A stretch of DNA of 64,000 nucleotides from a virus. Lineage: Duplodnaviria; Caudoviricetes. Of the stretch, positions 1-64,000 are shown one piece after another. The stretch is taken from the IMG/VR virus record IMGVR_UViG_3300027971_004105. One strand, 5' to 3'. Every line of letters begins with the position of its first letter. Positions within the stretch are counted from its first letter, which is position 1. A model generated the notes under the pieces. That model was not told where the DNA came from and ran no database searches. It saw only the letters and a program-made list of their open reading frames with translations. The translations under genes were made by a program, and so were the position numbers.

Positions 1-1
1 T

Positions 2-784
2 GGCTCAGGATCTCGTATGTGTTGTTGTGGTGGAGGACTGCCCGGCAATGCAGGTGGATATTCAAGAAAAAGCATAGCAGTGACCACTGCCAACTTTGTG
101 TGTGGCTGTGTGGGCTTTCCCAGATATTCTCATGATTTATGTTTTTCAGGTTGCGGTGATCCCAGCACAGTGTGTTGGACCAGCACTTCTTCCAATGGTT
201 GCTTGTGTGCCAGAGGTGGCCGAGGTGGCACCAGTTTCTGCAGCACTGGTACCAGCATGTTCTGTTGCTACAGAGCCAACGGATTTTGTAGTTTTGGACC
301 CATCAACGACAACTGCGGCATTGTGTGCAATCATTGTTCAGGTGGTTGGGAATCACTGGCATACGGTGGTGACATCAACTGCTGCGGCACCATAGGTTGT
401 ACATCATTTTTAGGTTGCTATCCCACATGTCCTTGTCAAACACATCATCATGCTCCTCTGCCAGCCTACATATTTGCAGAAAAAGGCGCTAGAGTGAGTT
501 TTCAAACATCAGACGGACAAGCCAACACAAGTGGTATGTCAGGCAGTCAGCTGCCTGCTTATCTACAATCACTGGCAGCACTCAGCAAACAGCCTACCAG
601 AGGCACTTTCAACTCCTATTGTTGGGTATCAAACAGATCCTGCGGATGTTATGAGATGCAAGGATGTTCACCATTTTTACCCATAGGCGCAGGTGGTCTA
701 CCTCCACAACCTTGTCCAGATGTGAGAGATCATGGAATCAGAGGCGGCTGGGGTGGCATGCGTATCAGATTTATAGCAAGTTAA
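2..784 (+). CDS. Cys/Gly-rich putative virion (tail fibre-associated) protein, 5'-partial
   Basis: Frame is open from base 2 (GSGSRMCCCGGG...), so the gene likely begins upstream of the window; GGxGG repeats and very dense Cys; lies in the tail gene cluster. Confidence 0.65.
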   Translation, partial: GSGSRMCCCGGGLPGNAGGYSRKSIAVTTANFVCGCVGFPRYSHDLCFSGCGDPSTVCWTSTSSNGCLCARGGRGGTSFCSTGTSMFCCYRANGFCSFGPINDNCGIVCNHCSGGWESLAYGGDINCCGTIGCTSFLGCYPTCPCQTHHHAPLPAYIFAEKGARVSFQTSDGQANTSGMSGSQLPAYLQSLAALSKQPTRGTFNSYCWVSNRSCGCYEMQGCSPFLPIGAGGLPPQPCPDVRDHGIRGGWGGMRIRFIAS

Positions 785-797
785 TATAATATGTTGA

Positions 798-812
798 TAA
801 ATACACTAAATA
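798..812 (+). promoter_or_regulatory. Tandem TAAATA late-promoter-like motifs (798-803, 807-812)
   Basis: Core of the T4 late promoter TATAAATA, upstream of a GAGGA SD and the ATG at 830. Confidence 0.55.
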
Positions 813-829
813 GCACAGAGGAATAAAAT

Positions 830-1483
830 ATGATAAACAAAAATTTCACAATACCTTTGGCAGATGAGCCATATCTAGATACCACCACACAGAATAAAAC
901 ATACCCTGCCACCTACACAGGCCCAAGATATTTAAAAGTGTGTGTGGATAAAGAAACCAAAATAGTGGAAAGATATGTGGCTGGTGCTGACACCATGGAT
1001 GGCCTAAGTGCAATCATCGCTATTGAAGAAGCTGAAAAAATGTATCAAATTTTAAATGCAGAAACACACACATTTGAAGCTGCTTATCTCACAGGCATGT
1101 ACACCACCGGACCAGTGGAGAATTATACAGAAACACTGCCAACCAAAGATGCTGAAGGAGTGGATGAAACTTTTGAATATGTTTGGAACGACAACACAGG
1201 AATGATTTCACAACAGTATTACAACATAGATTTAAAATTTGTAAACGGAGCATATGTAAGACCTAGATTTAGAACTCATGCACTGACCAGAGCAAGTTTT
1301 TTAGCCAGTTTGGTTGTGCAGGCCACAGCAATTGAAGCTGCCATTGAAAGCAACGAAACACTGTCTGATGCAGACATTGCCCAACTGGAAACCTATGTGA
1401 CCTGGTTGAGAAATGTACCTACCAAATATGCAAATGTCAAGCATTGGAAAATTCCATTCAAAATCACAGTACCAATTTACTAG
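830..1483 (+). CDS. Putative tail fibre assembly chaperone-like protein
   Basis: C-terminal YVTWLRNVPTKY...WKIPF resembles the YRQxLRDxP motif of phage tail assembly chaperones; follows a fibre-like gene. Confidence 0.5.
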   Translation: MINKNFTIPLADEPYLDTTTQNKTYPATYTGPRYLKVCVDKETKIVERYVAGADTMDGLSAIIAIEEAEKMYQILNAETHTFEAAYLTGMYTTGPVENYTETLPTKDAEGVDETFEYVWNDNTGMISQQYYNIDLKFVNGAYVRPRFRTHALTRASFLASLVVQATAIEAAIESNETLSDADIAQLETYVTWLRNVPTKYANVKHWKIPFKITVPIY

Positions 1484-1519
1484 TCAAGAATAATTCACAA
1501 CAAAATCACTGTTGATATA

Positions 1520-1549
1520 TAATACTGTGTGTAAATTCGCACAGTATTA
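1520..1549. promoter_or_regulatory. Inverted repeat/hairpin immediately upstream of GT9 gene
   Basis: taatactgtg-tg-taaatt-cg-cacagtatta: perfect 10 bp arms, ends 5 nt before ATG 1555, overlaps a TATAAT at 1518-1523. Confidence 0.6.
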
Positions 1550-1554
1550 CATAT

Positions 1555-2499
1555 ATGAATAGATCCAAAGCATTTTTTTTAAACGGAGGTATTGGCCGAA
1601 TTTTGTGTGCTATTCCTGCACTGGAAAAATACGCAGAAGAATCGGGCGATAAAGATTTTTTAGTCATTTGCGAAGGAGCTGTGGACATACTCAAAGGTCA
1701 TCCCATACTGGATCAAAAAACCTACGATATTTTTCATAAAAATTTATTTCATTCTAAATTACAATCCAGAGAAATAGTAAGTTTGGAGCCTTATAGAGTT
1801 TGGGAATATTACAATCAAAAATGCAATCTATCTCAGGCTTTTGATATATTGATCAACGCCAAAGGAGTGAGGTCATTGCCCAAACCCACCATCCATCTCA
1901 GCAAGGAAGAAACTGCTCAAGGACAAAAATTGATGGAAGAAATCAAAGCAAAAATTAAAAAAGATAAAGCCATTGTGTTTCAACCATTTGGCAGAGGCGT
2001 AGAGCACATGGATAAAACTCTTTTGGATAAAACTGGACGCAGTTTTGAATACAAAGATGTTAAGAACTTGATACGAAAACTACAAAAAGAAAACTTTGCA
2101 GTGATACTGATGTCAGAATTTGGCATGGATCTTAAGGATCAAAAATACACAGATGATGTGGCCATGCCCGAAGGATTGAATCTAAGAGTGTGGACAGCAC
2201 TGATCAAACAAGCTGATCATTTCTTAGGCTGTGACAGTGTGGGTCAGCACTTGGCCTACATAGTAGGCACCACTTCCACTGTGGTATTGGGACCTACCTA
2301 TCCCGTCAATACCACTTATCCCGATTGTGACTATTTTAACATAATGGATATGGGAGAAATAGATAGGGAGTATGATCCAATTAGAATCACCATGGACGAA
2401 AGAATTGCTAGAAAAAATGAAATATTGATGTCTATGAACGAAGAGATTGAAGACTATGTGATCAACGGAGTAATGAGAAGAAATCAAGATGACAAGTAA
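1555..2499 (+). CDS. GT9-like (ADP-heptose:LPS heptosyltransferase-like) glycosyltransferase 1
   Basis: N-terminal GGIGRILCAIPAL and C-terminal HFLGCDSVGQHLA...STVVLGPT match GT9 GIGD..P and FIGNDSG.MHLA...LFGPT patterns. Confidence 0.7.
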   Translation: MNRSKAFFLNGGIGRILCAIPALEKYAEESGDKDFLVICEGAVDILKGHPILDQKTYDIFHKNLFHSKLQSREIVSLEPYRVWEYYNQKCNLSQAFDILINAKGVRSLPKPTIHLSKEETAQGQKLMEEIKAKIKKDKAIVFQPFGRGVEHMDKTLLDKTGRSFEYKDVKNLIRKLQKENFAVILMSEFGMDLKDQKYTDDVAMPEGLNLRVWTALIKQADHFLGCDSVGQHLAYIVGTTSTVVLGPTYPVNTTYPDCDYFNIMDMGEIDREYDPIRITMDERIARKNEILMSMNEEIEDYVINGVMRRNQDDK

Positions 2500-4303
2500 G
2501 CCTTCAGGTTATATTGCTGCCATTGCTAGAGGACACAATGCCGGAGTGTGTTTGTTAAAAGATGGCAACGTTGTTTTTTCCATAGAAGAAGAAAGATTAA
2601 GTAGACAAAAATATGATGGCGGACCTTATGCCAGCATGATGGAAATATTAAAATACACTGACAAAATAGATTATTTGATTGTGGCTCACACACAAAAACT
2701 CAAAGACACAGCAGGCAAAGTGGATTTTACAGGTGATGACGTGTACACTGGACTGGCACGTAAAATGGGATTGATTGATAGAACAGCTGATCCTCACAAC
2801 CATCCTCAAGTGATTGATCTCAGTCACATACATCACAAATTACATGCTGCATGTGCTTTTTACAGATCTGGTTGGGAAAGTGCTGTGTCGGTGATTGTAG
2901 ATGGTGCTGGAACATTCATTGGCATTAATAATAATATTCAAGGACAGACCACTGTTTGGGAAGTGGAATCAATTATAAATTGTGCATATCCTTCAAACTT
3001 TCATTCATTGTACAAACATTATGCCACTCGTGATGCTATGATTGGTGCAATATTAAAAAATTTTCCTTCGGACATTACTGACGAAGCTGGTAAAACTCAC
3101 GAAGCAATATTCAGTGACAGAGCCGGCATAGTAAAAGTATACGAAGCTGTGACACAATATTGTGGATTCCAAGCAATTGAAGCAGGCAAAACCATGGGAT
3201 TATTTCCCTATGGCAAACCCAATGATAAAATTCCGCAATTATTTGAAACTGAAGGAAAATCACCTTTGTCCAATAGAAATTTAATTGTACCAACCTACCC
3301 TAGTGCAGCGTTAGTGAACGCTCTTATTTTTGATTATCTGGAAGATGAAATAGGAAAATCTCATGATGATGTAACATTATTACAAAATCGTAGAGATTTG
3401 GCTTATGCTTGCCAAACACAAACTCAAGAACAAGTTTTAAAATTAATTCGTAAAGCAGTGTCCATGAGCAACAATAAGAGAGTGGTGTTGTCAGGAGGAT
3501 ATGGATTAAATTGTGTGGCCAACTATTATTATTTAGAACATTTGAAAGAAGAAGGAATTGAACTGTATGTGGAACCAACTTCCAACGATGCTGGCACAGC
3601 AATGGGTGCAGCATTGATGTTCTATCATCAGATATTTGCTGACAAAACTCCAAAAGTGCATAACACATTATACTTGGGTCCTATAAGAGAATACACATTG
3701 GCAGACATTGAAAAAAGAGCCAGCATCAGTGAAAATAAAAATGTTAAAATAACAGATGCCACACACAAAGATATAGTAAAACTTTTAAAATCAAAAAATA
3801 TAGTGGCCATGTTCCAAGGTAGATCAGAAAACGGTCCTAGAGCATTGGGCAATAGATCCATATTGTTTGACCCAACATTCAAAGATGGCAAAGATTTTGT
3901 AAATCTAGTTAAAAAGAGAGAATACTTCCGTCCATTTGCTGGAACTATATTGCAAGATGATGTGCATGAATGGTTTGATTTGCGTGGCATGAAAGATTCT
4001 CCGTTTATGATGTATGCTGTGAATTGTCAACCAGGTGTTGAAGAAAAAATTCCTGCAATTATTCATGTGGATGGCACTTGTAGAATACAAACAGTTACTG
4101 AAGAACAAAATAAACATTATTATGATTTAATTAAAACATTCAAAGATGAAACAGGTATACCTATATTATTCAATACTTCATTTAATTTGGGTGGTGAACC
4201 TTTGGTTGAAACTTTGGATGATGCATTTAGAACTCTAGAAAATTCCAAAATTGAATATCTATACTTGCCCGAGCATAAAAAATTAATACACATGCCGAAT
4301 TAA
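2489..4303 (+). CDS. O-carbamoyltransferase, NodU/CmcH/TobZ family, full length
   Basis: EEERLSR.K, HHKLHA, DGAG, GKTMGL, GGYGLNCVAN, NDAGTAMG (Kae1-like domain) and GPRALGNRSI, KKRE.FRPFA, HVDGT.RIQTV, NTSFN (YrdC-like domain). Confidence 0.92.
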   Translation: MTSKPSGYIAAIARGHNAGVCLLKDGNVVFSIEEERLSRQKYDGGPYASMMEILKYTDKIDYLIVAHTQKLKDTAGKVDFTGDDVYTGLARKMGLIDRTADPHNHPQVIDLSHIHHKLHAACAFYRSGWESAVSVIVDGAGTFIGINNNIQGQTTVWEVESIINCAYPSNFHSLYKHYATRDAMIGAILKNFPSDITDEAGKTHEAIFSDRAGIVKVYEAVTQYCGFQAIEAGKTMGLFPYGKPNDKIPQLFETEGKSPLSNRNLIVPTYPSAALVNALIFDYLEDEIGKSHDDVTLLQNRRDLAYACQTQTQEQVLKLIRKAVSMSNNKRVVLSGGYGLNCVANYYYLEHLKEEGIELYVEPTSNDAGTAMGAALMFYHQIFADKTPKVHNTLYLGPIREYTLADIEKRASISENKNVKITDATHKDIVKLLKSKNIVAMFQGRSENGPRALGNRSILFDPTFKDGKDFVNLVKKREYFRPFAGTILQDDVHEWFDLRGMKDSPFMMYAVNCQPGVEEKIPAIIHVDGTCRIQTVTEEQNKHYYDLIKTFKDETGIPILFNTSFNLGGEPLVETLDDAFRTLENSKIEYLYLPEHKKLIHMPN

Positions 4304-4304
4304 T

Positions 4305-5255
4305 ATGAACAAAGCATTTTTTATTAACGGAGGAGCAGGTAGAACATTGTGTTCAGTGCCAGCACTAGAAAATTATGCCAACGATAATCCCAATGATGAT
4401 TTTATTATTGTGTGTGAAGGTGGCACTGATTTCTACAAAGGACATCCTAAATTACATTTTAGAGCGTATGATGTTTGGCACAAGAATCTATTCAATGAAT
4501 ACTTAAAAGATAGACAACTGATAACTCCTGAACCATACAGGGTTTGGGAATACTACAATCAAAAATGTAATATTGCACAAGCATATGACATAGAGATTAA
4601 TGGCAAAGGACTACGCACATTAGAAAAACCCAAAATTTATCTTTCCAAAGAAGAACTGATCATGGCAAGACAGATGATTAAAGAAATAAAAGAAACCACT
4701 AAAAAAGAAAAAATAGTAGTGTTTCAACCTTTTGGTAGAGTATCTAAAAAAGACAACGATAGTTTTATAGATGTGAGTGGTAGAAGTTTTGAATTGGAAA
4801 ACATTATCAATCTAATTAGACAGTTGGGCAAACAATATGCTGTGATGGTGATGTCAGAATTTCCCATAGATTTTAGTAAACATCAGATAAATTTTCCAGT
4901 GGCTGTGCCTCAGAATATACATATAAGAATTTGGAGTGCTGTGATAAAAATGTGTGATCATTTCTTAGGCTGTGACAGTTTGGGCCAACATCTTGCACAT
5001 GCTTTTGACAAAACAGCCACAGTGGTATTTGGTTCAACATTTCCCAATAATGTTTCTTATCCAGACAATAATAAATTTGATATCATTGACATGAACAAAG
5101 ACAGTAGAATTTACAGTCCTATACGCATAACCATGGATGAATATGCTGACAGAGCCAATGAAGATGCTATGAAAATGGACAAAGAAGTGGAAAATAGAAT
5201 TATGCAATCTGTCAACAGCATGATCAAACACGGCTACAAAAAGAATAAAAAATAA
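4305..5255 (+). CDS. GT9-like glycosyltransferase 2 (paralog of 1555-2499)
   Basis: Shares KAFF.NGG.GR.LC..PALE, EPYRVWEYYNQKCN, VFQPFGR, DHFLGCDS.GQHLA, IRITMDE with the first copy. Confidence 0.7.
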   Translation: MNKAFFINGGAGRTLCSVPALENYANDNPNDDFIIVCEGGTDFYKGHPKLHFRAYDVWHKNLFNEYLKDRQLITPEPYRVWEYYNQKCNIAQAYDIEINGKGLRTLEKPKIYLSKEELIMARQMIKEIKETTKKEKIVVFQPFGRVSKKDNDSFIDVSGRSFELENIINLIRQLGKQYAVMVMSEFPIDFSKHQINFPVAVPQNIHIRIWSAVIKMCDHFLGCDSLGQHLAHAFDKTATVVFGSTFPNNVSYPDNNKFDIIDMNKDSRIYSPIRITMDEYADRANEDAMKMDKEVENRIMQSVNSMIKHGYKKNKK

Positions 5256-5279
5256 AATTATTTTAAGGTAAATACACAC

Positions 5280-5696
5280 ATGTTCAATGTAAACAACTTG
5301 TTTGGCAAGGGTGTAAAGAATACTCTACTGTTAAAAAATGGTTTAAATTTTTCAGTGGGAGGTCCTTTTACCAGTGTGCAAACAGACACATTAATAGATA
5401 GATGGCAATTCACATCTGTATCAGCTGCTGAGTACACCATGATGGTGGACTATGATACCAACAACAAAGAAATTATAAGATGTTTGCTGGTGGGTGGACC
5501 AAACGCTGCCACAGTGACCATATATGGTCGTGGAAATCTTGGCAATGAATTAATCACCCTTACTGCCACTGTAAACGATTCATATGTGGAGTTACGAGCC
5601 ACTGCTGCACAAGGTGCTGACAGCACCATATACTATGGTTCTAAATGCATCTTCCAAGCCACCTATTTCGAAACTCTTAATCCTATCACACGTTAA
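5280..5696 (+). CDS. Hypothetical beta-rich virion protein
   Basis: Clean ORF, TAAATA 5 nt upstream of ATG, within the tail cluster. Confidence 0.7.
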   Translation: MFNVNNLFGKGVKNTLLLKNGLNFSVGGPFTSVQTDTLIDRWQFTSVSAAEYTMMVDYDTNNKEIIRCLLVGGPNAATVTIYGRGNLGNELITLTATVNDSYVELRATAAQGADSTIYYGSKCIFQATYFETLNPITR

Positions 5697-5740
5697 AATA
5701 GCAGCTGGTTTTAGATAAATACACTAAAAACTAGACATTT

Positions 5741-6451
5741 ATGCCAGTAGTTAATAATCCATTAAAATCGTTGTATGGCTTTCAAAGTCCATCATTCAGC
5801 GTGAATGCTGCAGGCAATCTTGTGGCCAACAACATTACCACCAACAATATCACAGCCAACAGTATATCAGTGATTGATATTGACTCCACAGGCACCAGCA
5901 CTCTTACAGATTTATTGGTCACAGGTTCTACAGAATTGCAAAACACTTTGGCAGTGGATGGTGATTCCATTTTTAATTCCACAGTATCCATCACAGATTC
6001 AACTGCTGCCACTTCACTGGTAGCGGCTGCTTTGATTGTGACCGGAGGAGTGGCCATACAAAGCAATTTGAGAGTCAACAGCGATATCAACATAGGTCAA
6101 AATTTATTAGCACAGAACAATGTGCAAGCCAACAATTCTTTGGTGTCCAACAGTATCACCACTGTGGATGATGGCAGCACTTTGAGCGATCTCACCATTG
6201 AACCTTTGGGTGATGTGATTTTTAGAACTGCCAGTCAAAGTGTGGAAGTGGGCAGAATAGATGCCACAGGATCCAACTTGCCTGTGCAAAACACCACCAT
6301 CAACAATACCACCATAGGATTAACTGTGGCCAGCACTGCTGCTTTTGTCAGCGGCACTGTGGTGAATACTCCCACCAATGCAGCCAATATCACCAGAAAA
6401 GACTACGTGGATCGTACTGCTGTGGCTTTTGCTGTGGCTTTGGGAGCATAG
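5741..6451 (+). CDS. Putative tail fibre-related structural protein
   Basis: Thr/Asn/Ser-rich beta-helix-like repeats and C-terminal ITRKDYVD motif typical of fibre proteins; TAAATA at 5716-5721. Confidence 0.65.
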   Translation: MPVVNNPLKSLYGFQSPSFSVNAAGNLVANNITTNNITANSISVIDIDSTGTSTLTDLLVTGSTELQNTLAVDGDSIFNSTVSITDSTAATSLVAAALIVTGGVAIQSNLRVNSDINIGQNLLAQNNVQANNSLVSNSITTVDDGSTLSDLTIEPLGDVIFRTASQSVEVGRIDATGSNLPVQNTTINNTTIGLTVASTAAFVSGTVVNTPTNAANITRKDYVDRTAVAFAVALGA

Positions 6452-6485
6452 GTAAATACAATGTCTAAACACAACTCTGTAAAAA

Positions 6486-9400
6486 ATGGCTAAAAAACAG
6501 TTAAAAAATTTTATATTTGAACCAGGTATTGGCAAGGATGATGGTCTATATCCCAATGCTGCCACACTGGTACTGGCCAACAAAGCATTTTTACAACAAC
6601 AGGTTGTAGCATACATCAACTACAACATCGCCAACAGCATTGCACCTTATGTGGGATATACCTACGCTTCACAAAAATGTATCAGAGACGTGGGGTATTT
6701 CATAGACGCAGTCACACACGATTTAAGATATGGTGGCAATGTTAAATGTCGTCAGGTGGCAGATTATTTTTGGATAGACGGAGAACCTCAGATCCGAGGT
6801 GATGTCACACCAGAGACCACTGGACAGGCCTATCTGCGTGATATTATCAATCAATTCATACTGACCAAAACACCAGTCACTCCCACCTACGGCAATACCA
6901 CACCTCAGGTATTCACTGCAGGCATCAGCACAGAGAGTGATGCTGCCACTGCCAACATAGTGTTGTGGAATATTTTCAGCACAGTGATCACCAACGGTCC
7001 CAGTGCAATGCCAGCCAAGGTACCAGGTGTGTCTTCCATCAGAGTGATTGGACAGATTGATCCCGCCAGCATATTATTGATTACTGATGTGGATTCAGGA
7101 AATATCTTATACAGTTTTGCTGATCCTGCCAATAGTATTTCTGTGACCTATAAACAAGGACGCAGCAGCGGCGACGGCAATTTATTAAGTGATTTGGATT
7201 GGCCCACTTGGTGGCAGACCAGTGATTCAATCACCACCATAGACTTGAGTGCTGATACCAGCACACTCACTGTGGATTCTAATATACAATTTTTTGTGGA
7301 AGAAGCTGCACAAACAATCAGACCTTGGGAATTCGGCACAGATGCCATTGAACGTATGCGTGTGGCAGCGCCTCAGGCCATGTTGGATGCTGACTTTGAA
7401 TATGGATTACAACCAACCAAATGGCAGGCTCTGGGCACTTTGAGAATGTATCCTTCCACATATGAAGTACCTGGCAGCGATCTGACTGTGTTGAGTTGTG
7501 TTACTGATGCATCAGTGAACACTGGATTTTTTGGTAGTTCATTGATCACTGTGACCACTTCAGGAGTGCATGGATTCACAGTGGGTCAACCCATTTCTGT
7601 GAAAGGATTAAACAGCACTGTGTCAGGATTTGCCAGAGCAGAAGGATCTTTTTTAGTGTACAGTGTGCCTAGTTCTGTGAGTTTCACTTACTATGCCAGT
7701 GCTAGAGTAGGCACCAGCAACGAACAAAGTTTGTTGACTTCATTCATACAGATACGTCAAGCACAATTTTTCACAGGTGCTTCCATAGGTCAGCCCAGTT
7801 TTTCAGTGTTCACCAATGGTACCACACTCAGCATAGTCACTGCATTATTGGCCACCACAGGAGCCACGTCATTTGTTTACATCGGATCAGCACCTACTGT
7901 GGGTTCACCCATAACAGGTCCTGCAGAAATTCCAGTGGGCACCAGTGTGTCAGGCACAGTGGGCGCTGCTTCTGTGACCACCAATGTGTTATTGAACACT
8001 CTGGTCACTGACACTCAAATTAGTTTGACCAATCTCACTGGCATACAAACCAGCATGGCTTTGGACGTGGGCGGCACAGCATCCACCATCAACACCATAG
8101 TGGGCAGTGCATTATCATTGAGCAATCAATTGGGCGTGGCATACAAAGGTAGAGATGGTGTCAACAATGCTGTGACTGGCACTCTCACTGCTCCAGTAGG
8201 AGTAGGTGCACAATTTAATGTGACTCGCAGTGCTGGAGTATACACTTTGGTTCAAACTCCAGGAGCATCACCCACACCATTCAACTATCAAAAAGGTGAC
8301 AGATTAAAAATATTAGGCACCAGTTTGGGTGGCGCTACACCAGCCAATGACGTTAATATTTTAATCACTGCCGCAGGCACTGGTGGTGACATAGACTCAT
8401 TCACATTCACAGGCACTTCCATCTTGGGCGGTGCCACTTACCTCAACATAGGACACACCGGTTACACCGGCAGCACAGGCAGTGGATTTCAAATCAATGT
8501 CACCAGAACAGGTGGCACAGGCACATATTCTATCAGCTCAGTAGCAGCAGGCACTGGTTATGTTGTGACTGAACAGGTCACATTTGCAGGCACTCTTTTT
8601 GGTGGCACATCACCAGCCAATGACATTGTGTTGGAAATAGCTTCTGTGACTGGCACAGGCGATGTATTAACTTTCACACCAGTGGGCTCACCAGTGGGGT
8701 CATCAGGAGATGTCACTTATTCAGGCACACCAGCTCCCAACGTGTCACACTTGGGCAATGGAGCAGAATTTAACATAACCAGAAGCAATGGAGCATATTC
8801 AGTCACACTGAACAATGCAGGCACATTGTATGAAGAAGGCAACACAGTTGCAGTATCGGGCACCACACTGAATGGTGCTACTCCAACCAACGATGCCACC
8901 ATTGAAATCACAGGAGTCACAGGAGGAGTCATAGACACAATCACCATCAGTGGAGTGGGTTATGCAGGTGATTCCATCACAGTGTATCCTACAGTGAGCA
9001 TCAGTGAACCCATCACTGGCAACATCGCTGCTGGCACAGCTCTAAACGTGGGAGCCATTGCCACTGTACAAGTGGATTTTCAAGCTCCACACGGATTGGT
9101 TCCAGGCACCACCATATTGAGTCAGGTCACTTCGCAACCTGCACCAGAATTAGCATCCACAGCTAGAACCATCACAGGCAGCGGCACATGGTCTGTGGCT
9201 GCTCTGGGTGGAACTTTTGTGGCAGTGAGATCCGGTGCCACAGCCACACAGAGATCCACCAACGGACAAACTTGGGCAGCAGGCGGAGCATTGGATTCAA
9301 CAGCTTCATGGATTTCCGTGGCAGCTGGCAGAGTGAGTGGCGTTGATTATTTTGTGGTTATAGCTTCTGGCAGCACTTCTGCTGCTTGGTCTGTGAACAG

Positions 9401-12400
9401 TGGACAGAGTTGGACTGCTGCTGCTCTACCCAGCGGCGCCAACTGGAGCAAAGTGGCCTATGGTGACGGTGTATTTGTGGCTGTGTCCACAGGTGGCACT
9501 GCTGCTGCCTACAGCACTGATGGTGGAGCCAATTGGTCAGCCAGCACACTGCCCAGCAGCGGCACATGGACCGGCGTAGCCTCAGGTTTGATAGGAACTT
9601 CCACATATTTTGTAGCAGTGGCTTCAGGCGGCACGGTGGCTGCATATTCACCAGACTATGGAGTCAACTGGATTGCCACAGGAGCACTGCCAGCCTCAGC
9701 CACATGGAGTGCTGTGAGTTACGGCAACAACAGGTTTGTGGCCATCAGCTCCGGCAGTACCAATGCAGCATTTTCCACCAATGGAACCACTTGGACACTG
9801 AGCACTCTGCCCAGCAGCACCACATGGAATGAAATAATTTACGGCGATGACGTATTTTTAATCACTGCCACAGGCACCACATCAGCTCTCACTTCATTCA
9901 CTGGTGAAACAGGATCATTCACTGCAAGAACTTTGGCCACTTCATCCACTTGGGATTCTTTGGCTTACACTTATTACACTGGTCAAGGATTTGGAAGATT
10001 TGTGCTCACTGATCAATCAACCACTGCATTGGAAATCAATCTCACTTCAGCCAATCACCAGTTGGGCACAGGACCACACGTGGTATCTTCAGTGCCCAGC
10101 CCAGCTACCATAAGATTTGTGGCCAGAACCACAGGCATCATCAATATCTCCGGCAGTTCTATCACAGGAGTGGTGTATGCCAGACCAGACAGTTTCTTTG
10201 TGCATAGACCATTTGATGGTGGAGTACAGTTGGGCACAGGTAACCCCAGCCATGGTGCACAGGCCATCAGACAGAGCAAGAAATATATCAGATATCAATC
10301 AGGCAAAGGCATCATGTACACCACTGGAGGATTATTTGCTCCCAGTTACAATTTGTCAGGAGCCACAGCATCTGGCACAGCAGTGAACAGTTTGATCACA
10401 TTCACAGCAGATGACACAGATCACGGAGTGCAGGCAGGCTGTGTGATAGAAACCATAGGATTTGTGAGTTTTGAATACAATGGAGAATTCACTGTGGAGA
10501 GTGTGATAGATGCACGCAGTTTCACTGCCAGATCAGCAGTGGTATTGAGCACCACCACAGCACTGTTGGGCACTGAATGCAAAATGCTTATCAAATATTG
10601 GCATGGTTCAACTGTGCGTATAGGTGCATTTGATGAACAGAACGGAATATTCTATCAGTATGATGGCGAAGAGATGGCAGTGGTGCGCAGAAGCAGCACC
10701 AATCAATTGACAGGTACCATTGCTGTGAACACAGACAGCAATCAAATCACTGGCACAGGCACAAGATTTCAAGATCAATTAAAAGTAGGAGATAAGATTG
10801 TAATCAGAGGCATGAGTCATTTGGTGACTCAATTGAATTCTCAAACAGCCATGACAGTGGCTCCAGACTGGCGAGGTGCCAACAGTATTGTGGGAGCCCG
10901 AGTGTGTATCACTGAAGAATTATATGTGCCACAGAGTCAATGGAATTTGGACAAATTGGATGGCACAGGACCCAGCGGATATAATCTACTACCATGGCGC
11001 ATGCAGATGTTGGGCATGCAGTATTCATGGTATGCAGCAGGATTCATTGAATGGATGCTGCGAGGAGCTGACGGAAAATTTGTGTTCTTACACAAGATAA
11101 GAAATTCCAATACCAACACCGAAGCTTACATGCGTACTGCCAACTTGCCTGTGAGATATGAAGTGGAAAATCGTTCAGCATTGAGTGAATTATACTCTGC
11201 AGTGAATTCTTCTCAAACCACCATAGAATTAGTTGATGCTCGTAGATTTCCTGACAATGGTGTAATTTACGTAGGCAATGAATTGATATCATACAATGGA
11301 AAATCAGGCAGATCTTTGACTGGATGTACCCGATCAGCTTCATTTGGTTCATTCACTTCTGGAATCAACAGAGTATACACAGGTGGCACAGCATCATCAT
11401 ATTCCGTGGGCACTGGAGTCACATTGGTCAGTTGCACAGCCACTCCCACTATCAGTCACTGGGGGTCAGCGTTGCTCACTGATGGTTTATTTGATGAAGA
11501 CCGAGGATACATTTTTAACTATGCTGCCACAGGATTGAGTGTGAGCACTGCCAAACAGACTGCCTTTATGATCAGATTGGCTCCATCTGTTTCCAATGCA
11601 TTGGTGGGAGATTTGGGTGAAAGAGATTTATTAAACAGAGCACAATTGTTATTGAATGAAGTGGCAGTGACCACTGACACAGGCTCAGGCACTGTGGTTA
11701 TAGAAGGAGTATTGAATCCAAGAAATTATCCTGCCAATCCATCCAACATCACTTGGACAGGTCTGGCCAGCTCTGCTGCAGGAGGTCAACCAAGTTTTGC
11801 GCAGATAGCACTGGGGGGTTCTATCAACTGGGGAGGTGTGCCACTGACCACCACCACTGCTACCATACAAGGAGCACTGACCACCACTGTGAATGCTAGA
11901 GGATTCTCCACTGTCACACAGAACTTGACAGCCATTGCCAACTCAGGATTTAGAACTCGTTCGTTTCAAACCACCTCCAATGATTTTTATATCACCAACA
12001 CAGCTTATGATGCATTAACCAGTACTCCTTTGAGAGTGGGTGACAGACTGTCAGAGGGTACTTTTGTCACTGCAGGACAGAGTATTTCCAATATTACTCG
12101 TGCATATTTGGGGAGTATATACACCAGAATTGAAATGAGTTCTGCTGCCAACGGCAACAGTACTATTGGTGTCAACGTGACCATCAGTGTGCAGAACAGT
12201 ATCTCAACCAACTATGCCAGCGCCTATGTGAATGGCAGAACAGATTTTTTAATCACTAACGCAGAAGCAACATCTTCCAACATCACAGTGGGTGATGTAT
12301 TGCTGGTCTCCACTTTTGTGATCAGCAGTCAGACAGTGGCCACCATCACCAGTTCATATGCCACGGTCAGCGGAGTAGCTTACACACGCATAGTGATGAG

Positions 12401-12926
12401 CAGTGCAGCCAATGCCACTCAGGCAGTGAACACCGCCACTGCTACCACAGTCACAGCTGCCGGCACAGGAGCAACTTACACAGGTAACTTCATATTCTTC
12501 ACACAGGCCACTTGGAACAACTCGGGCGCTTCCAATGGTACCAGAGTGGCCACTTCATTCACACAATTTCCAGCCAACACTTCTGTGAGTGCTGTGAGCA
12601 ATAGAAGATTGGGCAGCACCACTGTGATCAGAGCCACGTTCACACAGACACTGGCCACTTTGGTGTCAGCTGCAGGCACAGTGACCTTCCAGTTTGGCGA
12701 TCCACAGTTTGCACTGCCAGGTGAACAGGTGTTTTCATTCTTGTTGCAACCAGGAGCATTGGCTGCTTTGAGTTTGAAAGAATTAAAAGAGTTAACCACC
12801 ACTGCCATAGGTGGCAGAGGCACGTTCCCCAATGGTCCAGACGTGTTGGCCATCAATATCTACAAGATATCAGGCTCAGCAGTGAATGGATCTGTTATTT
12901 TGCGATGGGGTGAAGCTCAGGCGTAA
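6486..12926 (+). CDS. Very large virion structural / tail fibre protein (2146 aa)
   Basis: Long Thr/Ser/Gly-rich ORF with internal repeats and a propeller-like region; TAAATA at 6453-6458. Confidence 0.85.
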   Translation: MAKKQLKNFIFEPGIGKDDGLYPNAATLVLANKAFLQQQVVAYINYNIANSIAPYVGYTYASQKCIRDVGYFIDAVTHDLRYGGNVKCRQVADYFWIDGEPQIRGDVTPETTGQAYLRDIINQFILTKTPVTPTYGNTTPQVFTAGISTESDAATANIVLWNIFSTVITNGPSAMPAKVPGVSSIRVIGQIDPASILLITDVDSGNILYSFADPANSISVTYKQGRSSGDGNLLSDLDWPTWWQTSDSITTIDLSADTSTLTVDSNIQFFVEEAAQTIRPWEFGTDAIERMRVAAPQAMLDADFEYGLQPTKWQALGTLRMYPSTYEVPGSDLTVLSCVTDASVNTGFFGSSLITVTTSGVHGFTVGQPISVKGLNSTVSGFARAEGSFLVYSVPSSVSFTYYASARVGTSNEQSLLTSFIQIRQAQFFTGASIGQPSFSVFTNGTTLSIVTALLATTGATSFVYIGSAPTVGSPITGPAEIPVGTSVSGTVGAASVTTNVLLNTLVTDTQISLTNLTGIQTSMALDVGGTASTINTIVGSALSLSNQLGVAYKGRDGVNNAVTGTLTAPVGVGAQFNVTRSAGVYTLVQTPGASPTPFNYQKGDRLKILGTSLGGATPANDVNILITAAGTGGDIDSFTFTGTSILGGATYLNIGHTGYTGSTGSGFQINVTRTGGTGTYSISSVAAGTGYVVTEQVTFAGTLFGGTSPANDIVLEIASVTGTGDVLTFTPVGSPVGSSGDVTYSGTPAPNVSHLGNGAEFNITRSNGAYSVTLNNAGTLYEEGNTVAVSGTTLNGATPTNDATIEITGVTGGVIDTITISGVGYAGDSITVYPTVSISEPITGNIAAGTALNVGAIATVQVDFQAPHGLVPGTTILSQVTSQPAPELASTARTITGSGTWSVAALGGTFVAVRSGATATQRSTNGQTWAAGGALDSTASWISVAAGRVSGVDYFVVIASGSTSAAWSVNSGQSWTAAALPSGANWSKVAYGDGVFVAVSTGGTAAAYSTDGGANWSASTLPSSGTWTGVASGLIGTSTYFVAVASGGTVAAYSPDYGVNWIATGALPASATWSAVSYGNNRFVAISSGSTNAAFSTNGTTWTLSTLPSSTTWNEIIYGDDVFLITATGTTSALTSFTGETGSFTARTLATSSTWDSLAYTYYTGQGFGRFVLTDQSTTALEINLTSANHQLGTGPHVVSSVPSPATIRFVARTTGIINISGSSITGVVYARPDSFFVHRPFDGGVQLGTGNPSHGAQAIRQSKKYIRYQSGKGIMYTTGGLFAPSYNLSGATASGTAVNSLITFTADDTDHGVQAGCVIETIGFVSFEYNGEFTVESVIDARSFTARSAVVLSTTTALLGTECKMLIKYWHGSTVRIGAFDEQNGIFYQYDGEEMAVVRRSSTNQLTGTIAVNTDSNQITGTGTRFQDQLKVGDKIVIRGMSHLVTQLNSQTAMTVAPDWRGANSIVGARVCITEELYVPQSQWNLDKLDGTGPSGYNLLPWRMQMLGMQYSWYAAGFIEWMLRGADGKFVFLHKIRNSNTNTEAYMRTANLPVRYEVENRSALSELYSAVNSSQTTIELVDARRFPDNGVIYVGNELISYNGKSGRSLTGCTRSASFGSFTSGINRVYTGGTASSYSVGTGVTLVSCTATPTISHWGSALLTDGLFDEDRGYIFNYAATGLSVSTAKQTAFMIRLAPSVSNALVGDLGERDLLNRAQLLLNEVAVTTDTGSGTVVIEGVLNPRNYPANPSNITWTGLASSAAGGQPSFAQIALGGSINWGGVPLTTTTATIQGALTTTVNARGFSTVTQNLTAIANSGFRTRSFQTTSNDFYITNTAYDALTSTPLRVGDRLSEGTFVTAGQSISNITRAYLGSIYTRIEMSSAANGNSTIGVNVTISVQNSISTNYASAYVNGRTDFLITNAEATSSNITVGDVLLVSTFVISSQTVATITSSYATVSGVAYTRIVMSSAANATQAVNTATATTVTAAGTGATYTGNFIFFTQATWNNSGASNGTRVATSFTQFPANTSVSAVSNRRLGSTTVIRATFTQTLATLVSAAGTVTFQFGDPQFALPGEQVFSFLLQPGALAALSLKELKELTTTAIGGRGTFPNGPDVLAINIYKISGSAVNGSVILRWGEAQA
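8200..8960 (+). repeat. Three ~90-aa coding repeats with GGATPAND-like core
   Basis: Cores at 8328 (GGATPAND), 8601 (GGTSPAND), 8871 (NGATPTND); spacing 273 and 270 nt; outer boundaries approximate. Confidence 0.75.
9170..10000 (+). repeat. Seven ~40-46 aa W-containing repeats (BNR/beta-propeller-like)
   Basis: LPS..TW..VA.G...FVAV....T.AAYS.DG..W pattern recurs seven times; boundaries approximate. Confidence 0.7.
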
Positions 12927-13299
12927 CAGTTTTTTGACTGTCACCAGGCACTATTCTATAATTGTCTTCCACGCTGTCTGCAGTGGAAACTTCTGTGATT
13001 GAACTGTTGTCCAACACAGCTTCCAATTGATGAGGTTGTAGAGGAGGATTGTGCCAAGTTTGACCTTCGCTTAATTCCTTCTGATATATTTTAGCATCCT
13101 TGGTGTCTATCCAACGCACTAAAAATTTTCCAGAATTCACAAACCAAGTTTCCTCTTTGTGTTTGTGAAAATGCAGTGAACACTTGTTGCCTGCTTTGGT
13201 AAACACTAAAATTTTTCCACAGTAATTGTCATTGGTGGCCCATATTAATTCATAACCCCAACCTTTGTCTATTTTGCCTTCTTGTCTATTCACGGTCAT
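12895..13299 (-). CDS. Cupin-fold protein (sugar isomerase-like)
   Basis: KGWG.E, CSLHFH..KEETW and HQLEA cupin metal motifs; last gene of the heptose operon. Confidence 0.8.
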   Translation of the reverse strand: MTVNRQEGKIDKGWGYELIWATNDNYCGKILVFTKAGNKCSLHFHKHKEETWFVNSGKFLVRWIDTKDAKIYQKELSEGQTWHNPPLQPHQLEAVLDNSSITEVSTADSVEDNYRIVPGDSQKTVTPELHPIAK

Positions 13300-14113
13300 T
13301 GCGAATATATTCCTCTATGGTTTTGTATTGGATGTTCACATGAGTATTTAAAAGAGTTGTGTCAGCACAGGTATAAGTTTGATACTGTGCTTTTAATTGT
13401 GTTGGCATGGGCACTAATTCTATACGAGCATTGTATTTTTTGGCAATTATTTCTGCTACTTCAGCAAAACTTGTGGGTGTTCCTGTGCCCACATTAAAAA
13501 TACCACTCACATCTTTGGTCAACATTTGTTCATGCACATCACAAACATCATCCACGCACACAAAATCTCTCAGATATTTTTCACTATTTTCAAAAAGTTT
13601 AATTACTCCTGCTTGTTGAGCTTGTTGAATAAATTTTGAAATGGGCGATGCTTGGTTGCCTTTGTGTTCTTCATGTGCTCCATACACATTAAAATATCTA
13701 AATCCTTGCACTGATATGTTGTATTCACTGTAAGGAACAGATTTAATCATTCTATCAAACAAAAATTTACTCCAAGCATAAGCACTCAATGGAGACATGG
13801 CAGCATCTTCTTTGAAATTTTTTGTTAGACCATACACACTGGCTGAGCTGGCGTATTGAAAATTAATACCCATCATATCACACAGGTACAATAATTTACA
13901 ACTGAAATCAAAATTTTGAATCATTATTTTTTCCACATCTGTTTCTGTGGTGCTGCTGATAGCACCCAAGTGTATCACTTGATCGTGTTTGGTTACATCT
14001 GGCATCACATCAGGAATATAATCATATCCTTCCACTGTGTGTCCTTTGTTCACAAGATGTTTGAATAGATTTTGACCGATAAATCCTTTGTGTCCTGTGA
14101 TTAATATTCTCAT
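13286..14113 (-). CDS. hldD: ADP-L-glycero-D-manno-heptose 6-epimerase
   Basis: TGHKGFIG, HLGAISSTTE, YASSASVYG, YAWSK (YxxxK), FRYFNVYG, RDFVCVDDV; adjacent to hldE. Confidence 0.88.
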   Translation of the reverse strand: MRILITGHKGFIGQNLFKHLVNKGHTVEGYDYIPDVMPDVTKHDQVIHLGAISSTTETDVEKIMIQNFDFSCKLLYLCDMMGINFQYASSASVYGLTKNFKEDAAMSPLSAYAWSKFLFDRMIKSVPYSEYNISVQGFRYFNVYGAHEEHKGNQASPISKFIQQAQQAGVIKLFENSEKYLRDFVCVDDVCDVHEQMLTKDVSGIFNVGTGTPTSFAEVAEIIAKKYNARIELVPMPTQLKAQYQTYTCADTTLLNTHVNIQYKTIEEYIRNDRE

Positions 14114-15360
14114 GATTGTAATCTATCTATAATTTTTGTGGTGGAAAATCCTTCCACGGTGGGAAATATAATCACTCGTGCCAACTCATTGCCTACTGTG
14201 GTGGACACTGTGTAATCTCCACCTTTGACAATAATGTCTGGTTTAATTTCTTCTATGATTCTTTGTGGAGTATCTTCTGTGAATAGCACTACTTCGTCCA
14301 CCCAAGGCAACATTTCCAATTGACGTTTTCTTGTGGCATAATCATTCACTGGTCTGCCTTCACCTTTTAATCTACGCACACTGGCATCATCGTTGATGCC
14401 TACTATTAACTTTTTACCTTGATTCCTAGCAAACTTTAATAATTCCAAATGTCCTGTGTGTAATATATCAAACACTCCATTGGTCCATACTGTGCCTTTG
14501 TTCAAATCTTCTTTGGTGACAGGCACAACACCAAACTTTTCCACATTTCTTGCTGCAGCATAGCATGCCAATTCACAAGCACGTGGCACAGTCATGCCTT
14601 GTTTGATACCATATGCTATCACGGCCAACACAGTATCACCTGCTCCGGTGACATCTGCCACTTCTCTCACGGGTTCTTTCACATGTGAGTACGATCCTTC
14701 TTTGGAAATGATATGAATACCTTTAGCTCCATCAGTGATTATAAGCCATGTCCAACTGTGTGTTTGAGCAAATTTCACAGCTGAATCCACATCAAAAGTG
14801 CCATTCCATGATTCATATTCTTTCATGTTGGGCTTAACTAAAAATGCTCCATCATAATAATCAGCAGATTGTTTGGGATCTACCAACACCCATTGAGTTT
14901 TTTCTAAAATGTTTTTTACTGTGTGAGATTTAATAACTCCTTTGGCATAATCACTGATTAATACCATACTTTTTTCTGTGAGAGAAAATAACAGTTGAGA
15001 TAAACAACTATCTTTGATGTATTGTTTTTCTCTATCCCAACGCAGTATGTGTTGCCCTCTTTGTTCAACCAATCTTATTTTTGTTGTGGTAATAGGAGCA
15101 TCTTCTGCTATGGATAAAAATACATTGCTGTTTTTTAATAAGTTTACTAAACTGTAACCGTCTGTGTCTTTGCCCACTGCTCCATACAATTGTACATCAT
15201 TGTGAATGGCAGCCATATTCACTGCTAAATTAGCAGCACCACCTGGAGAAACTTTTTGATTTTGTTCTAATAAAATAGGAATGGGTGCTTCAGGTGACAT
15301 GCGATCAGCAGTGCCCACGATCCAACGATCCAGCATGATATCACCAAGTATTTTGATCAT
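14110..15360 (-). CDS. hldE: Bifunctional heptose-7-phosphate kinase / heptose-1-phosphate adenylyltransferase
   Basis: RMSPEAPIP, GGAANLA, DVTGAGDTV (PfkB kinase) plus TNGVFDILHTGHLE, KGEGRPVN, VKGGDY, STTKII (nucleotidyltransferase). Confidence 0.92.
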   Translation of the reverse strand: MIKILGDIMLDRWIVGTADRMSPEAPIPILLEQNQKVSPGGAANLAVNMAAIHNDVQLYGAVGKDTDGYSLVNLLKNSNVFLSIAEDAPITTTKIRLVEQRGQHILRWDREKQYIKDSCLSQLLFSLTEKSMVLISDYAKGVIKSHTVKNILEKTQWVLVDPKQSADYYDGAFLVKPNMKEYESWNGTFDVDSAVKFAQTHSWTWLIITDGAKGIHIISKEGSYSHVKEPVREVADVTGAGDTVLAVIAYGIKQGMTVPRACELACYAAARNVEKFGVVPVTKEDLNKGTVWTNGVFDILHTGHLELLKFARNQGKKLIVGINDDASVRRLKGEGRPVNDYATRKRQLEMLPWVDEVVLFTEDTPQRIIEEIKPDIIVKGGDYTVSTTVGNELARVIIFPTVEGFSTTKIIDRLQS

Positions 15361-15794
15361 TATAGAAATTTTAACATCTTAAAAACTGTTTCCAGTTTTA
15401 TTTGATTATTTTTGTTTTGTAATGTATTTCTCAATCCTTGATGTAAAGGTTTGGGCCATTTGCCAAATATTACCCAAGCGTAGCCATCGTGTTCTTCATT
15501 TAATTTAGGGATAAACTCATTTTTTACCACACACAGATAGGTATGATATAAAAAGTTTTCATCATTGCTCACAAACGTTTCTAAAGGTATAGTTTTGGTA
15601 ATATTTACAGAACCAATTTCTTCACTGATTTCTCTTTTGAGCGATTCCCAAGGTGTTTCGCTTGCAATATTCTTGCCGCCCACTAATCCCCACACGTTGG
15701 ATTGTTTGCTTTGAGTTCTGTGTAAAAACAAAAATCTTTTGGTGTCTAGATTATAGAACAAGGCTCCGCAGCCAATTATTTTCTTATTGGTCAT
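15360..15794 (-). CDS. Nudix hydrolase
   Basis: Exact Nudix box GKNIASE-TPWESLK-REISEEIG. Confidence 0.9.
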   Translation of the reverse strand: MTNKKIIGCGALFYNLDTKRFLFLHRTQSKQSNVWGLVGGKNIASETPWESLKREISEEIGSVNITKTIPLETFVSNDENFLYHTYLCVVKNEFIPKLNEEHDGYAWVIFGKWPKPLHQGLRNTLQNKNNQIKLETVFKMLKFL

Positions 15795-15807
15795 ACTGAT
15801 AATTATG

Positions 15808-17268
15808 CTATAGACTTAGGTTCCAGGTTCCTTTGCGATATTCACCTTCAAAGCTCAATAACCATGCTGTGCCATCCCATTTGTACTGCACACCTGTGTT
15901 TAGATTGGTGATGTAGGTAAATTCAACTGCTGAATCCACAGTGTTAGCATTGGCACTGGCATCAAATAATATGTTCCATTGAGTGCCATTCCATTCTATG
16001 ATGTCATTGGATTGAGCCACAAAATCACTACTGTTGGAATTCTTCCATGCATCGGCTCCGTCCACATTACTGTTTGATCCTATGTCATTTAAAATTAATA
16101 ATCGTAATCCAGAAATTTTTGTTGCTGTGGGATTGAATGTGAGTGGATCTATGATGTAATCCACAGTGCCTCTGTTGGTTACTCCATTGATAATTGTATT
16201 GGTTGGAATAGTATCAGTGTCCCAATTCACTATCAATTGATTTTCATTCAAACTGTTGAGAGCAAACGTTCCTGAAATTGTGGAATCCATATCAGAACGT
16301 TCCAAAAGTATTCTACTGATGCCTGCTTGATAAATTCCTGGATATGCATCCAACACTTTTCTCCAATTGGTTACGCCCACAACTCCTTTGTCCACTATTT
16401 GAACTATGCTGTTCATTACCACAATATCCCAATCACTGATAGTGGTTGCTGTCACAGAATCAGCATCTGTTCTTACCACTTTGCTGGTATCTTGAGTGCC
16501 ATCAGCTGTGGTATTGATATCTGATCTAGCAGTGTCGGTGGGATCATCTGAATATGCTTTGAGTTCAGGCATGCTCATGCCCAAATCAATATTACCTGTT
16601 TGTTCGTTAAAAATACTGGTGATAATTTTTGTAATTACTCCTAATTTTTTTACTTTGGTTGGTGCACTGATATAGATTGGAGTGGTAAATTGCAGTGTGG
16701 CAATGTCTATTTCACTTTCAGTGCCTGTGGGAATTCCTCTGGAACTAAAAGTTATTCCATTAAGATCTAACACAGTTAAACTGGTCCAATCAATGTAATT
16801 GTCAGTGGTTTGAATTTCTAAACTGGGATTGAATAACATCAATATTTGTTCTAATATTTGTAATTTTTGATCTGTATTGGTTGACCAAATGTCCACACTC
16901 ACACCCAAGGTGTAAGGAGTAGGCATTAATCTTTCCACAGTAAAATTGGCTCCTTGAATATTCAAATACTCCTCGTTATTTTCATCAAATGCTCTTTCTC
17001 TCACATGTATTTTACTTACAAATGTAGCATCAGCTGTACGGGTACGATCCATTTCCAATGAAGTCACGTATACTGCCATTCTAGGAGCACTGGGAATTTT
17101 ATTTTCACTGTTGTCTCTAATGATATGTGCCACTTGTCTAGTGATATCGCCATACATCACTGGTATGGTCTTCAATTGACCTTTGCCATCTTTATAAGAA
17201 AAATTACTCATTAATCTCACAATCTGAGTAATATATCTGCGTATTTGTCCGTCGTAAAAAAATTCCAT
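15808..17268 (-). CDS. T4 gp15-like tail terminator / sheath stabiliser with C-terminal extension
   Basis: N-terminal FFYDGQIRRY, IPVMYGD, PRMA, MPTPY.L, QILEQIL..FNP typical of gp15 homologs; next to neck genes. Confidence 0.7.
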   Translation of the reverse strand: MEFFYDGQIRRYITQIVRLMSNFSYKDGKGQLKTIPVMYGDITRQVAHIIRDNSENKIPSAPRMAVYVTSLEMDRTRTADATFVSKIHVRERAFDENNEEYLNIQGANFTVERLMPTPYTLGVSVDIWSTNTDQKLQILEQILMLFNPSLEIQTTDNYIDWTSLTVLDLNGITFSSRGIPTGTESEIDIATLQFTTPIYISAPTKVKKLGVITKIITSIFNEQTGNIDLGMSMPELKAYSDDPTDTARSDINTTADGTQDTSKVVRTDADSVTATTISDWDIVVMNSIVQIVDKGVVGVTNWRKVLDAYPGIYQAGISRILLERSDMDSTISGTFALNSLNENQLIVNWDTDTIPTNTIINGVTNRGTVDYIIDPLTFNPTATKISGLRLLILNDIGSNSNVDGADAWKNSNSSDFVAQSNDIIEWNGTQWNILFDASANANTVDSAVEFTYITNLNTGVQYKWDGTAWLLSFEGEYRKGTWNLSL

Positions 17269-17270
17269 GT

Positions 17271-18428
17271 TTAATTGTCCGCTTTGGGTTTAAGTGCTTG
17301 TGATAAACTTTGTCTTTGTGGGACAGTTTGACCTGCTACTGTGGTTGTGTTGGTGTTGTTGATAAATCCTGTTTTTTGTGTGTTTCTGGTGTCAGTGTTG
17401 GTCAACGTCATACGCACAGCATCTTCCATTTTGATCCAACGTGTGCTGTCGTATCTAAATAATCTATTGGGTAAAAAATCTGTTCTTAAAAAATAATCAC
17501 CTTTGGCAGCACCCAAAGGAAATCCTATGCCGTGACCAAACACTTCACCGTTGGGCGCAAATCCATCTCCCAATAGATAACCGTCATAACCATTTCTGTC
17601 TGGTGTTTGATTGATTCTATCTGCCATTTCATTGGCAGTGCTGGCATCCAATGTGTTGATATCTGTGGTGACCAATTCAGGCTTGCCTTGTTCATCCACT
17701 TGCAAAGTGAATAAATTTTTAGTATTGTATCCACTCTTGTTTGAGTCTGCTTCTGCTTGTGCCACAACAGCATTGTTAATTTGCATTTCTTTTTCATATG
17801 TGCTCAACACATCTCGTAGAGTGTTTTCACTGCCTTCTTCAGCAGGTAAATCCAGTATTTCTTTGAATTCTTGGCTGTCTACTATTTGTTTAAGTTTTAA
17901 TCTATATAAATGAGGATACCAAGTGGGTGAAAATCCTTCTGCTGCTCTGTTTATATCCTGTATCACATAAAATCTTTTCAATGCCACTTTGTAATCATTC
18001 AGTGCGTATTGGTCTTTTAAATGTGGTAATTCTATCACATCTCCTGACATTAATTTTCTACCAATGGTTTTGACTGAACTGTTGATATGCACAGTTAAAA
18101 ATATTGTATCATTTTGCAGAAATAATCCAAATTGACTCATGTCAAAGTCAATGTCACTCACGTTGTAAATGCCTCTGATCTGATAGATGTTGGGATCGTA
18201 TTTTCTATCTCTATTTTCTAAAAATAATAGGTCTTGAATATTGGTTTCTTTCACAGCATTGTATCTGGGCTGTGTGGCTGTGGCATCTTCTTCATCAGGA
18301 TTCACAGGTCCAAGGTATTTGTGTACAAACACATCAGTGCCGCCCACTGTGAACATTTCTGCGATTGTTTGATCTAAAAATGTGTAATCTTCGCCCTTTT
18401 CTGGCTTGTATAAACTGATTCTTGGCAT
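17271..18428 (-). CDS. T4 gp14-like neck / head-closure protein
   Basis: Position between gp13- and gp15-like genes; FGLFLQND.IF, GDVIELP patterns. Confidence 0.6.
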   Translation of the reverse strand: MPRISLYKPEKGEDYTFLDQTIAEMFTVGGTDVFVHKYLGPVNPDEEDATATQPRYNAVKETNIQDLLFLENRDRKYDPNIYQIRGIYNVSDIDFDMSQFGLFLQNDTIFLTVHINSSVKTIGRKLMSGDVIELPHLKDQYALNDYKVALKRFYVIQDINRAAEGFSPTWYPHLYRLKLKQIVDSQEFKEILDLPAEEGSENTLRDVLSTYEKEMQINNAVVAQAEADSNKSGYNTKNLFTLQVDEQGKPELVTTDINTLDASTANEMADRINQTPDRNGYDGYLLGDGFAPNGEVFGHGIGFPLGAAKGDYFLRTDFLPNRLFRYDSTRWIKMEDAVRMTLTNTDTRNTQKTGFINNTNTTTVAGQTVPQRQSLSQALKPKADN

Positions 18429-18433
18429 GTGTA

Positions 18434-18464
18434 TATTTATTCATGCTGTGTCTGGTGCTAAATA
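18434..18464. promoter_or_regulatory. Divergent pair of TAAATA late motifs (minus 18434-18439, plus 18459-18464)
   Basis: Both lie in the short intergenic gap between divergent neck genes. Confidence 0.6.
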
Positions 18465-18482
18465 TGTTATAGGAACCTATTG

Positions 18483-19241
18483 ATGAGCGAACTACAAACA
18501 CAAAGACAAGAAATATACAGTTTTGCTAAAGACATGCTGGGTGGGGGCATGGTTGAGGTTGAACTGGATCCCAATCACTATGAAACAGCACTAACCAGAG
18601 CTTTGGGTAGATATCGTCAAAGATCCGACAATTCAGTGGAGGAAAGTTATTTGTTTTTGACCACAGTGTTGGATCAAAACAGTTATACCTTGCCCAACGA
18701 AGTGATGGAAATTAGACAGATTTTTAGAAGAAGTGTTGGTTCAAGAAGTGGTGGCGGAGATGGTGGCACAGTGTTTGAACCATTCAATTTGGCCTACACC
18801 AACACCTATCTATTGGCCAGTTCCAACATGGGTGGTTTGGCCACTTACAACATGTTTTCTCAGTATCAGGAAATGGTGGGTAGAATGTTTGGTTCTTTCA
18901 TAGAATTCAAATGGAACTCAGTGACCAAAGTTTTAACGTTATTACAAAGACCCCGAGCAGAAGAAACATTGATGTTGTTTGCTTACAATTACAGACCCGA
19001 AAGCCAACTGTTGACCGATTACAAATCTAGAGAATGGATCAAAAGTTACACATTGGCCAATTGCAAATACATGTTGGGTGAAGCCAGATCCAAATTCAAC
19101 ACTGTGGCAGGACCACAGGGTGGAACCACACTGAATGGTGACACTTTAAAAGCCGAAGCTCAAGCTGAAATGGATAGATTGGATGCTGAATTGGCCACAC
19201 AAATGGCTGGTGGCGTGGGCTATCATTTCACAATCGGTTAA
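18483..19241 (+). CDS. T4 gp13-like neck protein
   Basis: LGGGMVEVELD, W(I)K.Y..A..K..LG..RSKF....GP.GG.TLNG..L pattern of gp13 homologs; start could also be 18480. Confidence 0.75.
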   Translation: MSELQTQRQEIYSFAKDMLGGGMVEVELDPNHYETALTRALGRYRQRSDNSVEESYLFLTTVLDQNSYTLPNEVMEIRQIFRRSVGSRSGGGDGGTVFEPFNLAYTNTYLLASSNMGGLATYNMFSQYQEMVGRMFGSFIEFKWNSVTKVLTLLQRPRAEETLMLFAYNYRPESQLLTDYKSREWIKSYTLANCKYMLGEARSKFNTVAGPQGGTTLNGDTLKAEAQAEMDRLDAELATQMAGGVGYHFTIG

Positions 19242-19248
19242 TATTTCA

Positions 19249-19277
19249 TTGACATTATTATAAATTTAAAGTACAAT
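19249..19277 (+). promoter_or_regulatory. Sigma70-type promoter TTGACA-N17-TACAAT
   Basis: Near-consensus hexamers with 17 bp spacing upstream of the dNMP kinase. Confidence 0.7.
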
Positions 19278-19288
19278 AGTGCTTTAAT

Positions 19289-19882
19289 ATGATTATCGGA
19301 ATTTGCGGATTAATAGGCAGTGGCAAAGACACCATTGCTGATTGCTTGGTGGAACAACACAATTTTCAAAAAATATCTTTTGCTGACAAACTCAAAGATG
19401 CTGTGGCTCAGATGTTCGATTGGGACAGACAATTGCTGGATGGCAAAACTGATGAAAGCAGAGCTTGGAGAGAACAGCCTGATGCTTATTGGAGCAAAGA
19501 AGTAGGCAGCACGATCACTCCTAGATTGGCTCTACAAAAGTTTGGTACAGAATGCATGCGTAATGGATTTTATGATGGCATATGGGTCAGTTTGACCAAG
19601 AAAAAAATTATAGAAAATCCTCAGATCAACTGGGTTATTCCAGATGTGCGTTTTGTGAATGAAGCTGACATGATCAAAAGTGTTGGTGGAAAAGTTTGGT
19701 GGGTTAAAAGAGGCACATTGCCACTGTGGTTTAAAATATATCAAGATGTGGGCATAGAACCCAAAGACATACATGCCAGTGAATGGGCGTGGGCTAGATT
19801 TGCATTTGATGCTGAACTAAACAACAATAGCACCATAGAAGCTCTTAGAAGTCAGGTACAAGGTCTCCTTGCACCCATTTGA
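19289..19882 (+). CDS. Deoxynucleoside monophosphate kinase (T4 gp1-like)
   Basis: GLIGSGKDT P-loop, SFAD.LK, TPR..LQ.FGTE, VIPDVRF.NE. Confidence 0.9.
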   Translation: MIIGICGLIGSGKDTIADCLVEQHNFQKISFADKLKDAVAQMFDWDRQLLDGKTDESRAWREQPDAYWSKEVGSTITPRLALQKFGTECMRNGFYDGIWVSLTKKKIIENPQINWVIPDVRFVNEADMIKSVGGKVWWVKRGTLPLWFKIYQDVGIEPKDIHASEWAWARFAFDAELNNNSTIEALRSQVQGLLAPI

Positions 19883-20186
19883 TACCTTGTGATTGCAGCA
19901 CTCGCTGACAGTTGGCACACACTGTTTTAAGATTGTTAAATCTACAGTTATTAAGATTGCCATCCACATGAAACACATTAAACTGCTGAGCATGTTTGCT
20001 TTTGTGTGAACACTTATCACACTCGTTTTTTTTCACATAGCCCGACTGCTGCCATTTGGGCATGCCCATGGATCTGCCTTTGTAACGCACACACTGCTCG
20101 CACTGAGATCTATAGAATACCTTGTTTGCTTTGTGATAATTCACAGCACAGGGGCGTTGTTTGCAGGCTTTGCACAAAGGTCGCAT
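19845..20186 (-). CDS. Zn-finger / HNH endonuclease-like protein
   Basis: CxxC pairs plus HVDGNLNNC..NNL..VCANC; start moved to MRPLC at 20186, 4 nt from a minus-strand TAAATA. Confidence 0.7.
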   Translation of the reverse strand: MRPLCKACKQRPCAVNYHKANKVFYRSQCEQCVRYKGRSMGMPKWQQSGYVKKNECDKCSHKSKHAQQFNVFHVDGNLNNCRFNNLKTVCANCQRVLQSQGIKWVQGDLVPDF

Positions 20187-20295
20187 ACAGTATTTAGCTG
20201 CCCTTTTTTGGCCCTTTTTGTTGGGATTAATGAGGTGTATTTTTGAGCTATCTGAATAAATATATTCAAATAAGTCATAGATAGGAGAAAACAAT

Positions 20296-23200
20296 ATGGC
20301 ACTAGTATCACCGGGCGTACAAGTTACAGTAATAGACGAAAGTTTTTATACACCAGCGGAACCAGGTACGGTTCCAATGATCTTTATTGCCACTGCTCAG
20401 GACAAAGCCAATTCAGCAGGCACAGGCACAGCAGAAGGCACAAGAGCAGCCAATGCTGGTAAACCTTATCTTGTAACTTCTCAAAGAGATTTGAGTGACA
20501 CATTTGGTGATGCAATTTTCTACACAGATTCAAACAACAATCCAATTCACGGTGGTGAATTAAATGAGTACGGTTTACAAGCAGCATATTCTTTCCTAGG
20601 AGTGAGCAACAGAGCTTACGTGGTAAGAGCTAACGTAGATTTAGATCAACTTCAAGCATCAGCTGATGCACCAGCCGGAACTCCAGCAGCTGGCACATAT
20701 TGGTTTGACACAGCTAATAGTTTGTTTGGTATATTTGAATGGAATTCTAATCCTGTGACTTCTACAGGAGGTCAAACATTTACTAATAAAGTTCCAACTG
20801 TGATCACAGATGTTGAACAATTAGTGGGTGAAACAGCAGGCAATGCTCCCAAAGGCGCAGTGGGCCAAATTGGAGATTATGCTATCAATGCCACCACAAC
20901 TTTCAATGATTTATACTACAAAAATTATCTAGGCACTTGGGTTCAAGTAGGATCAACTGCTTGGAAAGCCAGTCAGCCAACAGTAATAGGATCTAATCAA
21001 AACGTATTATCTACATCAGGTACTTTTACTATCAATGGAACACCTATCACAGGAACTTCATACACTCAAGTAATTTCTAATATCAACTCAGCAAATATCG
21101 TTGGAGTCACAGCAGCCAGTATCGGCACTGCAGTGGCAATCTTTTCAACCACAAGCAATATTATTTTAGCTTCAGTTTCTGGAACTTTATTAGCAGACTT
21201 AGGATTTACAGCAGGCACAAAATACATTCCTTCAGTAGTGGTTCAACCTCACACACAAATCCCTGCGTTTAAATCTACAGATGCTAATCCAAGACCAACT
21301 GGATCTTTATGGATTAAAATTACTACTCCAAATCTTGGTGCTAGATTTAAAATTAAAAAATTCAATGGTGTGACCAATTTATTTGAAGACATTTCTGCTC
21401 CAATTTACAACAGCAATGAATCTGCACTGTACAACATTGACAGAGCGGGTGGTGGAGCAAATATTGCTGTGGGATCACTTTATGTGAATTCCAACAATGG
21501 CAGTGATGAAGTTGATTTCATAATTCAAAGAAAAGAAAATACTGGAGCAACCATTATTAAATCCAGTGCAATCACCACTCAGTGTGTGTCTGGCACATAC
21601 AGTGTGACCATGCAAGAATCAAAAATCAATCAAGAAGCATTGGGATCTAGCACAACTTTTTCTATCACAACAGTGGGACAATCTGGTGATGCTGATACAA
21701 TTGCTAATGCAATCAATGCTCAAGGGTTTGTTAACATTGAAGCCAGTGTGGACACTTTGAACAGAGTTGTGATATCACACAATATCGGCGGAGATATTAA
21801 AATTACTGATACTGGTGATTTACTTACTTTGGCAGGATTCATAGCAGATTCTACAACCAATCTATACAACGATGATGCCACTGATGGATCAACCAATCCA
21901 GTGGTATTGAGAGCCAGCAATTGGAAAACATTATCTTACACAGCTGACAGCAATGCTCCAACCAGTTTGACTGCAGATGGTCAATTATGGTACAATTCAA
22001 TTGTGGACGAAGCAGATATCATGTATCACAATGGAACCACATGGAAGGGTTACAAAGATGCAGCAGCATTTCCAAATTCTAGTCCACTAGGACCTATCGT
22101 GTCAGCTACTAAACCAACAGTACAATCTGATGAGACACCGTTAGTGACTGGTGATTTATGGATTGATACCAGCGATATTGAAAACTATCCTCAGATTTAC
22201 AGATACAACTCAGCAACTGTTACATGGACTTTGATTGACAATTCAGATCAAACCACAGAAGATGGTATCATATTTGCTGATGCACGTTACAACACTTCAG
22301 GAGCCAACAGCGACACACCAGGCACCATAGAAGCGTTATTAACTTCTAACTTTGTTGATTTTGATGCTCCAGATCCAACATTGTATCCAAAAGGCATGTT
22401 GTTGTTCAACACACGCAGAAGTGGATTCAACGTTAAAAAATTTGTGAGAAATTATGTTGATCTTACTGATCAAAATACAAGATTCAGTGATGAAAACATG
22501 ACTGCATACTATCCTCATAGATGGGTTTTAGAATCTGGCAATCAAACCAACGGTGCTGGTAGCTTTGGTAGAAAAGCACAGAGAAAAGTTGTTATCCAAG
22601 CATTACAAGCATTGGTCAACAACAATGATGCCATCAGAGATGATGCTTCTAGAATATTCAACTTGATAGCATGTCCTGGTTATTCAGAATTGATCGGCGA
22701 AATGATTTCATTAAACTATGACAGAGGTTTAAGTGCTTTTGTTGTAGGAGATTCTCCATTTAGATTGACTCCAGATGCCACTTCATTAAACGAATGGGCA
22801 ACCAACGTGAATCTAGCAGTGCAAGACAGTGACGAAGGTCTAGTTTCATTTGATGAATACATGGGCGTATTTTATCCATCAGGATTCACCAGTGATAACT
22901 TTGGCAACGACATTGTGGTGCCAGCCAGTCATATGATATTGAGAACTATTGCATTGAGTGACCAAGTTTCTTATCCATGGTTTGCTCCAGCAGGCACAAG
23001 ACGTGGTGGCATAACAAACGCATCAAGTGTGGGTTACATCACATCAGAAGGTGAATTTGAGAGCATAGCATTGAACGAAGGTCAAAGAGACACATTGTAT
23101 ACTTCTAATGTGAACCCAATCACTTTCATCACAGGTGCTGGTTTAGTCAACTATGGTCAAAAAACCAGAGCAAGAAATGCTTCAGCACTGGACAGAATCA

Positions 23201-23508
23201 ACGTTGCTAGATTGGTTATCTACTTAAGAAGTCAATTGAACAGATTGGCCAAACCATATGTGTTTGAACCCAATGACAAAATTACTAGAGACGAAATTAA
23301 ACAGCAAGCAGAAGGTCTACTGCTAGAGCTAGTGGGACAAAGAGCACTATACGACTTTATCGTGGTGTGCGATGAATCCAACAATACTCCAGCCAGAATA
23401 GATCGTAATGAATTGTACTTGGACATAGCAATTGAACCAGTTAAAGCAGTTGAGTTCATTTACATACCGTTGCGTTTGAAAAACACAGGAGAAATAAGCG
23501 GTTTATAA
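20296..23508 (+). CDS. gp18: Tail sheath protein (T4 gp18-like), 1070 aa
   Basis: MALVSPGVQV...DES, PWFAPAG..RG, R.LY...VNPI, LDRINVARL, FEPND..TR, ID.NEL..DI.I.P.K..EFI; AGGAG SD and TAAATA at 20257-20262. Confidence 0.93.
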   Translation: MALVSPGVQVTVIDESFYTPAEPGTVPMIFIATAQDKANSAGTGTAEGTRAANAGKPYLVTSQRDLSDTFGDAIFYTDSNNNPIHGGELNEYGLQAAYSFLGVSNRAYVVRANVDLDQLQASADAPAGTPAAGTYWFDTANSLFGIFEWNSNPVTSTGGQTFTNKVPTVITDVEQLVGETAGNAPKGAVGQIGDYAINATTTFNDLYYKNYLGTWVQVGSTAWKASQPTVIGSNQNVLSTSGTFTINGTPITGTSYTQVISNINSANIVGVTAASIGTAVAIFSTTSNIILASVSGTLLADLGFTAGTKYIPSVVVQPHTQIPAFKSTDANPRPTGSLWIKITTPNLGARFKIKKFNGVTNLFEDISAPIYNSNESALYNIDRAGGGANIAVGSLYVNSNNGSDEVDFIIQRKENTGATIIKSSAITTQCVSGTYSVTMQESKINQEALGSSTTFSITTVGQSGDADTIANAINAQGFVNIEASVDTLNRVVISHNIGGDIKITDTGDLLTLAGFIADSTTNLYNDDATDGSTNPVVLRASNWKTLSYTADSNAPTSLTADGQLWYNSIVDEADIMYHNGTTWKGYKDAAAFPNSSPLGPIVSATKPTVQSDETPLVTGDLWIDTSDIENYPQIYRYNSATVTWTLIDNSDQTTEDGIIFADARYNTSGANSDTPGTIEALLTSNFVDFDAPDPTLYPKGMLLFNTRRSGFNVKKFVRNYVDLTDQNTRFSDENMTAYYPHRWVLESGNQTNGAGSFGRKAQRKVVIQALQALVNNNDAIRDDASRIFNLIACPGYSELIGEMISLNYDRGLSAFVVGDSPFRLTPDATSLNEWATNVNLAVQDSDEGLVSFDEYMGVFYPSGFTSDNFGNDIVVPASHMILRTIALSDQVSYPWFAPAGTRRGGITNASSVGYITSEGEFESIALNEGQRDTLYTSNVNPITFITGAGLVNYGQKTRARNASALDRINVARLVIYLRSQLNRLAKPYVFEPNDKITRDEIKQQAEGLLLELVGQRALYDFIVVCDESNNTPARIDRNELYLDIAIEPVKAVEFIYIPLRLKNTGEISGL

Positions 23509-23514
23509 TAACTT

Positions 23515-23522
23515 TATAAATA
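23515..23522 (+). promoter_or_regulatory. T4-type late promoter TATAAATA
   Basis: Exact T4 late consensus upstream of the tail tube gene. Confidence 0.75.
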
Positions 23523-23540
23523 CTAGCAATAGGAGAAACA

Positions 23541-24167
23541 ATGAGTATATCTACACTATCTAAATTGACAGTACCTTTGGCCAGCAACGCAAGTGCAGGC
23601 AGTCAGGGTCTGTTGATGCCAAAATTATCGTATCGTTTCAGAGTCACATTGGAAAATTTTGGTGTATCGACTCCAACCACAGAATTAACTAAACAAGTTA
23701 TTGATGTTACAAGACCCAACGTAAGTTTTGAAAACATCACATTAGATGTGTACAACTCTAAAGTTTATCTTGCTGGTAAACACACTTGGGAACCTATCAC
23801 ATTAAATTTAAGAGAAGATGTGAACAATAATGTACAAAAATTAGTAGGCGAACAGCTACAGAAACAATTTGACTTTTATGAACAATCTGCTGCTGCTTCA
23901 GGATCTGATTACAAATTTGTAACTAGAATTGAAGTGTTAGATGGTGGTAACGGAGCAAATGCTGCCAACATTTTAGAAACTTTCGAATTGTATGGTTGCT
24001 ATGTAGATTCAGCAAACTATAACACATTGGCTTACAACACCAACGATCCTATCAGCGTGACATTATCTATCAGATATGACAATGCTATTCAAACGCCTCA
24101 GGGTACAGGAATTGGCACCGCAATAGGTCGTACAATTAATACTCTTGCCACAGGCGGCGGACAATAA
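23541..24167 (+). CDS. gp19: Tail tube protein (T4 gp19-like)
   Basis: Directly follows the sheath gene; RFRV, RP.V, AGK.TW.PI, Y.....F...I.YD tube fold pattern. Confidence 0.85.
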   Translation: MSISTLSKLTVPLASNASAGSQGLLMPKLSYRFRVTLENFGVSTPTTELTKQVIDVTRPNVSFENITLDVYNSKVYLAGKHTWEPITLNLREDVNNNVQKLVGEQLQKQFDFYEQSAAASGSDYKFVTRIEVLDGGNGANAANILETFELYGCYVDSANYNTLAYNTNDPISVTLSIRYDNAIQTPQGTGIGTAIGRTINTLATGGGQ

Positions 24168-24189
24168 TTTAAACATCTTAAATTGATTC

Positions 24190-24218
24190 AAAAAGGGGTC
24201 TAAATGGCCCCTTTTTTT
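24190..24218 (+). terminator. Rho-independent terminator
   Basis: aaaaggggtc-taaat-ggcccctttt stem followed by a T7 run. Confidence 0.85.
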
Positions 24219-24256
24219 ATTTTAGCAGCATAGATTTACAACACATAAATATTAGC

Positions 24257-25375
24257 ATGCCAAACATATTAAAACCTTTTTTAGATAATCTTTTCAAAGG
24301 AGCTTTAAATCCCAAAGGCAACCTTGCTGACTATCAACATGGACAAAGATTATTTGTGGATGACAGTTTTAGATTGGCTCCAAAACAAAAGTTTCTTTAC
24401 CACGTATCATTCAATATTAACTCTCGCGCCACAGCAATTATTCCTAATTTCAATTCCACTGTTGGCGAAGAATTAAACATGTTGGTAAAATCTGTGGATT
24501 TACCCAAATACACCATAGAAACTGTGACCAAAAATCAATACAACAAAAAAAGAAAATTACAAACTAGAATAAATTATGATCCTATTCAAGTAGTATTTCA
24601 CGATGACAACTATGGCATAACCACTGCTATGTGGCAGATGTATTATCAATATTATTTTAAAGATGGAAACTATGGCAAAAAAGATCAAACTAAAACCATA
24701 TCCAGCACTGTGCCTGATCAGTACAACAGAGGAAATACCATATCAGGAGACACGGCAAACAAATATAGATATGGAATGGATTCTGATTCTTTTGAACCTT
24801 TTTTTACCAGCATACAAATTTATCAAATGGCTAGAAAAAGATACACTTGTTACACATTGGTGAATCCATTGATAACCAATTGGCAAGGAGACACGTTATC
24901 ATATGGCAGCAATGATCCAGTGGCCAACAGTATGACCATAGAGTTTGAAACTGTATTCATGAGCAGAGGACCAGTAACTGCTGGATCAGCACCCAAAGGA
25001 TTTGGTGTTAGACACTATGATAAAACCCCAAGTCCGTTGTCATTGCCTGGTGGAGGAACCACTAGTGTGTTTGGAGTGGGTGGAGTATTGAGTGGACTTT
25101 TTGGATTGGGTGGAGACAAAAGTGCTTTCAGTGATATTGAATCGGGCGGTGCGGGATCTGGTAGTTTTTTAAAAACAGTTATAAGCAGTGCTAACAGACT
25201 TAAAAATTTAAAAAAATTAAACAAAGAAGGTTTGAGAGAAGAAGGATTCAATATAGTCAAAGAAGGAATTGGCAGAGTGGGTGGAACCAATGTGAGTGGT
25301 GTGGCCAACACACTGTTTCCTAAAAATACCCCTGTGGCTAATAACGTAACCAAAGCTGAGTTAAAAAGAAGATAA
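24257..25375 (+). CDS. Tail-tube-like baseplate protein (gp54/gp48-like tube initiator)
   Basis: LVKSVDLPKY, ..YDPI...FHDD, L.NP.I..W...L.Y tube-fold motifs with a Gly-rich C-terminal extension. Confidence 0.55.
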   Translation: MPNILKPFLDNLFKGALNPKGNLADYQHGQRLFVDDSFRLAPKQKFLYHVSFNINSRATAIIPNFNSTVGEELNMLVKSVDLPKYTIETVTKNQYNKKRKLQTRINYDPIQVVFHDDNYGITTAMWQMYYQYYFKDGNYGKKDQTKTISSTVPDQYNRGNTISGDTANKYRYGMDSDSFEPFFTSIQIYQMARKRYTCYTLVNPLITNWQGDTLSYGSNDPVANSMTIEFETVFMSRGPVTAGSAPKGFGVRHYDKTPSPLSLPGGGTTSVFGVGGVLSGLFGLGGDKSAFSDIESGGAGSGSFLKTVISSANRLKNLKKLNKEGLREEGFNIVKEGIGRVGGTNVSGVANTLFPKNTPVANNVTKAELKRR

Positions 25376-25378
25376 TTT

Positions 25379-25855
25379 ATGTCCAGTGAAAATATTATTA
25401 ATTCTGATTTTCCTGAATTAGATGTTTCAATTCCTAATATTAATCCTAGAGAATTGAGTGTTACTAACAAAGAAAAAATCAATACCTCAAACAATGTTCC
25501 CAGCACTGTTTCAAACACTGATAGTGCTCAGCCAGTTAAAACATTTTTTGACAAATATTTTGTTGAGCCTATCAGTATTCCAGCTGGTGAAATAGATGCT
25601 GTGATAGGATTTTTTGAAAAAAGAAATTTTGAAAAAACTGCAGCAGTCAGTGTGTCCACAATTTTATTACAGCAGGCCAAGTTAGATAATGTGAATATTT
25701 TTCAATTGTTGGATACTTTAAAAGGATTGAGCGAATTACAATTGAGTAGTGTTGTTGCAGAAATTTTAAATGTGAACAGATCAAAAATTTCCACACTAGG
25801 ATTCAAAGTGACCAACAATCAAAACCAATTCGAAAAACGCAACATAGTGGTATAA
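25379..25855 (+). CDS. Hypothetical protein
   Basis: Clean ORF tightly packed in the morphogenesis operon. Confidence 0.7.
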   Translation: MSSENIINSDFPELDVSIPNINPRELSVTNKEKINTSNNVPSTVSNTDSAQPVKTFFDKYFVEPISIPAGEIDAVIGFFEKRNFEKTAAVSVSTILLQQAKLDNVNIFQLLDTLKGLSELQLSSVVAEILNVNRSKISTLGFKVTNNQNQFEKRNIVV

Positions 25856-25859
25856 TCAG

Positions 25860-26303
25860 ATGCCTCGACGTTTTGCTCAAGGTAAATTCACTTTAAAAAA
25901 TCCTGAAAAATATCTAGGAACCAAAGACCCATTGTACAGATCCAGTTGGGAATTTGCTTTTATGAAATTTTGTGATGAAAGTCCTTCCATTGCCAAATGG
26001 GCCAGTGAAGCAGTGAGAATACCTTACAGAAATCCTCTCACCGGAAGATACACCATATATGTGCCAGACTTTTTTATCAACTATGTGGACAAGGGTGGAC
26101 AACCACATGCAGAGATAGTTGAAATCAAACCACAGAATCAATCGTTGAGAGAAAAAGTGGGAAAAAATTTAAACAATCAAGCCAGTTACATTTTGAATCA
26201 AGCCAAATGGGAAGCTGCCACTGCATGGTGCCGTCAAAAAGGTTTAAAGTTCAGGGTGATCAACGAAACCGATATTTTTCACCAAGGCAGCAAGCGCCGA
26301 TAA
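25860..26303 (+). CDS. gp4: Head completion nuclease (T4 gp4-like, TnsA-like fold)
   Basis: YRSSWE..FM..CD...I..W.SE...IPY, YVPDF, EIKP, NQAKWEAA..WC...G..F.V..E. Confidence 0.85.
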   Translation: MPRRFAQGKFTLKNPEKYLGTKDPLYRSSWEFAFMKFCDESPSIAKWASEAVRIPYRNPLTGRYTIYVPDFFINYVDKGGQPHAEIVEIKPQNQSLREKVGKNLNNQASYILNQAKWEAATAWCRQKGLKFRVINETDIFHQGSKRR

Positions 26304-26314
26304 ATAATACTATC

Positions 26315-26806
26315 ATGACCAAAAAATTAGAAGATCTATTGAATCTACCAGAATCCAAAGACATAGTGATGGAAGAAAAAAATAAAAAAGAACAAGAAAA
26401 ATCTTTGGATGCTCAAAAAGAAACCCTGCGAGACATTGCTGAGTTTGACAAGATCACTGCAGCACTACCCATGGTGAAAGATTTGGGCACAATGGCTGAT
26501 GAAGAACTGGATGAAATAGCCAAAAAAGCCATGACTGCCTATGACGATTTGATGGACTTGGGCATGAACGTGGAGAGCAGATACAGTGGTAGAGTGTTTG
26601 AAGTGGCTGGTAACATGTTGAAAACCACACTGGAAGCCAAAGCAGCCAAAATAGACAAAAAGCTCAAAATGATAGATCTACAGATACGCAAGCAAAAGAT
26701 GGACAGAGATGGTGGAATTGACGATTCTAACATGGTACAGGGCGAAGGCTACGTGGTTACTGATCGTAACAGTTTGATTGAAAAACTTAAAAATATGGAT
26801 AAATAA
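26315..26806 (+). CDS. terS: Terminase small subunit (gp16-like)
   Basis: Helical protein with GRVFEVAGNMLK, similar to the RAYEVA..LIK motif of T4-like TerS; start revised to MTKKLEDLL. Confidence 0.65.
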   Translation: MTKKLEDLLNLPESKDIVMEEKNKKEQEKSLDAQKETLRDIAEFDKITAALPMVKDLGTMADEELDEIAKKAMTAYDDLMDLGMNVESRYSGRVFEVAGNMLKTTLEAKAAKIDKKLKMIDLQIRKQKMDRDGGIDDSNMVQGEGYVVTDRNSLIEKLKNMDK

Positions 26807-26812
26807 ACACAT

Positions 26813-27391
26813 ATGGAAACAGAATTTAAAAAAATACTGGCAGAAAGCAAAAAAACCTACAGATTTAAATTGGGTTTAGCTGGTGAATTGTCTGAAAATA
26901 TCAATGACACTTTGAAACAAGCACTTAGCAAATATGAAATAGTGAGTTTGTCCAAAGGCAAAAAAACTCCAATCACAGAAAGACCACTGGATTTCCCCAA
27001 ACTACAGAACATGGAAGTCACATACTTTGATGCTGAATTGGCCTATCCTACCACTCCAGAAATTTTAGAACAATACGTGAGTTTGATCACGAAGGTCCCA
27101 ATGAGTCATGTGATAGTGAGAACAGACGTGCAGCATACGGATTATCCCACAGACAAAAAAGAAGAACCCTATGTAGCAAAACTTGAAACACCATTGGAGC
27201 AAGCAGATAAGAAAGCACAAGATCAAGTGGGACAAAAGAGAGTCACAGAAATTTTAAAACAGATGGAAAAAGACAGAAAAGCAATCACTTTTGCCAAAGA
27301 AGATTCAAAAAATAAAAAAGAAAAACAATTGCAGGACAGAGAAGAGAAAGCCTCTGCATCACCTTTAACCAAAGTCAAACACGATAAATAG
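26813..27391 (+). CDS. Hypothetical protein (possible prohead/internal protein)
   Basis: Charged protein, N-terminal KKILAES; TAAATA 7 nt upstream of ATG. Confidence 0.65.
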   Translation: METEFKKILAESKKTYRFKLGLAGELSENINDTLKQALSKYEIVSLSKGKKTPITERPLDFPKLQNMEVTYFDAELAYPTTPEILEQYVSLITKVPMSHVIVRTDVQHTDYPTDKKEEPYVAKLETPLEQADKKAQDQVGQKRVTEILKQMEKDRKAITFAKEDSKNKKEKQLQDREEKASASPLTKVKHDK

Positions 27392-27395
27392 AGTT

Positions 27396-28016
27396 ATGGA
27401 TATCAGAGATATATTAAGCAGGATTGACAAAGTTCAAAACCCCAAAGAACTTGCCAGCGAGATTGTTAAGTCTAATCTTACAGAAGCAGCATCTATCAGT
27501 GTGAACATGTATGGAAATACACCTGACGAAGTTCAAGCCATGTATCAAATTTTTAAAAATGCAGGATTGACTCCTCCAACACCAGCAGTGGTTGGACCCG
27601 CTCCTGTAGAAGCTGAAGAAAAATCAGTGGGTGAGGATGACAGATATCAAGCCAGCACCACTCCAGATCCTAAATATGCCACAATACCAGACACAGTGGA
27701 TCCCACAGGTGATGATCTTCATAAGAAGAAAAAAATGTATGCCAGAAGTCAACCAGGCGACAATCCAATGGCTGTGAAAGAAGATGACATTTCATTAGCA
27801 GAAAAAATCAAATCACAATTAACTCAAGACTATGCTGCTTTTAAAGAAGGTGCAGTCAAAGGTTGGTTGATGGACATGGAATCAGACGCAGCTGAAATGA
27901 ACAAAGACGAATTCATCAAAAAACACGGTCAAAGACATGCAGATATTTGGGATAGAATAAATTCTGAAAATCCTGATTCAAATTCTGATTCTTTTGAAGA
28001 TATTGAACTAGAATAA
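27396..28016 (+). CDS. Hypothetical acidic protein (possible scaffold/internal head protein)
   Basis: Acidic and modular; TAAATA 5 nt upstream of ATG. Confidence 0.65.
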   Translation: MDIRDILSRIDKVQNPKELASEIVKSNLTEAASISVNMYGNTPDEVQAMYQIFKNAGLTPPTPAVVGPAPVEAEEKSVGEDDRYQASTTPDPKYATIPDTVDPTGDDLHKKKKMYARSQPGDNPMAVKEDDISLAEKIKSQLTQDYAAFKEGAVKGWLMDMESDAAEMNKDEFIKKHGQRHADIWDRINSENPDSNSDSFEDIELE

Positions 28017-28064
28017 TCACTTCACAAACAAATTACCTCACATTTAATCAGATAAGTACTACAT

Positions 28065-29666
28065 ATGAGTACCAAAAGTCTGGATGGAGTTCTTACCAAA
28101 AAAGCACACACCAGGGAAAAATACACTGAATCACAATTGAATGAGTTGGCTGCTTGTGCAGACGCCACTCTGGGATATCTTTATTTTGCCAAGAATTTTT
28201 TTAATATTCAACATCCTGTGAGAGGCAAACTGCTGTTTGAACCTTATGCGTATCAAACCAAACTGCTGGAAACCTATCACAAATATAGATTTAACATAAA
28301 CATGTTGCCACGTCAAAGTGGCAAGACCACTTGTGCATCATCATACCTGTTGTGGTATGCCATGTTTCATCCTGATCAAACCATATTGATTGCTGCTCAC
28401 AAATACACAGGCGCTCAAGAGATCATGCAACGTATTCGTTATGGATATGAATTGTGTCCAGATCATATCAGAGCGGGTGTGGTAAACTACAACAAAGGAT
28501 CTATGGAATTTGAGAATGGATCTAGAATAGTTTCAGCCACCACCACTGCCAACACTGGTAGAGGTATGTCCATATCATTGTTGTACTGTGATGAGTTTGC
28601 ATTTGTTAATCCAACCATTGCTAGAGAATTCTGGACTTCAATATCTCCAACGTTAGCAACAGGAGGTCGAGCCATCATAACTTCCACTCCCAACTCAGAT
28701 GAAGATGAGTTTGCTGTGATATGGAAAGAATCACAAAATAATTTTGACGAACACGGCAATGAAACTGAAATGGGAATAAATGGATTCTTTGGTTACACAG
28801 CATCTTGGAATGAACATCCAGAACGAGATGAAAAATGGAAAGAAAGTGAATTGGCACGTATAGGTGAAGAAAGATTTAGAAGAGAATATGGTTGTGAATT
28901 TTTAGTTTACGACGAAACATTAGTAAACAGTATTGTACTTGCTTCATTGGAAGGCAAGCAACCCATATTAACCATGGGCCAAACCAGATGGTATGAAAAA
29001 ATAAATCCTGCTGCTACCTATGTGATATCATTGGATCCTGCCATGGGCACTGGTGGAGATTATGCTGCTATTCAAGTGTTTGAAGTGCCATCATTTAAAC
29101 AAGTGGCCGAGTGGAGACACAATCAAACACCCATACCACAACAGGTAAGAATATTAAAAGATATTGTAACATTTATCAAAGAAGAATGCAAAAGTCCATC
29201 TGCCAGCAACATCTATTGGAGTGTGGAAAACAATACCATAGGTGAAGCAGCACTGTTGGTAATCAGTGACTTTGGTGAAGAAAACATTCCAGGATTGTTT
29301 GTGAGTGAACCCATAAGAAAAGGGCACATAAGAAAATTTAGAAAAGGATTTAATACCACACACAGAACTAAAATCAGTGCTTGTAGCAGATTGAAAGGCA
29401 TGATTGAAAACAACAAAATGACCATTAGCAGCAAGGCTTTGATCAGTGAATTAAAAACATACGTGGCAGTGGGATCAGGATTCAAAGCCAAATCTGGAGA
29501 AACAGATGATCTTATCAGTGCTGTATTATTGATTTTAAGAATAGTCAGCATACTGAAAGATTGGGATCCTAGAATTTATAATTCATTCTTACAAGTAGAA
29601 AATGATGAGGATGGCGGAGAACGCATACTGCCCATGCCAGTGTTTATCAGCACCACTAACAACTAA
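28065..29666 (+). CDS. terL: Terminase large subunit (T4 gp17-like)
   Basis: LPRQSGKT Walker A, LYCDEFAF Walker B, ITSTPN, F.REY.CEF, SLDPA.G.GGDY, VENN, DDL nuclease motifs; no intein. Confidence 0.95.
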   Translation: MSTKSLDGVLTKKAHTREKYTESQLNELAACADATLGYLYFAKNFFNIQHPVRGKLLFEPYAYQTKLLETYHKYRFNINMLPRQSGKTTCASSYLLWYAMFHPDQTILIAAHKYTGAQEIMQRIRYGYELCPDHIRAGVVNYNKGSMEFENGSRIVSATTTANTGRGMSISLLYCDEFAFVNPTIAREFWTSISPTLATGGRAIITSTPNSDEDEFAVIWKESQNNFDEHGNETEMGINGFFGYTASWNEHPERDEKWKESELARIGEERFRREYGCEFLVYDETLVNSIVLASLEGKQPILTMGQTRWYEKINPAATYVISLDPAMGTGGDYAAIQVFEVPSFKQVAEWRHNQTPIPQQVRILKDIVTFIKEECKSPSASNIYWSVENNTIGEAALLVISDFGEENIPGLFVSEPIRKGHIRKFRKGFNTTHRTKISACSRLKGMIENNKMTISSKALISELKTYVAVGSGFKAKSGETDDLISAVLLILRIVSILKDWDPRIYNSFLQVENDEDGGERILPMPVFISTTNN

Positions 29667-29674
29667 ATACTAGC

Positions 29675-32365
29675 ATGAACCTAAATGACACGTCTAAAGA
29701 GCTATTTGCCAAGATAAGGGGGCGATTTCCGTCGGTCTCTATAGGCAATCAAGCAGCAGAAGTGACCAATGATCCCAACGCAGCAAGATTTTTTGATTTT
29801 GATTTCAAAGCAGGTGATAAGGTTTTGGGCAAGGTCAGCATAAGTATTAGTGAGCAAGACGGATTAGTGGTGATACACAGTGCAGATTTGAGTCAAACAG
29901 AAGATTTGGTGGCTCGTGAAAATTGGTTTAGTTTTTTAAAAGAACTGAGACAGTTTGCCAAGTCAAGAATGATGACATTTGACACCAGAGACATCACCAA
30001 AAGCAATTTGGAAAAAAGAGATTATAATTTTTTAAGTGCTATGACAAAACCAAAAGAAGTAACAGAAGCAGCATTGACTGGCACCAACAAAACCAGTTTT
30101 CAAAACATAGGTGACAGCAAACTGATCATCAAACATTCTGCAGCAGTGGATGCAGACATGGCTGCTGGTCGTACTCACAGAATTCATTCCATATACATTG
30201 AAAGTTCCGAAGGTGAAAGATTCAAGTATCCATTCAAACACATCAATGGTGCTAGAGCAATGGCACGTCACGTGAGTGAAAGTGGCAAACCATATGATGA
30301 TTTTGGCAAACACATTGTGGGACTGAGCGAAGAACTTTATAAATTAAAAAAATTTAAAAACTATGTGAATAGATCAGCAGTGATGGCTGAAACATTAAAA
30401 GAATACTCTTCAGTAATCAATGATAGAATAGAAGAAATTAAAGAAACCATTCAAGGATTACAAAAAGAAAGTTTTTATAGATTGACCAAAGAAAACTTTA
30501 AAACCAACGAAGCTTTAACAGTGCCAGAAGATGTGAAAGAAAACTGGATTGATGAATTAACAATTAAAACTTTCAACGATGAATTACAAGAAGTGTTTCC
30601 TTACATCTACAAATTGGTCACTCAAAAACCAATCAAAGAAATCACTGCTGAAGATTTTGAAACAGAAGCATCTGGGTATCAAGGCAGCACAGAAACAAGA
30701 TATTTAAAGTATAATGTGTCTGGAGATTTTGACAGAAGTAGACCAGTGTCAGACAAAGACGCTTTCACCATACAAGATTTATTGAAGAAGTCTGGTATTG
30801 AATCAGAGGTTACTCCTGACGAAGGCAATTATCAAGGCATAGTGATTTATACCAACGCTGCTCCACAAAGTGTGGAAAAAGTTTTGGGCAGCATGCTTGA
30901 AACCAACATCAATCCCATTGATCAGTTTGAAAAAATTTTAGATTCAATCATTGATGAAGGAGAAAACACATTGTTTTCATCTGATTCTGAAGAACAAAAA
31001 CAAGCATTGGACAAATTAAATCAATTGATGAGCAAACATTTTCCCGCAGGTGTAAATGGAGTGAATGGTTTGGAAAGTTTGGAAGGCATTATAGATGATG
31101 CCAATTTGAATGATCAGATCAGAGAGATTGGTAAAAAAGACAGTGATGCTTGTATCAGACCTTTGATATATGCTTACATACAAAACAAAAAACCAGACAT
31201 GCTGAAAAGAATTAAAATTGGAGATATGAAAATGTCCACCGAAGGCAATCAATTTGCTCAGGCAGTACGTAAAGCCAAAGCAGCCGGCATGAAACCAGGT
31301 GACAAATTCAAAGTGGGCGACAAAGAATTCACACTCAAAGACGCCATGGATATGGCAGGTATCAGCGACACATCATTGCAAGATGATGCTGACATGGATC
31401 CAAACCAATCACCCCAGGCTCAGGCCTATGCAGGCAAATCTTCTGCATCTCAAGAAAAAGAAGAAGTGCAAAAAATATTGAACAAACATCCAAATGCTTA
31501 CAAACAATTTAAGGCAGGAGATGATTTATACAATCACAAAGAATTGTATTCAGAATTGGCAAACTATTACCACGATAATGGAGATATGCCCTATGGTACA
31601 TATACTGCTAAAGATGGCGATCCTATCAATTGGCTCACAACTAGATTGGCCGATATGGGATTGATAGAAACAACTCAGAAAGAAGCTGAAGCCAGCATAG
31701 ATGATCAGTATAGATTTCGTGATTGGTTAAAGAAAACACACAATAAACAAGTGCATGAATTAAAACCTCAAGAATACGCAATTATTTCAAAACAGTATAG
31801 AGACGAAATAGGAAAAAAAGAATCCTATCATCCTGGTGAAGGATCTGCAGAAGAATTGGCCAAAGAGATTTGGAACAACACTCCAGCATTGCACGATGAA
31901 TACAAAGACTGGCGTGAGTATATGAATTCAGAAGATTTTCAAATGGACTCAGACAAATTACGCAGTAAATTTGAAAGCACAGGCGGTGGTCCTACCATTA
32001 GACAAATGAGTGATCTTGAATTAGCCAATTTCCTGCACACCACTGTGGCAGAAGTTAAAAAAGACAGAGAAGCAGCAGAAGAAGCAGCTATGGAATTGAA
32101 TCAAAAATATTCTGAAGATAATAAATCCAGCAAAGAAGATTTGCACAAAGCATCTGAAAAAATAGAAGAATTTGTAAAGAGTTTTTATGACTACACTACC
32201 AATAAATTTCCCAAAGGAGAAACAGCAGTGATCACAGCAGTGCAAAAACAATATGGAGATACTGCTGCCAAAACTGCTATCGAAACCATCAAAACATTGC
32301 AGAGCGGTCAGGACAAAGAAATTGAACGCATCAAACAGCTGGCAGGCTATTCCACCAAAAAATAA
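29675..32365 (+). CDS. Large modular hypothetical protein (896 aa), possible internal head protein
   Basis: Long ORF of charged helical modules, including EGNQFAQAVRKAKAAG.K....VGDKEF; TAAATA 5 nt upstream of ATG. Confidence 0.75.
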   Translation: MNLNDTSKELFAKIRGRFPSVSIGNQAAEVTNDPNAARFFDFDFKAGDKVLGKVSISISEQDGLVVIHSADLSQTEDLVARENWFSFLKELRQFAKSRMMTFDTRDITKSNLEKRDYNFLSAMTKPKEVTEAALTGTNKTSFQNIGDSKLIIKHSAAVDADMAAGRTHRIHSIYIESSEGERFKYPFKHINGARAMARHVSESGKPYDDFGKHIVGLSEELYKLKKFKNYVNRSAVMAETLKEYSSVINDRIEEIKETIQGLQKESFYRLTKENFKTNEALTVPEDVKENWIDELTIKTFNDELQEVFPYIYKLVTQKPIKEITAEDFETEASGYQGSTETRYLKYNVSGDFDRSRPVSDKDAFTIQDLLKKSGIESEVTPDEGNYQGIVIYTNAAPQSVEKVLGSMLETNINPIDQFEKILDSIIDEGENTLFSSDSEEQKQALDKLNQLMSKHFPAGVNGVNGLESLEGIIDDANLNDQIREIGKKDSDACIRPLIYAYIQNKKPDMLKRIKIGDMKMSTEGNQFAQAVRKAKAAGMKPGDKFKVGDKEFTLKDAMDMAGISDTSLQDDADMDPNQSPQAQAYAGKSSASQEKEEVQKILNKHPNAYKQFKAGDDLYNHKELYSELANYYHDNGDMPYGTYTAKDGDPINWLTTRLADMGLIETTQKEAEASIDDQYRFRDWLKKTHNKQVHELKPQEYAIISKQYRDEIGKKESYHPGEGSAEELAKEIWNNTPALHDEYKDWREYMNSEDFQMDSDKLRSKFESTGGGPTIRQMSDLELANFLHTTVAEVKKDREAAEEAAMELNQKYSEDNKSSKEDLHKASEKIEEFVKSFYDYTTNKFPKGETAVITAVQKQYGDTAAKTAIETIKTLQSGQDKEIERIKQLAGYSTKK

Positions 32366-32384
32366 TATTTCATTAACTACGCAC

Positions 32385-32413
32385 TTGACTAAATACACAT
32401 ATTAATATAGTAT
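32385..32413 (+). promoter_or_regulatory. Sigma70-type promoter TTGACT-N17-TAGTAT
   Basis: Near-consensus hexamers upstream of the ssDNA-binding protein gene. Confidence 0.65.
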
Positions 32414-32479
32414 GTAGAAATATGTGCTGTATTATAGTGAGGCACAAATACAAACAGGCAAACAATAAGGAGGCTTATA

Positions 32480-33445
32480 ATGGCTACACTAGCAGAAATC
32501 CGCAATAAACTGAAAGAACAAGAAGTTCGTTCAGGCGGTAACACAAAAACAAGCGGCGGCGACAACGCAATCTATCCATTCTGGAATCTAAAAGAAGGTG
32601 AACAATCAACTGTTCGATTCTTGCCAGATGGCGACTCAAACAACACTTTCTTTTGGAGAGAACGTTTGATGATCAAACTTCCATTCAATGGTATCAAAGG
32701 AGAAACTGATTCAAAACCAGTTCAAGTACAAGTGCCATGTATGGAAATGTATGGAGAATCTTGTGCCATACTATCTGAAGTTAGAGGATGGTTTAAAGAT
32801 CCTAACTTGGAAGACATGGGCAGAAAATATTGGAAAAAAAGATCATACATTTTCCAAGGTTTTGTCAAAGAAGATCCTCTGAATGAAGAAAACAAATCAG
32901 CAAATCCAATTAGAAGATTTATTATTGGACCACAAATATTCCAAATAATAAAAGGAGCTCTAATGGATCCTGAAATGGAAGATCTTCCTACAGACAAAAT
33001 CAACGGAGTTGATTTTAAAATTGTCAAAACCAGCAAAGGTGGATACGCAGACTATTCAACTTCTGCTTGGTCAAGAAAAACCAGACCATTAACCGAAGAT
33101 GAAAACAAAGCAGTGGAAACACACGGCTTGTTCAACATGAGCGATTACTTGCCTAAAAAACCAACTGAAGTTGAGTTGAAAGTAATGAAAGAAATGTTTG
33201 AAGCATCTGTGGATGGTGAAGCATATGATATGGAAAGATTTGGACAATACTTCCGTCCAGCTGGCATGTCATCAAAAACTGGAGACCCGGTGATTAACAC
33301 CAATGTTAAAGCCGAAACACCAAAGCCAATAGAAGTATCAACAGCAAAAGTTGAAGTTAAAACTGAAACTGCTGCTCTAAAAACTGAGAGCAAAAACAAA
33401 GCTGAAGATATTTTGGCAATGATTAGGTCTAGACAAAAACAATAA
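32480..33445 (+). CDS. gp32: Single-stranded DNA-binding protein (T4 gp32-like)
   Basis: RFLP, CP/CAI..E, YWKKRSY, G.DF...K...GGYADY..S.W; strong AAGGAGG SD; precedes uvsX. Confidence 0.85.
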   Translation: MATLAEIRNKLKEQEVRSGGNTKTSGGDNAIYPFWNLKEGEQSTVRFLPDGDSNNTFFWRERLMIKLPFNGIKGETDSKPVQVQVPCMEMYGESCAILSEVRGWFKDPNLEDMGRKYWKKRSYIFQGFVKEDPLNEENKSANPIRRFIIGPQIFQIIKGALMDPEMEDLPTDKINGVDFKIVKTSKGGYADYSTSAWSRKTRPLTEDENKAVETHGLFNMSDYLPKKPTEVELKVMKEMFEASVDGEAYDMERFGQYFRPAGMSSKTGDPVINTNVKAETPKPIEVSTAKVEVKTETAALKTESKNKAEDILAMIRSRQKQ

Positions 33446-33457
33446 AGAGTATATATT

Positions 33458-33487
33458 GTAGTGGAGAGTTTGAATATTCTCCACTAC
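33458..33487. promoter_or_regulatory. Intergenic hairpin without U-tract between gp32 and uvsX
   Basis: gtagtggaga ... tctccactac perfect 10 bp arms. Confidence 0.6.
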
Positions 33488-33509
33488 GAATTAACAAAAG
33501 GAAAAATTT

Positions 33510-34592
33510 ATGGCTACTAAGGCTTTTGACATATCGAAATTTAGAAAAACATTAACCAAATCCATTGATGGATTGGGACTGGGATTCAATGATCCAACAG
33601 ATTGGATCTCCACAGGCAACTACGCATTGAACTATTTGATGTCAGGTGATTTTGAAAAAGGAATTCCCTTGGGTAAAGTAACAGTGTTTGCTGGTGAATC
33701 AGGATCAGGCAAATCATACATTGCTTCAGGCAACTTGGTGAGACACGCACAGAAGCAAGGCATATTTGTGGTGTTGGTGGACACAGAAAACGCACTGGAT
33801 CAAAATTGGTTGCAGGCATTGGGTGTGGATTGTGACGAGAAAAAACTATTGAAATTGAATCTTAGCATGATTGATGATGTGGCCAAAACCATATCAACTT
33901 TTATGAAAGAATACAAAACAGAACATGGAGACAACAAAGACACTGCTCCTAAAATATTATTCATCATAGACAGTTTGGGCATGCTGATGACTCCCACTGA
34001 TGTGAATCAGTTTGAAGCAGGAGACATGAAAGGTGACATGGGTCGTAAACCCAAAGCACTCACAGCACTGGTTCGTAATTGTGTGAACATGTTTGGCAGT
34101 TGGAATGTGGGATTGGTAGCAACCAATCACACGTATGCTTCACAAGATATGTTTGATCCAGATGATAAAATATCAGGTGGTCAAGGATTTGTGTATGCCA
34201 GTTCAGTGGTGGTAGCAATGAAAAAATTAAAATTAAAAGAAGACGAAGATGGCAACAAAGTAACAGATGTAAGAGGTATTAGAGCTGCTTGTAAGATAAT
34301 GAAAACAAGATTTGCCAAACCTTTTGAAACTGTACAAGTTAAAATACCTTATGAAACAGGCATGGATCCCTACAGTGGATTGGTGGAACTGTTTGAAAAA
34401 GAAGGCATACTGACAGCATCTGGTAACCGACTTAAATATGTGGATCTTAAAGGTACAGAACACTTGGAGTATAGAAAAGGTTGGACAGGTGAAAAATTGG
34501 ATATGGTTATGACGGAATATCACAAGATCAAACCTAAATCTGTTACAGAAATAGAAACAGAAGCAGCAGCAGTGAAAGAAGAGAAAAAATAA
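33510..34592 (+). CDS. uvsX: RecA-like recombinase
   Basis: GESGSGKS Walker A, VDTENALD, IDSLG, NHTY, SGG.G..YASS. Confidence 0.93.
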   Translation: MATKAFDISKFRKTLTKSIDGLGLGFNDPTDWISTGNYALNYLMSGDFEKGIPLGKVTVFAGESGSGKSYIASGNLVRHAQKQGIFVVLVDTENALDQNWLQALGVDCDEKKLLKLNLSMIDDVAKTISTFMKEYKTEHGDNKDTAPKILFIIDSLGMLMTPTDVNQFEAGDMKGDMGRKPKALTALVRNCVNMFGSWNVGLVATNHTYASQDMFDPDDKISGGQGFVYASSVVVAMKKLKLKEDEDGNKVTDVRGIRAACKIMKTRFAKPFETVQVKIPYETGMDPYSGLVELFEKEGILTASGNRLKYVDLKGTEHLEYRKGWTGEKLDMVMTEYHKIKPKSVTEIETEAAAVKEEKK

Positions 34593-34804
34593 TGCGAGAA
34601 GCTGATCAATTAATAGAAACTTGGCAATTTTTTAAAGAATATATCGATAAGAAACAGATCGATATAGTGGCTGAGAAGTATGTGGAAATGTGCGCCGACT
34701 ATGGCGCTGATGATGAGGTTTTTAAAGAATCCATGGGCAATGACCAAGACTTGGACAAGGCCATCATGTACTATCTGGACATTGAGGAAGACGAGGACAA
34801 CTAA
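34592..34804 (+). CDS. Small acidic hypothetical protein
   Basis: TAATG stop/start overlaps with both neighbours. Confidence 0.7.
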   Translation: MREADQLIETWQFFKEYIDKKQIDIVAEKYVEMCADYGADDEVFKESMGNDQDLDKAIMYYLDIEEDEDN

Positions 34805-35262
34805 TGTCTGGATGGTATCAAAAGATATCCAAAGACATCAGTACTATTCCTGAGGCTTTGGAATATTTCGAAAATCAATTGCAAGAAGCCAAACTGGAAA
34901 TCAAAATCAGAGGCAATGTGGAAAAACAAGCAGCAGACATGCCTGGCATTGTGGAACACAGATTCAATCAATTACAAGAATTAGAAGCAGTATTAGAATA
35001 TCTCAACATTGAATTGCGTAGACTACGCAGTTCTTATTTTAAAAAATACTTTGAAAGCTACAACAGAGCACTCACCAGCAGAGAAGTGGAGAAGTATGTG
35101 GATGGTGAAGCAGATGTGGTGGACTATGAAAAGATCATCAATGATTTTGCACTGATGCGCAACAAATGGTTGGGAATTTGCAAAGGACTAGACCAAAAGC
35201 AATGGCAGATGACCAACATAGTCAAACTGCGTGTGGCTGGTATGGAAGACGCCAGCATCTAG
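34804..35262 (+). CDS. uvsY: Recombination mediator
   Basis: Helical; Y...Y.RAL...E.EKYVDGE.D, K.LD.K..Q..N pattern; downstream of uvsX. Confidence 0.75.
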   Translation: MSGWYQKISKDISTIPEALEYFENQLQEAKLEIKIRGNVEKQAADMPGIVEHRFNQLQELEAVLEYLNIELRRLRSSYFKKYFESYNRALTSREVEKYVDGEADVVDYEKIINDFALMRNKWLGICKGLDQKQWQMTNIVKLRVAGMEDASI

Positions 35263-35321
35263 TCGCCAGATCCACTTTTAATCCAACAATTTCTATTTAA
35301 ATACCACACAGAAACATTATC

Positions 35322-36470
35322 ATGAAACTACTGATTAATAATAAAGAATTGGCACACTTTCTCAACAGTATCATCAATCACTATCAAGTGGCAAAAGATA
35401 AAGTGCCATATGAGCACAGCGAAAGTTGGACACACATTAGACAGATCAAAACAAATATTAGACAACACAGACGCTGGCTGAGAAAAATGCGTAATTCGGG
35501 AGAAGCAGAACAGGTGTTGGAAGCCAACAATGCCAGATGGAGTTGGGGCAAATGGCCCAGCAAATTGGAGAAAATTTTACACAAAGAGTTGACTGATTAT
35601 GTGGGAAAAATATGGCAACTGATGGATCAAAATAAAGAAAAATATTTTCAAGTCATACATGAGAACATGGATCAGGTGTTGGAGGCATTGGGCACTGAGC
35701 GTGTGCTGAGCATGTACAAAAAAAGTAAGATGCAGCATTTTGTTAAGAGCACAGGACTGACCATATCCAAAGATGCTGACTTGATGCGCAGACAGGACTT
35801 CACTGATTATCAACAAGATTGTTTAATTAGAAATACCACAGGCAATGAACAGTTGTTGACTGAAAAAATAGATAAAAAATATCCCATGTGGTTCATAGAC
35901 AGCGGCTACACCAACTTCTTAGAACCCAATAAAAAATGGCACAGATTGGTGCGCAATCACATACATCATGATCGGATGTTTGAAGCGCCTGTGGATAGAT
36001 TGTCTAACTTCACCAGTTTTCCCCAACCATGGAGACAGTCAGGAGAAAAAATACTGATCATAGAACCAGGACCATTTGCTGCTGGTATATTTCATGTGAA
36101 TCTTAAAACTTGGAAATATGATGTGGAGAGAGAACTAAAGAAACACACAGATAAAAAAATTGTGTTTAGAGAAAAAGCCAATAAAAAAGTACGCACTAGT
36201 CTTGTGGAAGAACTCCGCAATGAAGATTATTATTGTGTGGTAAATATTAATTCCAATGCTGCCACAGAAGCCATATGGTGTGGCATACCAGTGATCACTT
36301 TGGACAAACACATCACCAATCCCGTGAGCAGTAACCAGCTGTCAGACATAGAAAATTTACAGAGACCACATCTAGCACGTTGGCTGTGTGCTTTGAGTTA
36401 CAGTCAATTCACTGCGCAAGAATTATTTGACGGCACTGCCATCAAGATCGTGAGGAAATATCATGTCTAA
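35322..36470 (+). CDS. GT-B-like protein (capsule-synthesis KpsS-like domain) 1
   Basis: FIDSGY, FREK, CVVNINSNAATEAIWCGIPV...W...L.YSQF shared with four paralogs; TAAATA at 35298-35303. Confidence 0.5.
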   Translation: MKLLINNKELAHFLNSIINHYQVAKDKVPYEHSESWTHIRQIKTNIRQHRRWLRKMRNSGEAEQVLEANNARWSWGKWPSKLEKILHKELTDYVGKIWQLMDQNKEKYFQVIHENMDQVLEALGTERVLSMYKKSKMQHFVKSTGLTISKDADLMRRQDFTDYQQDCLIRNTTGNEQLLTEKIDKKYPMWFIDSGYTNFLEPNKKWHRLVRNHIHHDRMFEAPVDRLSNFTSFPQPWRQSGEKILIIEPGPFAAGIFHVNLKTWKYDVERELKKHTDKKIVFREKANKKVRTSLVEELRNEDYYCVVNINSNAATEAIWCGIPVITLDKHITNPVSSNQLSDIENLQRPHLARWLCALSYSQFTAQELFDGTAIKIVRKYHV

Positions 36471-37272
36471 AGTCACGTTGTTTGCAGAACCCTTTGTACG
36501 TAGCACCAAAAATGCAGTGACCTTGGACAGCATGGACACGTCCAAACCTTTGGTTGTGGTTGGAGTTACCTCAAAAAAGTATGTGAATCAATGCAAAGCT
36601 ATCCAGCGTGATTTTTATTACATAGACTCTGGATACTTTGGAAATTTTCGCAATGAATCCAACCCCAAAGGCAAGAAACATTTTATAAGGATAGTAAAAA
36701 ATGATGTGCAAAAAAATATTCTAGAAGAATATCCGTCTGATCGATGGAAAGAAATTTGTAAAATTGATCCTAAATATCAATGGAATGGCTGGAAGAAAAA
36801 AGGCAACAAACTCTTAATAGTTGTGCCAAATAGAAAAGCGTGTGTGTTTTATGGTTACGAAGAAGGCAAGAAACAAGATCGAGATCCAAATAAACCTACC
36901 TGGCTAATGAACACAATAGAAACTATAAAGAAACACACAGATATGGAGATTGTTGTTAGAGAAAAAGGTAGTAGGCCAGAACGACATAACCATTCAATAT
37001 TTGATGCTCTAGATGAAGGAATATTTGCCACTGTGGCGTTTAACAGTATTGCAGCCATAGAATCCATAGTGTATGGAGTGCCTGCATTTGTGACCGTACC
37101 TTGTGCTGCTAGCCCATTGGCTCTGATGGATTTAACACAAATCAATACTCCATACTATCCCTGTGACCAGTTGATTAAAAAACATTGTTCATCATTGGCA
37201 TATGGTCAGTTTACCTCAGAAGAAATAGAAAACGGTTATGCTTGGGATATACTACAGGGACAAAAAAAATGA
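36463..37272 (+). CDS. GT-B-like protein (KpsS-like domain) 2
   Basis: YIDSGYFG, VREK, ATVAFNSIAAIESIVYGVPAF, LAYGQFT..E. Confidence 0.5.
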   Translation: MSKVTLFAEPFVRSTKNAVTLDSMDTSKPLVVVGVTSKKYVNQCKAIQRDFYYIDSGYFGNFRNESNPKGKKHFIRIVKNDVQKNILEEYPSDRWKEICKIDPKYQWNGWKKKGNKLLIVVPNRKACVFYGYEEGKKQDRDPNKPTWLMNTIETIKKHTDMEIVVREKGSRPERHNHSIFDALDEGIFATVAFNSIAAIESIVYGVPAFVTVPCAASPLALMDLTQINTPYYPCDQLIKKHCSSLAYGQFTSEEIENGYAWDILQGQKK

Positions 37273-38192
37273 ACAGATTCACTGTGGCAGCATATTACAA
37301 AGGCATACCACCTCAAAATAGAAACATTGAAAAGCAATTGATTCTTGATAATTTTTTACAAGGTGTGCGTACTGTGGGAGATATTGCCGTAGCACATCAG
37401 CAGTTTAATCCGGTCGCATGTGATGTGGCATTGATTCAAGGATATGTGCATTCTCATGGCAAGGATGCTCCTCATCTAAGATTGCGACAGGCAGCTATCG
37501 ATCTACAACATCAAAACAAAAAACGTGCATTGATTGTGGACAGCAGTCTGTTTCTGTATGTGAACAACACCAATCCACACCATTATTTGAGATACAGTTT
37601 TGATGGAGTATTCCCTACCACAGGATTTTATTTTGACAAAGACGTTGATCCTGACAGGTGGAAAAAAATCAGTTTGAATTTAAACATCAACATGAAACCA
37701 TACAGAACACAAGGAACACATATCCTTATCTGTTTGCAAAGAAATGGTGGATGGAGCATGACTGGATTGAATGTGATAGATTGGTTGGATGCCACAATAA
37801 AAAAAATTCAACAGGTTTCTAATAGACCCATAATTGTAAGACCACATCCAGGTGATAAAAAAATCATGCATACTTTAAAATTAAAATACAAGAATGTTTC
37901 ATTAAGCAACAAGGCCGATCTGATTGAAGATCTTCGCAACGCCTGGGCCACAGTGGTATACAACAGTTCTCCCAGCGTGGCCAGTATTATAGAAGGAGTT
38001 CCTGCATTCTTAACAGATCCTGAACCTGCACACAGTCAAAGTTATACAATGGCTCACACTGATCTGAATCACATAGAAAATCCTATATTGCCCGATAGGC
38101 AACATTGGATTGAACGCTTGGCCATGTGTCATTGGAATTTTGCAGAATTAAAATCTGGAGAGGCTTGGAATTTTTTAAGGAAGTATATATGA
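37269..38192 (+). CDS. GT-B-like protein (KpsS-like domain) 3
   Basis: IVRPHPGD, ATVVYNSSPSVASIIEGVPAF, W...LA..HW...E; start revised to 37269 (ATGA overlap). Confidence 0.5.
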   Translation: MNRFTVAAYYKGIPPQNRNIEKQLILDNFLQGVRTVGDIAVAHQQFNPVACDVALIQGYVHSHGKDAPHLRLRQAAIDLQHQNKKRALIVDSSLFLYVNNTNPHHYLRYSFDGVFPTTGFYFDKDVDPDRWKKISLNLNINMKPYRTQGTHILICLQRNGGWSMTGLNVIDWLDATIKKIQQVSNRPIIVRPHPGDKKIMHTLKLKYKNVSLSNKADLIEDLRNAWATVVYNSSPSVASIIEGVPAFLTDPEPAHSQSYTMAHTDLNHIENPILPDRQHWIERLAMCHWNFAELKSGEAWNFLRKYI

Positions 38193-38791
38193 AAGATTAC
38201 AAATGGAATGCGGTTTTTAAACCGTTGATAGAAAAATATAAACCAAAAACATTCTGTGAAATTGGGTGTCATGAGGGATTAACATTAAAGTCTCTAACGC
38301 CACTTACAAAAGAACTTGGATATAAAATTGATTACTTTGGTTATGATGCATTCGAGATGGCCGAAAGACCCACATTTGAATATCCAAAAAATCCTATTAC
38401 AGGGGAAATGGAACACAATGGAAAAGAATCTGCATCGTACGACACTATCAAAGAACGATGCGATAAGTATGTTAAGAATGAATTATTAGAATCTTACAAA
38501 TTAATCAAGGGGTGGACGCACAATACATTACTTGGACCGCTGATATTTGATATGGTTTTTATTGATGGTGGCCACTCATATTCCACAGTGAAATGGGATT
38601 ATGAACAAGTCAAAGACAGCAAAGTTATAATATTTGATGACACCTATCCGGCAAAGTTTCCAGGAGTAGCTAAATTTATAGAAGAATTAAGAACTTCAGG
38701 AATGCCAATAACAGAATTGATTGAAAAAAATAATGACGGAAAGGTTATTATGCAATGTGCAATAATTATTAACAAACAGGAAAATAAATGA
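38189..38791 (+). CDS. Class I SAM-dependent methyltransferase
   Basis: CEIGCHEG, GYDAF, FIDGGHSY, IIFDD; start revised to 38189 (ATGA overlap). Confidence 0.8.
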   Translation: MKDYKWNAVFKPLIEKYKPKTFCEIGCHEGLTLKSLTPLTKELGYKIDYFGYDAFEMAERPTFEYPKNPITGEMEHNGKESASYDTIKERCDKYVKNELLESYKLIKGWTHNTLLGPLIFDMVFIDGGHSYSTVKWDYEQVKDSKVIIFDDTYPAKFPGVAKFIEELRTSGMPITELIEKNNDGKVIMQCAIIINKQENK

Positions 38792-39399
38792 ACTACCCCG
38801 TAATACCCACTGAGTACCAAAAAGATTTATATCAACCTGAATGGTACAAACGTGATTTTTTCTATAGTTCCGATGGAATCCAAGAGTTTCCTGATCATCA
38901 TTGTAAGATAACTTGGCTTACTAGTTTGCCCTTTATTCAAGGAGTACGAAATGCAATAGATATTGGTTGTCGTGATGGTGAATACACTCGATATTTGTTC
39001 AATCATTTTCAACATGTGTATTGCTTTGACCCAAGATTTAGAAAATATTTTCCTTTTAATGTAGATTTAAATAAAGTAACTCATTTTAGAATTCCGTTAG
39101 GCGATAGTCCTAATCCTGAAAGATTAGGAAGAGGCACCAGTAAAAATATGACAGATAAAGTTTTTTATTGTTTAGATGATTTCAATCTACAAAATATAGA
39201 TTATATTAAAATAGATACAGACGGTTATGAAATGGCTAATATTAAAGGTGGTTTAAAAACTATTACACGAGACTGGCCTATAATAGTATTGGAAGTATTT
39301 TTTGAAAGAGAAACCTTAAAATATGTAACTGAAGAGTTAGGTTATAAAATTAAAGCAATATGTCCCCGTGGTTGGGATCATGTTCTAGTAAAAGAATAG
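38788..39399 (+). CDS. FkbM-family methyltransferase
   Basis: AIDIGCRDG, IDYIKIDTDGYE..I.G...TI....P.I.LE. Confidence 0.8.
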   Translation: MNYPVIPTEYQKDLYQPEWYKRDFFYSSDGIQEFPDHHCKITWLTSLPFIQGVRNAIDIGCRDGEYTRYLFNHFQHVYCFDPRFRKYFPFNVDLNKVTHFRIPLGDSPNPERLGRGTSKNMTDKVFYCLDDFNLQNIDYIKIDTDGYEMANIKGGLKTITRDWPIIVLEVFFERETLKYVTEELGYKIKAICPRGWDHVLVKE

Positions 39400-39408
39400 G
39401 AAAAATAA

Positions 39409-40122
39409 ATGAGACAATTAAAAAACAAGTGGATGGTACCAGAAGACGATCAAAAAATGTCTAGGCATTTGGAATCTGACACTAACATGCTGGAACCCAG
39501 TTATGAAGGCAAGTATCGCACACACATTCTAGAACATCTACCCAATCGTAGAACATTTGTGGATGTGGGTGCTAATGTGGGAGTATGGAGTTTACCATTT
39601 GTTAAACAATTCAAAAAAGTTATAGGCTATGAACCTTCCAGACAAAACATAGAATGTCTTAGACACAATGTGGGCGATCTCATGGAGATTAGAACCAAGG
39701 CAGTGGCTAATTTTGAAGGCACAGCTGATTTCCGTCAAGGAGGGAAAAATTGCGGAGATGGCAAATTGTCCAGACTGGGAGCAAGAGCTGACTATACTGT
39801 GCCTGTGGTTAAATTGGACCACGAGAATCTTATGGATGTGGATCTAATTAAGATAGATGTGCAGGGTTGGGAATTGGAAGTTCTGCAAGGAGCAATGGAT
39901 TTAATTAAACAGCAGAGACCTTGGGTGGTTTTTGAGGTCAATCAAGACATTGATGTGTGCTGCACACTGATGGAACAGGTAGGATATGAAACCATAAGAT
40001 TAAAAAGTAAAAGGTTATTTTGCTGGGCACCTATATCTGGTCATAACTCTCCACATGATCGCACCCAGTTTGGAAGACACTTAGGCCCCGGACCGTATGC
40101 TGCTAGGTTCGGAGGTAAGTAA
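39409..40122 (+). CDS. FkbM-family methyltransferase
   Basis: FVDVGANVG, YEP, DLIKIDVQGWELEVL.GA..LI....P.V.FE. Confidence 0.88.
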   Translation: MRQLKNKWMVPEDDQKMSRHLESDTNMLEPSYEGKYRTHILEHLPNRRTFVDVGANVGVWSLPFVKQFKKVIGYEPSRQNIECLRHNVGDLMEIRTKAVANFEGTADFRQGGKNCGDGKLSRLGARADYTVPVVKLDHENLMDVDLIKIDVQGWELEVLQGAMDLIKQQRPWVVFEVNQDIDVCCTLMEQVGYETIRLKSKRLFCWAPISGHNSPHDRTQFGRHLGPGPYAARFGGK

Positions 40123-40878
40123 TTTCCAAGCCTTTCCAGACAACAACTCGTCTCTAGTAAATTGAGAATAAGCCAAATGATTTAGCCAAGCCTGTTTTAA
40201 TTTTTGATCTGCAGGTTTAATATTTTCTATGTCTTCTAATTGATACTTGTATAGACTTTTTGTAGCAGAATGTCCTAGAGATATTACTGGTATGTCATGC
40301 ATGGCTGCTTCAACTAATGCATTGGACGAATATCCTACCACACAAAAAGTATCGTCTTTGATAAAATTTTTAAAATTGTTTGAAACTATTCTATCAGTTC
40401 GAGGTTCTGGACGTTTTCTTACTTTGATAGGACGATCTGTAAAACTTTTTATTTTAAAAACTGTGTTGTTGATCCATTGATCTTCTGACCCCAAACTAAG
40501 TGCATGAGCTATTTTTCTGTCAGGGGGTACAACGACAATTGAAGATCCTTGCTCAAAAGAATACTGATCAAGCCCCAGTTGTTTCCATCTATCTGTCGGT
40601 CTGTCTATGATAGGATCGATATTTTGAAAATTATTAACGCTTAACCTAAAAATTGTTTTCTTTTTCTTGTTGCCAAAATAACCACTATCTAGATTATAAA
40701 ATTTTAAACTGTGCTTTTTGCAAATTTCTAACCATTGAGGTTTAAAAAATCCTGCCCAACACATAGGTAATATAGTATTTGCATACATTTCTTTTTGAGT
40801 GACAAATTTTCCACCACTGCCTTGAGTAAATTCACTGACACCGTAATCTGTGCCCTCTACAGATATAAAATTGATCAT
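40081..40878 (-). CDS. GT-B-like protein (KpsS-like domain) 4
   Basis: NLDSGYFG, VRKRP, CVVGYSSNALVEAAMHDIPV, W...LAYSQFT..E. Confidence 0.5.
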   Translation of the reverse strand: MINFISVEGTDYGVSEFTQGSGGKFVTQKEMYANTILPMCWAGFFKPQWLEICKKHSLKFYNLDSGYFGNKKKKTIFRLSVNNFQNIDPIIDRPTDRWKQLGLDQYSFEQGSSIVVVPPDRKIAHALSLGSEDQWINNTVFKIKSFTDRPIKVRKRPEPRTDRIVSNNFKNFIKDDTFCVVGYSSNALVEAAMHDIPVISLGHSATKSLYKYQLEDIENIKPADQKLKQAWLNHLAYSQFTRDELLSGKAWKLLTSEPSSIRSGA

Positions 40879-41714
40879 TTCCAGTAAGATTCTGTTCTTG
40901 GAACTTTGAGATCTTCAGGCTTGCTGCGACCTAGTGTTTTTCTACCGCCTTTGAGATGATCAAGATAGGCTCCCCAAGCACTGTTGATCAGAGGATGACC
41001 TTCGCCCAATGTTGCACCAGCACGCGGTCTCAAATCATACAGATGTGCTGACCAATCCAGCTGTCTCATCTGTGGAAATTTATTTTTGATCTGCTCAAAC
41101 ACATAGCTGTCATGCCATTCTTCCATGAGGAATATTCCATTTTCGGCCTCATCATACACACGTTGGAATTCTTTCAAAAAGTTTTTGATTATATCAGACT
41201 TTAAATTCATAGCATACAGCCCACATTCTGGATACTTGCCTTTTCTTCCTAGATAGCCAAGATCCATGTTGGGTGTGATCATGGTGGCAATATTTTGCAT
41301 GGAGATGGCGCTGTGACAATACATATCAGCATCCATCCATATTAAAAAATCTGCATCGGCTTCTCTAGCACAGTCAAATATTGCATAGACTTTGTGAGCA
41401 AACCTCACAGCATGCCATTTGAATCCTTTACCAGCATCTCGTCTCTTGCTGCGCACAGGATCCTTGCTCACATCGCCGTTGGCTTTGGGCACATCTTTCC
41501 ATGTGTGTTTAAATTTTACCAAAGCTGGAGAACTTTGATGCAGATCCTTCACAATTATGTTTGGTGCTGATTCTTTCACCACACAATCTTCTGTGTACAC
41601 GTGCAGTTGTACTTCCACGGGCCAATTCTTAATGAATGATTGAATCATTTTGTGACCGTATGTGTCATACCCTGATTGATTGAATGTGGTCACTGCAGAA
41701 TATTTTTGAGACAT
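40875..41714 (-). CDS. GT-A-like nucleotide-diphospho-sugar transferase
   Basis: RFAHKVYA, IWMDAD (DxD), DSYVF, H.KG; paralog of 48398-49180. Confidence 0.6.
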   Translation of the reverse strand: MSQKYSAVTTFNQSGYDTYGHKMIQSFIKNWPVEVQLHVYTEDCVVKESAPNIIVKDLHQSSPALVKFKHTWKDVPKANGDVSKDPVRSKRRDAGKGFKWHAVRFAHKVYAIFDCAREADADFLIWMDADMYCHSAISMQNIATMITPNMDLGYLGRKGKYPECGLYAMNLKSDIIKNFLKEFQRVYDEAENGIFLMEEWHDSYVFEQIKNKFPQMRQLDWSAHLYDLRPRAGATLGEGHPLINSAWGAYLDHLKGGRKTLGRSKPEDLKVPRTESYWK

Positions 41715-41724
41715 GATTTAAATT

Positions 41725-42402
41725 TTAATTTATTTTAAGCATGTTGGCTAGATATTTTTTCCAAACACCGTTGTATTCGCAATCTCGGTATTCTTTGAAC
41801 CAAGGACCACCTTCTGTGTAATGCAACACTTTGGGCTCACCGTCTTTGGGTTCTTTGTACCAACCCACCAACCAATTCCAACTGTGATCCACACTGCCAA
41901 TCTCCTCATCTTTTAACCAACTGAATCTGTGTAGATACTGACCTGTTTCTTTATTAACCAGCTCAGGGGTGACTGCTCTGTTGGCAGGATGAGCACAATT
42001 CCACAGTATCATGGAGCTCCAATTCTTTCTAGGATAGGGCATCTGTTTTTGATTGTCCATCTTGACTCCTGGTGGTGGTGTATAATCATGTTTGACCACC
42101 ATCACTGCATAACGTTCATCTGCTTGGGCAAATAATTCAGCCACATCCGCAGTCCACACAAAGTCACAGTCACAGAACACTGCCCACCCTTTGTAGTTGG
42201 TCATGTAGGGAATGAGAAATCTACTAAAAGTAAATTCGGTAGTGCTGAGTGGATCGATAGGGCGTGTGTACAGTCCTGCCTCACGCAACTCTTTCATTTT
42301 GAGTGGTAGAACTTCGGCGTTGGGTTGGTGCTGTTTGATTGAATGCTCACACACTTGATATGTGATGTCTTCTCTGGTATCATACCCCACAAATATCTTC
42401 AT
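41725..42402 (-). CDS. Glycosyltransferase (GT8-like)
   Basis: STTEFTFSRF, AVFCDCDF (DxD), YPRKNWSS.ILWN, WNWL, LHYT.GGPW. Confidence 0.8.
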   Translation of the reverse strand: MKIFVGYDTREDITYQVCEHSIKQHQPNAEVLPLKMKELREAGLYTRPIDPLSTTEFTFSRFLIPYMTNYKGWAVFCDCDFVWTADVAELFAQADERYAVMVVKHDYTPPPGVKMDNQKQMPYPRKNWSSMILWNCAHPANRAVTPELVNKETGQYLHRFSWLKDEEIGSVDHSWNWLVGWYKEPKDGEPKVLHYTEGGPWFKEYRDCEYNGVWKKYLANMLKIN

Positions 42403-42456
42403 ATGTGTACTTATTGCAATATCTTTTAAGACATTGATATTATGACATGTAAGTTG

Positions 42457-43008
42457 TTATTCCTTATAGGCAACCGTGTCGCTCTTCCATTTTCTTACTG
42501 TGAACCCTAAGTCTAAAAGAACCAAAATTACCTGGTCGGCTTCATTTCTTTTGTTTTCAAAAAATATTGTTGGTTGATGTTTTTTAATTGTTTTAATCCC
42601 TCCAGCGATAACTTGGAGTTCATACTGTTCTGTATCTATTTTAATAAAATCAACATTTTCAAATTTAAAATCATCCAATCTCTTTACTTCAACTTCAAAC
42701 TTTTTTCCGTTAGTCCAATCTTTATTTCTTAATTTAGAGAGAGATCCGTGTTCAGGATTAAGAGTGATATCATTCATAACTAGTAATTTTTTTTCATTAG
42801 TGTCGCCTAATGCACAATTATGACATGTTAACTCTGGAAATTTTAATAGTTCTTTAAAACTATTAGGGTTAGGTTCAAAGCAATAAATCTTTTCAAACTT
42901 TCCAATGTAAGGAAATGAAGTTTCACCGGTGCTTGCACCCACATCTATGTATGTTCTAAAATGCTTTATGTATGGCCAGGCCCACTCTTTTATTTTTTTT
43001 TCGCTCAT
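42457..43008 (-). CDS. FkbM-family methyltransferase
   Basis: YIDVGA..G, CFEPNP, ALGD, VDFIKIDTEQYE..V..G...TI....P.I. Confidence 0.85.
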   Translation of the reverse strand: MSEKKIKEWAWPYIKHFRTYIDVGASTGETSFPYIGKFEKIYCFEPNPNSFKELLKFPELTCHNCALGDTNEKKLLVMNDITLNPEHGSLSKLRNKDWTNGKKFEVEVKRLDDFKFENVDFIKIDTEQYELQVIAGGIKTIKKHQPTIFFENKRNEADQVILVLLDLGFTVRKWKSDTVAYKE

Positions 43009-43748
43009 ATATTACTCTTTAATATTTCTTGAGCAATAGCAGTAAACCATTGTTTTCTTTTGTTGCCTTTGAAATCTAAAAATATTGCAGTCTTGCTATA
43101 TTCTGCTGAACTTTTTTTCACACCAAACACAAATTCTTCTGAGTAGTTAAAAAATTTAAATTTCAACCCTCGAGATTCGTATAATATTGATTGTTTTGGA
43201 AGTAGCCGCGGAGATTGATATTTCTTTTCTAACACTGATTGAATGCTTATCTGGTCCCCAAACCAAGATTTTTCTGACTGGCCCAGATCATAAAACGCAT
43301 CAGTTCTTTCTTGAAAGAAAGATACAATTTTTTCTTTATTTCCAAATTCTGTATTGACTAGCACCACAGTGTTATTCACTTCGCCACCGTTCCATAATAT
43401 ACCGATATCAAAATCTTCTTTAAAGAAATTATCAAGATTTCCAGTTATTAGATGATCAGCACCGCAAAGAATTATTTTTCCTTCTGATTGTTTTATAAAG
43501 TCTAAATTAGACAACACCAGCGATTCCATAATGTTACAAGAATCTAAATCGGTTCTAAAACTCTCGCCGGATTCTAGTTTTATGTTTGTAATCTTATCAG
43601 TAGTAAGAATAAATTTTCCGGTTGGATTAAATTTTTTAAATGTTTTTTCTAAAGAATAAAGAGCAGCCTCGTAGTCGAAATACAAACTTCTAAAGTTTAT
43701 CTTTCGCTGTTCGAGGTCGGTTTTATAAAAGGCAGCTAGAATTGTCAT
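43005..43748 (-). CDS. Putative glycosyltransferase (GT-A-like)
   Basis: ILCGADHL, FDIG, NNTVVLV, WFGDQ, F..FKG.RK pattern; inside the sugar cassette. Confidence 0.5.
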   Translation of the reverse strand: MTILAAFYKTDLEQRKINFRSLYFDYEAALYSLEKTFKKFNPTGKFILTTDKITNIKLESGESFRTDLDSCNIMESLVLSNLDFIKQSEGKIILCGADHLITGNLDNFFKEDFDIGILWNGGEVNNTVVLVNTEFGNKEKIVSFFQERTDAFYDLGQSEKSWFGDQISIQSVLEKKYQSPRLLPKQSILYESRGLKFKFFNYSEEFVFGVKKSSAEYSKTAIFLDFKGNKRKQWFTAIAQEILKSNI

Positions 43749-44763
43749 GAATTATCTCTATAACGGATTTATAATCTACACCTGGATAGATGGGCAGACT
43801 TACTTGTCTGCTAGACACCCAGTCGGTTACTGGTAAAGAATAAGGTGCTCGATATGCTGTTAGTCTATGTACTGGAACCGGATAATGTATTTTTAGATCA
43901 AGTTTAGATTTAACATCTGCAATTAATTTTTCTCTATCATTAACTAAGATAGGATAGATATGATAACTATGGTTTGAATTCTTAGTTTTTACATATGAAA
44001 AATGTTTGTTGTATTCGTTAGCAATTTTTCTTTTTTCTTCTAGAACAGAATTAAAATTCTTTAATTTTATTCTTAAAAATTCAGCTTGTATATTAGCCAT
44101 TCTATAATTATAACCAACGTCGTTATCGTCCCATTGTCTTACCTTACACATGAATTTGTATAAATTTTTATCGTCTGTAACTACACACCCGGCATCACCT
44201 AGTGCTCCAAGTCCTTTGCCTGGGTAGAAACTAAAAGTTCCTAGATTGCCAAATGTTCCAACATGTTTATTGTTTAATGTGGTGCCGTGTGCTTGGCTGC
44301 AATCTTCAATGACTGGAATATTCTTTTCAGCAGCAATATCATTTATTAAATCCATCGGAGCAGCATTGCCGTAGATATGCACTGGCAATATACATTTTGT
44401 TTTTGATGTAATGGCTTTACGCAGACTATCGGGATCCATGGTAAATGTTTCTCGATCAATGTCAACATACACAGGAATCGCTCCACAATATTTAATTGCT
44501 GCTGCAGTAGCTCTAAAAGTATGCGACACAGTGATGACTTCGTCTCCTGGTCCTACCCCCAACGACAACAGTGCTAGATGTATTGCAGATGTTCCGTTCG
44601 ACACTGCCACACAATACTTTGCACCAACATAATTGGCAAATTCTTCTTCAAATTTTTCAGTACCAAACACGTAGTTACCACTCCTGATAACAGATTCTGA
44701 TTTTTGAATTAACTCATCTAATACACTCTTGTGTATTTCTTCAAAACTGTAAAAAGGAATCAT
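43723..44763 (-). CDS. DegT/DnrJ/EryC1/StrS PLP-dependent sugar aminotransferase (WbpE-like)
   Basis: NGTSAIHLAL, PVHIYG, IEDCSQAHG, FSFYPGKGLG (PLP Lys), GDAG, NYRM, SLPIYP. Confidence 0.92.
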   Translation of the reverse strand: MIPFYSFEEIHKSVLDELIQKSESVIRSGNYVFGTEKFEEEFANYVGAKYCVAVSNGTSAIHLALLSLGVGPGDEVITVSHTFRATAAAIKYCGAIPVYVDIDRETFTMDPDSLRKAITSKTKCILPVHIYGNAAPMDLINDIAAEKNIPVIEDCSQAHGTTLNNKHVGTFGNLGTFSFYPGKGLGALGDAGCVVTDDKNLYKFMCKVRQWDDNDVGYNYRMANIQAEFLRIKLKNFNSVLEEKRKIANEYNKHFSYVKTKNSNHSYHIYPILVNDREKLIADVKSKLDLKIHYPVPVHRLTAYRAPYSLPVTDWVSSRQVSLPIYPGVDYKSVIEIIHDNSSCLL

Positions 44764-45665
44764 AATACCCACTCCATAATTTTTTTGGCTGTATAAATGC
44801 TAGTTAACGGTTGTGATCTAGATTCTATGCATTTTAGAAAATGTGTTCTTCCGGTATACAATGCTTCTGCGGTTCCAACTTTTGGAGCCAACATATCACC
44901 TAGTTGATTAGTATTAAAATCCGAATTTATTTCTCCTGTAGAATAAATTTTAATTTTGTCAAGATCAATATCATCGTAGACAACACTGTTCTTGTCGCCA
45001 GTTAAAATAATTTGTCTCTTTTTTACTGGACTGACCCAATTACAATTTATTGTAGTGGTAAATCCGTTGGTAAACTTTAGATTAACGATCACTTGATTTG
45101 CTTTATCATTAATGTGATTGTTTTTAATAATTGTTCTATCTTTCAATTCTAGATCAGGATAAAGATAATTCACAATACTTAAATCATGTATTGCAAGATC
45201 CAGCAGAGCATCAACATCACTTTGAAATAATCCTAGACTAATTCTGGTGCTATCGTAATATATTGGTTTGCCAATATCAATGCTTTTTAATTGTTCTACC
45301 GCAGGATTATAGCAAAATGTATGATCAACAAAAATAATATTTTTTGTTTTTTCAGAGTCTTTAATAAGATTGTTGATTTGATCCAACGTTTCGCAGGCTG
45401 GTTTTTCAATCCAAAGATCTTTTCCTTTTGCTAGAGTCTGTAAAGCAATATCGTAATGTGTGTTGGCTTTGGTTGCAATCACAACTGCCTTAATTTTTGG
45501 GTTTTCCAACGCAGCTTCTAAAGAAGTGTATGTTGTAATTGCAGGATATAAAGATTTTGCAATTTCCAATTTTTTAACATCTGAATCACACACTGCTGTT
45601 AATTCTTTGCTGAAATTCCTGGCTAAATTTTTACCCCAATAACCGTAACCAACTAATAGTATCAT
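44760..45665 (-). CDS. Gfo/Idh/MocA NAD-dependent oxidoreductase (WbpB-like)
   Basis: VGYGYWG, IAT....H, EKP, HTFCYNP, DLAIHDL. Confidence 0.88.
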   Translation of the reverse strand: MILLVGYGYWGKNLARNFSKELTAVCDSDVKKLEIAKSLYPAITTYTSLEAALENPKIKAVVIATKANTHYDIALQTLAKGKDLWIEKPACETLDQINNLIKDSEKTKNIIFVDHTFCYNPAVEQLKSIDIGKPIYYDSTRISLGLFQSDVDALLDLAIHDLSIVNYLYPDLELKDRTIIKNNHINDKANQVIVNLKFTNGFTTTINCNWVSPVKKRQIILTGDKNSVVYDDIDLDKIKIYSTGEINSDFNTNQLGDMLAPKVGTAEALYTGRTHFLKCIESRSQPLTSIYTAKKIMEWVL

Positions 45666-46081
45666 TTTAATTTCCTTGCAGGATTACCTGCATAAGTTCC
45701 AGGTTCTGTAATATCTTTAGTAACAACAGAACCTGCCCCAATAACAACATCGTCACAAATAGACACAGGTAAAATAGATGAATTCGACCCTACATAGACC
45801 TTATTACCTAATTTCGTTGGTAAAAAATCTTTAGATAATTTACTATCAACAAATTTATCATTGGTAAACATAACACCGTGACCGACAAAACAATCAGCGC
45901 CTATTTCTGTATTTGAACATATAAAACTATGACTTTGAATCCTAGATCGTTCACCGATTGTTACATCGTTTTGTATTTCAACAAATGGGCCTACAAATAC
46001 ATCGTTTTGTAAGGTGCATCCATATAAATTTACAGGTTCAATAATCTTAACTCCTGCACCTTTATTAATATTCTTTTCCAT
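45662..46081 (-). CDS. Hexapeptide-repeat N-acetyltransferase (WbpD-like)
   Basis: LbH repeats, GHGVMFTND, IGAGSVVTKD, GNPAR. Confidence 0.9.
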   Translation of the reverse strand: MEKNINKGAGVKIIEPVNLYGCTLQNDVFVGPFVEIQNDVTIGERSRIQSHSFICSNTEIGADCFVGHGVMFTNDKFVDSKLSKDFLPTKLGNKVYVGSNSSILPVSICDDVVIGAGSVVTKDITEPGTYAGNPARKLK

Positions 46082-46095
46082 CTTGTTCCTTTATA

Positions 46096-46746
46096 TTAAA
46101 TTTTTCTCAACGACACATAATTGCTAGGATCGTGACCTTGAAATTTTTCTAATTTAATATTATCAAATTTAAAATTTTCCATATCGTTAATAATAACTGC
46201 TTGTCTATGATAGGCCATTTTGGGCGGTCTATCAGTTTCATAGAGACTGTAGATATTATATCGATCCTTTATTTCCCAAAGGTATCTATTCACTCCGGGT
46301 AAGTCCGAATCATCAAATATAATTATTCTAGAATCCTTTAATTGTTCATGATCCCACTTAACTGTTTCATAGCTGTGTCCACCATCTATGTAAGCCCAAT
46401 CCACTTTTGTTGATTGTAATGTGTCTTTGGTGTAACCTCTCACTAGATCAAAACTAATATTTGGATTTGAAGTTGACAGTTGAGTTAAATTATTAAAACA
46501 TTCGTTAAAATTTCCACCGAGCATACCATTATCCTCTTGAAGATGGAAATTGTCAGTTTCTAAATCGAAAACATCATAGCCTATCAAATGTAGTTTTTTT
46601 ACCTTGGTTATTAAGTTGTCTGCAAAAAAGATCATACTTCTTCCTTTGTGGACACCAGTTTCTAGGTATGTGCCGGTATCAGATTTTATATCTAAAGCTA
46701 GGCAGGCTGATGTTGCAGCACCTAGATAAGCGAACATTTTTCCCAT
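46096..46746 (-). CDS. Class I SAM-dependent methyltransferase (paralog of 38189-38791)
   Basis: LETGVHKG, GYDVFD, YIDGGHSYETVKWD.EQ.KDS..IIFDD shared with the other copy. Confidence 0.8.
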   Translation of the reverse strand: MGKMFAYLGAATSACLALDIKSDTGTYLETGVHKGRSMIFFADNLITKVKKLHLIGYDVFDLETDNFHLQEDNGMLGGNFNECFNNLTQLSTSNPNISFDLVRGYTKDTLQSTKVDWAYIDGGHSYETVKWDHEQLKDSRIIIFDDSDLPGVNRYLWEIKDRYNIYSLYETDRPPKMAYHRQAVIINDMENFKFDNIKLEKFQGHDPSNYVSLRKI

Positions 46747-47541
46747 TTATTCTCTCATTCCATTGAACACTGTTTTTTTAAATTTAGAATTATCCTGATC
46801 AATTGACGATATTAAATTTAGATTTAAATCTAATTTTTCCATTAACCTTGCTAAAGCTCTAGTGTCTTTAGGTAAACACATTCCACCATATCCTCGTAGA
46901 CCATCAGACACATCCAAGTACATGTCTACAGCTTTACCAGTTTTAATATATGAATTCTTTATAGTTGTATAATCACAATTTAATTTTTCGCATATTTCGT
47001 ACATGATATTTGCAAAAGTTACTCTAAGACTGGCATAAACATTATTGTAGTATTTTAGTATCTCTGCTTCTGTTGGTGTTAAGTGTTCAGTATTCTCTGG
47101 AAGATTGCCATGTGCTTTAACTACTTTTCTAAAAACCCAAATATCAAAAGTTCCCACGGCTAATAATTTATGATTGTTTATAAAGTCGTCGGCTGCACAT
47201 CGTTCTCTTAAAAATTCAGGAACAAAACAAATTGCTAGATTTTTATGTTTCTCTATCATGCTCTGTGTGAAGCCGGGCACAGCCGTACTTCTTATAGCAA
47301 TGATTCCTTTGTAACTATTATCATCCAATTCTTGTATAACTGATTCTAAAATATTAGTATCGCACTGTCCGTCAGCCGCACTGGGTGTTGGCACACATAG
47401 AAAATTAATTTCTGTTGATAACACGTCTCGTATTGTCGTATCGAGTTTTATATCATGCACTAGTACTTCATGACCTAGATGTTCGAATCCCTGTTTGTTT
47501 GCAGAACCAACTGCTCCTACTCCTATAATTCCAATTTTCAT
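46747..47541 (-). CDS. UDP-sugar 6-dehydrogenase (Ugd/WbpA family), short form
   Basis: IGVGAVG, CVPTP, RST, PEFLRE, AE..KY..N, GYGGMCLPKD (catalytic Cys); ends before the usual C-terminal domain. Confidence 0.88.
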   Translation of the reverse strand: MKIGIIGVGAVGSANKQGFEHLGHEVLVHDIKLDTTIRDVLSTEINFLCVPTPSAADGQCDTNILESVIQELDDNSYKGIIAIRSTAVPGFTQSMIEKHKNLAICFVPEFLRERCAADDFINNHKLLAVGTFDIWVFRKVVKAHGNLPENTEHLTPTEAEILKYYNNVYASLRVTFANIMYEICEKLNCDYTTIKNSYIKTGKAVDMYLDVSDGLRGYGGMCLPKDTRALARLMEKLDLNLNLISSIDQDNSKFKKTVFNGMRE

Positions 47542-48395
47542 AATAATGAGTCCACTGTAAGTTTCAATCCGTCTTTTAAATTAAACAGATACTCGTAGTT
47601 TGTTAATCTTAACATTTTAGAAGTATCGGGACAACGTCTTTTTGCACTCCCAACAGGTCCTGACATTATTTCAAGTTTGTTGGGATCAACTCCCATAATG
47701 TCCATTATAATTCTTGCAACATCACTTATTTTTACTTCTTCTTGTTTGCCAACATTAACTATTTCGTTGTTAGCATGTTTAACCAAGTGATGAGTGATAT
47801 TAACTGCATCTTGCACATAACAAAATGATCTAGTATCATCGCCTTTGAGATAGTATTCTCCTTTGGCTACACGTTCTACAAACTCTGATATGAAATGGTC
47901 TTTTTGTCCAGGACCGTATATGTTAAAATATCGTATAACCAGCCAAGACAGTCCACTGTTTGCTACTAAGTTTTCGCCAAGAGCTTTTGGTAAGCTGTAA
48001 CTCCATCGAGGATTAGTTATATCTTTAAACATCACAGGAACATTTTCGTCTGTGGGAACAGGATACAATCCGTCGTCTATGGCTCCATTGAAAATTTCAC
48101 ATGTGCTAGTGAATACAAATTTTGTATTAGTTTTGTTGTAACGTTCAATAAGATTAAATGTTGGAATGGTGTTATTAAAAGAAACTTCTGTAGGAATTTC
48201 ATAAAATAATTTAGTTCCGTTGGTTGCTGCCATGTGAATTACCACATCTACATCGGGTAGATTTTTTGTTATTGATTTATCGCAAAGATCCTCACCTAAT
48301 ATTTTATCAACTACGAAAACTTCGTTGTTTTTTTTAATTAGATTATGGTAATGGCTTCCTATAAAGCCTTTGTGACCAGTTAACAATAGTTTCAT
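47538..48395 (-). CDS. NAD-dependent nucleotide-sugar epimerase/dehydratase (extended SDR)
   Basis: TGHKGFIG, HMAA, YSLPK (YxxxK), RYFNIYGP, RSFCYV.D, RRCPD; start revised to MKLLL at 48395. Confidence 0.88.
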   Translation of the reverse strand: MKLLLTGHKGFIGSHYHNLIKKNNEVFVVDKILGEDLCDKSITKNLPDVDVVIHMAATNGTKLFYEIPTEVSFNNTIPTFNLIERYNKTNTKFVFTSTCEIFNGAIDDGLYPVPTDENVPVMFKDITNPRWSYSLPKALGENLVANSGLSWLVIRYFNIYGPGQKDHFISEFVERVAKGEYYLKGDDTRSFCYVQDAVNITHHLVKHANNEIVNVGKQEEVKISDVARIIMDIMGVDPNKLEIMSGPVGSAKRRCPDTSKMLRLTNYEYLFNLKDGLKLTVDSLL

Positions 48396-48397
48396 TG

Positions 48398-49180
48398 TTA
48401 TTTTATAATCCTTTGTTGTATCATTTTTTTTCTTACTTTCTGGCCAGCGTGATCCGATCGTTCTGCCTTGCCAGCTGCTCCTATCCAATGAGTAATATAT
48501 TCATCTAAAAAAGAAATAGATATTGGCAAGCTCGTAGGAGGCAAATGCCCTGTGATATCGTGAAAATGTTCTTTACCGGTACGAACCATTGATTCTTCAA
48601 AAACTCCAGTGTCAGACCAGTCATACAATTTAAAAGCTTCATTAGTTAAATAAATATTTTTTTGTATTTCAAAAAATTTTTTAGCAACGGGATGATCTAG
48701 ATTATACACTATTATTCCAGTTTCTACATTCAGTCGATTGTATTTTGTTTTATTTGGTGATACCCTATCTATTCCAAAGTATCCGCAAAATTTTCCATTC
48801 AATGCACGAGTTATTACAGACTGGTCGAGTTGTTTTTTTATAAGCACATCGGAATCCAGCCATACTAAAATGCCAGTGGGGTCAGTTTCGTATGCTTCCC
48901 ATTGAGCAAACGATTTATGACTAAATTTTTTCCATTCTCTGTAATATCCAGGTGGTTGCAAATCTCTAGGTATTGAACTGGGAATTTTTTCAGCTTCGGC
49001 AAACCATGAATATTTGTCTTTAGCTGGAATTGATTTAGTGTACTTTATACCTAACTCTGGAGTATCGTGTAACCATAATTCCCAATCACCAGGAATAAAA
49101 TTTTTCCAAAACTTTACAGTGTATTGTCCTGTGTAATCCCAATATTCTTGACTTAATGTTGTTAAAATTTTTATTTTCAT
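48398..49180 (-). CDS. GT-A-like nucleotide-diphospho-sugar transferase
   Basis: KFSHKSFA, VWLDSD (DxD), ETG, D..VF; paralog of 40875-41714. Confidence 0.6.
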   Translation of the reverse strand: MKIKILTTLSQEYWDYTGQYTVKFWKNFIPGDWELWLHDTPELGIKYTKSIPAKDKYSWFAEAEKIPSSIPRDLQPPGYYREWKKFSHKSFAQWEAYETDPTGILVWLDSDVLIKKQLDQSVITRALNGKFCGYFGIDRVSPNKTKYNRLNVETGIIVYNLDHPVAKKFFEIQKNIYLTNEAFKLYDWSDTGVFEESMVRTGKEHFHDITGHLPPTSLPISISFLDEYITHWIGAAGKAERSDHAGQKVRKKMIQQRIIK

Positions 49181-49771
49181 TTATACGATCCTTATTTCTG
49201 CACTGATATGTTTTTTATGTTTGTTTAAAATTTTTAATATTTCAATACTATTATCGTTGTAAAAGATTTCTTTGGTTTTTAAATGTAGTCTAATATCTAA
49301 AAATATTCTTGTATTTTTATGCGAATGCTCCAATATTAAATCTTTATATGTACTTGCTGGATAATGAAATCCACATGATAGCCAGGAAGTAATTACATCA
49401 AATTTTTTGTCTTTTGGAATTGAAATATTATTAACATCGATTAAATTATAATTTTTAGTTTCTTTAGCATCGAGTTGTTCTTTAAGCCAGGACATTGGAT
49501 GATAAAATAAAAATTCATTAGGATTAACATGGTAACCGTCTTCGCTAACTAGCTCTGATGTATTTGTATTCAAAGATGTGTCACCGTCTAACAACCATAA
49601 CTCTGTTCCGTATTTGTTGTTAAACATTCTCGATTCCCATGCTAGTCCGCACCCAATATCTAATATTGAGATTGGAGGATTTTTTAATTCGGCATCGAGC
49701 AGATCAAAATTTAATTTTTTTGCTGCTTGATATTCCGGTGTACTCCACTCCCCCAATAACCATTTTGACAT
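49181..49771 (-). CDS. Class I SAM-dependent methyltransferase
   Basis: ILDIGCGLA, LLD, FDVI.S.LS.GFHYP. Confidence 0.8.
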   Translation of the reverse strand: MSKWLLGEWSTPEYQAAKKLNFDLLDAELKNPPISILDIGCGLAWESRMFNNKYGTELWLLDGDTSLNTNTSELVSEDGYHVNPNEFLFYHPMSWLKEQLDAKETKNYNLIDVNNISIPKDKKFDVITSWLSCGFHYPASTYKDLILEHSHKNTRIFLDIRLHLKTKEIFYNDNSIEILKILNKHKKHISAEIRIV

Positions 49772-49774
49772 GCC

Positions 49775-50125
49775 TTATTTGCTCCTTGTATATCCAACAG
49801 TTTCTCGTTCAATATCGTCATGATCAAACTCGGCCCAATATAATTCAAAGGCTACTGTGTCTTCCACTGCCTCAAATTGATGATATTCACCGGGAGCTAC
49901 TTTGGTATACTGACCTGCTGTCAATACTGTTTCGTCTATGAGATCATAATTGTTCTTCCACACTCGGATGATCATCTTGCCAGACTCCACAAAGAATCCG
50001 TTCCACTTGTATTTGTGCGTGTGTTTGGAACACGTGCCTCCGGCCTTGGCTTCGATGCGATGGAATTCTAATACACCGTTAGCTTCTAATAATTCTGTTT
50101 TGCCCCATACTTTTCCTGCTATCAT
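49775..50125 (-). CDS. Cupin-fold protein
   Basis: KVWG, CS.H.H..K.NGF.V.SG, PG.YHQF.A...T...E.Y; related to the cupin at 12895-13299. Confidence 0.8.
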   Translation of the reverse strand: MIAGKVWGKTELLEANGVLEFHRIEAKAGGTCSKHTHKYKWNGFFVESGKMIIRVWKNNYDLIDETVLTAGQYTKVAPGEYHQFEAVEDTVAFELYWAEFDHDDIERETVGYTRSK

Positions 50126-50153
50126 GATGCATTCACTCCTGTTGATTTGGTAT

Positions 50154-50171
50154 TAAATACTCACATATTTA
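50154..50171. promoter_or_regulatory. Divergent pair of TAAATA motifs (plus 50154-50159, minus 50166-50171)
   Basis: Lies between the divergent arms of the glycan island. Confidence 0.55.
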
Positions 50172-50176
50172 TCCAT

Positions 50177-51019
50177 ATGAAATTTGGTCTATTCAAAAAC
50201 AACGGAGCACTCAACAGTACAGACATCTTCTACTATGTGGCCGACGGCTTGCAACAGTTGGGTCATACAGTGACCTATGACCACATGGAAGACATAGATG
50301 TGCCTGTGATATGGTCCATGTTGTGGCATGGTAGAATGCATGGCAATCAAAAAATTTATCAATCATACAGGAGTCGTGGAAAGAATGTATTGGTTTTGGA
50401 AGTGGGTGGCATACAGAGAAATGTCACTTGGAAAGTGGCGTTGAATGGCATCAATCGTTCTGCTGATTTTGGCATGGGTGACATGGATTCTGACAGACCC
50501 CATAGATTAAAATTAAAATTAAAACCTTGGCGCACTGATGGTGAACACATTTTAATTTGTGCTCAACACGACAAGAGCGAGCAGTGGCGAGACATGCCCA
50601 CTCTGGACAGATGGGTTCACAACACTGTGCTCAAAATTAGAGAACATTCCCAAAGACCCATTGTGATCAGACCACACCCACGTTGCCCTATCAAAGATAC
50701 ATTTAAAATGTTTGGCAATGTCACTGTTCAAAATCCTGTGCAAATAGATGGAACTTATGATGATTTTAATTTGGATTTTCGCAACTGTTGGGCAGTGGTG
50801 AGTTGGAGCAGCAATCCCGGACCACAAGCAGTGATTGCAGGCGTGCCTGTGTTTGTGGGTCCTGACAGTTTGGCACATGATGTGGCCAATACAGATTTGG
50901 CAAACATTGAAACACCACACATGCCCCATCGTGAAAATTGGTTGGTGAATTACGCTCACACTGAGTGGACCGTGGATGAAATCAGAACCGGAATTCCTTT
51001 TAAACGCTTGACTTTCTAA
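50177..51019 (+). CDS. GT-B-like protein (KpsS-like domain) 5
   Basis: VIRPHP, WAVVSWSSNPGPQAVIAGVPVF, W....A..EW...E; start revised to MKFGL. Confidence 0.5.
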   Translation: MKFGLFKNNGALNSTDIFYYVADGLQQLGHTVTYDHMEDIDVPVIWSMLWHGRMHGNQKIYQSYRSRGKNVLVLEVGGIQRNVTWKVALNGINRSADFGMGDMDSDRPHRLKLKLKPWRTDGEHILICAQHDKSEQWRDMPTLDRWVHNTVLKIREHSQRPIVIRPHPRCPIKDTFKMFGNVTVQNPVQIDGTYDDFNLDFRNCWAVVSWSSNPGPQAVIAGVPVFVGPDSLAHDVANTDLANIETPHMPHRENWLVNYAHTEWTVDEIRTGIPFKRLTF

Positions 51020-51036
51020 TATCTACCGCTTATAAT
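51008..51036 (+). promoter_or_regulatory. Sigma70-type promoter TTGACT-N17-TATAAT
   Basis: Near-perfect consensus; ATG only 6 nt after the -10 box. Confidence 0.8.
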
Positions 51037-51042
51037 TAGCGT

Positions 51043-52344
51043 ATGCTAATTTCTAATCAAACACCCATGATATACACAGTGGAAGACTGTCTGGAAATTA
51101 TGATGGGCTTCAGTGATATTTTGGTTTCTCCTCCTTTCGAACTGTTGGAACGTGATAAAAAAATCTTACAAAGCATTGCTTCTAAAACATTTAAAGGTAT
51201 AGGATTAACTGACAAGCAATTGGCTGTGATTAAAAAAATACTTTTAACTAACTATATTCAACAATTTTCTGATAGAGATATTGATTTAATCAAGTCCTTA
51301 GAAACGCTGCGAGGTCCACTGCGTGAATTGGATCGTTCCACATACATCAGACTTAGAAAAGTCCAAGACATTCCCGAACTCAAAGACGTGTATAATCAAG
51401 GCAACTTTGGCATTGAACTCCAACTGATAGATGTGCGTTTTCCTTTCAACATGTCCTATGCTCGTTTGCTGAATGATGTGAAGAAAAAATTTAGATACGA
51501 TGATAGATATTTCAATCATAACAATCATTATTTTTTTCCCTATGATGAAAAATACGTTTATCATTTGATTGATAAATTCAAAAACAAAATCAAAGACATT
51601 GATCCTGAATTGTTAGAAGTTTATCAAAAACTGTGTGACATAAATGCACACCCTGAGCAACATCTGCCTGGCATATACGATTACGAAATACGCAATGTGC
51701 CTCGTGAATATATAAATCATTTGCACAACAACATAGGTATTCCCAACAAAGAAAATTTATATCTTTATCAAGATCGTCGTCAAGCACTGGCTTTGGAGTT
51801 TATGGAGAGTGCTGCTGTGCAGGAGTCATTGGGCAAAATAGATATTCTAAGTCAAAAAATTGCAATGAGAAAAACTTTTATTGTGAACATAAACAAACAC
51901 AAATGGACTCTGGATCAAGTGATTGGATCTTTGAATCAACTGTTGAGATTTCCACTTTTGGTGGTGTTGAATGAAAAACAAGCACTGAATGATTATCATC
52001 AGATACACAGCAGACTGAAGTTGCTGTTTCCATCTTCTGCACAATCAGTGCTGTTTAGACTGCCAAATGAAGAAGCCAACAACATAGAATTCAACCTGCG
52101 TGTGTCAGAAGATCGCACAAATAATTCCATTGATGAAAACACAAAAATAGTTTATATTAGTCATAAACGTGTGCCCAAACCTTTGATCAAATCTAAATGG
52201 CGAGCACAGGCTGCTATCAGTTTAAGAAGTGAAAAGGAACACAACCAAGTACAAAACTTTTTGCAACAGTATGATTTGATCATACAGTATGACCATGAAG
52301 AAAGTCCTTGGAACATTTGGCATCACGAAGTGGAGATCATATAA
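51043..52344 (+). CDS. Hypothetical protein upstream of uvsW
   Basis: 433-aa clean ORF behind a consensus promoter; no catalytic motif recognised. Confidence 0.75.
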   Translation: MLISNQTPMIYTVEDCLEIMMGFSDILVSPPFELLERDKKILQSIASKTFKGIGLTDKQLAVIKKILLTNYIQQFSDRDIDLIKSLETLRGPLRELDRSTYIRLRKVQDIPELKDVYNQGNFGIELQLIDVRFPFNMSYARLLNDVKKKFRYDDRYFNHNNHYFFPYDEKYVYHLIDKFKNKIKDIDPELLEVYQKLCDINAHPEQHLPGIYDYEIRNVPREYINHLHNNIGIPNKENLYLYQDRRQALALEFMESAAVQESLGKIDILSQKIAMRKTFIVNINKHKWTLDQVIGSLNQLLRFPLLVVLNEKQALNDYHQIHSRLKLLFPSSAQSVLFRLPNEEANNIEFNLRVSEDRTNNSIDENTKIVYISHKRVPKPLIKSKWRAQAAISLRSEKEHNQVQNFLQQYDLIIQYDHEESPWNIWHHEVEII

Positions 52345-52345
52345 C

Positions 52346-53803
52346 ATGAGCGCTTGTAAAATTATTATTCAGGATGAAGTCAATGTGAAGATTGATGGAT
52401 TGGATGTGGATATACGCAGAAAAATAGCCAACAAATTAAAGTGGGCTGTGCCATATGCTAGATATCTTCCACAATACAAACTGGGCAGATGGGATGGCAA
52501 AGTGGGATTCTTTGGATTAGGTGGCAATGGCTATGTGAATCATTTGGACATCATCATTCAACTGTTGAATGACTATGGCATAGAGATCACAGAGATTGTT
52601 GACAATCGTCACAAAGTGGATCTTAAATTCAACAAAATAGACAAAAACTTTTTTGCTGATAAAACTTGGCCCAAAGGACACATTATGGAAGGACAGCCAA
52701 TAGAGTTGAGAGATTATCAAGTGGACGTGGTGAATAACTTTTTAGAAAATCCTCAGAGCCTACAAGAAGTGGCCACTGGAGCAGGTAAAACAATTATCAC
52801 TGCATGTCTCAGCAAGTTGTGTGAACCGTTTGGCAGAACCATTGTGGTGGTGCCCAACAAGAGTTTGGTCACACAGACCGAAGAGGATTATATCAATTGT
52901 GGATTGGATGTGGGAGTATATTTTGGAGATAGAAAAGAATTGAAACATATTCATACCATTTGCACATGGCAATCATTGAACGTGCTGGACAAGAAGACCA
53001 AAGACGGTGATGCTGTGTTAACATTAGCTGAATTTTTAGAAGGAGTAAACACCATTATTATAGACGAAGTGCATCAAGCCAAAGCAGAAGTATTAAAAAA
53101 ACTACTCACGCACAATTTAAGAAATGCTGCCATACGTTGGGGACTCACAGGTACCATTCCCAAAGAACAATTTGAATTTCAAGCCATACTGGCCAGCATT
53201 GGTCCTGTGATCAATCAGATATCTGCCAAAGAATTACAAGACAAAGGAGTGCTGTCACAGTGTCATGTGAACGTGGTACAACTGGTGGACACAGTGGTGC
53301 ATAGAAACTATCAAGAAGAATTGAAATATCTAATGACTCATGAACCACGCATGAAATTTTTATCCAAAATGCTGAACAGAATCAAAGACTCAGGCAACAC
53401 ATTAATATTGGTGGATAGATTGGCAGCAGGCGAACTGTTGCAAAAATTAATTCCAGATTCTGTGTTTATTCAAGGAGAAATGAAGTTGGCTGAGCGTAAA
53501 GAAGAATATGACCAAATATCCAATTCAACCAATAAGGTATTAATTGCCACCTATGGTGTAGCTTCTGTGGGTATTAATATTCCCAGAATTTTTAATCTAG
53601 TTTTAATTGAACCTGGCAAGAGCTTTGTGAGAGTGATACAGAGTATTGGCAGAGGCATAAGAAAGGCGCAAGACAAAGACTTTGTACAGATTTGGGACAT
53701 AACGTCCAGCTGTAAATTTGCCAAAAGGCACTTAACCCAAAGGAAAAAGTTTTACAAAGAAGCAAACTATCCTTTCACAATGGAAAAAATGGAGTGGAAT
53801 TAA
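52346..53803 (+). CDS. uvsW: SF2 DNA helicase
   Basis: LRDYQ, ATGAGKT, IIDEVH, GLTGT, IATYG..S.G.NIP, QSIGRG.R; start revised to MSACK. Confidence 0.9.
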   Translation: MSACKIIIQDEVNVKIDGLDVDIRRKIANKLKWAVPYARYLPQYKLGRWDGKVGFFGLGGNGYVNHLDIIIQLLNDYGIEITEIVDNRHKVDLKFNKIDKNFFADKTWPKGHIMEGQPIELRDYQVDVVNNFLENPQSLQEVATGAGKTIITACLSKLCEPFGRTIVVVPNKSLVTQTEEDYINCGLDVGVYFGDRKELKHIHTICTWQSLNVLDKKTKDGDAVLTLAEFLEGVNTIIIDEVHQAKAEVLKKLLTHNLRNAAIRWGLTGTIPKEQFEFQAILASIGPVINQISAKELQDKGVLSQCHVNVVQLVDTVVHRNYQEELKYLMTHEPRMKFLSKMLNRIKDSGNTLILVDRLAAGELLQKLIPDSVFIQGEMKLAERKEEYDQISNSTNKVLIATYGVASVGINIPRIFNLVLIEPGKSFVRVIQSIGRGIRKAQDKDFVQIWDITSSCKFAKRHLTQRKKFYKEANYPFTMEKMEWN

Positions 53804-53807
53804 AATT

Positions 53808-54314
53808 ATGAGAATATTAACAGTGGACAACAATACTTTTTTACTGTCCAAAATGCCTGAGCAGATCACTGAAGATATCAGTTTTAGTGTGTTGGACAAC
53901 AGCAATCCCAAAGACCCGGATTTCTTTTTTATGCCTTTGATTTTTATTGAAAGTTTTTCAAGCCCAGCAATAGTGCTGGAGATTGGAGGTCAAGAACTCA
54001 GTATGCCTTTGGACTGGAGTGTGGCCGTGGGAGATCCTGAGAGTGGTTTTGATTTACAAATAATACCATTGACCAGTTTGAGTGACAGAGGATTCGAAGC
54101 ATTCAGCCTTAATCCATTATCGGGATTCAGACCAGAATTTGTGCCCATCAAGGTGATTAATTTTTACAATGATGTCAAATGGTACTTCCCTAAAGTCAAA
54201 AACAATCAATTAATCACCACACCGTTGACTGATGTAGTTAAACCAAAATGTGTATTTTTTATCAAGGACGTGAGTAGACAGTGTGAAAGCATTGACCATT
54301 CATTGCTGTATTAA
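53808..54314 (+). CDS. Hypothetical beta-rich protein (possible Hint-like fold)
   Basis: Clean ORF; strand pattern resembles Hint domains by eye, without the catalytic residues. Confidence 0.7.
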   Translation: MRILTVDNNTFLLSKMPEQITEDISFSVLDNSNPKDPDFFFMPLIFIESFSSPAIVLEIGGQELSMPLDWSVAVGDPESGFDLQIIPLTSLSDRGFEAFSLNPLSGFRPEFVPIKVINFYNDVKWYFPKVKNNQLITTPLTDVVKPKCVFFIKDVSRQCESIDHSLLY

Positions 54315-54454
54315 TGACCAAAAAAAGAAAACCCCAAGAACAGGATCCAAACACAGATCTGTTTACAAATGAAGACCACAGTGAAGAAGATTTATCTTGG
54401 ATGATCGAAGATTCTGATACTGAAAAAAAAAATAAAAATGGAAAAGAAATTTAA
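54314..54454 (+). CDS. Small acidic protein (46 aa, not in the ORF track)
   Basis: MTKKRKPQEQDPNTDLFTNEDHSEEDLSWMIEDSDTEKKNKNGKEI; TAATG coupling to the upstream stop; fills an otherwise empty gap. Confidence 0.5.
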   Translation: MTKKRKPQEQDPNTDLFTNEDHSEEDLSWMIEDSDTEKKNKNGKEI

Positions 54455-54710
54455 ATACAAAGCAGGAGTAATTTATTCACACGAATCTCCGGATGGGGGT
54501 CGAACTGTTTACGCAGTAGAAACCGGAACCAAAAATAAAAAAAGAGAATTGGTTTATAGAGATGAAGAATCTTTGATTGAAGAAGAAAGCCAAATTAGAA
54601 ACCAATATGTTACACCCGAAGCAATTAGACTGTGTAATCAAAACAAAGGATTGCAAAAAGCCTGGGAAAAGTATATAGTACTATTGAGATTATCAGGATT
54701 CAATGACTAA
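54438..54710 (+). CDS. Hypothetical protein
   Basis: ESPDGGRTVYA motif; overlaps neighbours as in an operon. Confidence 0.7.
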   Translation: MEKKFKYKAGVIYSHESPDGGRTVYAVETGTKNKKRELVYRDEESLIEEESQIRNQYVTPEAIRLCNQNKGLQKAWEKYIVLLRLSGFND

Positions 54711-55173
54711 CAAATTACCATTAAAAGACATACTGGCAGCCATAGACATGAACGCTAAAAACGTTTGGGATGAGCTGCCTGATGATGAACAGAAACAGGT
54801 GAGTTTCTTTTTGTTGAACAGATATGCCAGTGCTGTGAAAGGCAATAACACACAAAAAGAATTGGCCATATTCAAAACCAATGAATATTACAACAAAAAC
54901 TTTTTTACAATACAAAAACACAAAAAGTTGCTGTGGTTTTTGCTGTGCATGACTGCCAATGATAAAAAAGAAATTAGATATCACGAATGGATAGGATACA
55001 AGCTCAAAGATGCTGGTTCTCAAAATAAAGCAATAAAATTTTTAAAAACTTTATATTCCAATATGAAAGAAGATGAGATTGAATTGCTTGCCAAAATTAA
55101 CAGTAAAGAAGAATTGAAAGAACTGGCAGAAGCACATGGCATGGACAAAGCAGAAACTAAAAAGGTATTATGA
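54703..55173 (+). CDS. Clamp loader small subunit (T4 gp62-like)
   Basis: L.DIL.AI, FLLNRY.S, NE, H..L....L, W, ..L...Y pattern of gp62 homologs; in the replication cluster. Confidence 0.55.
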   Translation: MTNKLPLKDILAAIDMNAKNVWDELPDDEQKQVSFFLLNRYASAVKGNNTQKELAIFKTNEYYNKNFFTIQKHKKLLWFLLCMTANDKKEIRYHEWIGYKLKDAGSQNKAIKFLKTLYSNMKEDEIELLAKINSKEELKELAEAHGMDKAETKKVL

Positions 55174-55853
55174 GCGATCGACCATACACTTGTCAATACT
55201 GTAATACCAGCTATACCAAAGAAAAAACATTGGCTGTGCATCTGTGCGAACAGAAACGAAGATATTTACAAAAAGATGAACGCAGAGTACAGTTGGGGTA
55301 CATGACATTTGTGAGATTTTATCAAATATCTCAAAAGTTGGATGGCACAAAAACATATGAAGAGTTTTGTAAATCGCCCTACTATAATGCATTTGTTAAA
55401 TTTGGATCATTCGTGTCCAATGTGAAACCCATGTATCCAGAAAATTATATTGATTATGTGATAAAGAGTGGAGTCAAATTGGATCATTGGTGCCGAGAAG
55501 AACTCTATGAAAAATATGTGTTGGAATTAATATTGAAAGAATCCATGGAACCTGCTGTGGAAAGAACCATTAAAAACATGATGGATTGGGCAGACAACCA
55601 CAATGCAGATTGGAAAGATTATTTTAGATATGTGAGTTTGCCTAGAGCAGTGTATGATATCAAAGATGGCAAAATTTCTCCTTGGTTGATATTGAACAGT
55701 ACCACTGGCAAGGACATGATGAGCAAACTCAACAATGAACAATTGACCATACTGTATCATGTGCTGAATCCTGAGCACTGGTCTCTTAAATTTAAAAGAA
55801 ACCCAGCAGATGTGGAAATGATCAAAGAAATAATCAAAGAGGCCAAACTGTAA
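55170..55853 (+). CDS. Hypothetical protein with N-terminal C2H2-like zinc finger
   Basis: YTCQYCNTSY.KE.TL..HLC. Confidence 0.75.
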   Translation: MSDRPYTCQYCNTSYTKEKTLAVHLCEQKRRYLQKDERRVQLGYMTFVRFYQISQKLDGTKTYEEFCKSPYYNAFVKFGSFVSNVKPMYPENYIDYVIKSGVKLDHWCREELYEKYVLELILKESMEPAVERTIKNMMDWADNHNADWKDYFRYVSLPRAVYDIKDGKISPWLILNSTTGKDMMSKLNNEQLTILYHVLNPEHWSLKFKRNPADVEMIKEIIKEAKL

Positions 55854-56018
55854 ATGAAATCAAAAAAGTTTTGTTATGTGTGTAAAAAGATTACTCCACA
55901 CGAGCCAGATGCCAGCACAGCTATCACTTATTATGGAAAAAAACCTAATATTCCTTGGCAATGTGTTATTTGTTATCCTACCTCTCTTGACAAACTGTAC
56001 CCTAAGAAGTTAAAATAA
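55854..56018 (+). CDS. Small zinc-ribbon protein (54 aa, not in the ORF track)
   Basis: MKSKKFCYVCKKITPH...WQCVICYPT...; two CxxC pairs; ATG directly after the upstream TAA. Confidence 0.55.
   Translation: MKSKKFCYVCKKITPHEPDASTAITYYGKKPNIPWQCVICYPTSLDKLYPKKLK
55987..56016 (+). promoter_or_regulatory. Possible sigma70 promoter TTGACA-N18-TAAAAT
   Basis: Perfect -35; ATG of mini-DnaE 5 nt after the -10 box. Confidence 0.5.
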
Positions 56019-56021
56019 ACT

Positions 56022-56588
56022 ATGCCCGATATTGATATAGATTTTGCTGATAGAACTGTAGTGTTAGAAAAATTCAAACACATAGTTGCTAAATTAGAAA
56101 CTGGAAAGAAACATAATACTGGAATTTATTTCACAGAGATACCTCACAATCCTGTGGATAATTTATCTACATTAAATTACGATGAAGCTGAAAACAGAGG
56201 ATATTTTAAAATAGATTTTTTAAATGTAAGCATTTACAAAAATATAAAAAGTGAACAACACTTGAAACAATTGATGACCAAAGAACCCATGTGGGAATTA
56301 CTACAGGAAAAAGACTTTGTGGATCAACTATTTCATGTGAATGGACATGTGGAAATTTTACAGAAATTGAAACCCAACAATATAGAACAGTTGGCAGCAG
56401 TGCTGGCTATCATCAGACCAGCCAAAAGATATTTGTTAAATAATGATTGGAAAGAAATCATGCAACAGGTGTGGATCAAACCCACTGATGATTCTTATTA
56501 CTTTAAGAAATCCCATGCCACTTCTTATGCTGCGGCTGTGGTGGTGCACATGAATTTAATCTGTGAAGAATTAAACAATGAAATATAA
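56022..56588 (+). CDS. Miniature DNA polymerase III alpha (DnaE/family C)-like protein, 188 aa
   Basis: PDIDIDF, KHNTG, YFKIDFL, LKP..IEQLAA.LAIIRP and YFKKSHATSYA follow DnaE motifs in the correct order. Confidence 0.85.
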   Translation: MPDIDIDFADRTVVLEKFKHIVAKLETGKKHNTGIYFTEIPHNPVDNLSTLNYDEAENRGYFKIDFLNVSIYKNIKSEQHLKQLMTKEPMWELLQEKDFVDQLFHVNGHVEILQKLKPNNIEQLAAVLAIIRPAKRYLLNNDWKEIMQQVWIKPTDDSYYFKKSHATSYAAAVVVHMNLICEELNNEI

Positions 56589-56790
56589 AAATCCAATTAA
56601 ACAAACTGATCATGTCAAAAGAGAAAACATTACGCAGGTGGTAGAAAAAGTCTTCACTAGAGAAGTAAAGTGTTTTGGTGATGATGAGTGGGGAGGACAC
56701 CCCACAGTGTTCTATAACATAGATGAAACCAATGAAGTGTTTTGTGGTTACTGCGACAAAAAGTTTATATATGTGGGCGAAGATGCGTAA
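56578..56790 (+). CDS. zf-CHCC zinc-finger protein (NDUFS6/NUMM-like)
   Basis: C-x8-HP.V-x9-CGYC (CFGDDEWGGHPTVFYNIDETNEVFCGYC). Confidence 0.8.
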   Translation: MKYKNPIKQTDHVKRENITQVVEKVFTREVKCFGDDEWGGHPTVFYNIDETNEVFCGYCDKKFIYVGEDA

Positions 56791-57055
56791 ACTGATAGAT
56801 GGAACTGAAGCAGCTGAGTTGGAACAATCAATAGTTTTAGAAATTAAAACCAAATGCCCCAACAAATATCTGTTAATAGATTTAGAAACCAACGAAACCT
56901 ATCAAGGTACCAGCAATAACAAATCTGGCGAGCATTGGTCCAAAATAGAGAATTCTTTCATAAATGAATTTAAAAAATTAAATCCAACCCCTGCCGCAAC
57001 AGCAGTTAATGTTCAAGAAATTTTGGATGCTGTGGATGAATTGTTAAAACTTTAA
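56783..57055 (+). CDS. Hypothetical protein
   Basis: Start revised to MRKLI, overlapping the previous stop. Confidence 0.6.
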   Translation: MRKLIDGTEAAELEQSIVLEIKTKCPNKYLLIDLETNETYQGTSNNKSGEHWSKIENSFINEFKKLNPTPAATAVNVQEILDAVDELLKL

Positions 57056-57423
57056 TTTTTGGGTCTTCTTACCAATTGAACTGATTTACGTTTGGTTCTT
57101 TTCACTGCTAAATTGTAAAGATTTACTGTGGGACCAATCACTATTCGTACATCTTTGGTATTCATTATCATTAGAATATTTTTAAAGAATTCAATTTCTT
57201 TGCGTAAAAATATGCCTATGGGAATCATTCTGTTGCTCTCCCACCACCAAGATTCACACAGTTCGATGAATTCTTTCTTCTCTTCTTCGGTGTGTATTTG
57301 AGTGTACACGTACATGCTGGTGATATTGTGGTCTTGATTGTTGATTACACCCACATATTCTTTTTCGCCGTAATTAACGACACTGATGAATGGGAAGTTT
57401 TCTTCTATATTTTTACGCAACAT
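57052..57423 (-). CDS. Hypothetical protein
   Basis: Clean ORF with WWWESNRMIPI motif; convergent 4 nt overlap with the upstream plus-strand gene. Confidence 0.7.
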   Translation of the reverse strand: MLRKNIEENFPFISVVNYGEKEYVGVINNQDHNITSMYVYTQIHTEEEKKEFIELCESWWWESNRMIPIGIFLRKEIEFFKNILMIMNTKDVRIVIGPTVNLYNLAVKRTKRKSVQLVRRPKN

Positions 57424-57428
57424 TTTTC

Positions 57429-57436
57429 TATAAATA
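57429..57436 (+). promoter_or_regulatory. T4-type late promoter TATAAATA
   Basis: Exact consensus upstream of ATG 57462. Confidence 0.7.
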
Positions 57437-57461
57437 CACTATAAATTACAACTATACAACT

Positions 57462-58259
57462 ATGCAACTAATTTACCGATATTTAGTAAATAACAAAGTA
57501 CTTCTGACAGCGGATCTGGCAGGAGAAATAACGGAGTATAAATCAGTGTATCAAAGAAACATTAAAATTTACAGAGGAATAGACAACTTAATCACCTTTC
57601 AGATCAACAATGCTGATCAGAAACCCATTTCTATTGACACAGAATACACTCCCACTTTCTACATGTATGATGAAAACAATACATTAGTGGTTACTAAGCA
57701 AGGCACCATCATTGAAACTCAGGACAGTTCAGTGTACACCAACAAAGGGCAGTTCACAGTGACCATTTCTGAGAATGATCTGTTGGATTTAAAAGCTCAG
57801 TATCTCAGCTACACAGTGTGGATGACCAACAACACAGATCAATCAAAATCATTAACTTATGCCAATTCTCACTTTGAAAACAAAGGCATCATATATTTGG
57901 ATCACACAGCATTTCCAGGACCAATGAATTCTTATTCAGTGACCACATTTGCTGAAACAGGTATTGGCACAGATATTTTTATTTCAGAAACCATCAGTGG
58001 TCAGCCATCCATCAATGGTAACTCTGCACTGCACACAGCAGCCATTTATAACACAGATGCCACTGCCACAGTGACCATTCAAGGCACTTTGGACAATCAA
58101 GTATCCAACAGCACCAGTTGGGCAGATATCACTGCTATCAGTCTCACTGATTCTGACACAATCAAATATGCCAATTTCAATGGTGTGTTCAATCATATCA
58201 GATTCAAATACCAATTGACCAATTCTGGTTCCCTAAACAAAATATTAGTGCGTAACTAA
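57462..58259 (+). CDS. Putative virion structural protein (Ig/BppU-like beta-sandwich)
   Basis: Thr/Asn-rich beta-strand pattern (DN.I.FQI.NADQKPI, G.F.VTI...DL..L); late promoter; start revised to MQLIY. Confidence 0.55.
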   Translation: MQLIYRYLVNNKVLLTADLAGEITEYKSVYQRNIKIYRGIDNLITFQINNADQKPISIDTEYTPTFYMYDENNTLVVTKQGTIIETQDSSVYTNKGQFTVTISENDLLDLKAQYLSYTVWMTNNTDQSKSLTYANSHFENKGIIYLDHTAFPGPMNSYSVTTFAETGIGTDIFISETISGQPSINGNSALHTAAIYNTDATATVTIQGTLDNQVSNSTSWADITAISLTDSDTIKYANFNGVFNHIRFKYQLTNSGSLNKILVRN

Positions 58260-58288
58260 TTGACTTTTACCAATCCATAAGTTATAAT
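58260..58288 (+). promoter_or_regulatory. Sigma70-type promoter TTGACT-N17-TATAAT
   Basis: Near-perfect consensus; primase ATG 6 nt after the -10 box. Confidence 0.8.
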
Positions 58289-58294
58289 AGCACA

Positions 58295-59299
58295 ATGAGT
58301 ATTGTGTTCGATACAGTTGTTCAATATCTTCCCAGCAAGAGGAAACAGACTCCCAGTGGATGGTTGAGTTTCAATGCGCCTTGTTGCCACCATAATGGCA
58401 CCACTGCTGACTCAAGGAGCAGAGCAGGGTTGATTCAAAATGCTGATCAGGGATTGAGCTATCACTGTTTCAATTGTGGTTACAAAGCCAGTTGGGTATC
58501 AGGAAGAAATTTAACTTTCAAATTAAAACGTCTCATGCAGTGGTTGAACGTGCCCGATGATGTGATTACAAAATTGGCATTGAACGTGCTGCAACAAACA
58601 GATGAAAAAAGTATTCACAGAAATCTTGCTCAATTTCCTAAATTTAAAACAGTAGAACTACCGAAACAAGCCAAAACAATTTATGAATGGCACAAAGAAT
58701 TTTTGCAACAAAACAAAGAACCCAATTCAAATTACATCAAAGTCTTAGAATACATCAACAGTAGAAATCTAAACATCAATGATTATGATTTTTATTGGTC
58801 GCCAGAAATGGGTTACAGAGATCGAATGATTGTGCCTTTTTATTATCAAGATAAGATCGTGGGTTGGACTGCTAGAAAGATTGTGGATGACAAAGTAAAA
58901 TATCTATCTGAACAGCAACCAGGATATGTGTTCAATCTGGATGCACAGGATGATGATAGATTATTTGTGATAGCAGTGGAAGGTCCTATTGATGCAATAT
59001 TGTTGGATGGTGTGGCGTTCTTGGGCAGCGAAGTAAAACAACAACAGAGCATGTTGATTAAGAGTTTAAACAAAAAAATTATTGTGGTTCCAGATAGAGA
59101 TTCAGCAGGTGAAAAGTTAATACATGATGCTATGGAATTTGGTTGGAGTGTGAGCATGCCTGAATGGGATCACGATGTGAAGGATATCAATGATGCTGTT
59201 ATTAAATATGGTAGACTGCACACTTTGTATTCAATAGTGAAGCATGCTGAAAATCAGCAATTAAAAATAAAACTGAGGATGAAAAAATGGCTGTCATAA
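58295..59299 (+). CDS. gp61: DNA primase (T4 gp61-like)
   Basis: Zn-binding CC.H...HCFNC, R...PF, G..AR, TOPRIM VEGPIDA, VPDRD.AG, KDIND. Confidence 0.9.
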   Translation: MSIVFDTVVQYLPSKRKQTPSGWLSFNAPCCHHNGTTADSRSRAGLIQNADQGLSYHCFNCGYKASWVSGRNLTFKLKRLMQWLNVPDDVITKLALNVLQQTDEKSIHRNLAQFPKFKTVELPKQAKTIYEWHKEFLQQNKEPNSNYIKVLEYINSRNLNINDYDFYWSPEMGYRDRMIVPFYYQDKIVGWTARKIVDDKVKYLSEQQPGYVFNLDAQDDDRLFVIAVEGPIDAILLDGVAFLGSEVKQQQSMLIKSLNKKIIVVPDRDSAGEKLIHDAMEFGWSVSMPEWDHDVKDINDAVIKYGRLHTLYSIVKHAENQQLKIKLRMKKWLS

Positions 59300-59409
59300 A
59301 AACAGTGTTAAGATTTATATTTGCTCCTGTGATCAAATATTACCAATACAGACAATACAAAAAGAAAGTGAAAGAATTACAAAAAAGAGATCCTTTCATC
59401 TACAGATAA
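59287..59409 (+). CDS. Small basic protein (40 aa, not in the ORF track)
   Basis: MAVIKTVLRFIFAPVIKYYQYRQYKKKVKELQKRDPFIYR; fills the primase-carbamoyltransferase gap, stop 1 nt before the next ATG. Confidence 0.6.
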   Translation: MAVIKTVLRFIFAPVIKYYQYRQYKKKVKELQKRDPFIYR

Positions 59410-59410
59410 A

Positions 59411-60397
59411 ATGATAATTTGGGGGATTACTGCTAACAATCACGATGCCAGTATTGCCGTGTTTGAATATAAAATAGCAGGATTAACCAACAATAGAAAA
59501 CTTAAATTGCTTTGGGCTGGTTTAACAAAAGATTTTTCCGATGTGCCCAATGATCCTGATCTTAATAGAGGAATTGTTGAACATCTAAAAGAAAAATACG
59601 GTTCTCCAAAAGAAATAATATTTTATGAAAAACCGTTTTTAAAAAGTTTAAGACAGTTGTGGGCTGGACAAGGATTTAAATTTAGTGAAAACAATATTAA
59701 AAATTATTTAAAAAGATACGGATTAAATGTGCCTGTTAGATTTGTCAAACATCATGAAAGTCATGCTGCTTATGGATATTACACCAGCACATTAAGAAAT
59801 GCTGTGATTATTGTGTTAGACAGCATAGGAGAGTTTGAAACCATCAGTATTTGGTCTGGTTTGGGAAATAAAATTCAAAAAAGATATTCTCAATCATATC
59901 CGCACAGTGTGGGATTATTTTATAGTGCCATGACACAACGATGTGGATTCCAAGCCAATGCTGAAGAAAACAAATTAGAACAGTTGTCCAAACAAGGTGA
60001 TTGGAGAGTGTTGTACGATGTGTTTAATGAAGAACTAATCAAAGGTAAAATGCCATTTGAAACTCATATTAATCTACATCGAGGCTGTCGTTGGTGGAGA
60101 CCTGAATTGAATTCTAAAAAAGATTTGGCTAATATTGCTGCTACCACTCAAAAAATATTTGAAGAAGTTATTTTGGAACATTGCAGTTGGGCAAGAATGT
60201 TTGTTACAAGTAGAAATTTAATTTTGGTTGGTGGATGTGCTTTGAATAAAACTGCTTCTGATAAAGTCAAAAATTTATGGAATAATTTTTGGACTCCTAA
60301 AAATCCAGGTGACCCAGGATCATGTGTGGGTGCTGTTCTTGCCAAATACGAAAAACACATTGACTTTAATGAAAAATTATGGTATAATAAAGGTTAG
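59411..60397 (+). CDS. Carbamoyltransferase N-terminal (Kae1-like) domain only
   Basis: HDASIA, HHESHAA, LDSIGE, HSVGLFYS, GGCALN, GDPGSCVGA; the YrdC-like C-terminal domain is absent. Confidence 0.85.
   Translation: MIIWGITANNHDASIAVFEYKIAGLTNNRKLKLLWAGLTKDFSDVPNDPDLNRGIVEHLKEKYGSPKEIIFYEKPFLKSLRQLWAGQGFKFSENNIKNYLKRYGLNVPVRFVKHHESHAAYGYYTSTLRNAVIIVLDSIGEFETISIWSGLGNKIQKRYSQSYPHSVGLFYSAMTQRCGFQANAEENKLEQLSKQGDWRVLYDVFNEELIKGKMPFETHINLHRGCRWWRPELNSKKDLANIAATTQKIFEEVILEHCSWARMFVTSRNLILVGGCALNKTASDKVKNLWNNFWTPKNPGDPGSCVGAVLAKYEKHIDFNEKLWYNKG
60360..60388 (+). promoter_or_regulatory. Sigma70-type promoter TTGACT-N17-TATAAT inside the 3' end of the carbamoyltransferase gene
   Basis: Near-perfect consensus, 11 nt before the helicase ATG. 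Confidence 0.75.
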
Positions 60398-60399
60398 AC

Positions 60400-61848
60400 A
60401 TGTCCGATAATATTAAACAAAACACTGACTATGGTTATGATATACAAAAAGTATATCTAGAAATGATGTTGAGTGATGCACAAACATTTGTGCGTTGTCA
60501 AAACATATTTGATCATACTCTGTTTGATCGCAGACTTCAACCAGCAGCAGAATTCATTTACAATTATGTGAGCAAATACAATGCGTTGCCCACCGAAGAA
60601 ATGGTCAATTCCAGTTGCAAAACTGAATTAAAAGTTCCCAGCAATCTTAATGAACAACACTTTGATTGGTTGTTGGATGATTTTGAAACATTTATTAGAC
60701 ACAAAGGATTAGAACGTGCCATATTAAAATCAGCAGACATGTTGGAAAAAGGTGAATATGGTCCTGTGGAAGATTTGGTTAAGAAAGCAGTACAAATAGG
60801 ATTGAACAAAGACTTAGGAATTAATTATTGGGAAGACCCCAAAGGTAGATTGAAATCACTCAAAGACAACAACGGTCAGGTCAGCACTGGTTGGAAAACA
60901 TTAGACAAAAAGTTATTTGGTGGATTCAACAGAGGTGAGTTGAATATATTTGCTGGAGGATCAGGAGCAGGTAAATCTTTATTCTTAGCCAACTTAGGTT
61001 GTAATTGGGCATTGTCTGGATTGAATGTGCTGTATCTAACTTTTGAATTGGGAGAAGGATTAGTAGCAATGAGATTGGACAGTATGATGACCAATATACC
61101 TTCTAGAGAAATTTTTAAAGACTTAGATGGTGTGGAGATGAAAGTTAAGTTGTTGGGTAAAAAGTCTGGCAGTTTCCAGATCAAATACATGTCCAGTGGT
61201 AAGAATGCCAACGATATTAGAAGTTATATTAAAGAATTTGAAATTAAAAACAATAAAAAATTTGATGTGATATTGGTGGATTATTTGGATCTTATGATGC
61301 CAATCAGTAGAAAAGTTAGTCCTAGTGATTTGTTTGTTAAAGATAAATTTGTATCAGAAGAATTAAGAAATTTGTCCATGGACTTACAAACTATATTTGT
61401 AACAGCTTCTCAATTGAACAGAGGTGCTGTGGAAGAGATTGAATTTGATCATTCACACATAGCTGGTGGATTATCCAAAATACAAACAGCAGACAATGTG
61501 TTTGGTATATTCACATCCAGAGCAATGAGAGAACGTGGTAGATATCAAATACAATTGATGAAAACTAGATCATCCAGCGGTGTAGGTCAAAAGATTGATT
61601 TAGAATTTGATCTTGATTCTTTAAGAATCAGAGACTTACCAGAAGACGAAGAATACAAAGAGTTTGACAGCAGAAAATCCAAAATATTTGACAGTTTAAA
61701 AAAGTCCAGCACAGTGTCAGATGATGTTCAGTCTGATTCAATGCCAGTGGATCCCACTCAAGGTGTTAATATTGTTAAACCCAAAACAGAAACAGACTCT
61801 ACCAAACTGCGACAATTTCTAAATAATTTAGGACAAGACAAAGAATAA
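60400..61848 (+). CDS. gp41: Replicative helicase (T4 gp41/DnaB-like)
   Basis: STGW..LD....GG, GGSGAGKS Walker A, TFEL, ILVDYLDL, TASQLNR, IAGGLSK..TAD, K.R. Confidence 0.92.
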   Translation: MSDNIKQNTDYGYDIQKVYLEMMLSDAQTFVRCQNIFDHTLFDRRLQPAAEFIYNYVSKYNALPTEEMVNSSCKTELKVPSNLNEQHFDWLLDDFETFIRHKGLERAILKSADMLEKGEYGPVEDLVKKAVQIGLNKDLGINYWEDPKGRLKSLKDNNGQVSTGWKTLDKKLFGGFNRGELNIFAGGSGAGKSLFLANLGCNWALSGLNVLYLTFELGEGLVAMRLDSMMTNIPSREIFKDLDGVEMKVKLLGKKSGSFQIKYMSSGKNANDIRSYIKEFEIKNNKKFDVILVDYLDLMMPISRKVSPSDLFVKDKFVSEELRNLSMDLQTIFVTASQLNRGAVEEIEFDHSHIAGGLSKIQTADNVFGIFTSRAMRERGRYQIQLMKTRSSSGVGQKIDLEFDLDSLRIRDLPEDEEYKEFDSRKSKIFDSLKKSSTVSDDVQSDSMPVDPTQGVNIVKPKTETDSTKLRQFLNNLGQDKE

Positions 61849-61851
61849 TAC

Positions 61852-61876
61852 CTGCACGGAAATCGACTCCGTGCAG
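61852..61876. terminator. GC-rich hairpin between convergent genes (probable bidirectional terminator)
   Basis: ctgcacgga-aatcgac-tccgtgcag, perfect 9 bp stem just after the helicase stop. Confidence 0.7.
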
Positions 61877-61929
61877 ATATTGATGGCTGACTTCAGAAAG
61901 AAGTATTCAGCTCTGTTTATTTTTAGATA

Positions 61930-62043
61930 TTATTTGTTGATTACAACTTTTCTTACAATCACCCTAACACTTACTGTTTTACTAGAAATAAATTGTTTGA
62001 TTGTGTCAATCACTCCTGTGATTGTATTGATTATAGCCTTCAT
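61930..62043 (-). CDS. 37-aa peptide (not in the ORF track)
   Basis: MKAIINTITGVIDTIKQFISSKTVSVRVIVRKVVINK; GGAG SD 8 nt upstream; minus-strand TAAATA at 62097-62102. Confidence 0.55.
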   Translation of the reverse strand: MKAIINTITGVIDTIKQFISSKTVSVRVIVRKVVINK

Positions 62044-62139
62044 AGCCTATTCTCCCTTGTTTGAGTTAAGACATCATTCTATGAATGATGACTAGATATT
62101 TATTAATCAGAATGTAAATGTAAAATGCTGTTAGATTAA

Positions 62140-62682
62140 TTATAAAGTAGTATAATTGAATGTCAAAACTATTCTTCTCTCATTGGCTATTGGAGTTTGA
62201 CTACTGTGGAATTGAGTACCATCAAAACTGTGCCATGTGTTGCACACAGGTTTCACAGATTCTTGCACTGTGTATTTTTCACTTTCTTTTCTTTCATTAT
62301 AAATTAAAGTATCACCATCAGATTCTATCACATAAAATAATCCTGTTTGGTGTGGACGTCCATCATCAATGTGTGCATCATGAGTGACCAAATACGGTGT
62401 GCGTGTGATCAATCCCAAACGTATGCGATACAAATCTTTCAGTATCACTCCTTCTTTATCCAAAGCCACGCATAGAATATTAAATGCAGCATCAAAAAGA
62501 TTGCTGACAGGTCCTTGTTCATTTTTATAAATCAAGTGACTGAAACTGCCAGCATACTCGCCTTTTTCTGTGGGCAGTGCTGTGGTGGTCATATGGTACC
62601 AAACCACTCCTGGACTGGCCAGTTGTTGCTGAGCCAAATTCAATTGATTTGGTCCTAATAAATTGGTAATATGTTTAGACAT
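62140..62682 (-). CDS. 2OG-Fe(II) oxygenase superfamily protein
   Basis: HID (HxD), ...YV..SDGDT, FDG..FHSS..P, RIVL.FNY. Confidence 0.8.
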   Translation of the reverse strand: MSKHITNLLGPNQLNLAQQQLASPGVVWYHMTTTALPTEKGEYAGSFSHLIYKNEQGPVSNLFDAAFNILCVALDKEGVILKDLYRIRLGLITRTPYLVTHDAHIDDGRPHQTGLFYVIESDGDTLIYNERKESEKYTVQESVKPVCNTWHSFDGTQFHSSQTPIANERRIVLTFNYTTL

Positions 62683-62818
62683 TTTATAGTAGTTATTGCA
62701 TTGCGTTTTGATTGATTTCCTTCATGATAATGTGGTATTTGCATATTGATTGTTCTTAGTTCATGTTTGTTATCTTGACCCGTATAAAGACGTGTATATG
62801 GGAATTAAATGGTGTTTT

Positions 62819-63739
62819 TTAGGGGTATTGAATGGTGTGTGTCCACAGTTTGTCCACTACCGTTTTTACACACTGCTGCCATTCACTCACATCAGATTCA
62901 GCTTGTGCCTGCCACCAAATATCCTGATCCCACCATCCTGCTTGAATGGTTAGGTTTTGATTTTTTACTTGGGCCACTACTCCGGCTGCTGTGTCACAAT
63001 CACCGTTGATGCCAGCCAGCACTGCTCGTTCACACCACAATTCAATAGTTTCCTCTGGTAGTAAGAATGGTTGCCAAAGATCCCATGAACGTTGATCTTT
63101 GTCTCTGATTTGAACCACCACACAACCAGCACCAGCAGCAGGCAACATCAATTCGTTTGGTAATATTTCGTGAGCTCCACTCCATGTGGGATGATTCCAA
63201 TTGTTCTGTGTGTCTAATAAATTCAAACGTTGCACAGCACACTCAGCCATAATGATGGCAGAATATTCTCCATCAATTAATTTTTTTAATCTAGTACCGA
63301 TGTTGCCTCGTAGACTGACCACTTCTACATCTGGTCTCAACAATCGAAACTGAGCAGCACGTCTGGCGCTGCTGGTGCCTACGCGAGTGTAGCTGGGAAT
63401 TTCAGTGTAAGAATTATAAGCACTCAGCACACAATCTCTACGATCATCTCTTCGCCACACACAGCCCAACAGTGTGGTGCCTGGTTGCACTTGAGTAGGC
63501 ACATCTTTAGCACTGTGTATTACACAATCCACTTCACCTGCCAGCAATGCTTGTTCTAACTCTCTACAAAAAGCACCTTTGCCGCCTACTTCACTCAAGG
63601 GTCTATCAGTTACTAGATCTCCAGTGCTGACAATTTGTTTGATTGTGGTGGGTATGGATAAACCTTTCAGTGCCCACTGTGTTTGCACCATGGCCAGGTC
63701 TGACTGACGACTGCCCACAGTGTACACAGAAGTTTTCAT
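62819..63739 (-). CDS. hemC: Porphobilinogen deaminase (hydroxymethylbilane synthase)
   Basis: GSRQS.LA..Q, GGKG.F..ELE.ALL, HSAKDVP, GTSS.RR..Q, LRGN..TRL.KL, LPA.G.G, NGDC (cofactor Cys). Confidence 0.93.
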   Translation of the reverse strand: MKTSVYTVGSRQSDLAMVQTQWALKGLSIPTTIKQIVSTGDLVTDRPLSEVGGKGAFCRELEQALLAGEVDCVIHSAKDVPTQVQPGTTLLGCVWRRDDRRDCVLSAYNSYTEIPSYTRVGTSSARRAAQFRLLRPDVEVVSLRGNIGTRLKKLIDGEYSAIIMAECAVQRLNLLDTQNNWNHPTWSGAHEILPNELMLPAAGAGCVVVQIRDKDQRSWDLWQPFLLPEETIELWCERAVLAGINGDCDTAAGVVAQVKNQNLTIQAGWWDQDIWWQAQAESDVSEWQQCVKTVVDKLWTHTIQYP

Positions 63740-63745
63740 GATGGT

Positions 63746-64000
63746 TTAACGTCTACCCGACAGACCTTTTTTCTTGTGTTTCTTATCCAGTCCTAATTTT
63801 CTTTTGCGACCAACGGGTAGATCCATCCAGTAGCTCATGGGTTCACCTCGCTTGGTGAGATAGGTCACTTGTGCATCTGACACTTTGACTTTGGATTGAA
63901 ATTGTTTCACTGCTCTTTTCCAGCTGAGTGCATCAATAGAATCTTTTTTGATTGTGCCTTGTTCAAAATAATCAAATTGGTATGTTTTCATTTTTGGCAT
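63746..64000 (-). CDS. Small basic hypothetical protein, possibly 5'-partial
   Basis: ORF begins with ATG at the window edge; Lys/Arg-rich C-terminus. Confidence 0.6.
   Translation of the reverse strand: MPKMKTYQFDYFEQGTIKKDSIDALSWKRAVKQFQSKVKVSDAQVTYLTKRGEPMSYWMDLPVGRKRKLGLDKKHKKKGLSGRR

Follow-up and report, generated by a model that had tools for sequence, protein, structure and literature searches.

A candidate virion or fiber heptosylation module in the tail-fiber region of a T4-like cyanophage

The 64,000-nt window analyzed here (the whole stretch of DNA) comes from a T4-like cyanophage and carries, on either side of its fiber-like genes, two sugar-related gene clusters, for which the best reading, at a probability of roughly 45%, is that they add heptose or carbamoyl-heptose to the virion or its fibers. 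With the donor and the order of steps that we infer from gene content, this would be a fully cytoplasmic phage glycosylation module in three parts. For sugar supply, HldE (kinase and adenylyltransferase) and then HldD (6-epimerase) would yield a nucleotide-heptose, with a PMI-like cupin probably performing the step of GmhA (sedoheptulose-7-P to heptose-7-P); the 7-phosphatase step would fall to a small HAD enzyme in relatives and, missing from the window, may be encoded elsewhere in the genome or borrowed from the host. For transfer, two GT9-fold paralogs would have kept an ADP-heptose-type donor site and rebuilt the acceptor site (Asp to Arg), and, for tailoring, a NodU/TobZ-type O-carbamoyltransferase would modify the sugar. 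The most likely acceptor, as assigned by gene association, is a protein of the adjacent tail-fiber module, that is p236, the 2146-aa protein, or both. If so, the virion would carry heptose or carbamoyl-heptose, whose role might lie in receptor binding, fiber stability, or masking.

The coordinates on both strands agree with the gene arrangement of the original prediction, in which transferases and hld genes bracket the fiber genes. The plus strand successively encodes GT9-like transferase a (314 aa; 1555–2499), a NodU/CmcH/TobZ-type O-carbamoyltransferase (604 aa; 2489–4303), GT9-like transferase b (316 aa; 4305–5255), the small beta-rich p138 (138 aa; 5280–5696), the small fiber-like p236 (236 aa; 5741–6451), and a 2146-aa virion structural or fiber protein (6486–12926); the carbamoyltransferase overlaps transferase a by 11 nt, and transferase b begins 2 nt downstream of it. 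Upstream on the same strand lies a conserved neighbor, p217 (830–1483; phrog_9740), a weak homolog of S-CAM1 SXBG_00223 by tblastn, which p255 accompanies in 20 of 80 loci. Convergent to these genes, the minus strand carries an operon headed by the neck genes gp14 (17271–18428) and gp15 (15808–17268), which together span 15808–18428 (Pfam T4-gp15_tss for gp15; phrog_11591), followed by a Nudix hydrolase (144 aa; 15360–15794), HldE (416 aa; 14110–15360), HldD (275 aa; 13286–14113), and a metal-binding cupin (134 aa; 12895–13299). Stops and starts overlap by 1 nt between Nudix and HldE, 4 nt between HldE and HldD, and 14 nt between HldD and the cupin, so that the mutual overlap of the hld genes and their position downstream of gp14/gp15 are as first described. 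The original reasoning had passed over the carbamoyltransferase lying between both transferase genes, as well as the absence of GmhA and GmhB.

The two transferases are paralogs (51% identical) that both match phrog_8954 (E 4.5e-136 for transferase a). Since Pfam GT9 gives 17.5 bits for transferase a (cutoff 22) and no match for the other copy, the GT9-like label is weak on sequence. Despite these scores, it holds at the level of fold and donor motif: the AF2 model of transferase b (pLDDT 84) has top matches that are all GT9 in PDB and Swiss-Prot fold searches (3tov, WaaC, WaaF, and TibC; E 6e-12 to 1e-7, TM 0.5–0.66), and its donor motif reads D224-S225-x-G-x-H229. The modeling confirms both proteins as predicted GT-B enzymes nearest to GT9. 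A profile of 46 transferase sequences, 21 of which match Pfam GT9, aligns with the D-S/T-G-x-x-H donor motif of WaaF and WaaC. At the site of the acceptor-deprotonating Asp (WaaC D13, TibC D110), Arg is found in 43 of the 46 family members, including Arg13 of transferase b. An Arg at this base position could also signal a nonprotein acceptor or other chemistry. Homologs with conserved motifs number 3402, and a search of 185,579 genomes recovered the clade at 7 loci, all on MAG contigs from scattered taxa; the clade, a divergent one, is known almost exclusively from phage or phage-like DNA.

These enzymes bear on the main rival to virion glycosylation, the published "LPS gene" reading, under which (carbamoyl)heptose is added during infection to the LPS core or some other envelope glycan of the host, blocking superinfection or sparing progeny loss on cell debris; we hold it to be rather unlikely. 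In its favor, 7-O-carbamoyl-heptose is an LPS core decoration in Pseudomonas, and LPS core heptosyltransferases work on the cytoplasmic side of the membrane, which would make phage-encoded export machinery unnecessary. Likewise, our comparison of folds against WaaC/WaaF and TibC placed LPS heptosyltransferases, above TibC and Aah, as the nearest characterized structural neighbors, and cell-surface alteration was proposed for the P-SSM2 "LPS" clusters by Sullivan et al. 2005 (PMC1079782). However, the LPS of marine Synechococcus is reported to be without heptose or Kdo, the canonical acceptor (PMC4515613), the acceptor-side catalytic Asp is replaced, and the almost phage-restricted clade is housed in the fiber modules of lytic phages whose hosts differ widely. 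Because neither sugar cluster of the window encodes a predicted membrane protein, and because of this LPS composition, the Asp to Arg replacement, and the confinement of the clade to phages, LPS core would be an unlikely acceptor.

As regards sugar supply, the original prediction of ADP-L,D-heptose synthesis stands in part. HldE (PfkB and CTP_transf_like domains; NF008454 at 353 bits, cutoff 521) keeps its DVTGAGD and GVFDILHTGH motifs, with the heptose 7-phosphate kinase 4e84 as best solved relative; HldD is 39% identical to Escherichia coli RfaD (E 2e-57), scores 239.7 bits against TIGR02197 (cutoff 274.6), and carries a YAWSK motif; and the carbamoyltransferase matches Carbam_trans_C (199.6 bits) and Carbam_trans_N (86.7 bits). 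All three enzymes are genuine and look intact. The fused HldE is nearer to bacterial RfaE (36% identity) than to split cyanophage versions (about 30%), which suggests that the same function was acquired or kept independently. However, the pathway encoded in the window alone is incomplete, with no GmhA or GmhB homolog therein, and the "phosphoheptose isomerase" of relatives is a mislabeled small HAD phosphatase. The cupin is a candidate replacement for GmhA as sedoheptulose-7-P isomerase: it matches Cupin_2 and, weakly, MannoseP_isomer, its H43-x-H45, E50, and H90 are invariant or nearly so, and it is always present in the phage heptose cassette, alongside kinase, adenylyltransferase, and epimerase; the PMI domain of AlgA/XanB/ManC is among its fold matches, but these are generic and do not discriminate its role. 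The Nudix protein (Pfam NUDIX, 52.6 bits; intact Nudix box) also follows gp15 in loci lacking nearby hld genes and is probably a lineage-specific gp15 neighbor rather than a pathway enzyme.

The incomplete pathway would agree with nonfunctional cargo, whether "stuffer" DNA or decaying host-derived genes without a role, which Sullivan et al. 2010 considered for LPS clusters. We find this hardly credible, considering the intact catalytic motifs, the 70–92% identity of the cupin across more than 120 clusters, the 3402 motif-conserving transferase homologs, the tightly packed and overlapping operon, and the coverage of several of the genes by contigs from lake-water RNA libraries.

The carbamoyltransferase, which also matches a NodU model, invites yet another interpretation, namely that carbamoyl-heptose tailors a phage-made secondary metabolite, for instance an aminoglycoside-like or nucleoside-like one. 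NodU/TobZ/CmcH enzymes typically carbamoylate natural-product or Nod-factor sugars, an Arg at the base position suits an unusual acceptor, and genes for a halogenase and 2OG-Fe(II) oxygenases are interspersed among those of the S-SSM7 cassette; moreover, a cyanomyovirus reported in 2025 has "antibiotic synthesis genes" (PMC12801897). This is nonetheless improbable in our view, as scaffold-building enzymes are absent from the operon, the minimal conserved unit is the transferase–carbamoyltransferase pair (GT9-CT) beside fiber genes, and the Vibrio and Aeromonas phage homologs described below stand alone among tail genes, with no biosynthetic neighbors.

Turning to the putative acceptors of virion heptosylation, the 2146-aa protein matches phrog_5838 "virion structural protein" (E 1e-224), and its homologs are annotated as virion structural proteins in S-CAM1, S-CAM3, S-PM2, and others. 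The C-terminal 16 residues of p236, which is fiber-like in composition, match the C-terminus of SXBG_00215, an S-CAM1 "tail fiber protein" encoded at the same place ahead of the giant protein. As for p138, it has no match in Pfam, PHROG, or isolate phages; its homologs form phage-only clusters in the atlas, and one adjoins GT9-CT or the fiber in 72 of 80 loci, inverted orientation included. The Ser/Thr richness first put forward for the large fiber is real (23.8% Ser+Thr, with 24.6% in p236 and 8–13% in the enzymes) but not special: other structural proteins of the window reach 18–19%, so that such richness is ordinary for fiber proteins. Besides, P-SSM2 and S-SSM7 have the transferase and no detectable homolog of the 2146-aa protein, and the enzyme is not tracked by any single fiber family.

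The cross-phage comparison suggests glycosylation of the phage's own fibers rather than of the host surface. GT9-CT adjacency is found in 79 of 80 cyanophage loci and survives inversion, and a fiber homolog accompanies the transferase in 74 of the 80, although T4-like gene order is conserved by descent and these loci are therefore not independent. The synteny survey, which upheld a recurrent transferase–fiber linkage, extends to unrelated phages through distant homologs (24–31% identity), which provide only about six independent contexts. In the myoviruses Vibrio phage K479 and Aeromonas phage HJ05, the homolog is flanked by two giant tail or fiber proteins and lies between a fiber-like and a tail sheath gene, respectively; several metagenomic phages show the linkage as well. 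Among the remaining contexts, a GT8–GT9-like fusion is directly downstream of three Collar-domain fiber genes, and distant homologs adjoin gp13–15 in another T4-like phage, sit beside Collar or Mtd_N genes, or are one gene away from a fiber PHROG match. S-CAM1, S-SSM7, P-SSM2, and window-like loci have the heptose cassette adjoining the transferase or in its vicinity. In L091, a contig from an unrelated phage, the two are direct neighbors, and a sulfotransferase stands in for the carbamoyltransferase. The link between hld and fiber genes nevertheless holds in part: in S-T4 and P-TIM68, the cassette lies far from fibers and near hli genes, in a region of auxiliary genes that also encodes other glycosyltransferases and a membrane protein; this implies at least one other use of heptose in cyanophages and speaks for action on the envelope. 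Fiber modules are also hot spots for accessory genes altering the host surface.

This consistent fiber-module placement also weighs against a transfer of heptose onto a hydroxylated base of phage DNA, which we judge very improbable. GT-B enzymes do act on DNA in T4-like phages, T4 glucosylating hmC and RB69-type phages arabinosylating, and a sugar-activation cassette of kinase, HAD phosphatase, and nucleotidyltransferase is documented for DNA arabinosylation (PMC13326640). Here, however, the neighborhood of the cassette contains no gene for a hydroxymethylase or another base-hydroxylating enzyme, and the fold most resembles GT9 rather than DNA glucosyltransferases.

Regarding timing, the late expression originally proposed is only partly reflected in the motifs. 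The hld genes come after gp14–gp15, behind the late-type motif ATAAATATA (18432–18440, minus strand) that precedes this operon; on the other strand, late-type ATAAATACA occurs near p217 (797–805) and ahead of p236 (5715–5723), and GTAAATACA ahead of p138 (5268–5276) and of the 2146-aa protein (6452–6460). Transferase a, by contrast, has a sigma70-like, early-type promoter 31 nt upstream (TTCACA-18-TATAAT; 1494–1523, plus strand; 11 of 12 consensus positions, a consensus match only), followed in the leader by an ACTGTG/CACAGT hairpin. This promoter would suit envelope remodeling, for which the relatives are less favorable: a late-type TAA[A/G]TA motif lies within 100 nt upstream of the transferase in 40 of 54 of them (6.7% of random windows), which would be late for surface remodeling to aid a lytic phage. 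The TAATTA reported 5 nt before the Nudix ATG is indeed present, inside the 13-nt gap past the gp15 stop; it differs from the recurrent late-type motif, and nothing points to a function.

Among known systems, TibC/AAH (BAHT family) offers a close functional analogy to the putative fiber decoration: it O-glycosylates Ser/Thr-rich beta-structured adhesins from ADP-heptose in the cytoplasm, Asp110 of TibC deprotonating the acceptor (PMC4358343). The enzymes share a GT9-related GT-B catalytic core, and TibC is among the fold matches. The closer likeness drawn in the original prediction did not hold up, however, as the phage proteins (314–316 aa), whose N lobe comes first, have no N-terminal beta-barrel, no four-Cys iron finger, and no Asp110 equivalent, and TibC comes behind the LPS enzymes among the fold matches. 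RB69-type arabinosylation cassettes follow a similar logic in T4-like phages (kinase, HAD phosphatase, nucleotidyltransferase, and glycosyltransferase; PMC13326640) but use a different sugar and enzymes, modify a hydroxylated base, and lie outside fiber modules. WaaC/WaaF (CAZy GT9) provide the best structural matches, with the GT-B fold and the C-lobe donor motif in common, yet the likely hosts' LPS lacks their Kdo acceptor (PMC4515613). An association with hldE and hldD is likewise seen in the E. coli rfaD-waaF-waaC operon, whereas the phage transferases are only 11–14% identical to them, fall below Pfam and NCBIfam cutoffs, have G-R for the N-terminal G-D catalytic motif, and belong to an almost phage-only clade. 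In mycobacteriophages, virion proteins are reportedly decorated in the cytoplasm by phage-encoded glycosyltransferases near structural genes, the glycans of which Freeman and colleagues are said to have demonstrated by mass spectrometry in 2023; candidate virion glycosyltransferases lie beside structural genes in our case too, but glycosyltransferase families, sugars, phage group, and hosts differ. Finally, the cyanophage "LPS gene clusters" of P-SSM2, S-SSM7, and S-SM2 (T4-GC 302–308) contain an orthologous cassette (transferase, carbamoyltransferase, adenylyltransferase, kinase, "isomerase," cupin, and epimerase), from which the window departs by its fused HldE, nearer bacterial RfaE, its duplicated transferase, its missing HAD gene, and its hld genes inverted behind gp14–gp15; in the literature, these genes count as LPS-related or functionally unassigned rather than virion-directed.

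The phage under study is a T4-like cyanomyovirus whose best protein matches fall among the Kyanoviridae (S-CAM1, S-SSM7, S-CAM3, and P-SSM2) and whose window includes gp13, gp14, and gp15; at the DNA level, a megablast search of its first 20 kb against isolate phages matched no relative. Two paralogous transferases of the plus strand, GT9a (1555-2499, 314 aa) and GT9b (4305-5255, 316 aa), both assigned to phrog_8954 and 51% identical to each other, flank a 604-aa carbamoyltransferase of the NodU/CmcH/TobZ type (2489-4303, +), whose N- and C-terminal Pfam domains both score above threshold (86.7 and 199.6 bits). They are followed on the same strand by p138, p236, and the gene of a 2146-aa "virion structural protein" (phrog_5838), and convergent with these, on the minus strand, a tight run of Nudix hydrolase, HldE-like, HldD-like, and cupin genes, overlapping by 1, 4, and 14 nt, lies behind gp14 and gp15. 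The gene arrangement of the original prediction is thereby borne out. Within the 2146-aa protein, residues about 600-1200 (window 8300-10100, with a GC content of 0.50 vs. about 0.37 in the flanks) contain three tandem repeats of ~90-100 aa with the pattern …NDxxLxIxxxTGxGDxxxFT…, after which come recurrent S-x-D-G-x-x-W / LPSS-x-x-W motifs that resemble the blades of BNR/Asp-box propellers. Lake-water metatranscriptome contigs cover parts of GT9a and GT9b, both junctions of the carbamoyltransferase, p236, the giant protein, and the cupin; these assembled contigs indicate presence in an RNA library but say nothing of strand, level, or timing, and bins without coverage carry no meaning. The RNA runs with near-identical sequence to window 1400-11399 were lake-water metatranscriptomes only, and the lineage is probably a freshwater one with marine cultured relatives. 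A tetrapyrrole-pathway auxiliary gene, porphobilinogen deaminase (hemC), is also present (62819-63739, −).

We consider heptosylation, possibly carbamoylheptosylation, of fiber or virion proteins to be the best available reading of this region, with a probability of roughly 0.45. A protein acceptor is favored in part by the Ser+Thr content of the neighboring p236 and 2146-aa proteins, which is 24%. As precedents for such an acceptor, we count a mycobacteriophage study that reportedly describes phage-encoded virion glycosylation, as well as the GT9-related enzymes that heptosylate Ser/Thr-rich adhesins in the cytoplasm (PMC4358343). The earlier interpretation is thus supported in part, and is corrected on three points developed below: the transferases do not resemble TibC, steps of the pathway are missing from the window, and the transferases of this phage are not necessarily expressed late.

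By sequence, membership of the transferases in GT9 is marginal: Pfam PF01075 reaches 17.5 bits for GT9a (cutoff 22) and has no match in GT9b, the NCBIfam heptosyltransferase model TIGR02201 stays below threshold (17.5 vs. a cutoff of 170), and PDB sequence searches with a single transferase or a close-family profile returned noise only, the kinship being recovered solely by a diverse profile and by fold search. The AlphaFold model of GT9b (built on 24 homologs; pLDDT 84, pTM 0.86) is a two-lobe GT-B fold for which Foldseek ranks 1-31 in the PDB are nearly all GT9 or TibC, with E values down to 6e-12, and ranks 1-18 in the Swiss-Prot AFDB are heptosyltransferases throughout; the top matches are a Veillonella GT9 enzyme, WaaC, WaaF, and the Campylobacter and Haemophilus heptosyltransferases, with TibC, Aah, and BAHT lower. 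Judged by this predicted structure, GT9a and GT9b are of the GT9 type. In line with it, a profile of 46 diverse family members (26-50% identity, taken from 438 representatives at 50% clustering), of which 21 match PF01075 with E below 0.01, matches the C-lobe donor motif, D-(S/T)-G-x-x-H, of WaaF and WaaC, and the donor-site residues D224, S225, and H229 are invariant across all 46. As for the donor itself, it is the co-location with HldE, HldD, and the rest of the cassette that would point to ADP-heptose.

A TibC/AAH likeness of these enzymes did not hold. In TibC, the catalytic base is Asp110, the core begins at residue 98, and an iron finger made of Cys339, 342, 358, and 370 is needed for the dodecamer (PMC4358343). 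The GT9b model begins with an N-lobe strand at residues 3-7 of a 316-aa protein and has no TibC-type N-terminal beta-barrel, nor is there a four-Cys iron finger, the five Cys of each copy being scattered (16/18, 37/39, 88/90, 217-258) and unconserved in the family. Furthermore, hhalign and HMMER agree in aligning an N-terminal loop, [D/N]-G-G-x-G-R, with S-M-G-D13 of WaaC, which puts Arg at the position of WaaC Asp13 and TibC Asp110 in 43 of the 46 members, albeit at low hhalign probability; on this sequence-based alignment, the catalytic-base Asp appears to have been replaced by Arg in the clade. A scan of 185,579 prokaryote species (one genome each) found only seven transferase loci, 53-66% identical to the cyanophage proteins and all on MAG contigs of unrelated taxa, labeled Methanobacteriota, Chitinophagales, Neomarinimicrobiota, Flavobacteriales, and others. 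Mis-binning of phage contigs is the most likely explanation for these loci, and the clade is almost confined to phage DNA.

These features bear on the view, published in PMC1079782, that cyanophage LPS genes change the surface of the host. In a 2020 genome note (PMC7378029), the cassette genes are still given as heptose-related LPS genes, and a genome comparison later than the first proposal left open whether such genes function at all or are stuffer DNA (PMC3037559). The apparently altered acceptor-side catalytic residue and the nearly phage-only distribution of the transferases both speak against remodeling of the host envelope, as does the LPS of marine Synechococcus, which one passage of the literature reports to be free of heptose and Kdo (PMC4515613, citing Snyder 2009). 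Taken with the genomic evidence presented below, we regard this reading as unlikely, though still the strongest of the competitors to virion decoration.

With regard to the sugar supply, the window encodes the kinase, adenylyltransferase, and epimerase steps of ADP-heptose synthesis. The HldE-like protein has PfkB and cytidylyltransferase-like Pfam domains above cutoff and intact DVTGAGD and GVFDILHTGH motifs, its best models being rfaE domains I and II and its best solved relative a heptose-7-P kinase, but it is divergent and shortened (416 aa vs. a 475-position model; 353 bits for NF008454 vs. an equivalog cutoff of 521). The HldD-like protein is 39% identical to Escherichia coli RfaD over its whole length (E 2e-57) and has the SDR YAWSK motif, with TIGR02197 as its best model (239.7 vs. 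a cutoff of 274.6) and an N-terminal segment of ~25 aa deleted. Neither an SIS-type GmhA nor a HAD-type GmhB was found among the scanned window ORFs, and tblastn with the relatives' HAD protein found nothing in the window, such that the predicted ADP-L,D-heptose pathway is incomplete within the window.

The same heptose cassette is carried by S-CAM1, S-SSM7, and P-SSM2 (Sullivan's T4-GC 302-308), whose "phosphoheptose isomerase" of 107-114 aa (L001:18910-19233 in S-CAM1, L002:23705-24040 in S-SSM7, L003:19030-19374 in P-SSM2) has the HAD motifs DxDxT, (S/T)-R-G, and G-K-P...D-D-K-G and lacks an SIS domain in all three phages. The public label is therefore probably wrong, and this small HAD protein is likely a GmhB substitute and not an isomerase. 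The cupin, annotated "cysteine dioxygenase" in relatives, is the sole cassette member without an assigned step, and it accompanies the kinase, adenylyltransferase, and epimerase everywhere, including in P-TIM68, in an unrelated contig, and in S-T4 (there a short annotated ORF). Its conservation is unusually high (70-92% identity over 120 clusters), its H-x-H, E, H metal site is complete, and it weakly matches MannoseP_isomer / GMP_PMI, the type II phosphomannose isomerase (PMI) domain. Among generic cupin matches in the fold search, identity is highest (20-24%) for AlgA, XanB, and ManC, at their PMI domains, and the search also returns oxalate decarboxylase, quercetinase, and CapF, so that an isomerase is not separated from other cupin chemistries. 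PMI turns a ketose phosphate into a manno-aldose phosphate, which is the chemistry of GmhA on sedoheptulose-7-P, and it is because of this equivalence that the cupin can reasonably be inferred to be a candidate for the missing isomerase step. The Nudix hydrolase, whose Nudix box is complete, was rejected as a substitute for GmhB and excluded from the pathway, since related loci have it behind gp15 even where hld genes are not close by; its nearest families are NTP pyrophosphatases.

To see what travels with the transferase, homologs of the window genes were mapped onto 80 IMG/VR loci with a close transferase homolog. In 79 of them, the carbamoyltransferase gene comes immediately after that of the transferase, a p138 homolog lies beside the pair in 72, and a giant-protein homolog is found in 74; where the p138-fiber unit is inverted, it still adjoins the pair. 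No p138 homolog was found in isolate phages, and those of the atlas belong to unnamed phage clusters only. Because of their shared ancestry, these cyanophage loci count as roughly one observation, and independent evidence comes from distant transferase homologs (24-31% identity). In Vibrio phage K479 and many relatives, the homolog lies between a 1952-aa protein with several tail-fiber PHROG matches and a 1643-aa tail protein; in Aeromonas phage HJ05, it lies between a fiber-like gene and a tail sheath gene two genes downstream; in another T4-like phage, it is just upstream of gp13-gp14-gp15; and in a metagenomic phage (L089:5270-6946), a 558-aa fusion of GT8 and GT9-like domains is directly downstream of three Collar-domain tail fiber genes. 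On two further contigs, the homolog either adjoins Collar or Mtd_N genes or lies one gene away from a fiber-PHROG match, and two other contexts were uninformative. On the metagenomic contig L091 (2173-6547), genes for a sulfotransferase, a GT9-like protein (whose gene yields the database protein only when TAG is translated as Gln), a PfkB kinase, a nucleotidyltransferase, a cupin, a 102-aa protein, and an epimerase stand in a row, adjoined by a ClpP gene, and represent the heptose cassette again, with sulfation in place of the cyanophage carbamoylation. Two linkages thus recur, one of the transferase with heptose supply and one of the transferase with tail or fiber genes, and a position inside the tail modules of lytic phages whose hosts differ widely again argues against an envelope target. 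A counter-example is offered by S-T4 and P-TIM68, in which the heptose cassette lacks this transferase and is located, alongside other glycosyltransferases, in an auxiliary region rich in hli genes.

Late expression, also part of the original prediction, is favored for the hld genes but not established for GT9a. A motif resembling the T4-type late box, (A/G)TAAATA(C/T), recurs 15-45 nt upstream of gp14, p217 (the neighbor upstream of GT9a), p138, p236, and the giant protein, as well as upstream of two plus-strand genes starting at 20296 and 23541. Exact copies of the T4 late box, TATAAATA, show no enrichment in the window (2 found vs. 3.6 expected), nor does the looser RTAAATAYW show a significant one (12 vs. 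8.7), and whatever weight the motif has comes solely from where it lies, shortly ahead of structural genes. The hld genes follow gp14-gp15 and have no promoter-like element to themselves, and late co-transcription with gp14-gp15 would accordingly be the simplest reading of their layout; a TAATTA sequence was rejected as a promoter. GT9a is preceded by TTCACA-18-TATAAT, which is by consensus match among the best sigma70-like elements of the region and is similar to one ahead of an early-type dNMP kinase gene. The stretch between the −10 box and the GT9a start (1524-1550) contains an ACTGTG / CACAGT hairpin, its loop 10 nt long, that could either structure the leader or weakly terminate the late transcript arriving from upstream. 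Among 54 distinct upstream regions of relatives, TAA[A/G]TA is found within 100 nt in 40 (vs. 6.7% of random windows) and a loose sigma70-like pattern in 15 (vs. 11%), and in S-CAM1 the transferase gene is preceded by a terminator and then CATAAATA; judged by these motifs, most relatives probably express the transferase late. The cassette orthologue groups appear in the supplement of PMC7238727, though with no expression class.

The heptose genes are not the only sugar-related content of the window. A second and larger sugar island (35322-51019) encodes a UDP-sugar dehydrogenase, two SDR epimerases, a GFO/IDH/MocA oxidoreductase, a DegT aminotransferase, a hexapeptide acetyltransferase, at least four FkbM or other methyltransferases, a GT8-like protein, and a second cupin. 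A hydropathy scan predicted no membrane protein in it, and the lack of an encoded membrane protein in either sugar cluster is a further point against action on the host envelope. A second carbamoyltransferase, truncated to its N-terminal domain (328 aa), lies at 59411-60397 between a Toprim/primase-like gene and a gene for a DnaB-type helicase, and S-SSM7 likewise has extra "Nol-like" copies. Of the other targets that such enzymes might have, tailoring of a small molecule seems improbable to us and glycosylation of DNA more improbable still, some other function, or none, taking up the remainder.

Cyanophage "LPS genes" have been catalogued since 2005. More tentatively than for the present phage, we suggest that the decoration of virions may extend well beyond it: a phage-restricted GT9 offshoot, with Arg for the catalytic Asp, would O-heptosylate tail or fiber proteins in many unrelated lineages (T4-like cyanophages, other T4-likes, Vibrio and Aeromonas myoviruses, and phages with Collar-domain fibers), and the 20-year-old "LPS genes" of the cassette would serve this end. 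Where the host makes no ADP-heptose, the phage would supply its own five-step pathway, with a PMI-like cupin in the place of GmhA and a mini-HAD in that of GmhB, and the heptose would then be carbamoylated or sulfated. If so, some of the most abundant viruses of oceans and lakes would have glycosylated receptor-binding organelles, which would bear on adsorption and host range, on the stability of the particles, and on grazing or aggregation; protein heptosylation, until now a trait of bacterial adhesins, would be extended to viruses; a phage-specific glycosyltransferase clade with altered catalytic residues would be defined; and a textbook pathway would gain two non-orthologous replacements. 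The proposal is directly testable because cassette-bearing cultured isolates exist (S-CAM1, S-CAM3, S-SSM7, and P-SSM2).

Our literature searches found no published proposal of phage-fiber heptosylation. Protein heptosylation and virion glycosylation are nonetheless both known kinds of modification, and the genes at hand were already catalogued, if never explained. Compared with WaaC and WaaF, the phage transferases keep the GT-B fold and the donor motif but depart from the G-D catalytic motif and from curated score thresholds, and compared with the BAHT enzymes (TibC/AAH), they differ in barrel, iron finger, and Asp110 equivalent alike. They are a separate clade, neither ordinary LPS heptosyltransferases nor BAHTs.

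What the first reader, a model, noticed from the sequence alone, without database searches (positions are those of the whole stretch)
59287..60397. Stand-alone carbamoyl-transfer half enzyme wedged between primase and helicase
The gene encodes only the Kae1-like acceptor domain. The metal ligands in HHESH, LDSIG and GDPG are kept, the usual K.MGL is altered to KLEQL, and the YrdC-like domain that makes carbamoyl-AMP is absent. Its last codons contain the helicase promoter. Established: related phage enzymes carbamoylate 5-hydroxymethylcytosine. Inference: a replisome-linked DNA or RNA modifier that takes its activated donor in trans, from the full-length paralog at 2489-4303 or from host TsaC/YrdC, perhaps transferring an aminoacyl-carbamoyl group. 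The 40-aa KRDPFIY peptide upstream may be a partner.
Basis: partly seen in the sequence, partly recalled or inferred. Interest (0 to 1): 0.65.

Follow-up and report, generated by a model that had tools for sequence, protein, structure and literature searches.

The report
Stand-alone half carbamoyltransferase in aquatic phages
This phage gene encodes only the transfer half of a carbamoyl-adding enzyme; hundreds of uncultured aquatic phages keep that half intact under selection, and it most likely works with a full-length sister enzyme that decorates tail-fibre sugars, not as a DNA modifier at the replication fork.

Summary
Window 59411-60397 (+) encodes a 328-aa protein with only the Kae1-like N-domain of a NodU/TobZ-type carbamoyltransferase. 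The metal ligands and the likely general-base His are kept; the YrdC-like domain is absent from every frame near it.

It is not a recent truncation. More than 90 loci, down to about 40% identity, carry the same 320-340-aa form directly upstream of the DnaB-like helicase. dN/dS is about 0.11-0.15.

The helicase-promoter claim holds. TTGACT-N17-TGGTATAAT sits in the I-D...W-Y-N codons and is conserved across the family.

The 'replisome-linked modifier' reading rests on position alone.
- The cultured relatives PA5oct and Atu_ph07 have primase and helicase adjacent, with no such gene.
- The primase side of the gap is an insertion hot spot.
- The embedded promoter could by itself fix the adjacency.
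- The 40-aa ORF is real but stays with the primase.

The nearest short-form relatives lie in heptose or tail-fibre clusters. One sits 4 kb from an ortholog of the window's full-length paralog. Cyanophage S-SSM7 shows the same pairing. All four informative contigs hold both genes.

Best reading: a second acceptor module fed carbamoyl-AMP by the full-length enzyme. The scan noted the same arrangement before on another genome (e1-5337734).

The parts
59411..60397 (+). Stand-alone Kae1-like (Carbam_trans_N) half carbamoyltransferase, 328 aa
   Evidence: Pfam PF02543 only. AF2 model has pLDDT 87.5. Best folds are GdmN, NovN, TobZ and VtdB, TMq 0.76-0.80. Invariant residues include H11, D12, H114, H118, D137, G140, E141 and D301. 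dN/dS is 0.11-0.15.
60360..60388 (+). Sigma-70-type promoter of the helicase gene, embedded in the codons for I-D...W-Y-N of the half enzyme
   Evidence: Scores 11 of 12 with an extended -10. Conserved in 62 of 70 unique loci, and the W-Y-N codons read TGGTATAAT in 60 of 69. The helicase ATG follows 7 nt after the -10 in 27 loci and 11 nt after it here.
60400..61848 (+). DnaB-like replicative helicase
   Evidence: Pfam DnaB_C. 51% identical to the PA5oct helicase. Follows the half enzyme in all 94 loci analysed.
59287..59409 (+). Conserved 40-aa microprotein, C-terminus ELQKRDPFIY(K/R), translationally coupled to the primase
   Evidence: Overlaps the primase stop by 13 nt in 68 of 69 loci. Alignment of 44 unique copies shows the conserved C-terminus. 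dN/dS median 0.17. Stays with the primase when inserts intervene.
58295..59299 (+). DnaG/Toprim-type primase
   Evidence: Pfam Toprim_2 and TIGR01391.
58260..58288 (+). Sigma-70-type promoter in front of primase, microprotein and half enzyme; the ATG lies 6 nt after the -10
2489..4303 (+). Full-length carbamoyltransferase paralog (Kae1-like plus YrdC-like domains) in the heptose / tail-fibre cluster; candidate source of carbamoyl-AMP
   Evidence: Pfam N and C domains. Only 20% identical to the half enzyme. Orthologs lie about 52-57 kb upstream of the half enzyme in 3 of 3 contigs that reach that far. 63-65% identical to the full-length enzymes of a cyanophage-type contig and of S-SSM7, which sit next to short forms.

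Best explanation
The gene encodes an old, selected, catalytically competent acceptor half of a NodU/TobZ-type O-carbamoyltransferase. It has the Kae1-like domain with the Fe/Zn site, the general-base His and the adenylate pocket. It has lost the YrdC-like half that makes carbamoyl-AMP from carbamoyl phosphate and ATP.

Inferred mechanism: it takes carbamoyl-AMP made by the YrdC-like domain of the co-resident full-length carbamoyltransferase (2489-4303). It then transfers the carbamoyl group to a second acceptor of the heptose / tail-fibre decoration pathway, such as another hydroxyl or another sugar.

Its place in front of the helicase is a secondary relocation. The relocation has been locked in because the helicase promoter now lies inside its last codons.

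Shown: domain content, conserved catalytic residues, age, purifying selection, synteny, the embedded promoter, and co-occurrence with the full-length lineage. Inferred: the donor, the acceptor and the pathway.
For: Identity and age:
- Pfam finds only the N-domain.
- The predicted fold is nearest to GdmN, NovN and TobZ rather than to TsaD/Kae1.
- The residues conserved across short and full-length clades include the four metal ligands, which align to GdmN and TobZ. They also include H11-D12, read as the general base of GdmN H27 / TobZ H14.
- Every relative above about 45% identity is 294-342 aa.
- The short clade has 0.997 support and is nested among compact full-length phage enzymes.
- dN/dS is 0.11-0.15, similar to the helicase.

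Partnership with the full-length enzyme:
- An ortholog of the full-length paralog is present in the window and in 3 of 3 related contigs long enough to reach it.
- The sister subclade of short forms lies in sugar or fibre clusters. P0206 is 4 kb from a full-length enzyme that is 63% identical to the window's paralog. P0191 lies beside tail genes.
- Cultured cyanophage S-SSM7 has a 369-aa N-only gene two genes after its full-length enzyme in the heptose cassette.
- A naturally split N-plus-C gene pair exists.
- PA5oct and Atu_ph07 lack both the half enzyme and any carbamoyltransferase.

Position explained without a shared function:
- The promoter is embedded and conserved.
- The primase side is an insertion hot spot, with gaps of 102-2550 nt.
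Against: - The half enzyme and the full-length paralog lie 57 kb apart.
- The half enzyme appears to be co-transcribed with the primase from a sigma-70-type promoter, whereas the fibre cluster is probably expressed late. Timing may therefore not match.
- No biochemical evidence exists for any N-only carbamoyltransferase.
- Co-occurrence was tested in only four contigs of this clade.
- Both short clades have lost the MG of the K.MGL motif and changed LNC to LNK. This could mean loss of the surface that faces a YrdC-like domain, or equally a change of donor.
Confidence: 0.5

Rival explanations
1. One reading: a replisome-associated modifier of DNA, nucleotides or RNA. It would carbamoylate a base such as a hydroxymethyl-pyrimidine, or a 7-deazaguanine side chain, during replication, using a donor made in trans.
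For: - It is fixed directly upstream of the helicase in 94 of 94 loci and sits in one tight block with the primase.
- A phage carbamoyltransferase acting on 5hmC in DNA is established (PMC8670742).
- Earlier notes place a 7-deazaguanine DNA-modification cluster elsewhere in this genome (not tested here).
- The family is somewhat more basic than full-length N-domains, median pI 8.9 against 8.2.
Against: - PA5oct and Atu_ph07 run the same module without it.
- The adjacency is explained by the embedded promoter.
- The nearest short and full-length relatives are in sugar or fibre islands.
- No thymidylate-synthase-like hydroxymethylase and no TGT/DpdA was found in five relatives' fragments. This is weak evidence, because the fragments are only 12-26% complete.
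- The known 5hmC enzyme is full-length.
Confidence: 0.15
2. It hijacks a host-made adenylate, above all the threonylcarbamoyl-AMP released by TsaC/Sua5, and transfers that larger group to a phage-chosen acceptor.
For: - TC-AMP is a TsaC-made intermediate that a separate Kae1-type enzyme (TsaD) then uses (abstract of PMC7913687, plus general knowledge of the t6A pathway).
- No phage YrdC-like gene was found in five fragments.
- One distant short form, P0192, gives a weak TsaD Pfam hit.
- S138 replaces the usual G or A next to the metal-binding Asp in the oxyanion-hole loop.
Against: - Sequence and fold are clearly of the NodU/TobZ type.
- The active-site motifs are nearly identical to those of compact full-length carbamoyltransferases; for example P0186 also reads LDSIGEW.
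- The gene co-occurs with a full-length carbamoyltransferase.
Confidence: 0.1
3. It no longer transfers anything. It would be a nucleotide- or metal-binding accessory, for example a regulator or an inactive dimer partner of the full-length enzyme, as TsaB is for TsaD.
For: - The donor-making half is lost.
- Kae1-family enzymes often work as dimers with a paralog (TsaD-TsaB structures appear among the fold hits).
Against: - All catalytic residues, including the general-base His and the four metal ligands, are invariant over deep divergence. Inactive partners such as TsaB lack them (general knowledge).
- Selection acts on the whole protein, not only on the promoter-bearing tail.
Confidence: 0.1
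4. It is a recent truncation or a decaying pseudogene of a full-length carbamoyltransferase.
For: The closest matches in the deposited phage collection, RsoM2USA gp199 and marine virus AG-345-D19, are full-length.
Against: - Those matches are only about 36% identical.
- Hundreds of closer relatives have the same length.
- dN/dS is 0.11-0.15.
- No C-domain remnant exists in any frame.
Confidence: 0.01

Closest known systems
Class III O-carbamoyltransferases TobZ, GdmN, NovN and VtdB (NodU/CmcH family; PDB 3VEN, 7VYJ, 9S2T, 7XB6)
   Same: Same Kae1-like ASKHA fold (TMq 0.76-0.80). Same H-x3-H / D / D metal site, N-terminal general-base His, and helix-2 and loop motifs.
   Different: It lacks the whole YrdC-like domain that makes carbamoyl-AMP. 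The MG of the K.MGL motif is lost. It is a separate 328-aa polypeptide.
Synechococcus phage S-SSM7 gp123 (SSSM7_123, 'Nol-like carbamoyltransferase', 369 aa)
   Same: An N-only carbamoyltransferase in a phage that also encodes a full-length enzyme 65% identical to the window's paralog.
   Different: Only 24% identical and an independent short lineage that keeps GKIMGL. It lies two genes from the full-length enzyme in the heptose cassette, not in the replication module.
Phage 5-hydroxymethylcytosine carbamoyltransferase (MetaGPA study, eLife 2021, PMC8670742)
   Same: A phage-encoded member of the same superfamily.
   Different: That enzyme is a full-length 63-kDa protein that needs carbamoyl phosphate and ATP, and it is linked to a thymidylate-synthase-like gene. 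Nothing here shows such a link.
TsaD / Kae1 / Qri7 with TsaC/Sua5 (t6A synthesis)
   Same: It sets the precedent for a stand-alone Kae1-type transferase that receives an adenylate made by a separate YrdC-type protein.
   Different: Fold similarity is lower (TMq 0.56-0.60). The window protein gives no TsaD Pfam hit. No TsaB or TsaE-like partner was seen.
Adjacent split N (273 aa) and C (203 aa) carbamoyltransferase ORFs in a radical-SAM/sugar island (L103); PHROG 20469 (C-domain-only family)
   Same: Shows that the two halves occur as separate polypeptides in phage-type islands.
   Different: There the two halves are neighbours. Here no C-only ORF lies nearby.

Membership tests
NodU/CmcH/TobZ-type (class III) carbamoyltransferase | Kae1-like ASKHA domain with a metal site of two His and two Asp | tested here: met
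   PF02543 at 2.9e-28. H114, H118, D137 and D301 are invariant and align to the GdmN and TobZ ligands. The fold matches.
NodU/CmcH/TobZ-type (class III) carbamoyltransferase | General-base His in the N-terminal loop (GdmN H27, TobZ H14) | tested here: met
   H11-D12 is conserved in the short, compact and long full-length groups. Equivalence to H27/H14 is by alignment position, not by superposed coordinates.
NodU/CmcH/TobZ-type (class III) carbamoyltransferase | YrdC-like domain that forms carbamoyl-AMP from carbamoyl phosphate and ATP | tested here: not met
   No PF16861 in the protein. No C-domain in any frame of the window other than the paralog's. The same holds in all close relatives.
NodU/CmcH/TobZ-type (class III) carbamoyltransferase | Carbamoyl transfer to a hydroxyl acceptor | not testable with these tools
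   Needs an enzyme assay.
TsaD/Kae1/Qri7 t6A transferase | Match to the TsaD family model and closest fold | tested here: not met
   The window protein gives no PF00814 hit. TsaD and Kae1 structures rank below the carbamoyltransferases.
Phage 5hmC DNA carbamoyltransferase system | Full-length enzyme linked to a dCMP hydroxymethylase (thymidylate-synthase-like) gene | tested here: inconclusive
   The enzyme is not full-length. No PF00303 was found in five related contigs, but these are only 12-26% complete. The rest of this genome was not available.
Essential replisome component (such as a helicase loader) | Present wherever the homologous primase-helicase module occurs | tested here: not met
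   PA5oct and Atu_ph07 have the same module with primase and helicase adjacent and no such gene.

The most novel reading that the evidence does not exclude
The half enzyme is a replication-coupled nucleic-acid modifier. It would take carbamoyl-AMP, or host threonylcarbamoyl-AMP, made in trans and place a carbamoyl-type group on a base of nascent phage DNA or on a nucleotide precursor. That would add a new DNA hypermodification route to a very abundant group of aquatic phages.
Probability: 0.12. Interest if true: 0.85.

Novelty: new variant of a known kind. Interest (0 to 1): 0.42.

Why it matters
Two-domain carbamoyltransferases are treated as self-contained. The GdmN paper (PMC9633730) states that all characterised class III enzymes carry both domains.

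Here a donor-less half is a conserved gene of a large, abundant and wholly uncultured clade of marine and freshwater phages. Short forms have arisen several times beside full-length enzymes.

If one YrdC-like domain feeds several acceptor modules, phages could diversify their surface glycans cheaply. Automatic 'carbamoyltransferase' labels on these genes would then be misleading.

The case also shows that strict gene adjacency can be fixed by an embedded promoter rather than by shared function. That is a caution for guilt-by-association annotation.

Tried and rejected
- **Complex prediction.** I tested the half enzyme against the C-domain of the full-length paralog. The result was 'no answer', score 0.00. 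This is neither support nor evidence against binding.
- **Metatranscriptomes.** Contigs from four lake RNA runs were laid on 58200-61900. Only short pieces covered the primase end, the small ORF, the first bases of the gene, and the helicase. DNA carry-over cannot be excluded, so this shows nothing firm about expression.
- **Own genome.** The window's own assembly is not held. The nearest record, G001, is a 24-kb fragment without the gene.
- **Whole-record search.** Records behind the loci from the look-up of encoding contigs could not be searched.
- **Searches in five related viral contigs.** I looked for free YrdC/Sua5 (PF01300), thymidylate synthase or hydroxymethylase (PF00303) and TGT/DpdA (PF01702). 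Nothing was found, but the contigs are only 12-26% complete.
- **T4-type late promoter.** The word TATAAATA is not enriched in the window.
- **Helicase-loader idea.** Rejected, because PA5oct and Atu_ph07 lack the gene.
- **'Kept only as a promoter carrier'.** Rejected. The promoter spans only about 10 of the last 15 codons, while selection and invariant catalytic residues span the whole protein.
- **Literature.** I found no paper on a stand-alone N-domain between primase and helicase.
Full report
**What is there**

The stated span holds two ORFs: a 40-aa ORF (59287-59409) and a 328-aa ORF (59411-60397). They lie between a Toprim/DnaG-type primase (58295-59299) and a DnaB-like helicase (60400-61848).

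The 328-aa protein matches only Pfam Carbam_trans_N (2.9e-28). The paralog at 2489-4303 matches both Carbam_trans_N and Carbam_trans_C. PHROG 1601 aligns only over its first 326 of 528 positions.

An HMM built from C-domains and run over all six frames of the window finds only the paralog's C-domain. The second half is therefore truly absent, not frame-shifted or split nearby.

The two window paralogs are only 20% identical.

**Is it a decayed copy? No**

- A word-indexed search gave 1931 homologs. The best 120 are 194-348 aa long (all but four are 298 aa or longer), carry only PF02543, and fall to 48% identity.
- An exhaustive search with no length filter shows that every representative above about 45% identity is short. 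The first full-length relatives, compact forms of 483-502 aa with both domains, appear at 38-45% identity.
- In a tree of N-domains, the window protein lies in a clade of 22 tips that are all 294-342 aa long (support 0.997). That clade is nested among the compact full-length phage enzymes.
- A second all-short clade around P0192 has support 0.998. The nodes between the two clades are weak, so a single origin is not excluded.
- Pairwise dN/dS for the gene is 0.11-0.12 against its closest relatives, with a median of 0.154 over 1082 pairs. The helicase has a median of 0.152 and the primase 0.092.

**Is it still an enzyme? Very probably**

- The AF2 model is confident (pLDDT 87.5).
- It is most like the Kae1-like domains of GdmN, NovN, TobZ and VtdB (TMq 0.76-0.80). 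TsaD and Kae1 come well behind at 0.56-0.60. Profile search of solved structures gives the same order.
- GdmN binds iron through H133, H137, D156 and D333, uses H27 as general base, and forms the oxyanion hole with the two backbone amides after D156 (PMC9633730).
- The aligned residues here are H114, H118, D137, D301, H11-D12 and D137-S-I-G-E. They are invariant in the family. The His, Asp and Gly-Glu positions are shared with compact and long full-length enzymes.
- The systematic differences of both short clades are loss of the MG in K.MGL and a change of LNC to LNK or LNS. Without coordinates I could not tell whether these residues face the missing domain.

**Position**

- In 94 loci the helicase always follows. 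The gap is mostly between -44 and +17 nt, and at most 423 nt where one or two small ORFs intervene.
- The gap between primase and the half enzyme ranges from 102 to 2550 nt. It holds variable inserts such as 2OG oxygenase, ClpP and DUF2061.
- The helicase is 51% identical to that of Pseudomonas jumbo phage PA5oct and 49% identical to that of Atu_ph07.
- Both of those phages have the same local module: a small reverse gene, a structural protein of about 270 aa, primase, helicase. In both, primase and helicase are adjacent, with no half enzyme and no 40-aa ORF.
- The gene is therefore a clade-specific insertion, not a replisome necessity.

**The embedded promoter**

- TTGACT-17-TATAAT with a TG extension lies at 60360-60388. 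The -35 is coded by I-D and the extended -10 by W-Y-N.
- Across 70 unique loci, 62 score at least 11 of 12. The W-Y-N codons read TGGTATAAT in 60 of 69, and Asn is AAT in 66 of 69 here against 70% elsewhere in the gene. The D-to-W spacing of five codons holds in every tail inspected.
- In 27 loci the helicase ATG lies exactly 7 nt after the -10, which predicts a leaderless mRNA. In the window the distance is 11 nt.
- The exact pattern occurs 4 times in the window against 0.03 expected. The copies before the primase and before the gene at 51043 have an ATG 6 nt after the -10.
It also gives a non-functional reason for the strict adjacency: the helicase cannot easily be separated from the 3' end of this gene.

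**The 40-aa ORF**

- It is real. There are 44 unique copies with a near-invariant C-terminus ELQKRDPFIY(K/R) and a median dN/dS of 0.17.
- Its ATG overlaps the primase stop by 13 nt in 68 of 69 loci, and a GAGGA lies upstream.
- Where inserts separate the primase from the half enzyme, the small ORF stays at the primase (for example L080 and L086).
- In the window its stop lies 1 nt before the half enzyme's ATG. That closeness is not conserved.
- Linkage thus ties it to the primase.

**Where the family comes from and what it travels with**

- The closest full-length relative, P0186 (45% identity), lies in a radical-SAM/sugar island.
- The sister subclade of short forms is not in replication modules.
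  - P0206 (36% identity) sits in a heptose-type sugar-nucleotide cluster of a T4-like, cyanophage-type contig. It lies 4 kb from a full-length carbamoyltransferase that is 63% identical to the window's paralog.
  - P0191 lies among tail genes.
- Cultured cyanophage S-SSM7 has a full-length enzyme 65% identical to the window's paralog. Two genes further on it has an independent 369-aa N-only gene in the heptose cassette.
- A naturally split adjacent N-plus-C pair exists, and so does a phage family consisting of the C-domain alone (PHROG 20469).
- Within the window's own clade, three of five long viral contigs carry a full-length ortholog (open frames of 603-615 aa; the genes are 603-609 aa). 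It lies about 52-57 kb upstream of the half enzyme, as in the window. The other two contigs do not extend that far.
- PA5oct and Atu_ph07 lack both genes.
- The half enzyme therefore travels with one lineage of full-length carbamoyltransferase. Earlier notes place that enzyme in a fibre-cluster heptose module.

**Reading**

The best-supported mechanism is a second acceptor module. It would use carbamoyl-AMP from the full-length enzyme within the fibre or heptose decoration pathway, and it was relocated next to the helicase.

I give this reading about 0.5. Its weak points are the 57-kb separation, likely different timing of expression, and the lack of any biochemistry.

- The DNA-modifier reading keeps about 0.15. 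It has only position and analogy in its favour.
- Use of host TC-AMP gets about 0.1.
- A non-catalytic role gets about 0.1.
- Recent truncation is excluded.

**Novelty**

Stand-alone N-only carbamoyltransferases are already annotated in deposited phages without comment (S-SSM7 gp123). The scan had already noted the same primase / half enzyme / helicase arrangement on another genome (e1-5337734).

I found no paper on it. I therefore class it as a new variant of a known enzyme kind, of moderate interest.

Noticed in passing
window 12934-12962, 51008-51036, 58260-58288, 60360-60388 (+): The exact pattern TTGACW-N17-TATAAT occurs 4 times against 0.03 expected. Three copies have an ATG 6-11 nt after the -10, which predicts leaderless or near-leaderless mRNAs for the primase, the helicase and the gene at 51043. 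The copy at 12934 follows the giant fibre gene and has no ATG close by.
   Followed up: partly
window 59287-59409 (+): A 40-44-aa microprotein with a near-invariant C-terminus ELQKRDPFIY(K/R). It is always translationally coupled to the primase (13-nt overlap) and is absent from PA5oct and Atu_ph07. It may be a replisome tethering or regulatory peptide.
   Followed up: partly
window 62166-62139 (-) and 61881-61847 (-): A perfect 12-of-12 sigma-70-type promoter lies in the last codons of the 180-aa gene (62140-62682, -). About 250 nt downstream is a 15-bp-stem terminator-like hairpin. Together they could form a small transcription unit holding a 37-aa ORF (61930-62043, -), or a small RNA.
   Followed up: no
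window 62819-63739 (-): A phage-encoded hydroxymethylbilane synthase (HemC; TIGR00212 at 3.2e-72, above cut-off), also present in the close relative L003. It looks like a tetrapyrrole auxiliary metabolic gene.
   Followed up: no
window 56022-56588 (+); L006, L009 and L011 downstream of the helicase: The DnaE-type polymerase appears to be split into pieces. A 188-aa ORF starts MPDIDIDF and gives a weak DNA_pol3_finger hit. Relatives encode a separate 542-aa protein with DNA_pol3_alpha and finger domains just after the helicase.
   Followed up: no
L107 16258-17367 (Synechococcus phage S-SSM7, SSSM7_123): A cultured cyanophage carries an independent 369-aa N-only carbamoyltransferase that keeps GKIMGL. 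It lies two genes after its full-length enzyme in the heptose cassette and would be a tractable model for testing how half enzymes work.
   Followed up: partly
L103 7161-7982 and 8001-8612: A carbamoyltransferase naturally split into adjacent N-only (273 aa) and C-only (203 aa) ORFs inside a radical-SAM/sugar island. The 203-aa C-only form recurs in many metagenome clusters.
   Followed up: partly
L006 3186-3839 and neighbours: Marine relatives carry a Vut_1 (YhhQ-like queuosine-precursor transporter) gene, 2OG oxygenases, a cupin and a methyltransferase just upstream of the primase block. This fits the 7-deazaguanine theme noted elsewhere in this genome.
   Followed up: no
window 2-784 (+): An open frame, cut by the window edge, that is extremely rich in Cys and Gly (CCCGGG..., many CxxC-like spacings). 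It lies at the edge of the fibre cluster.
   Followed up: no
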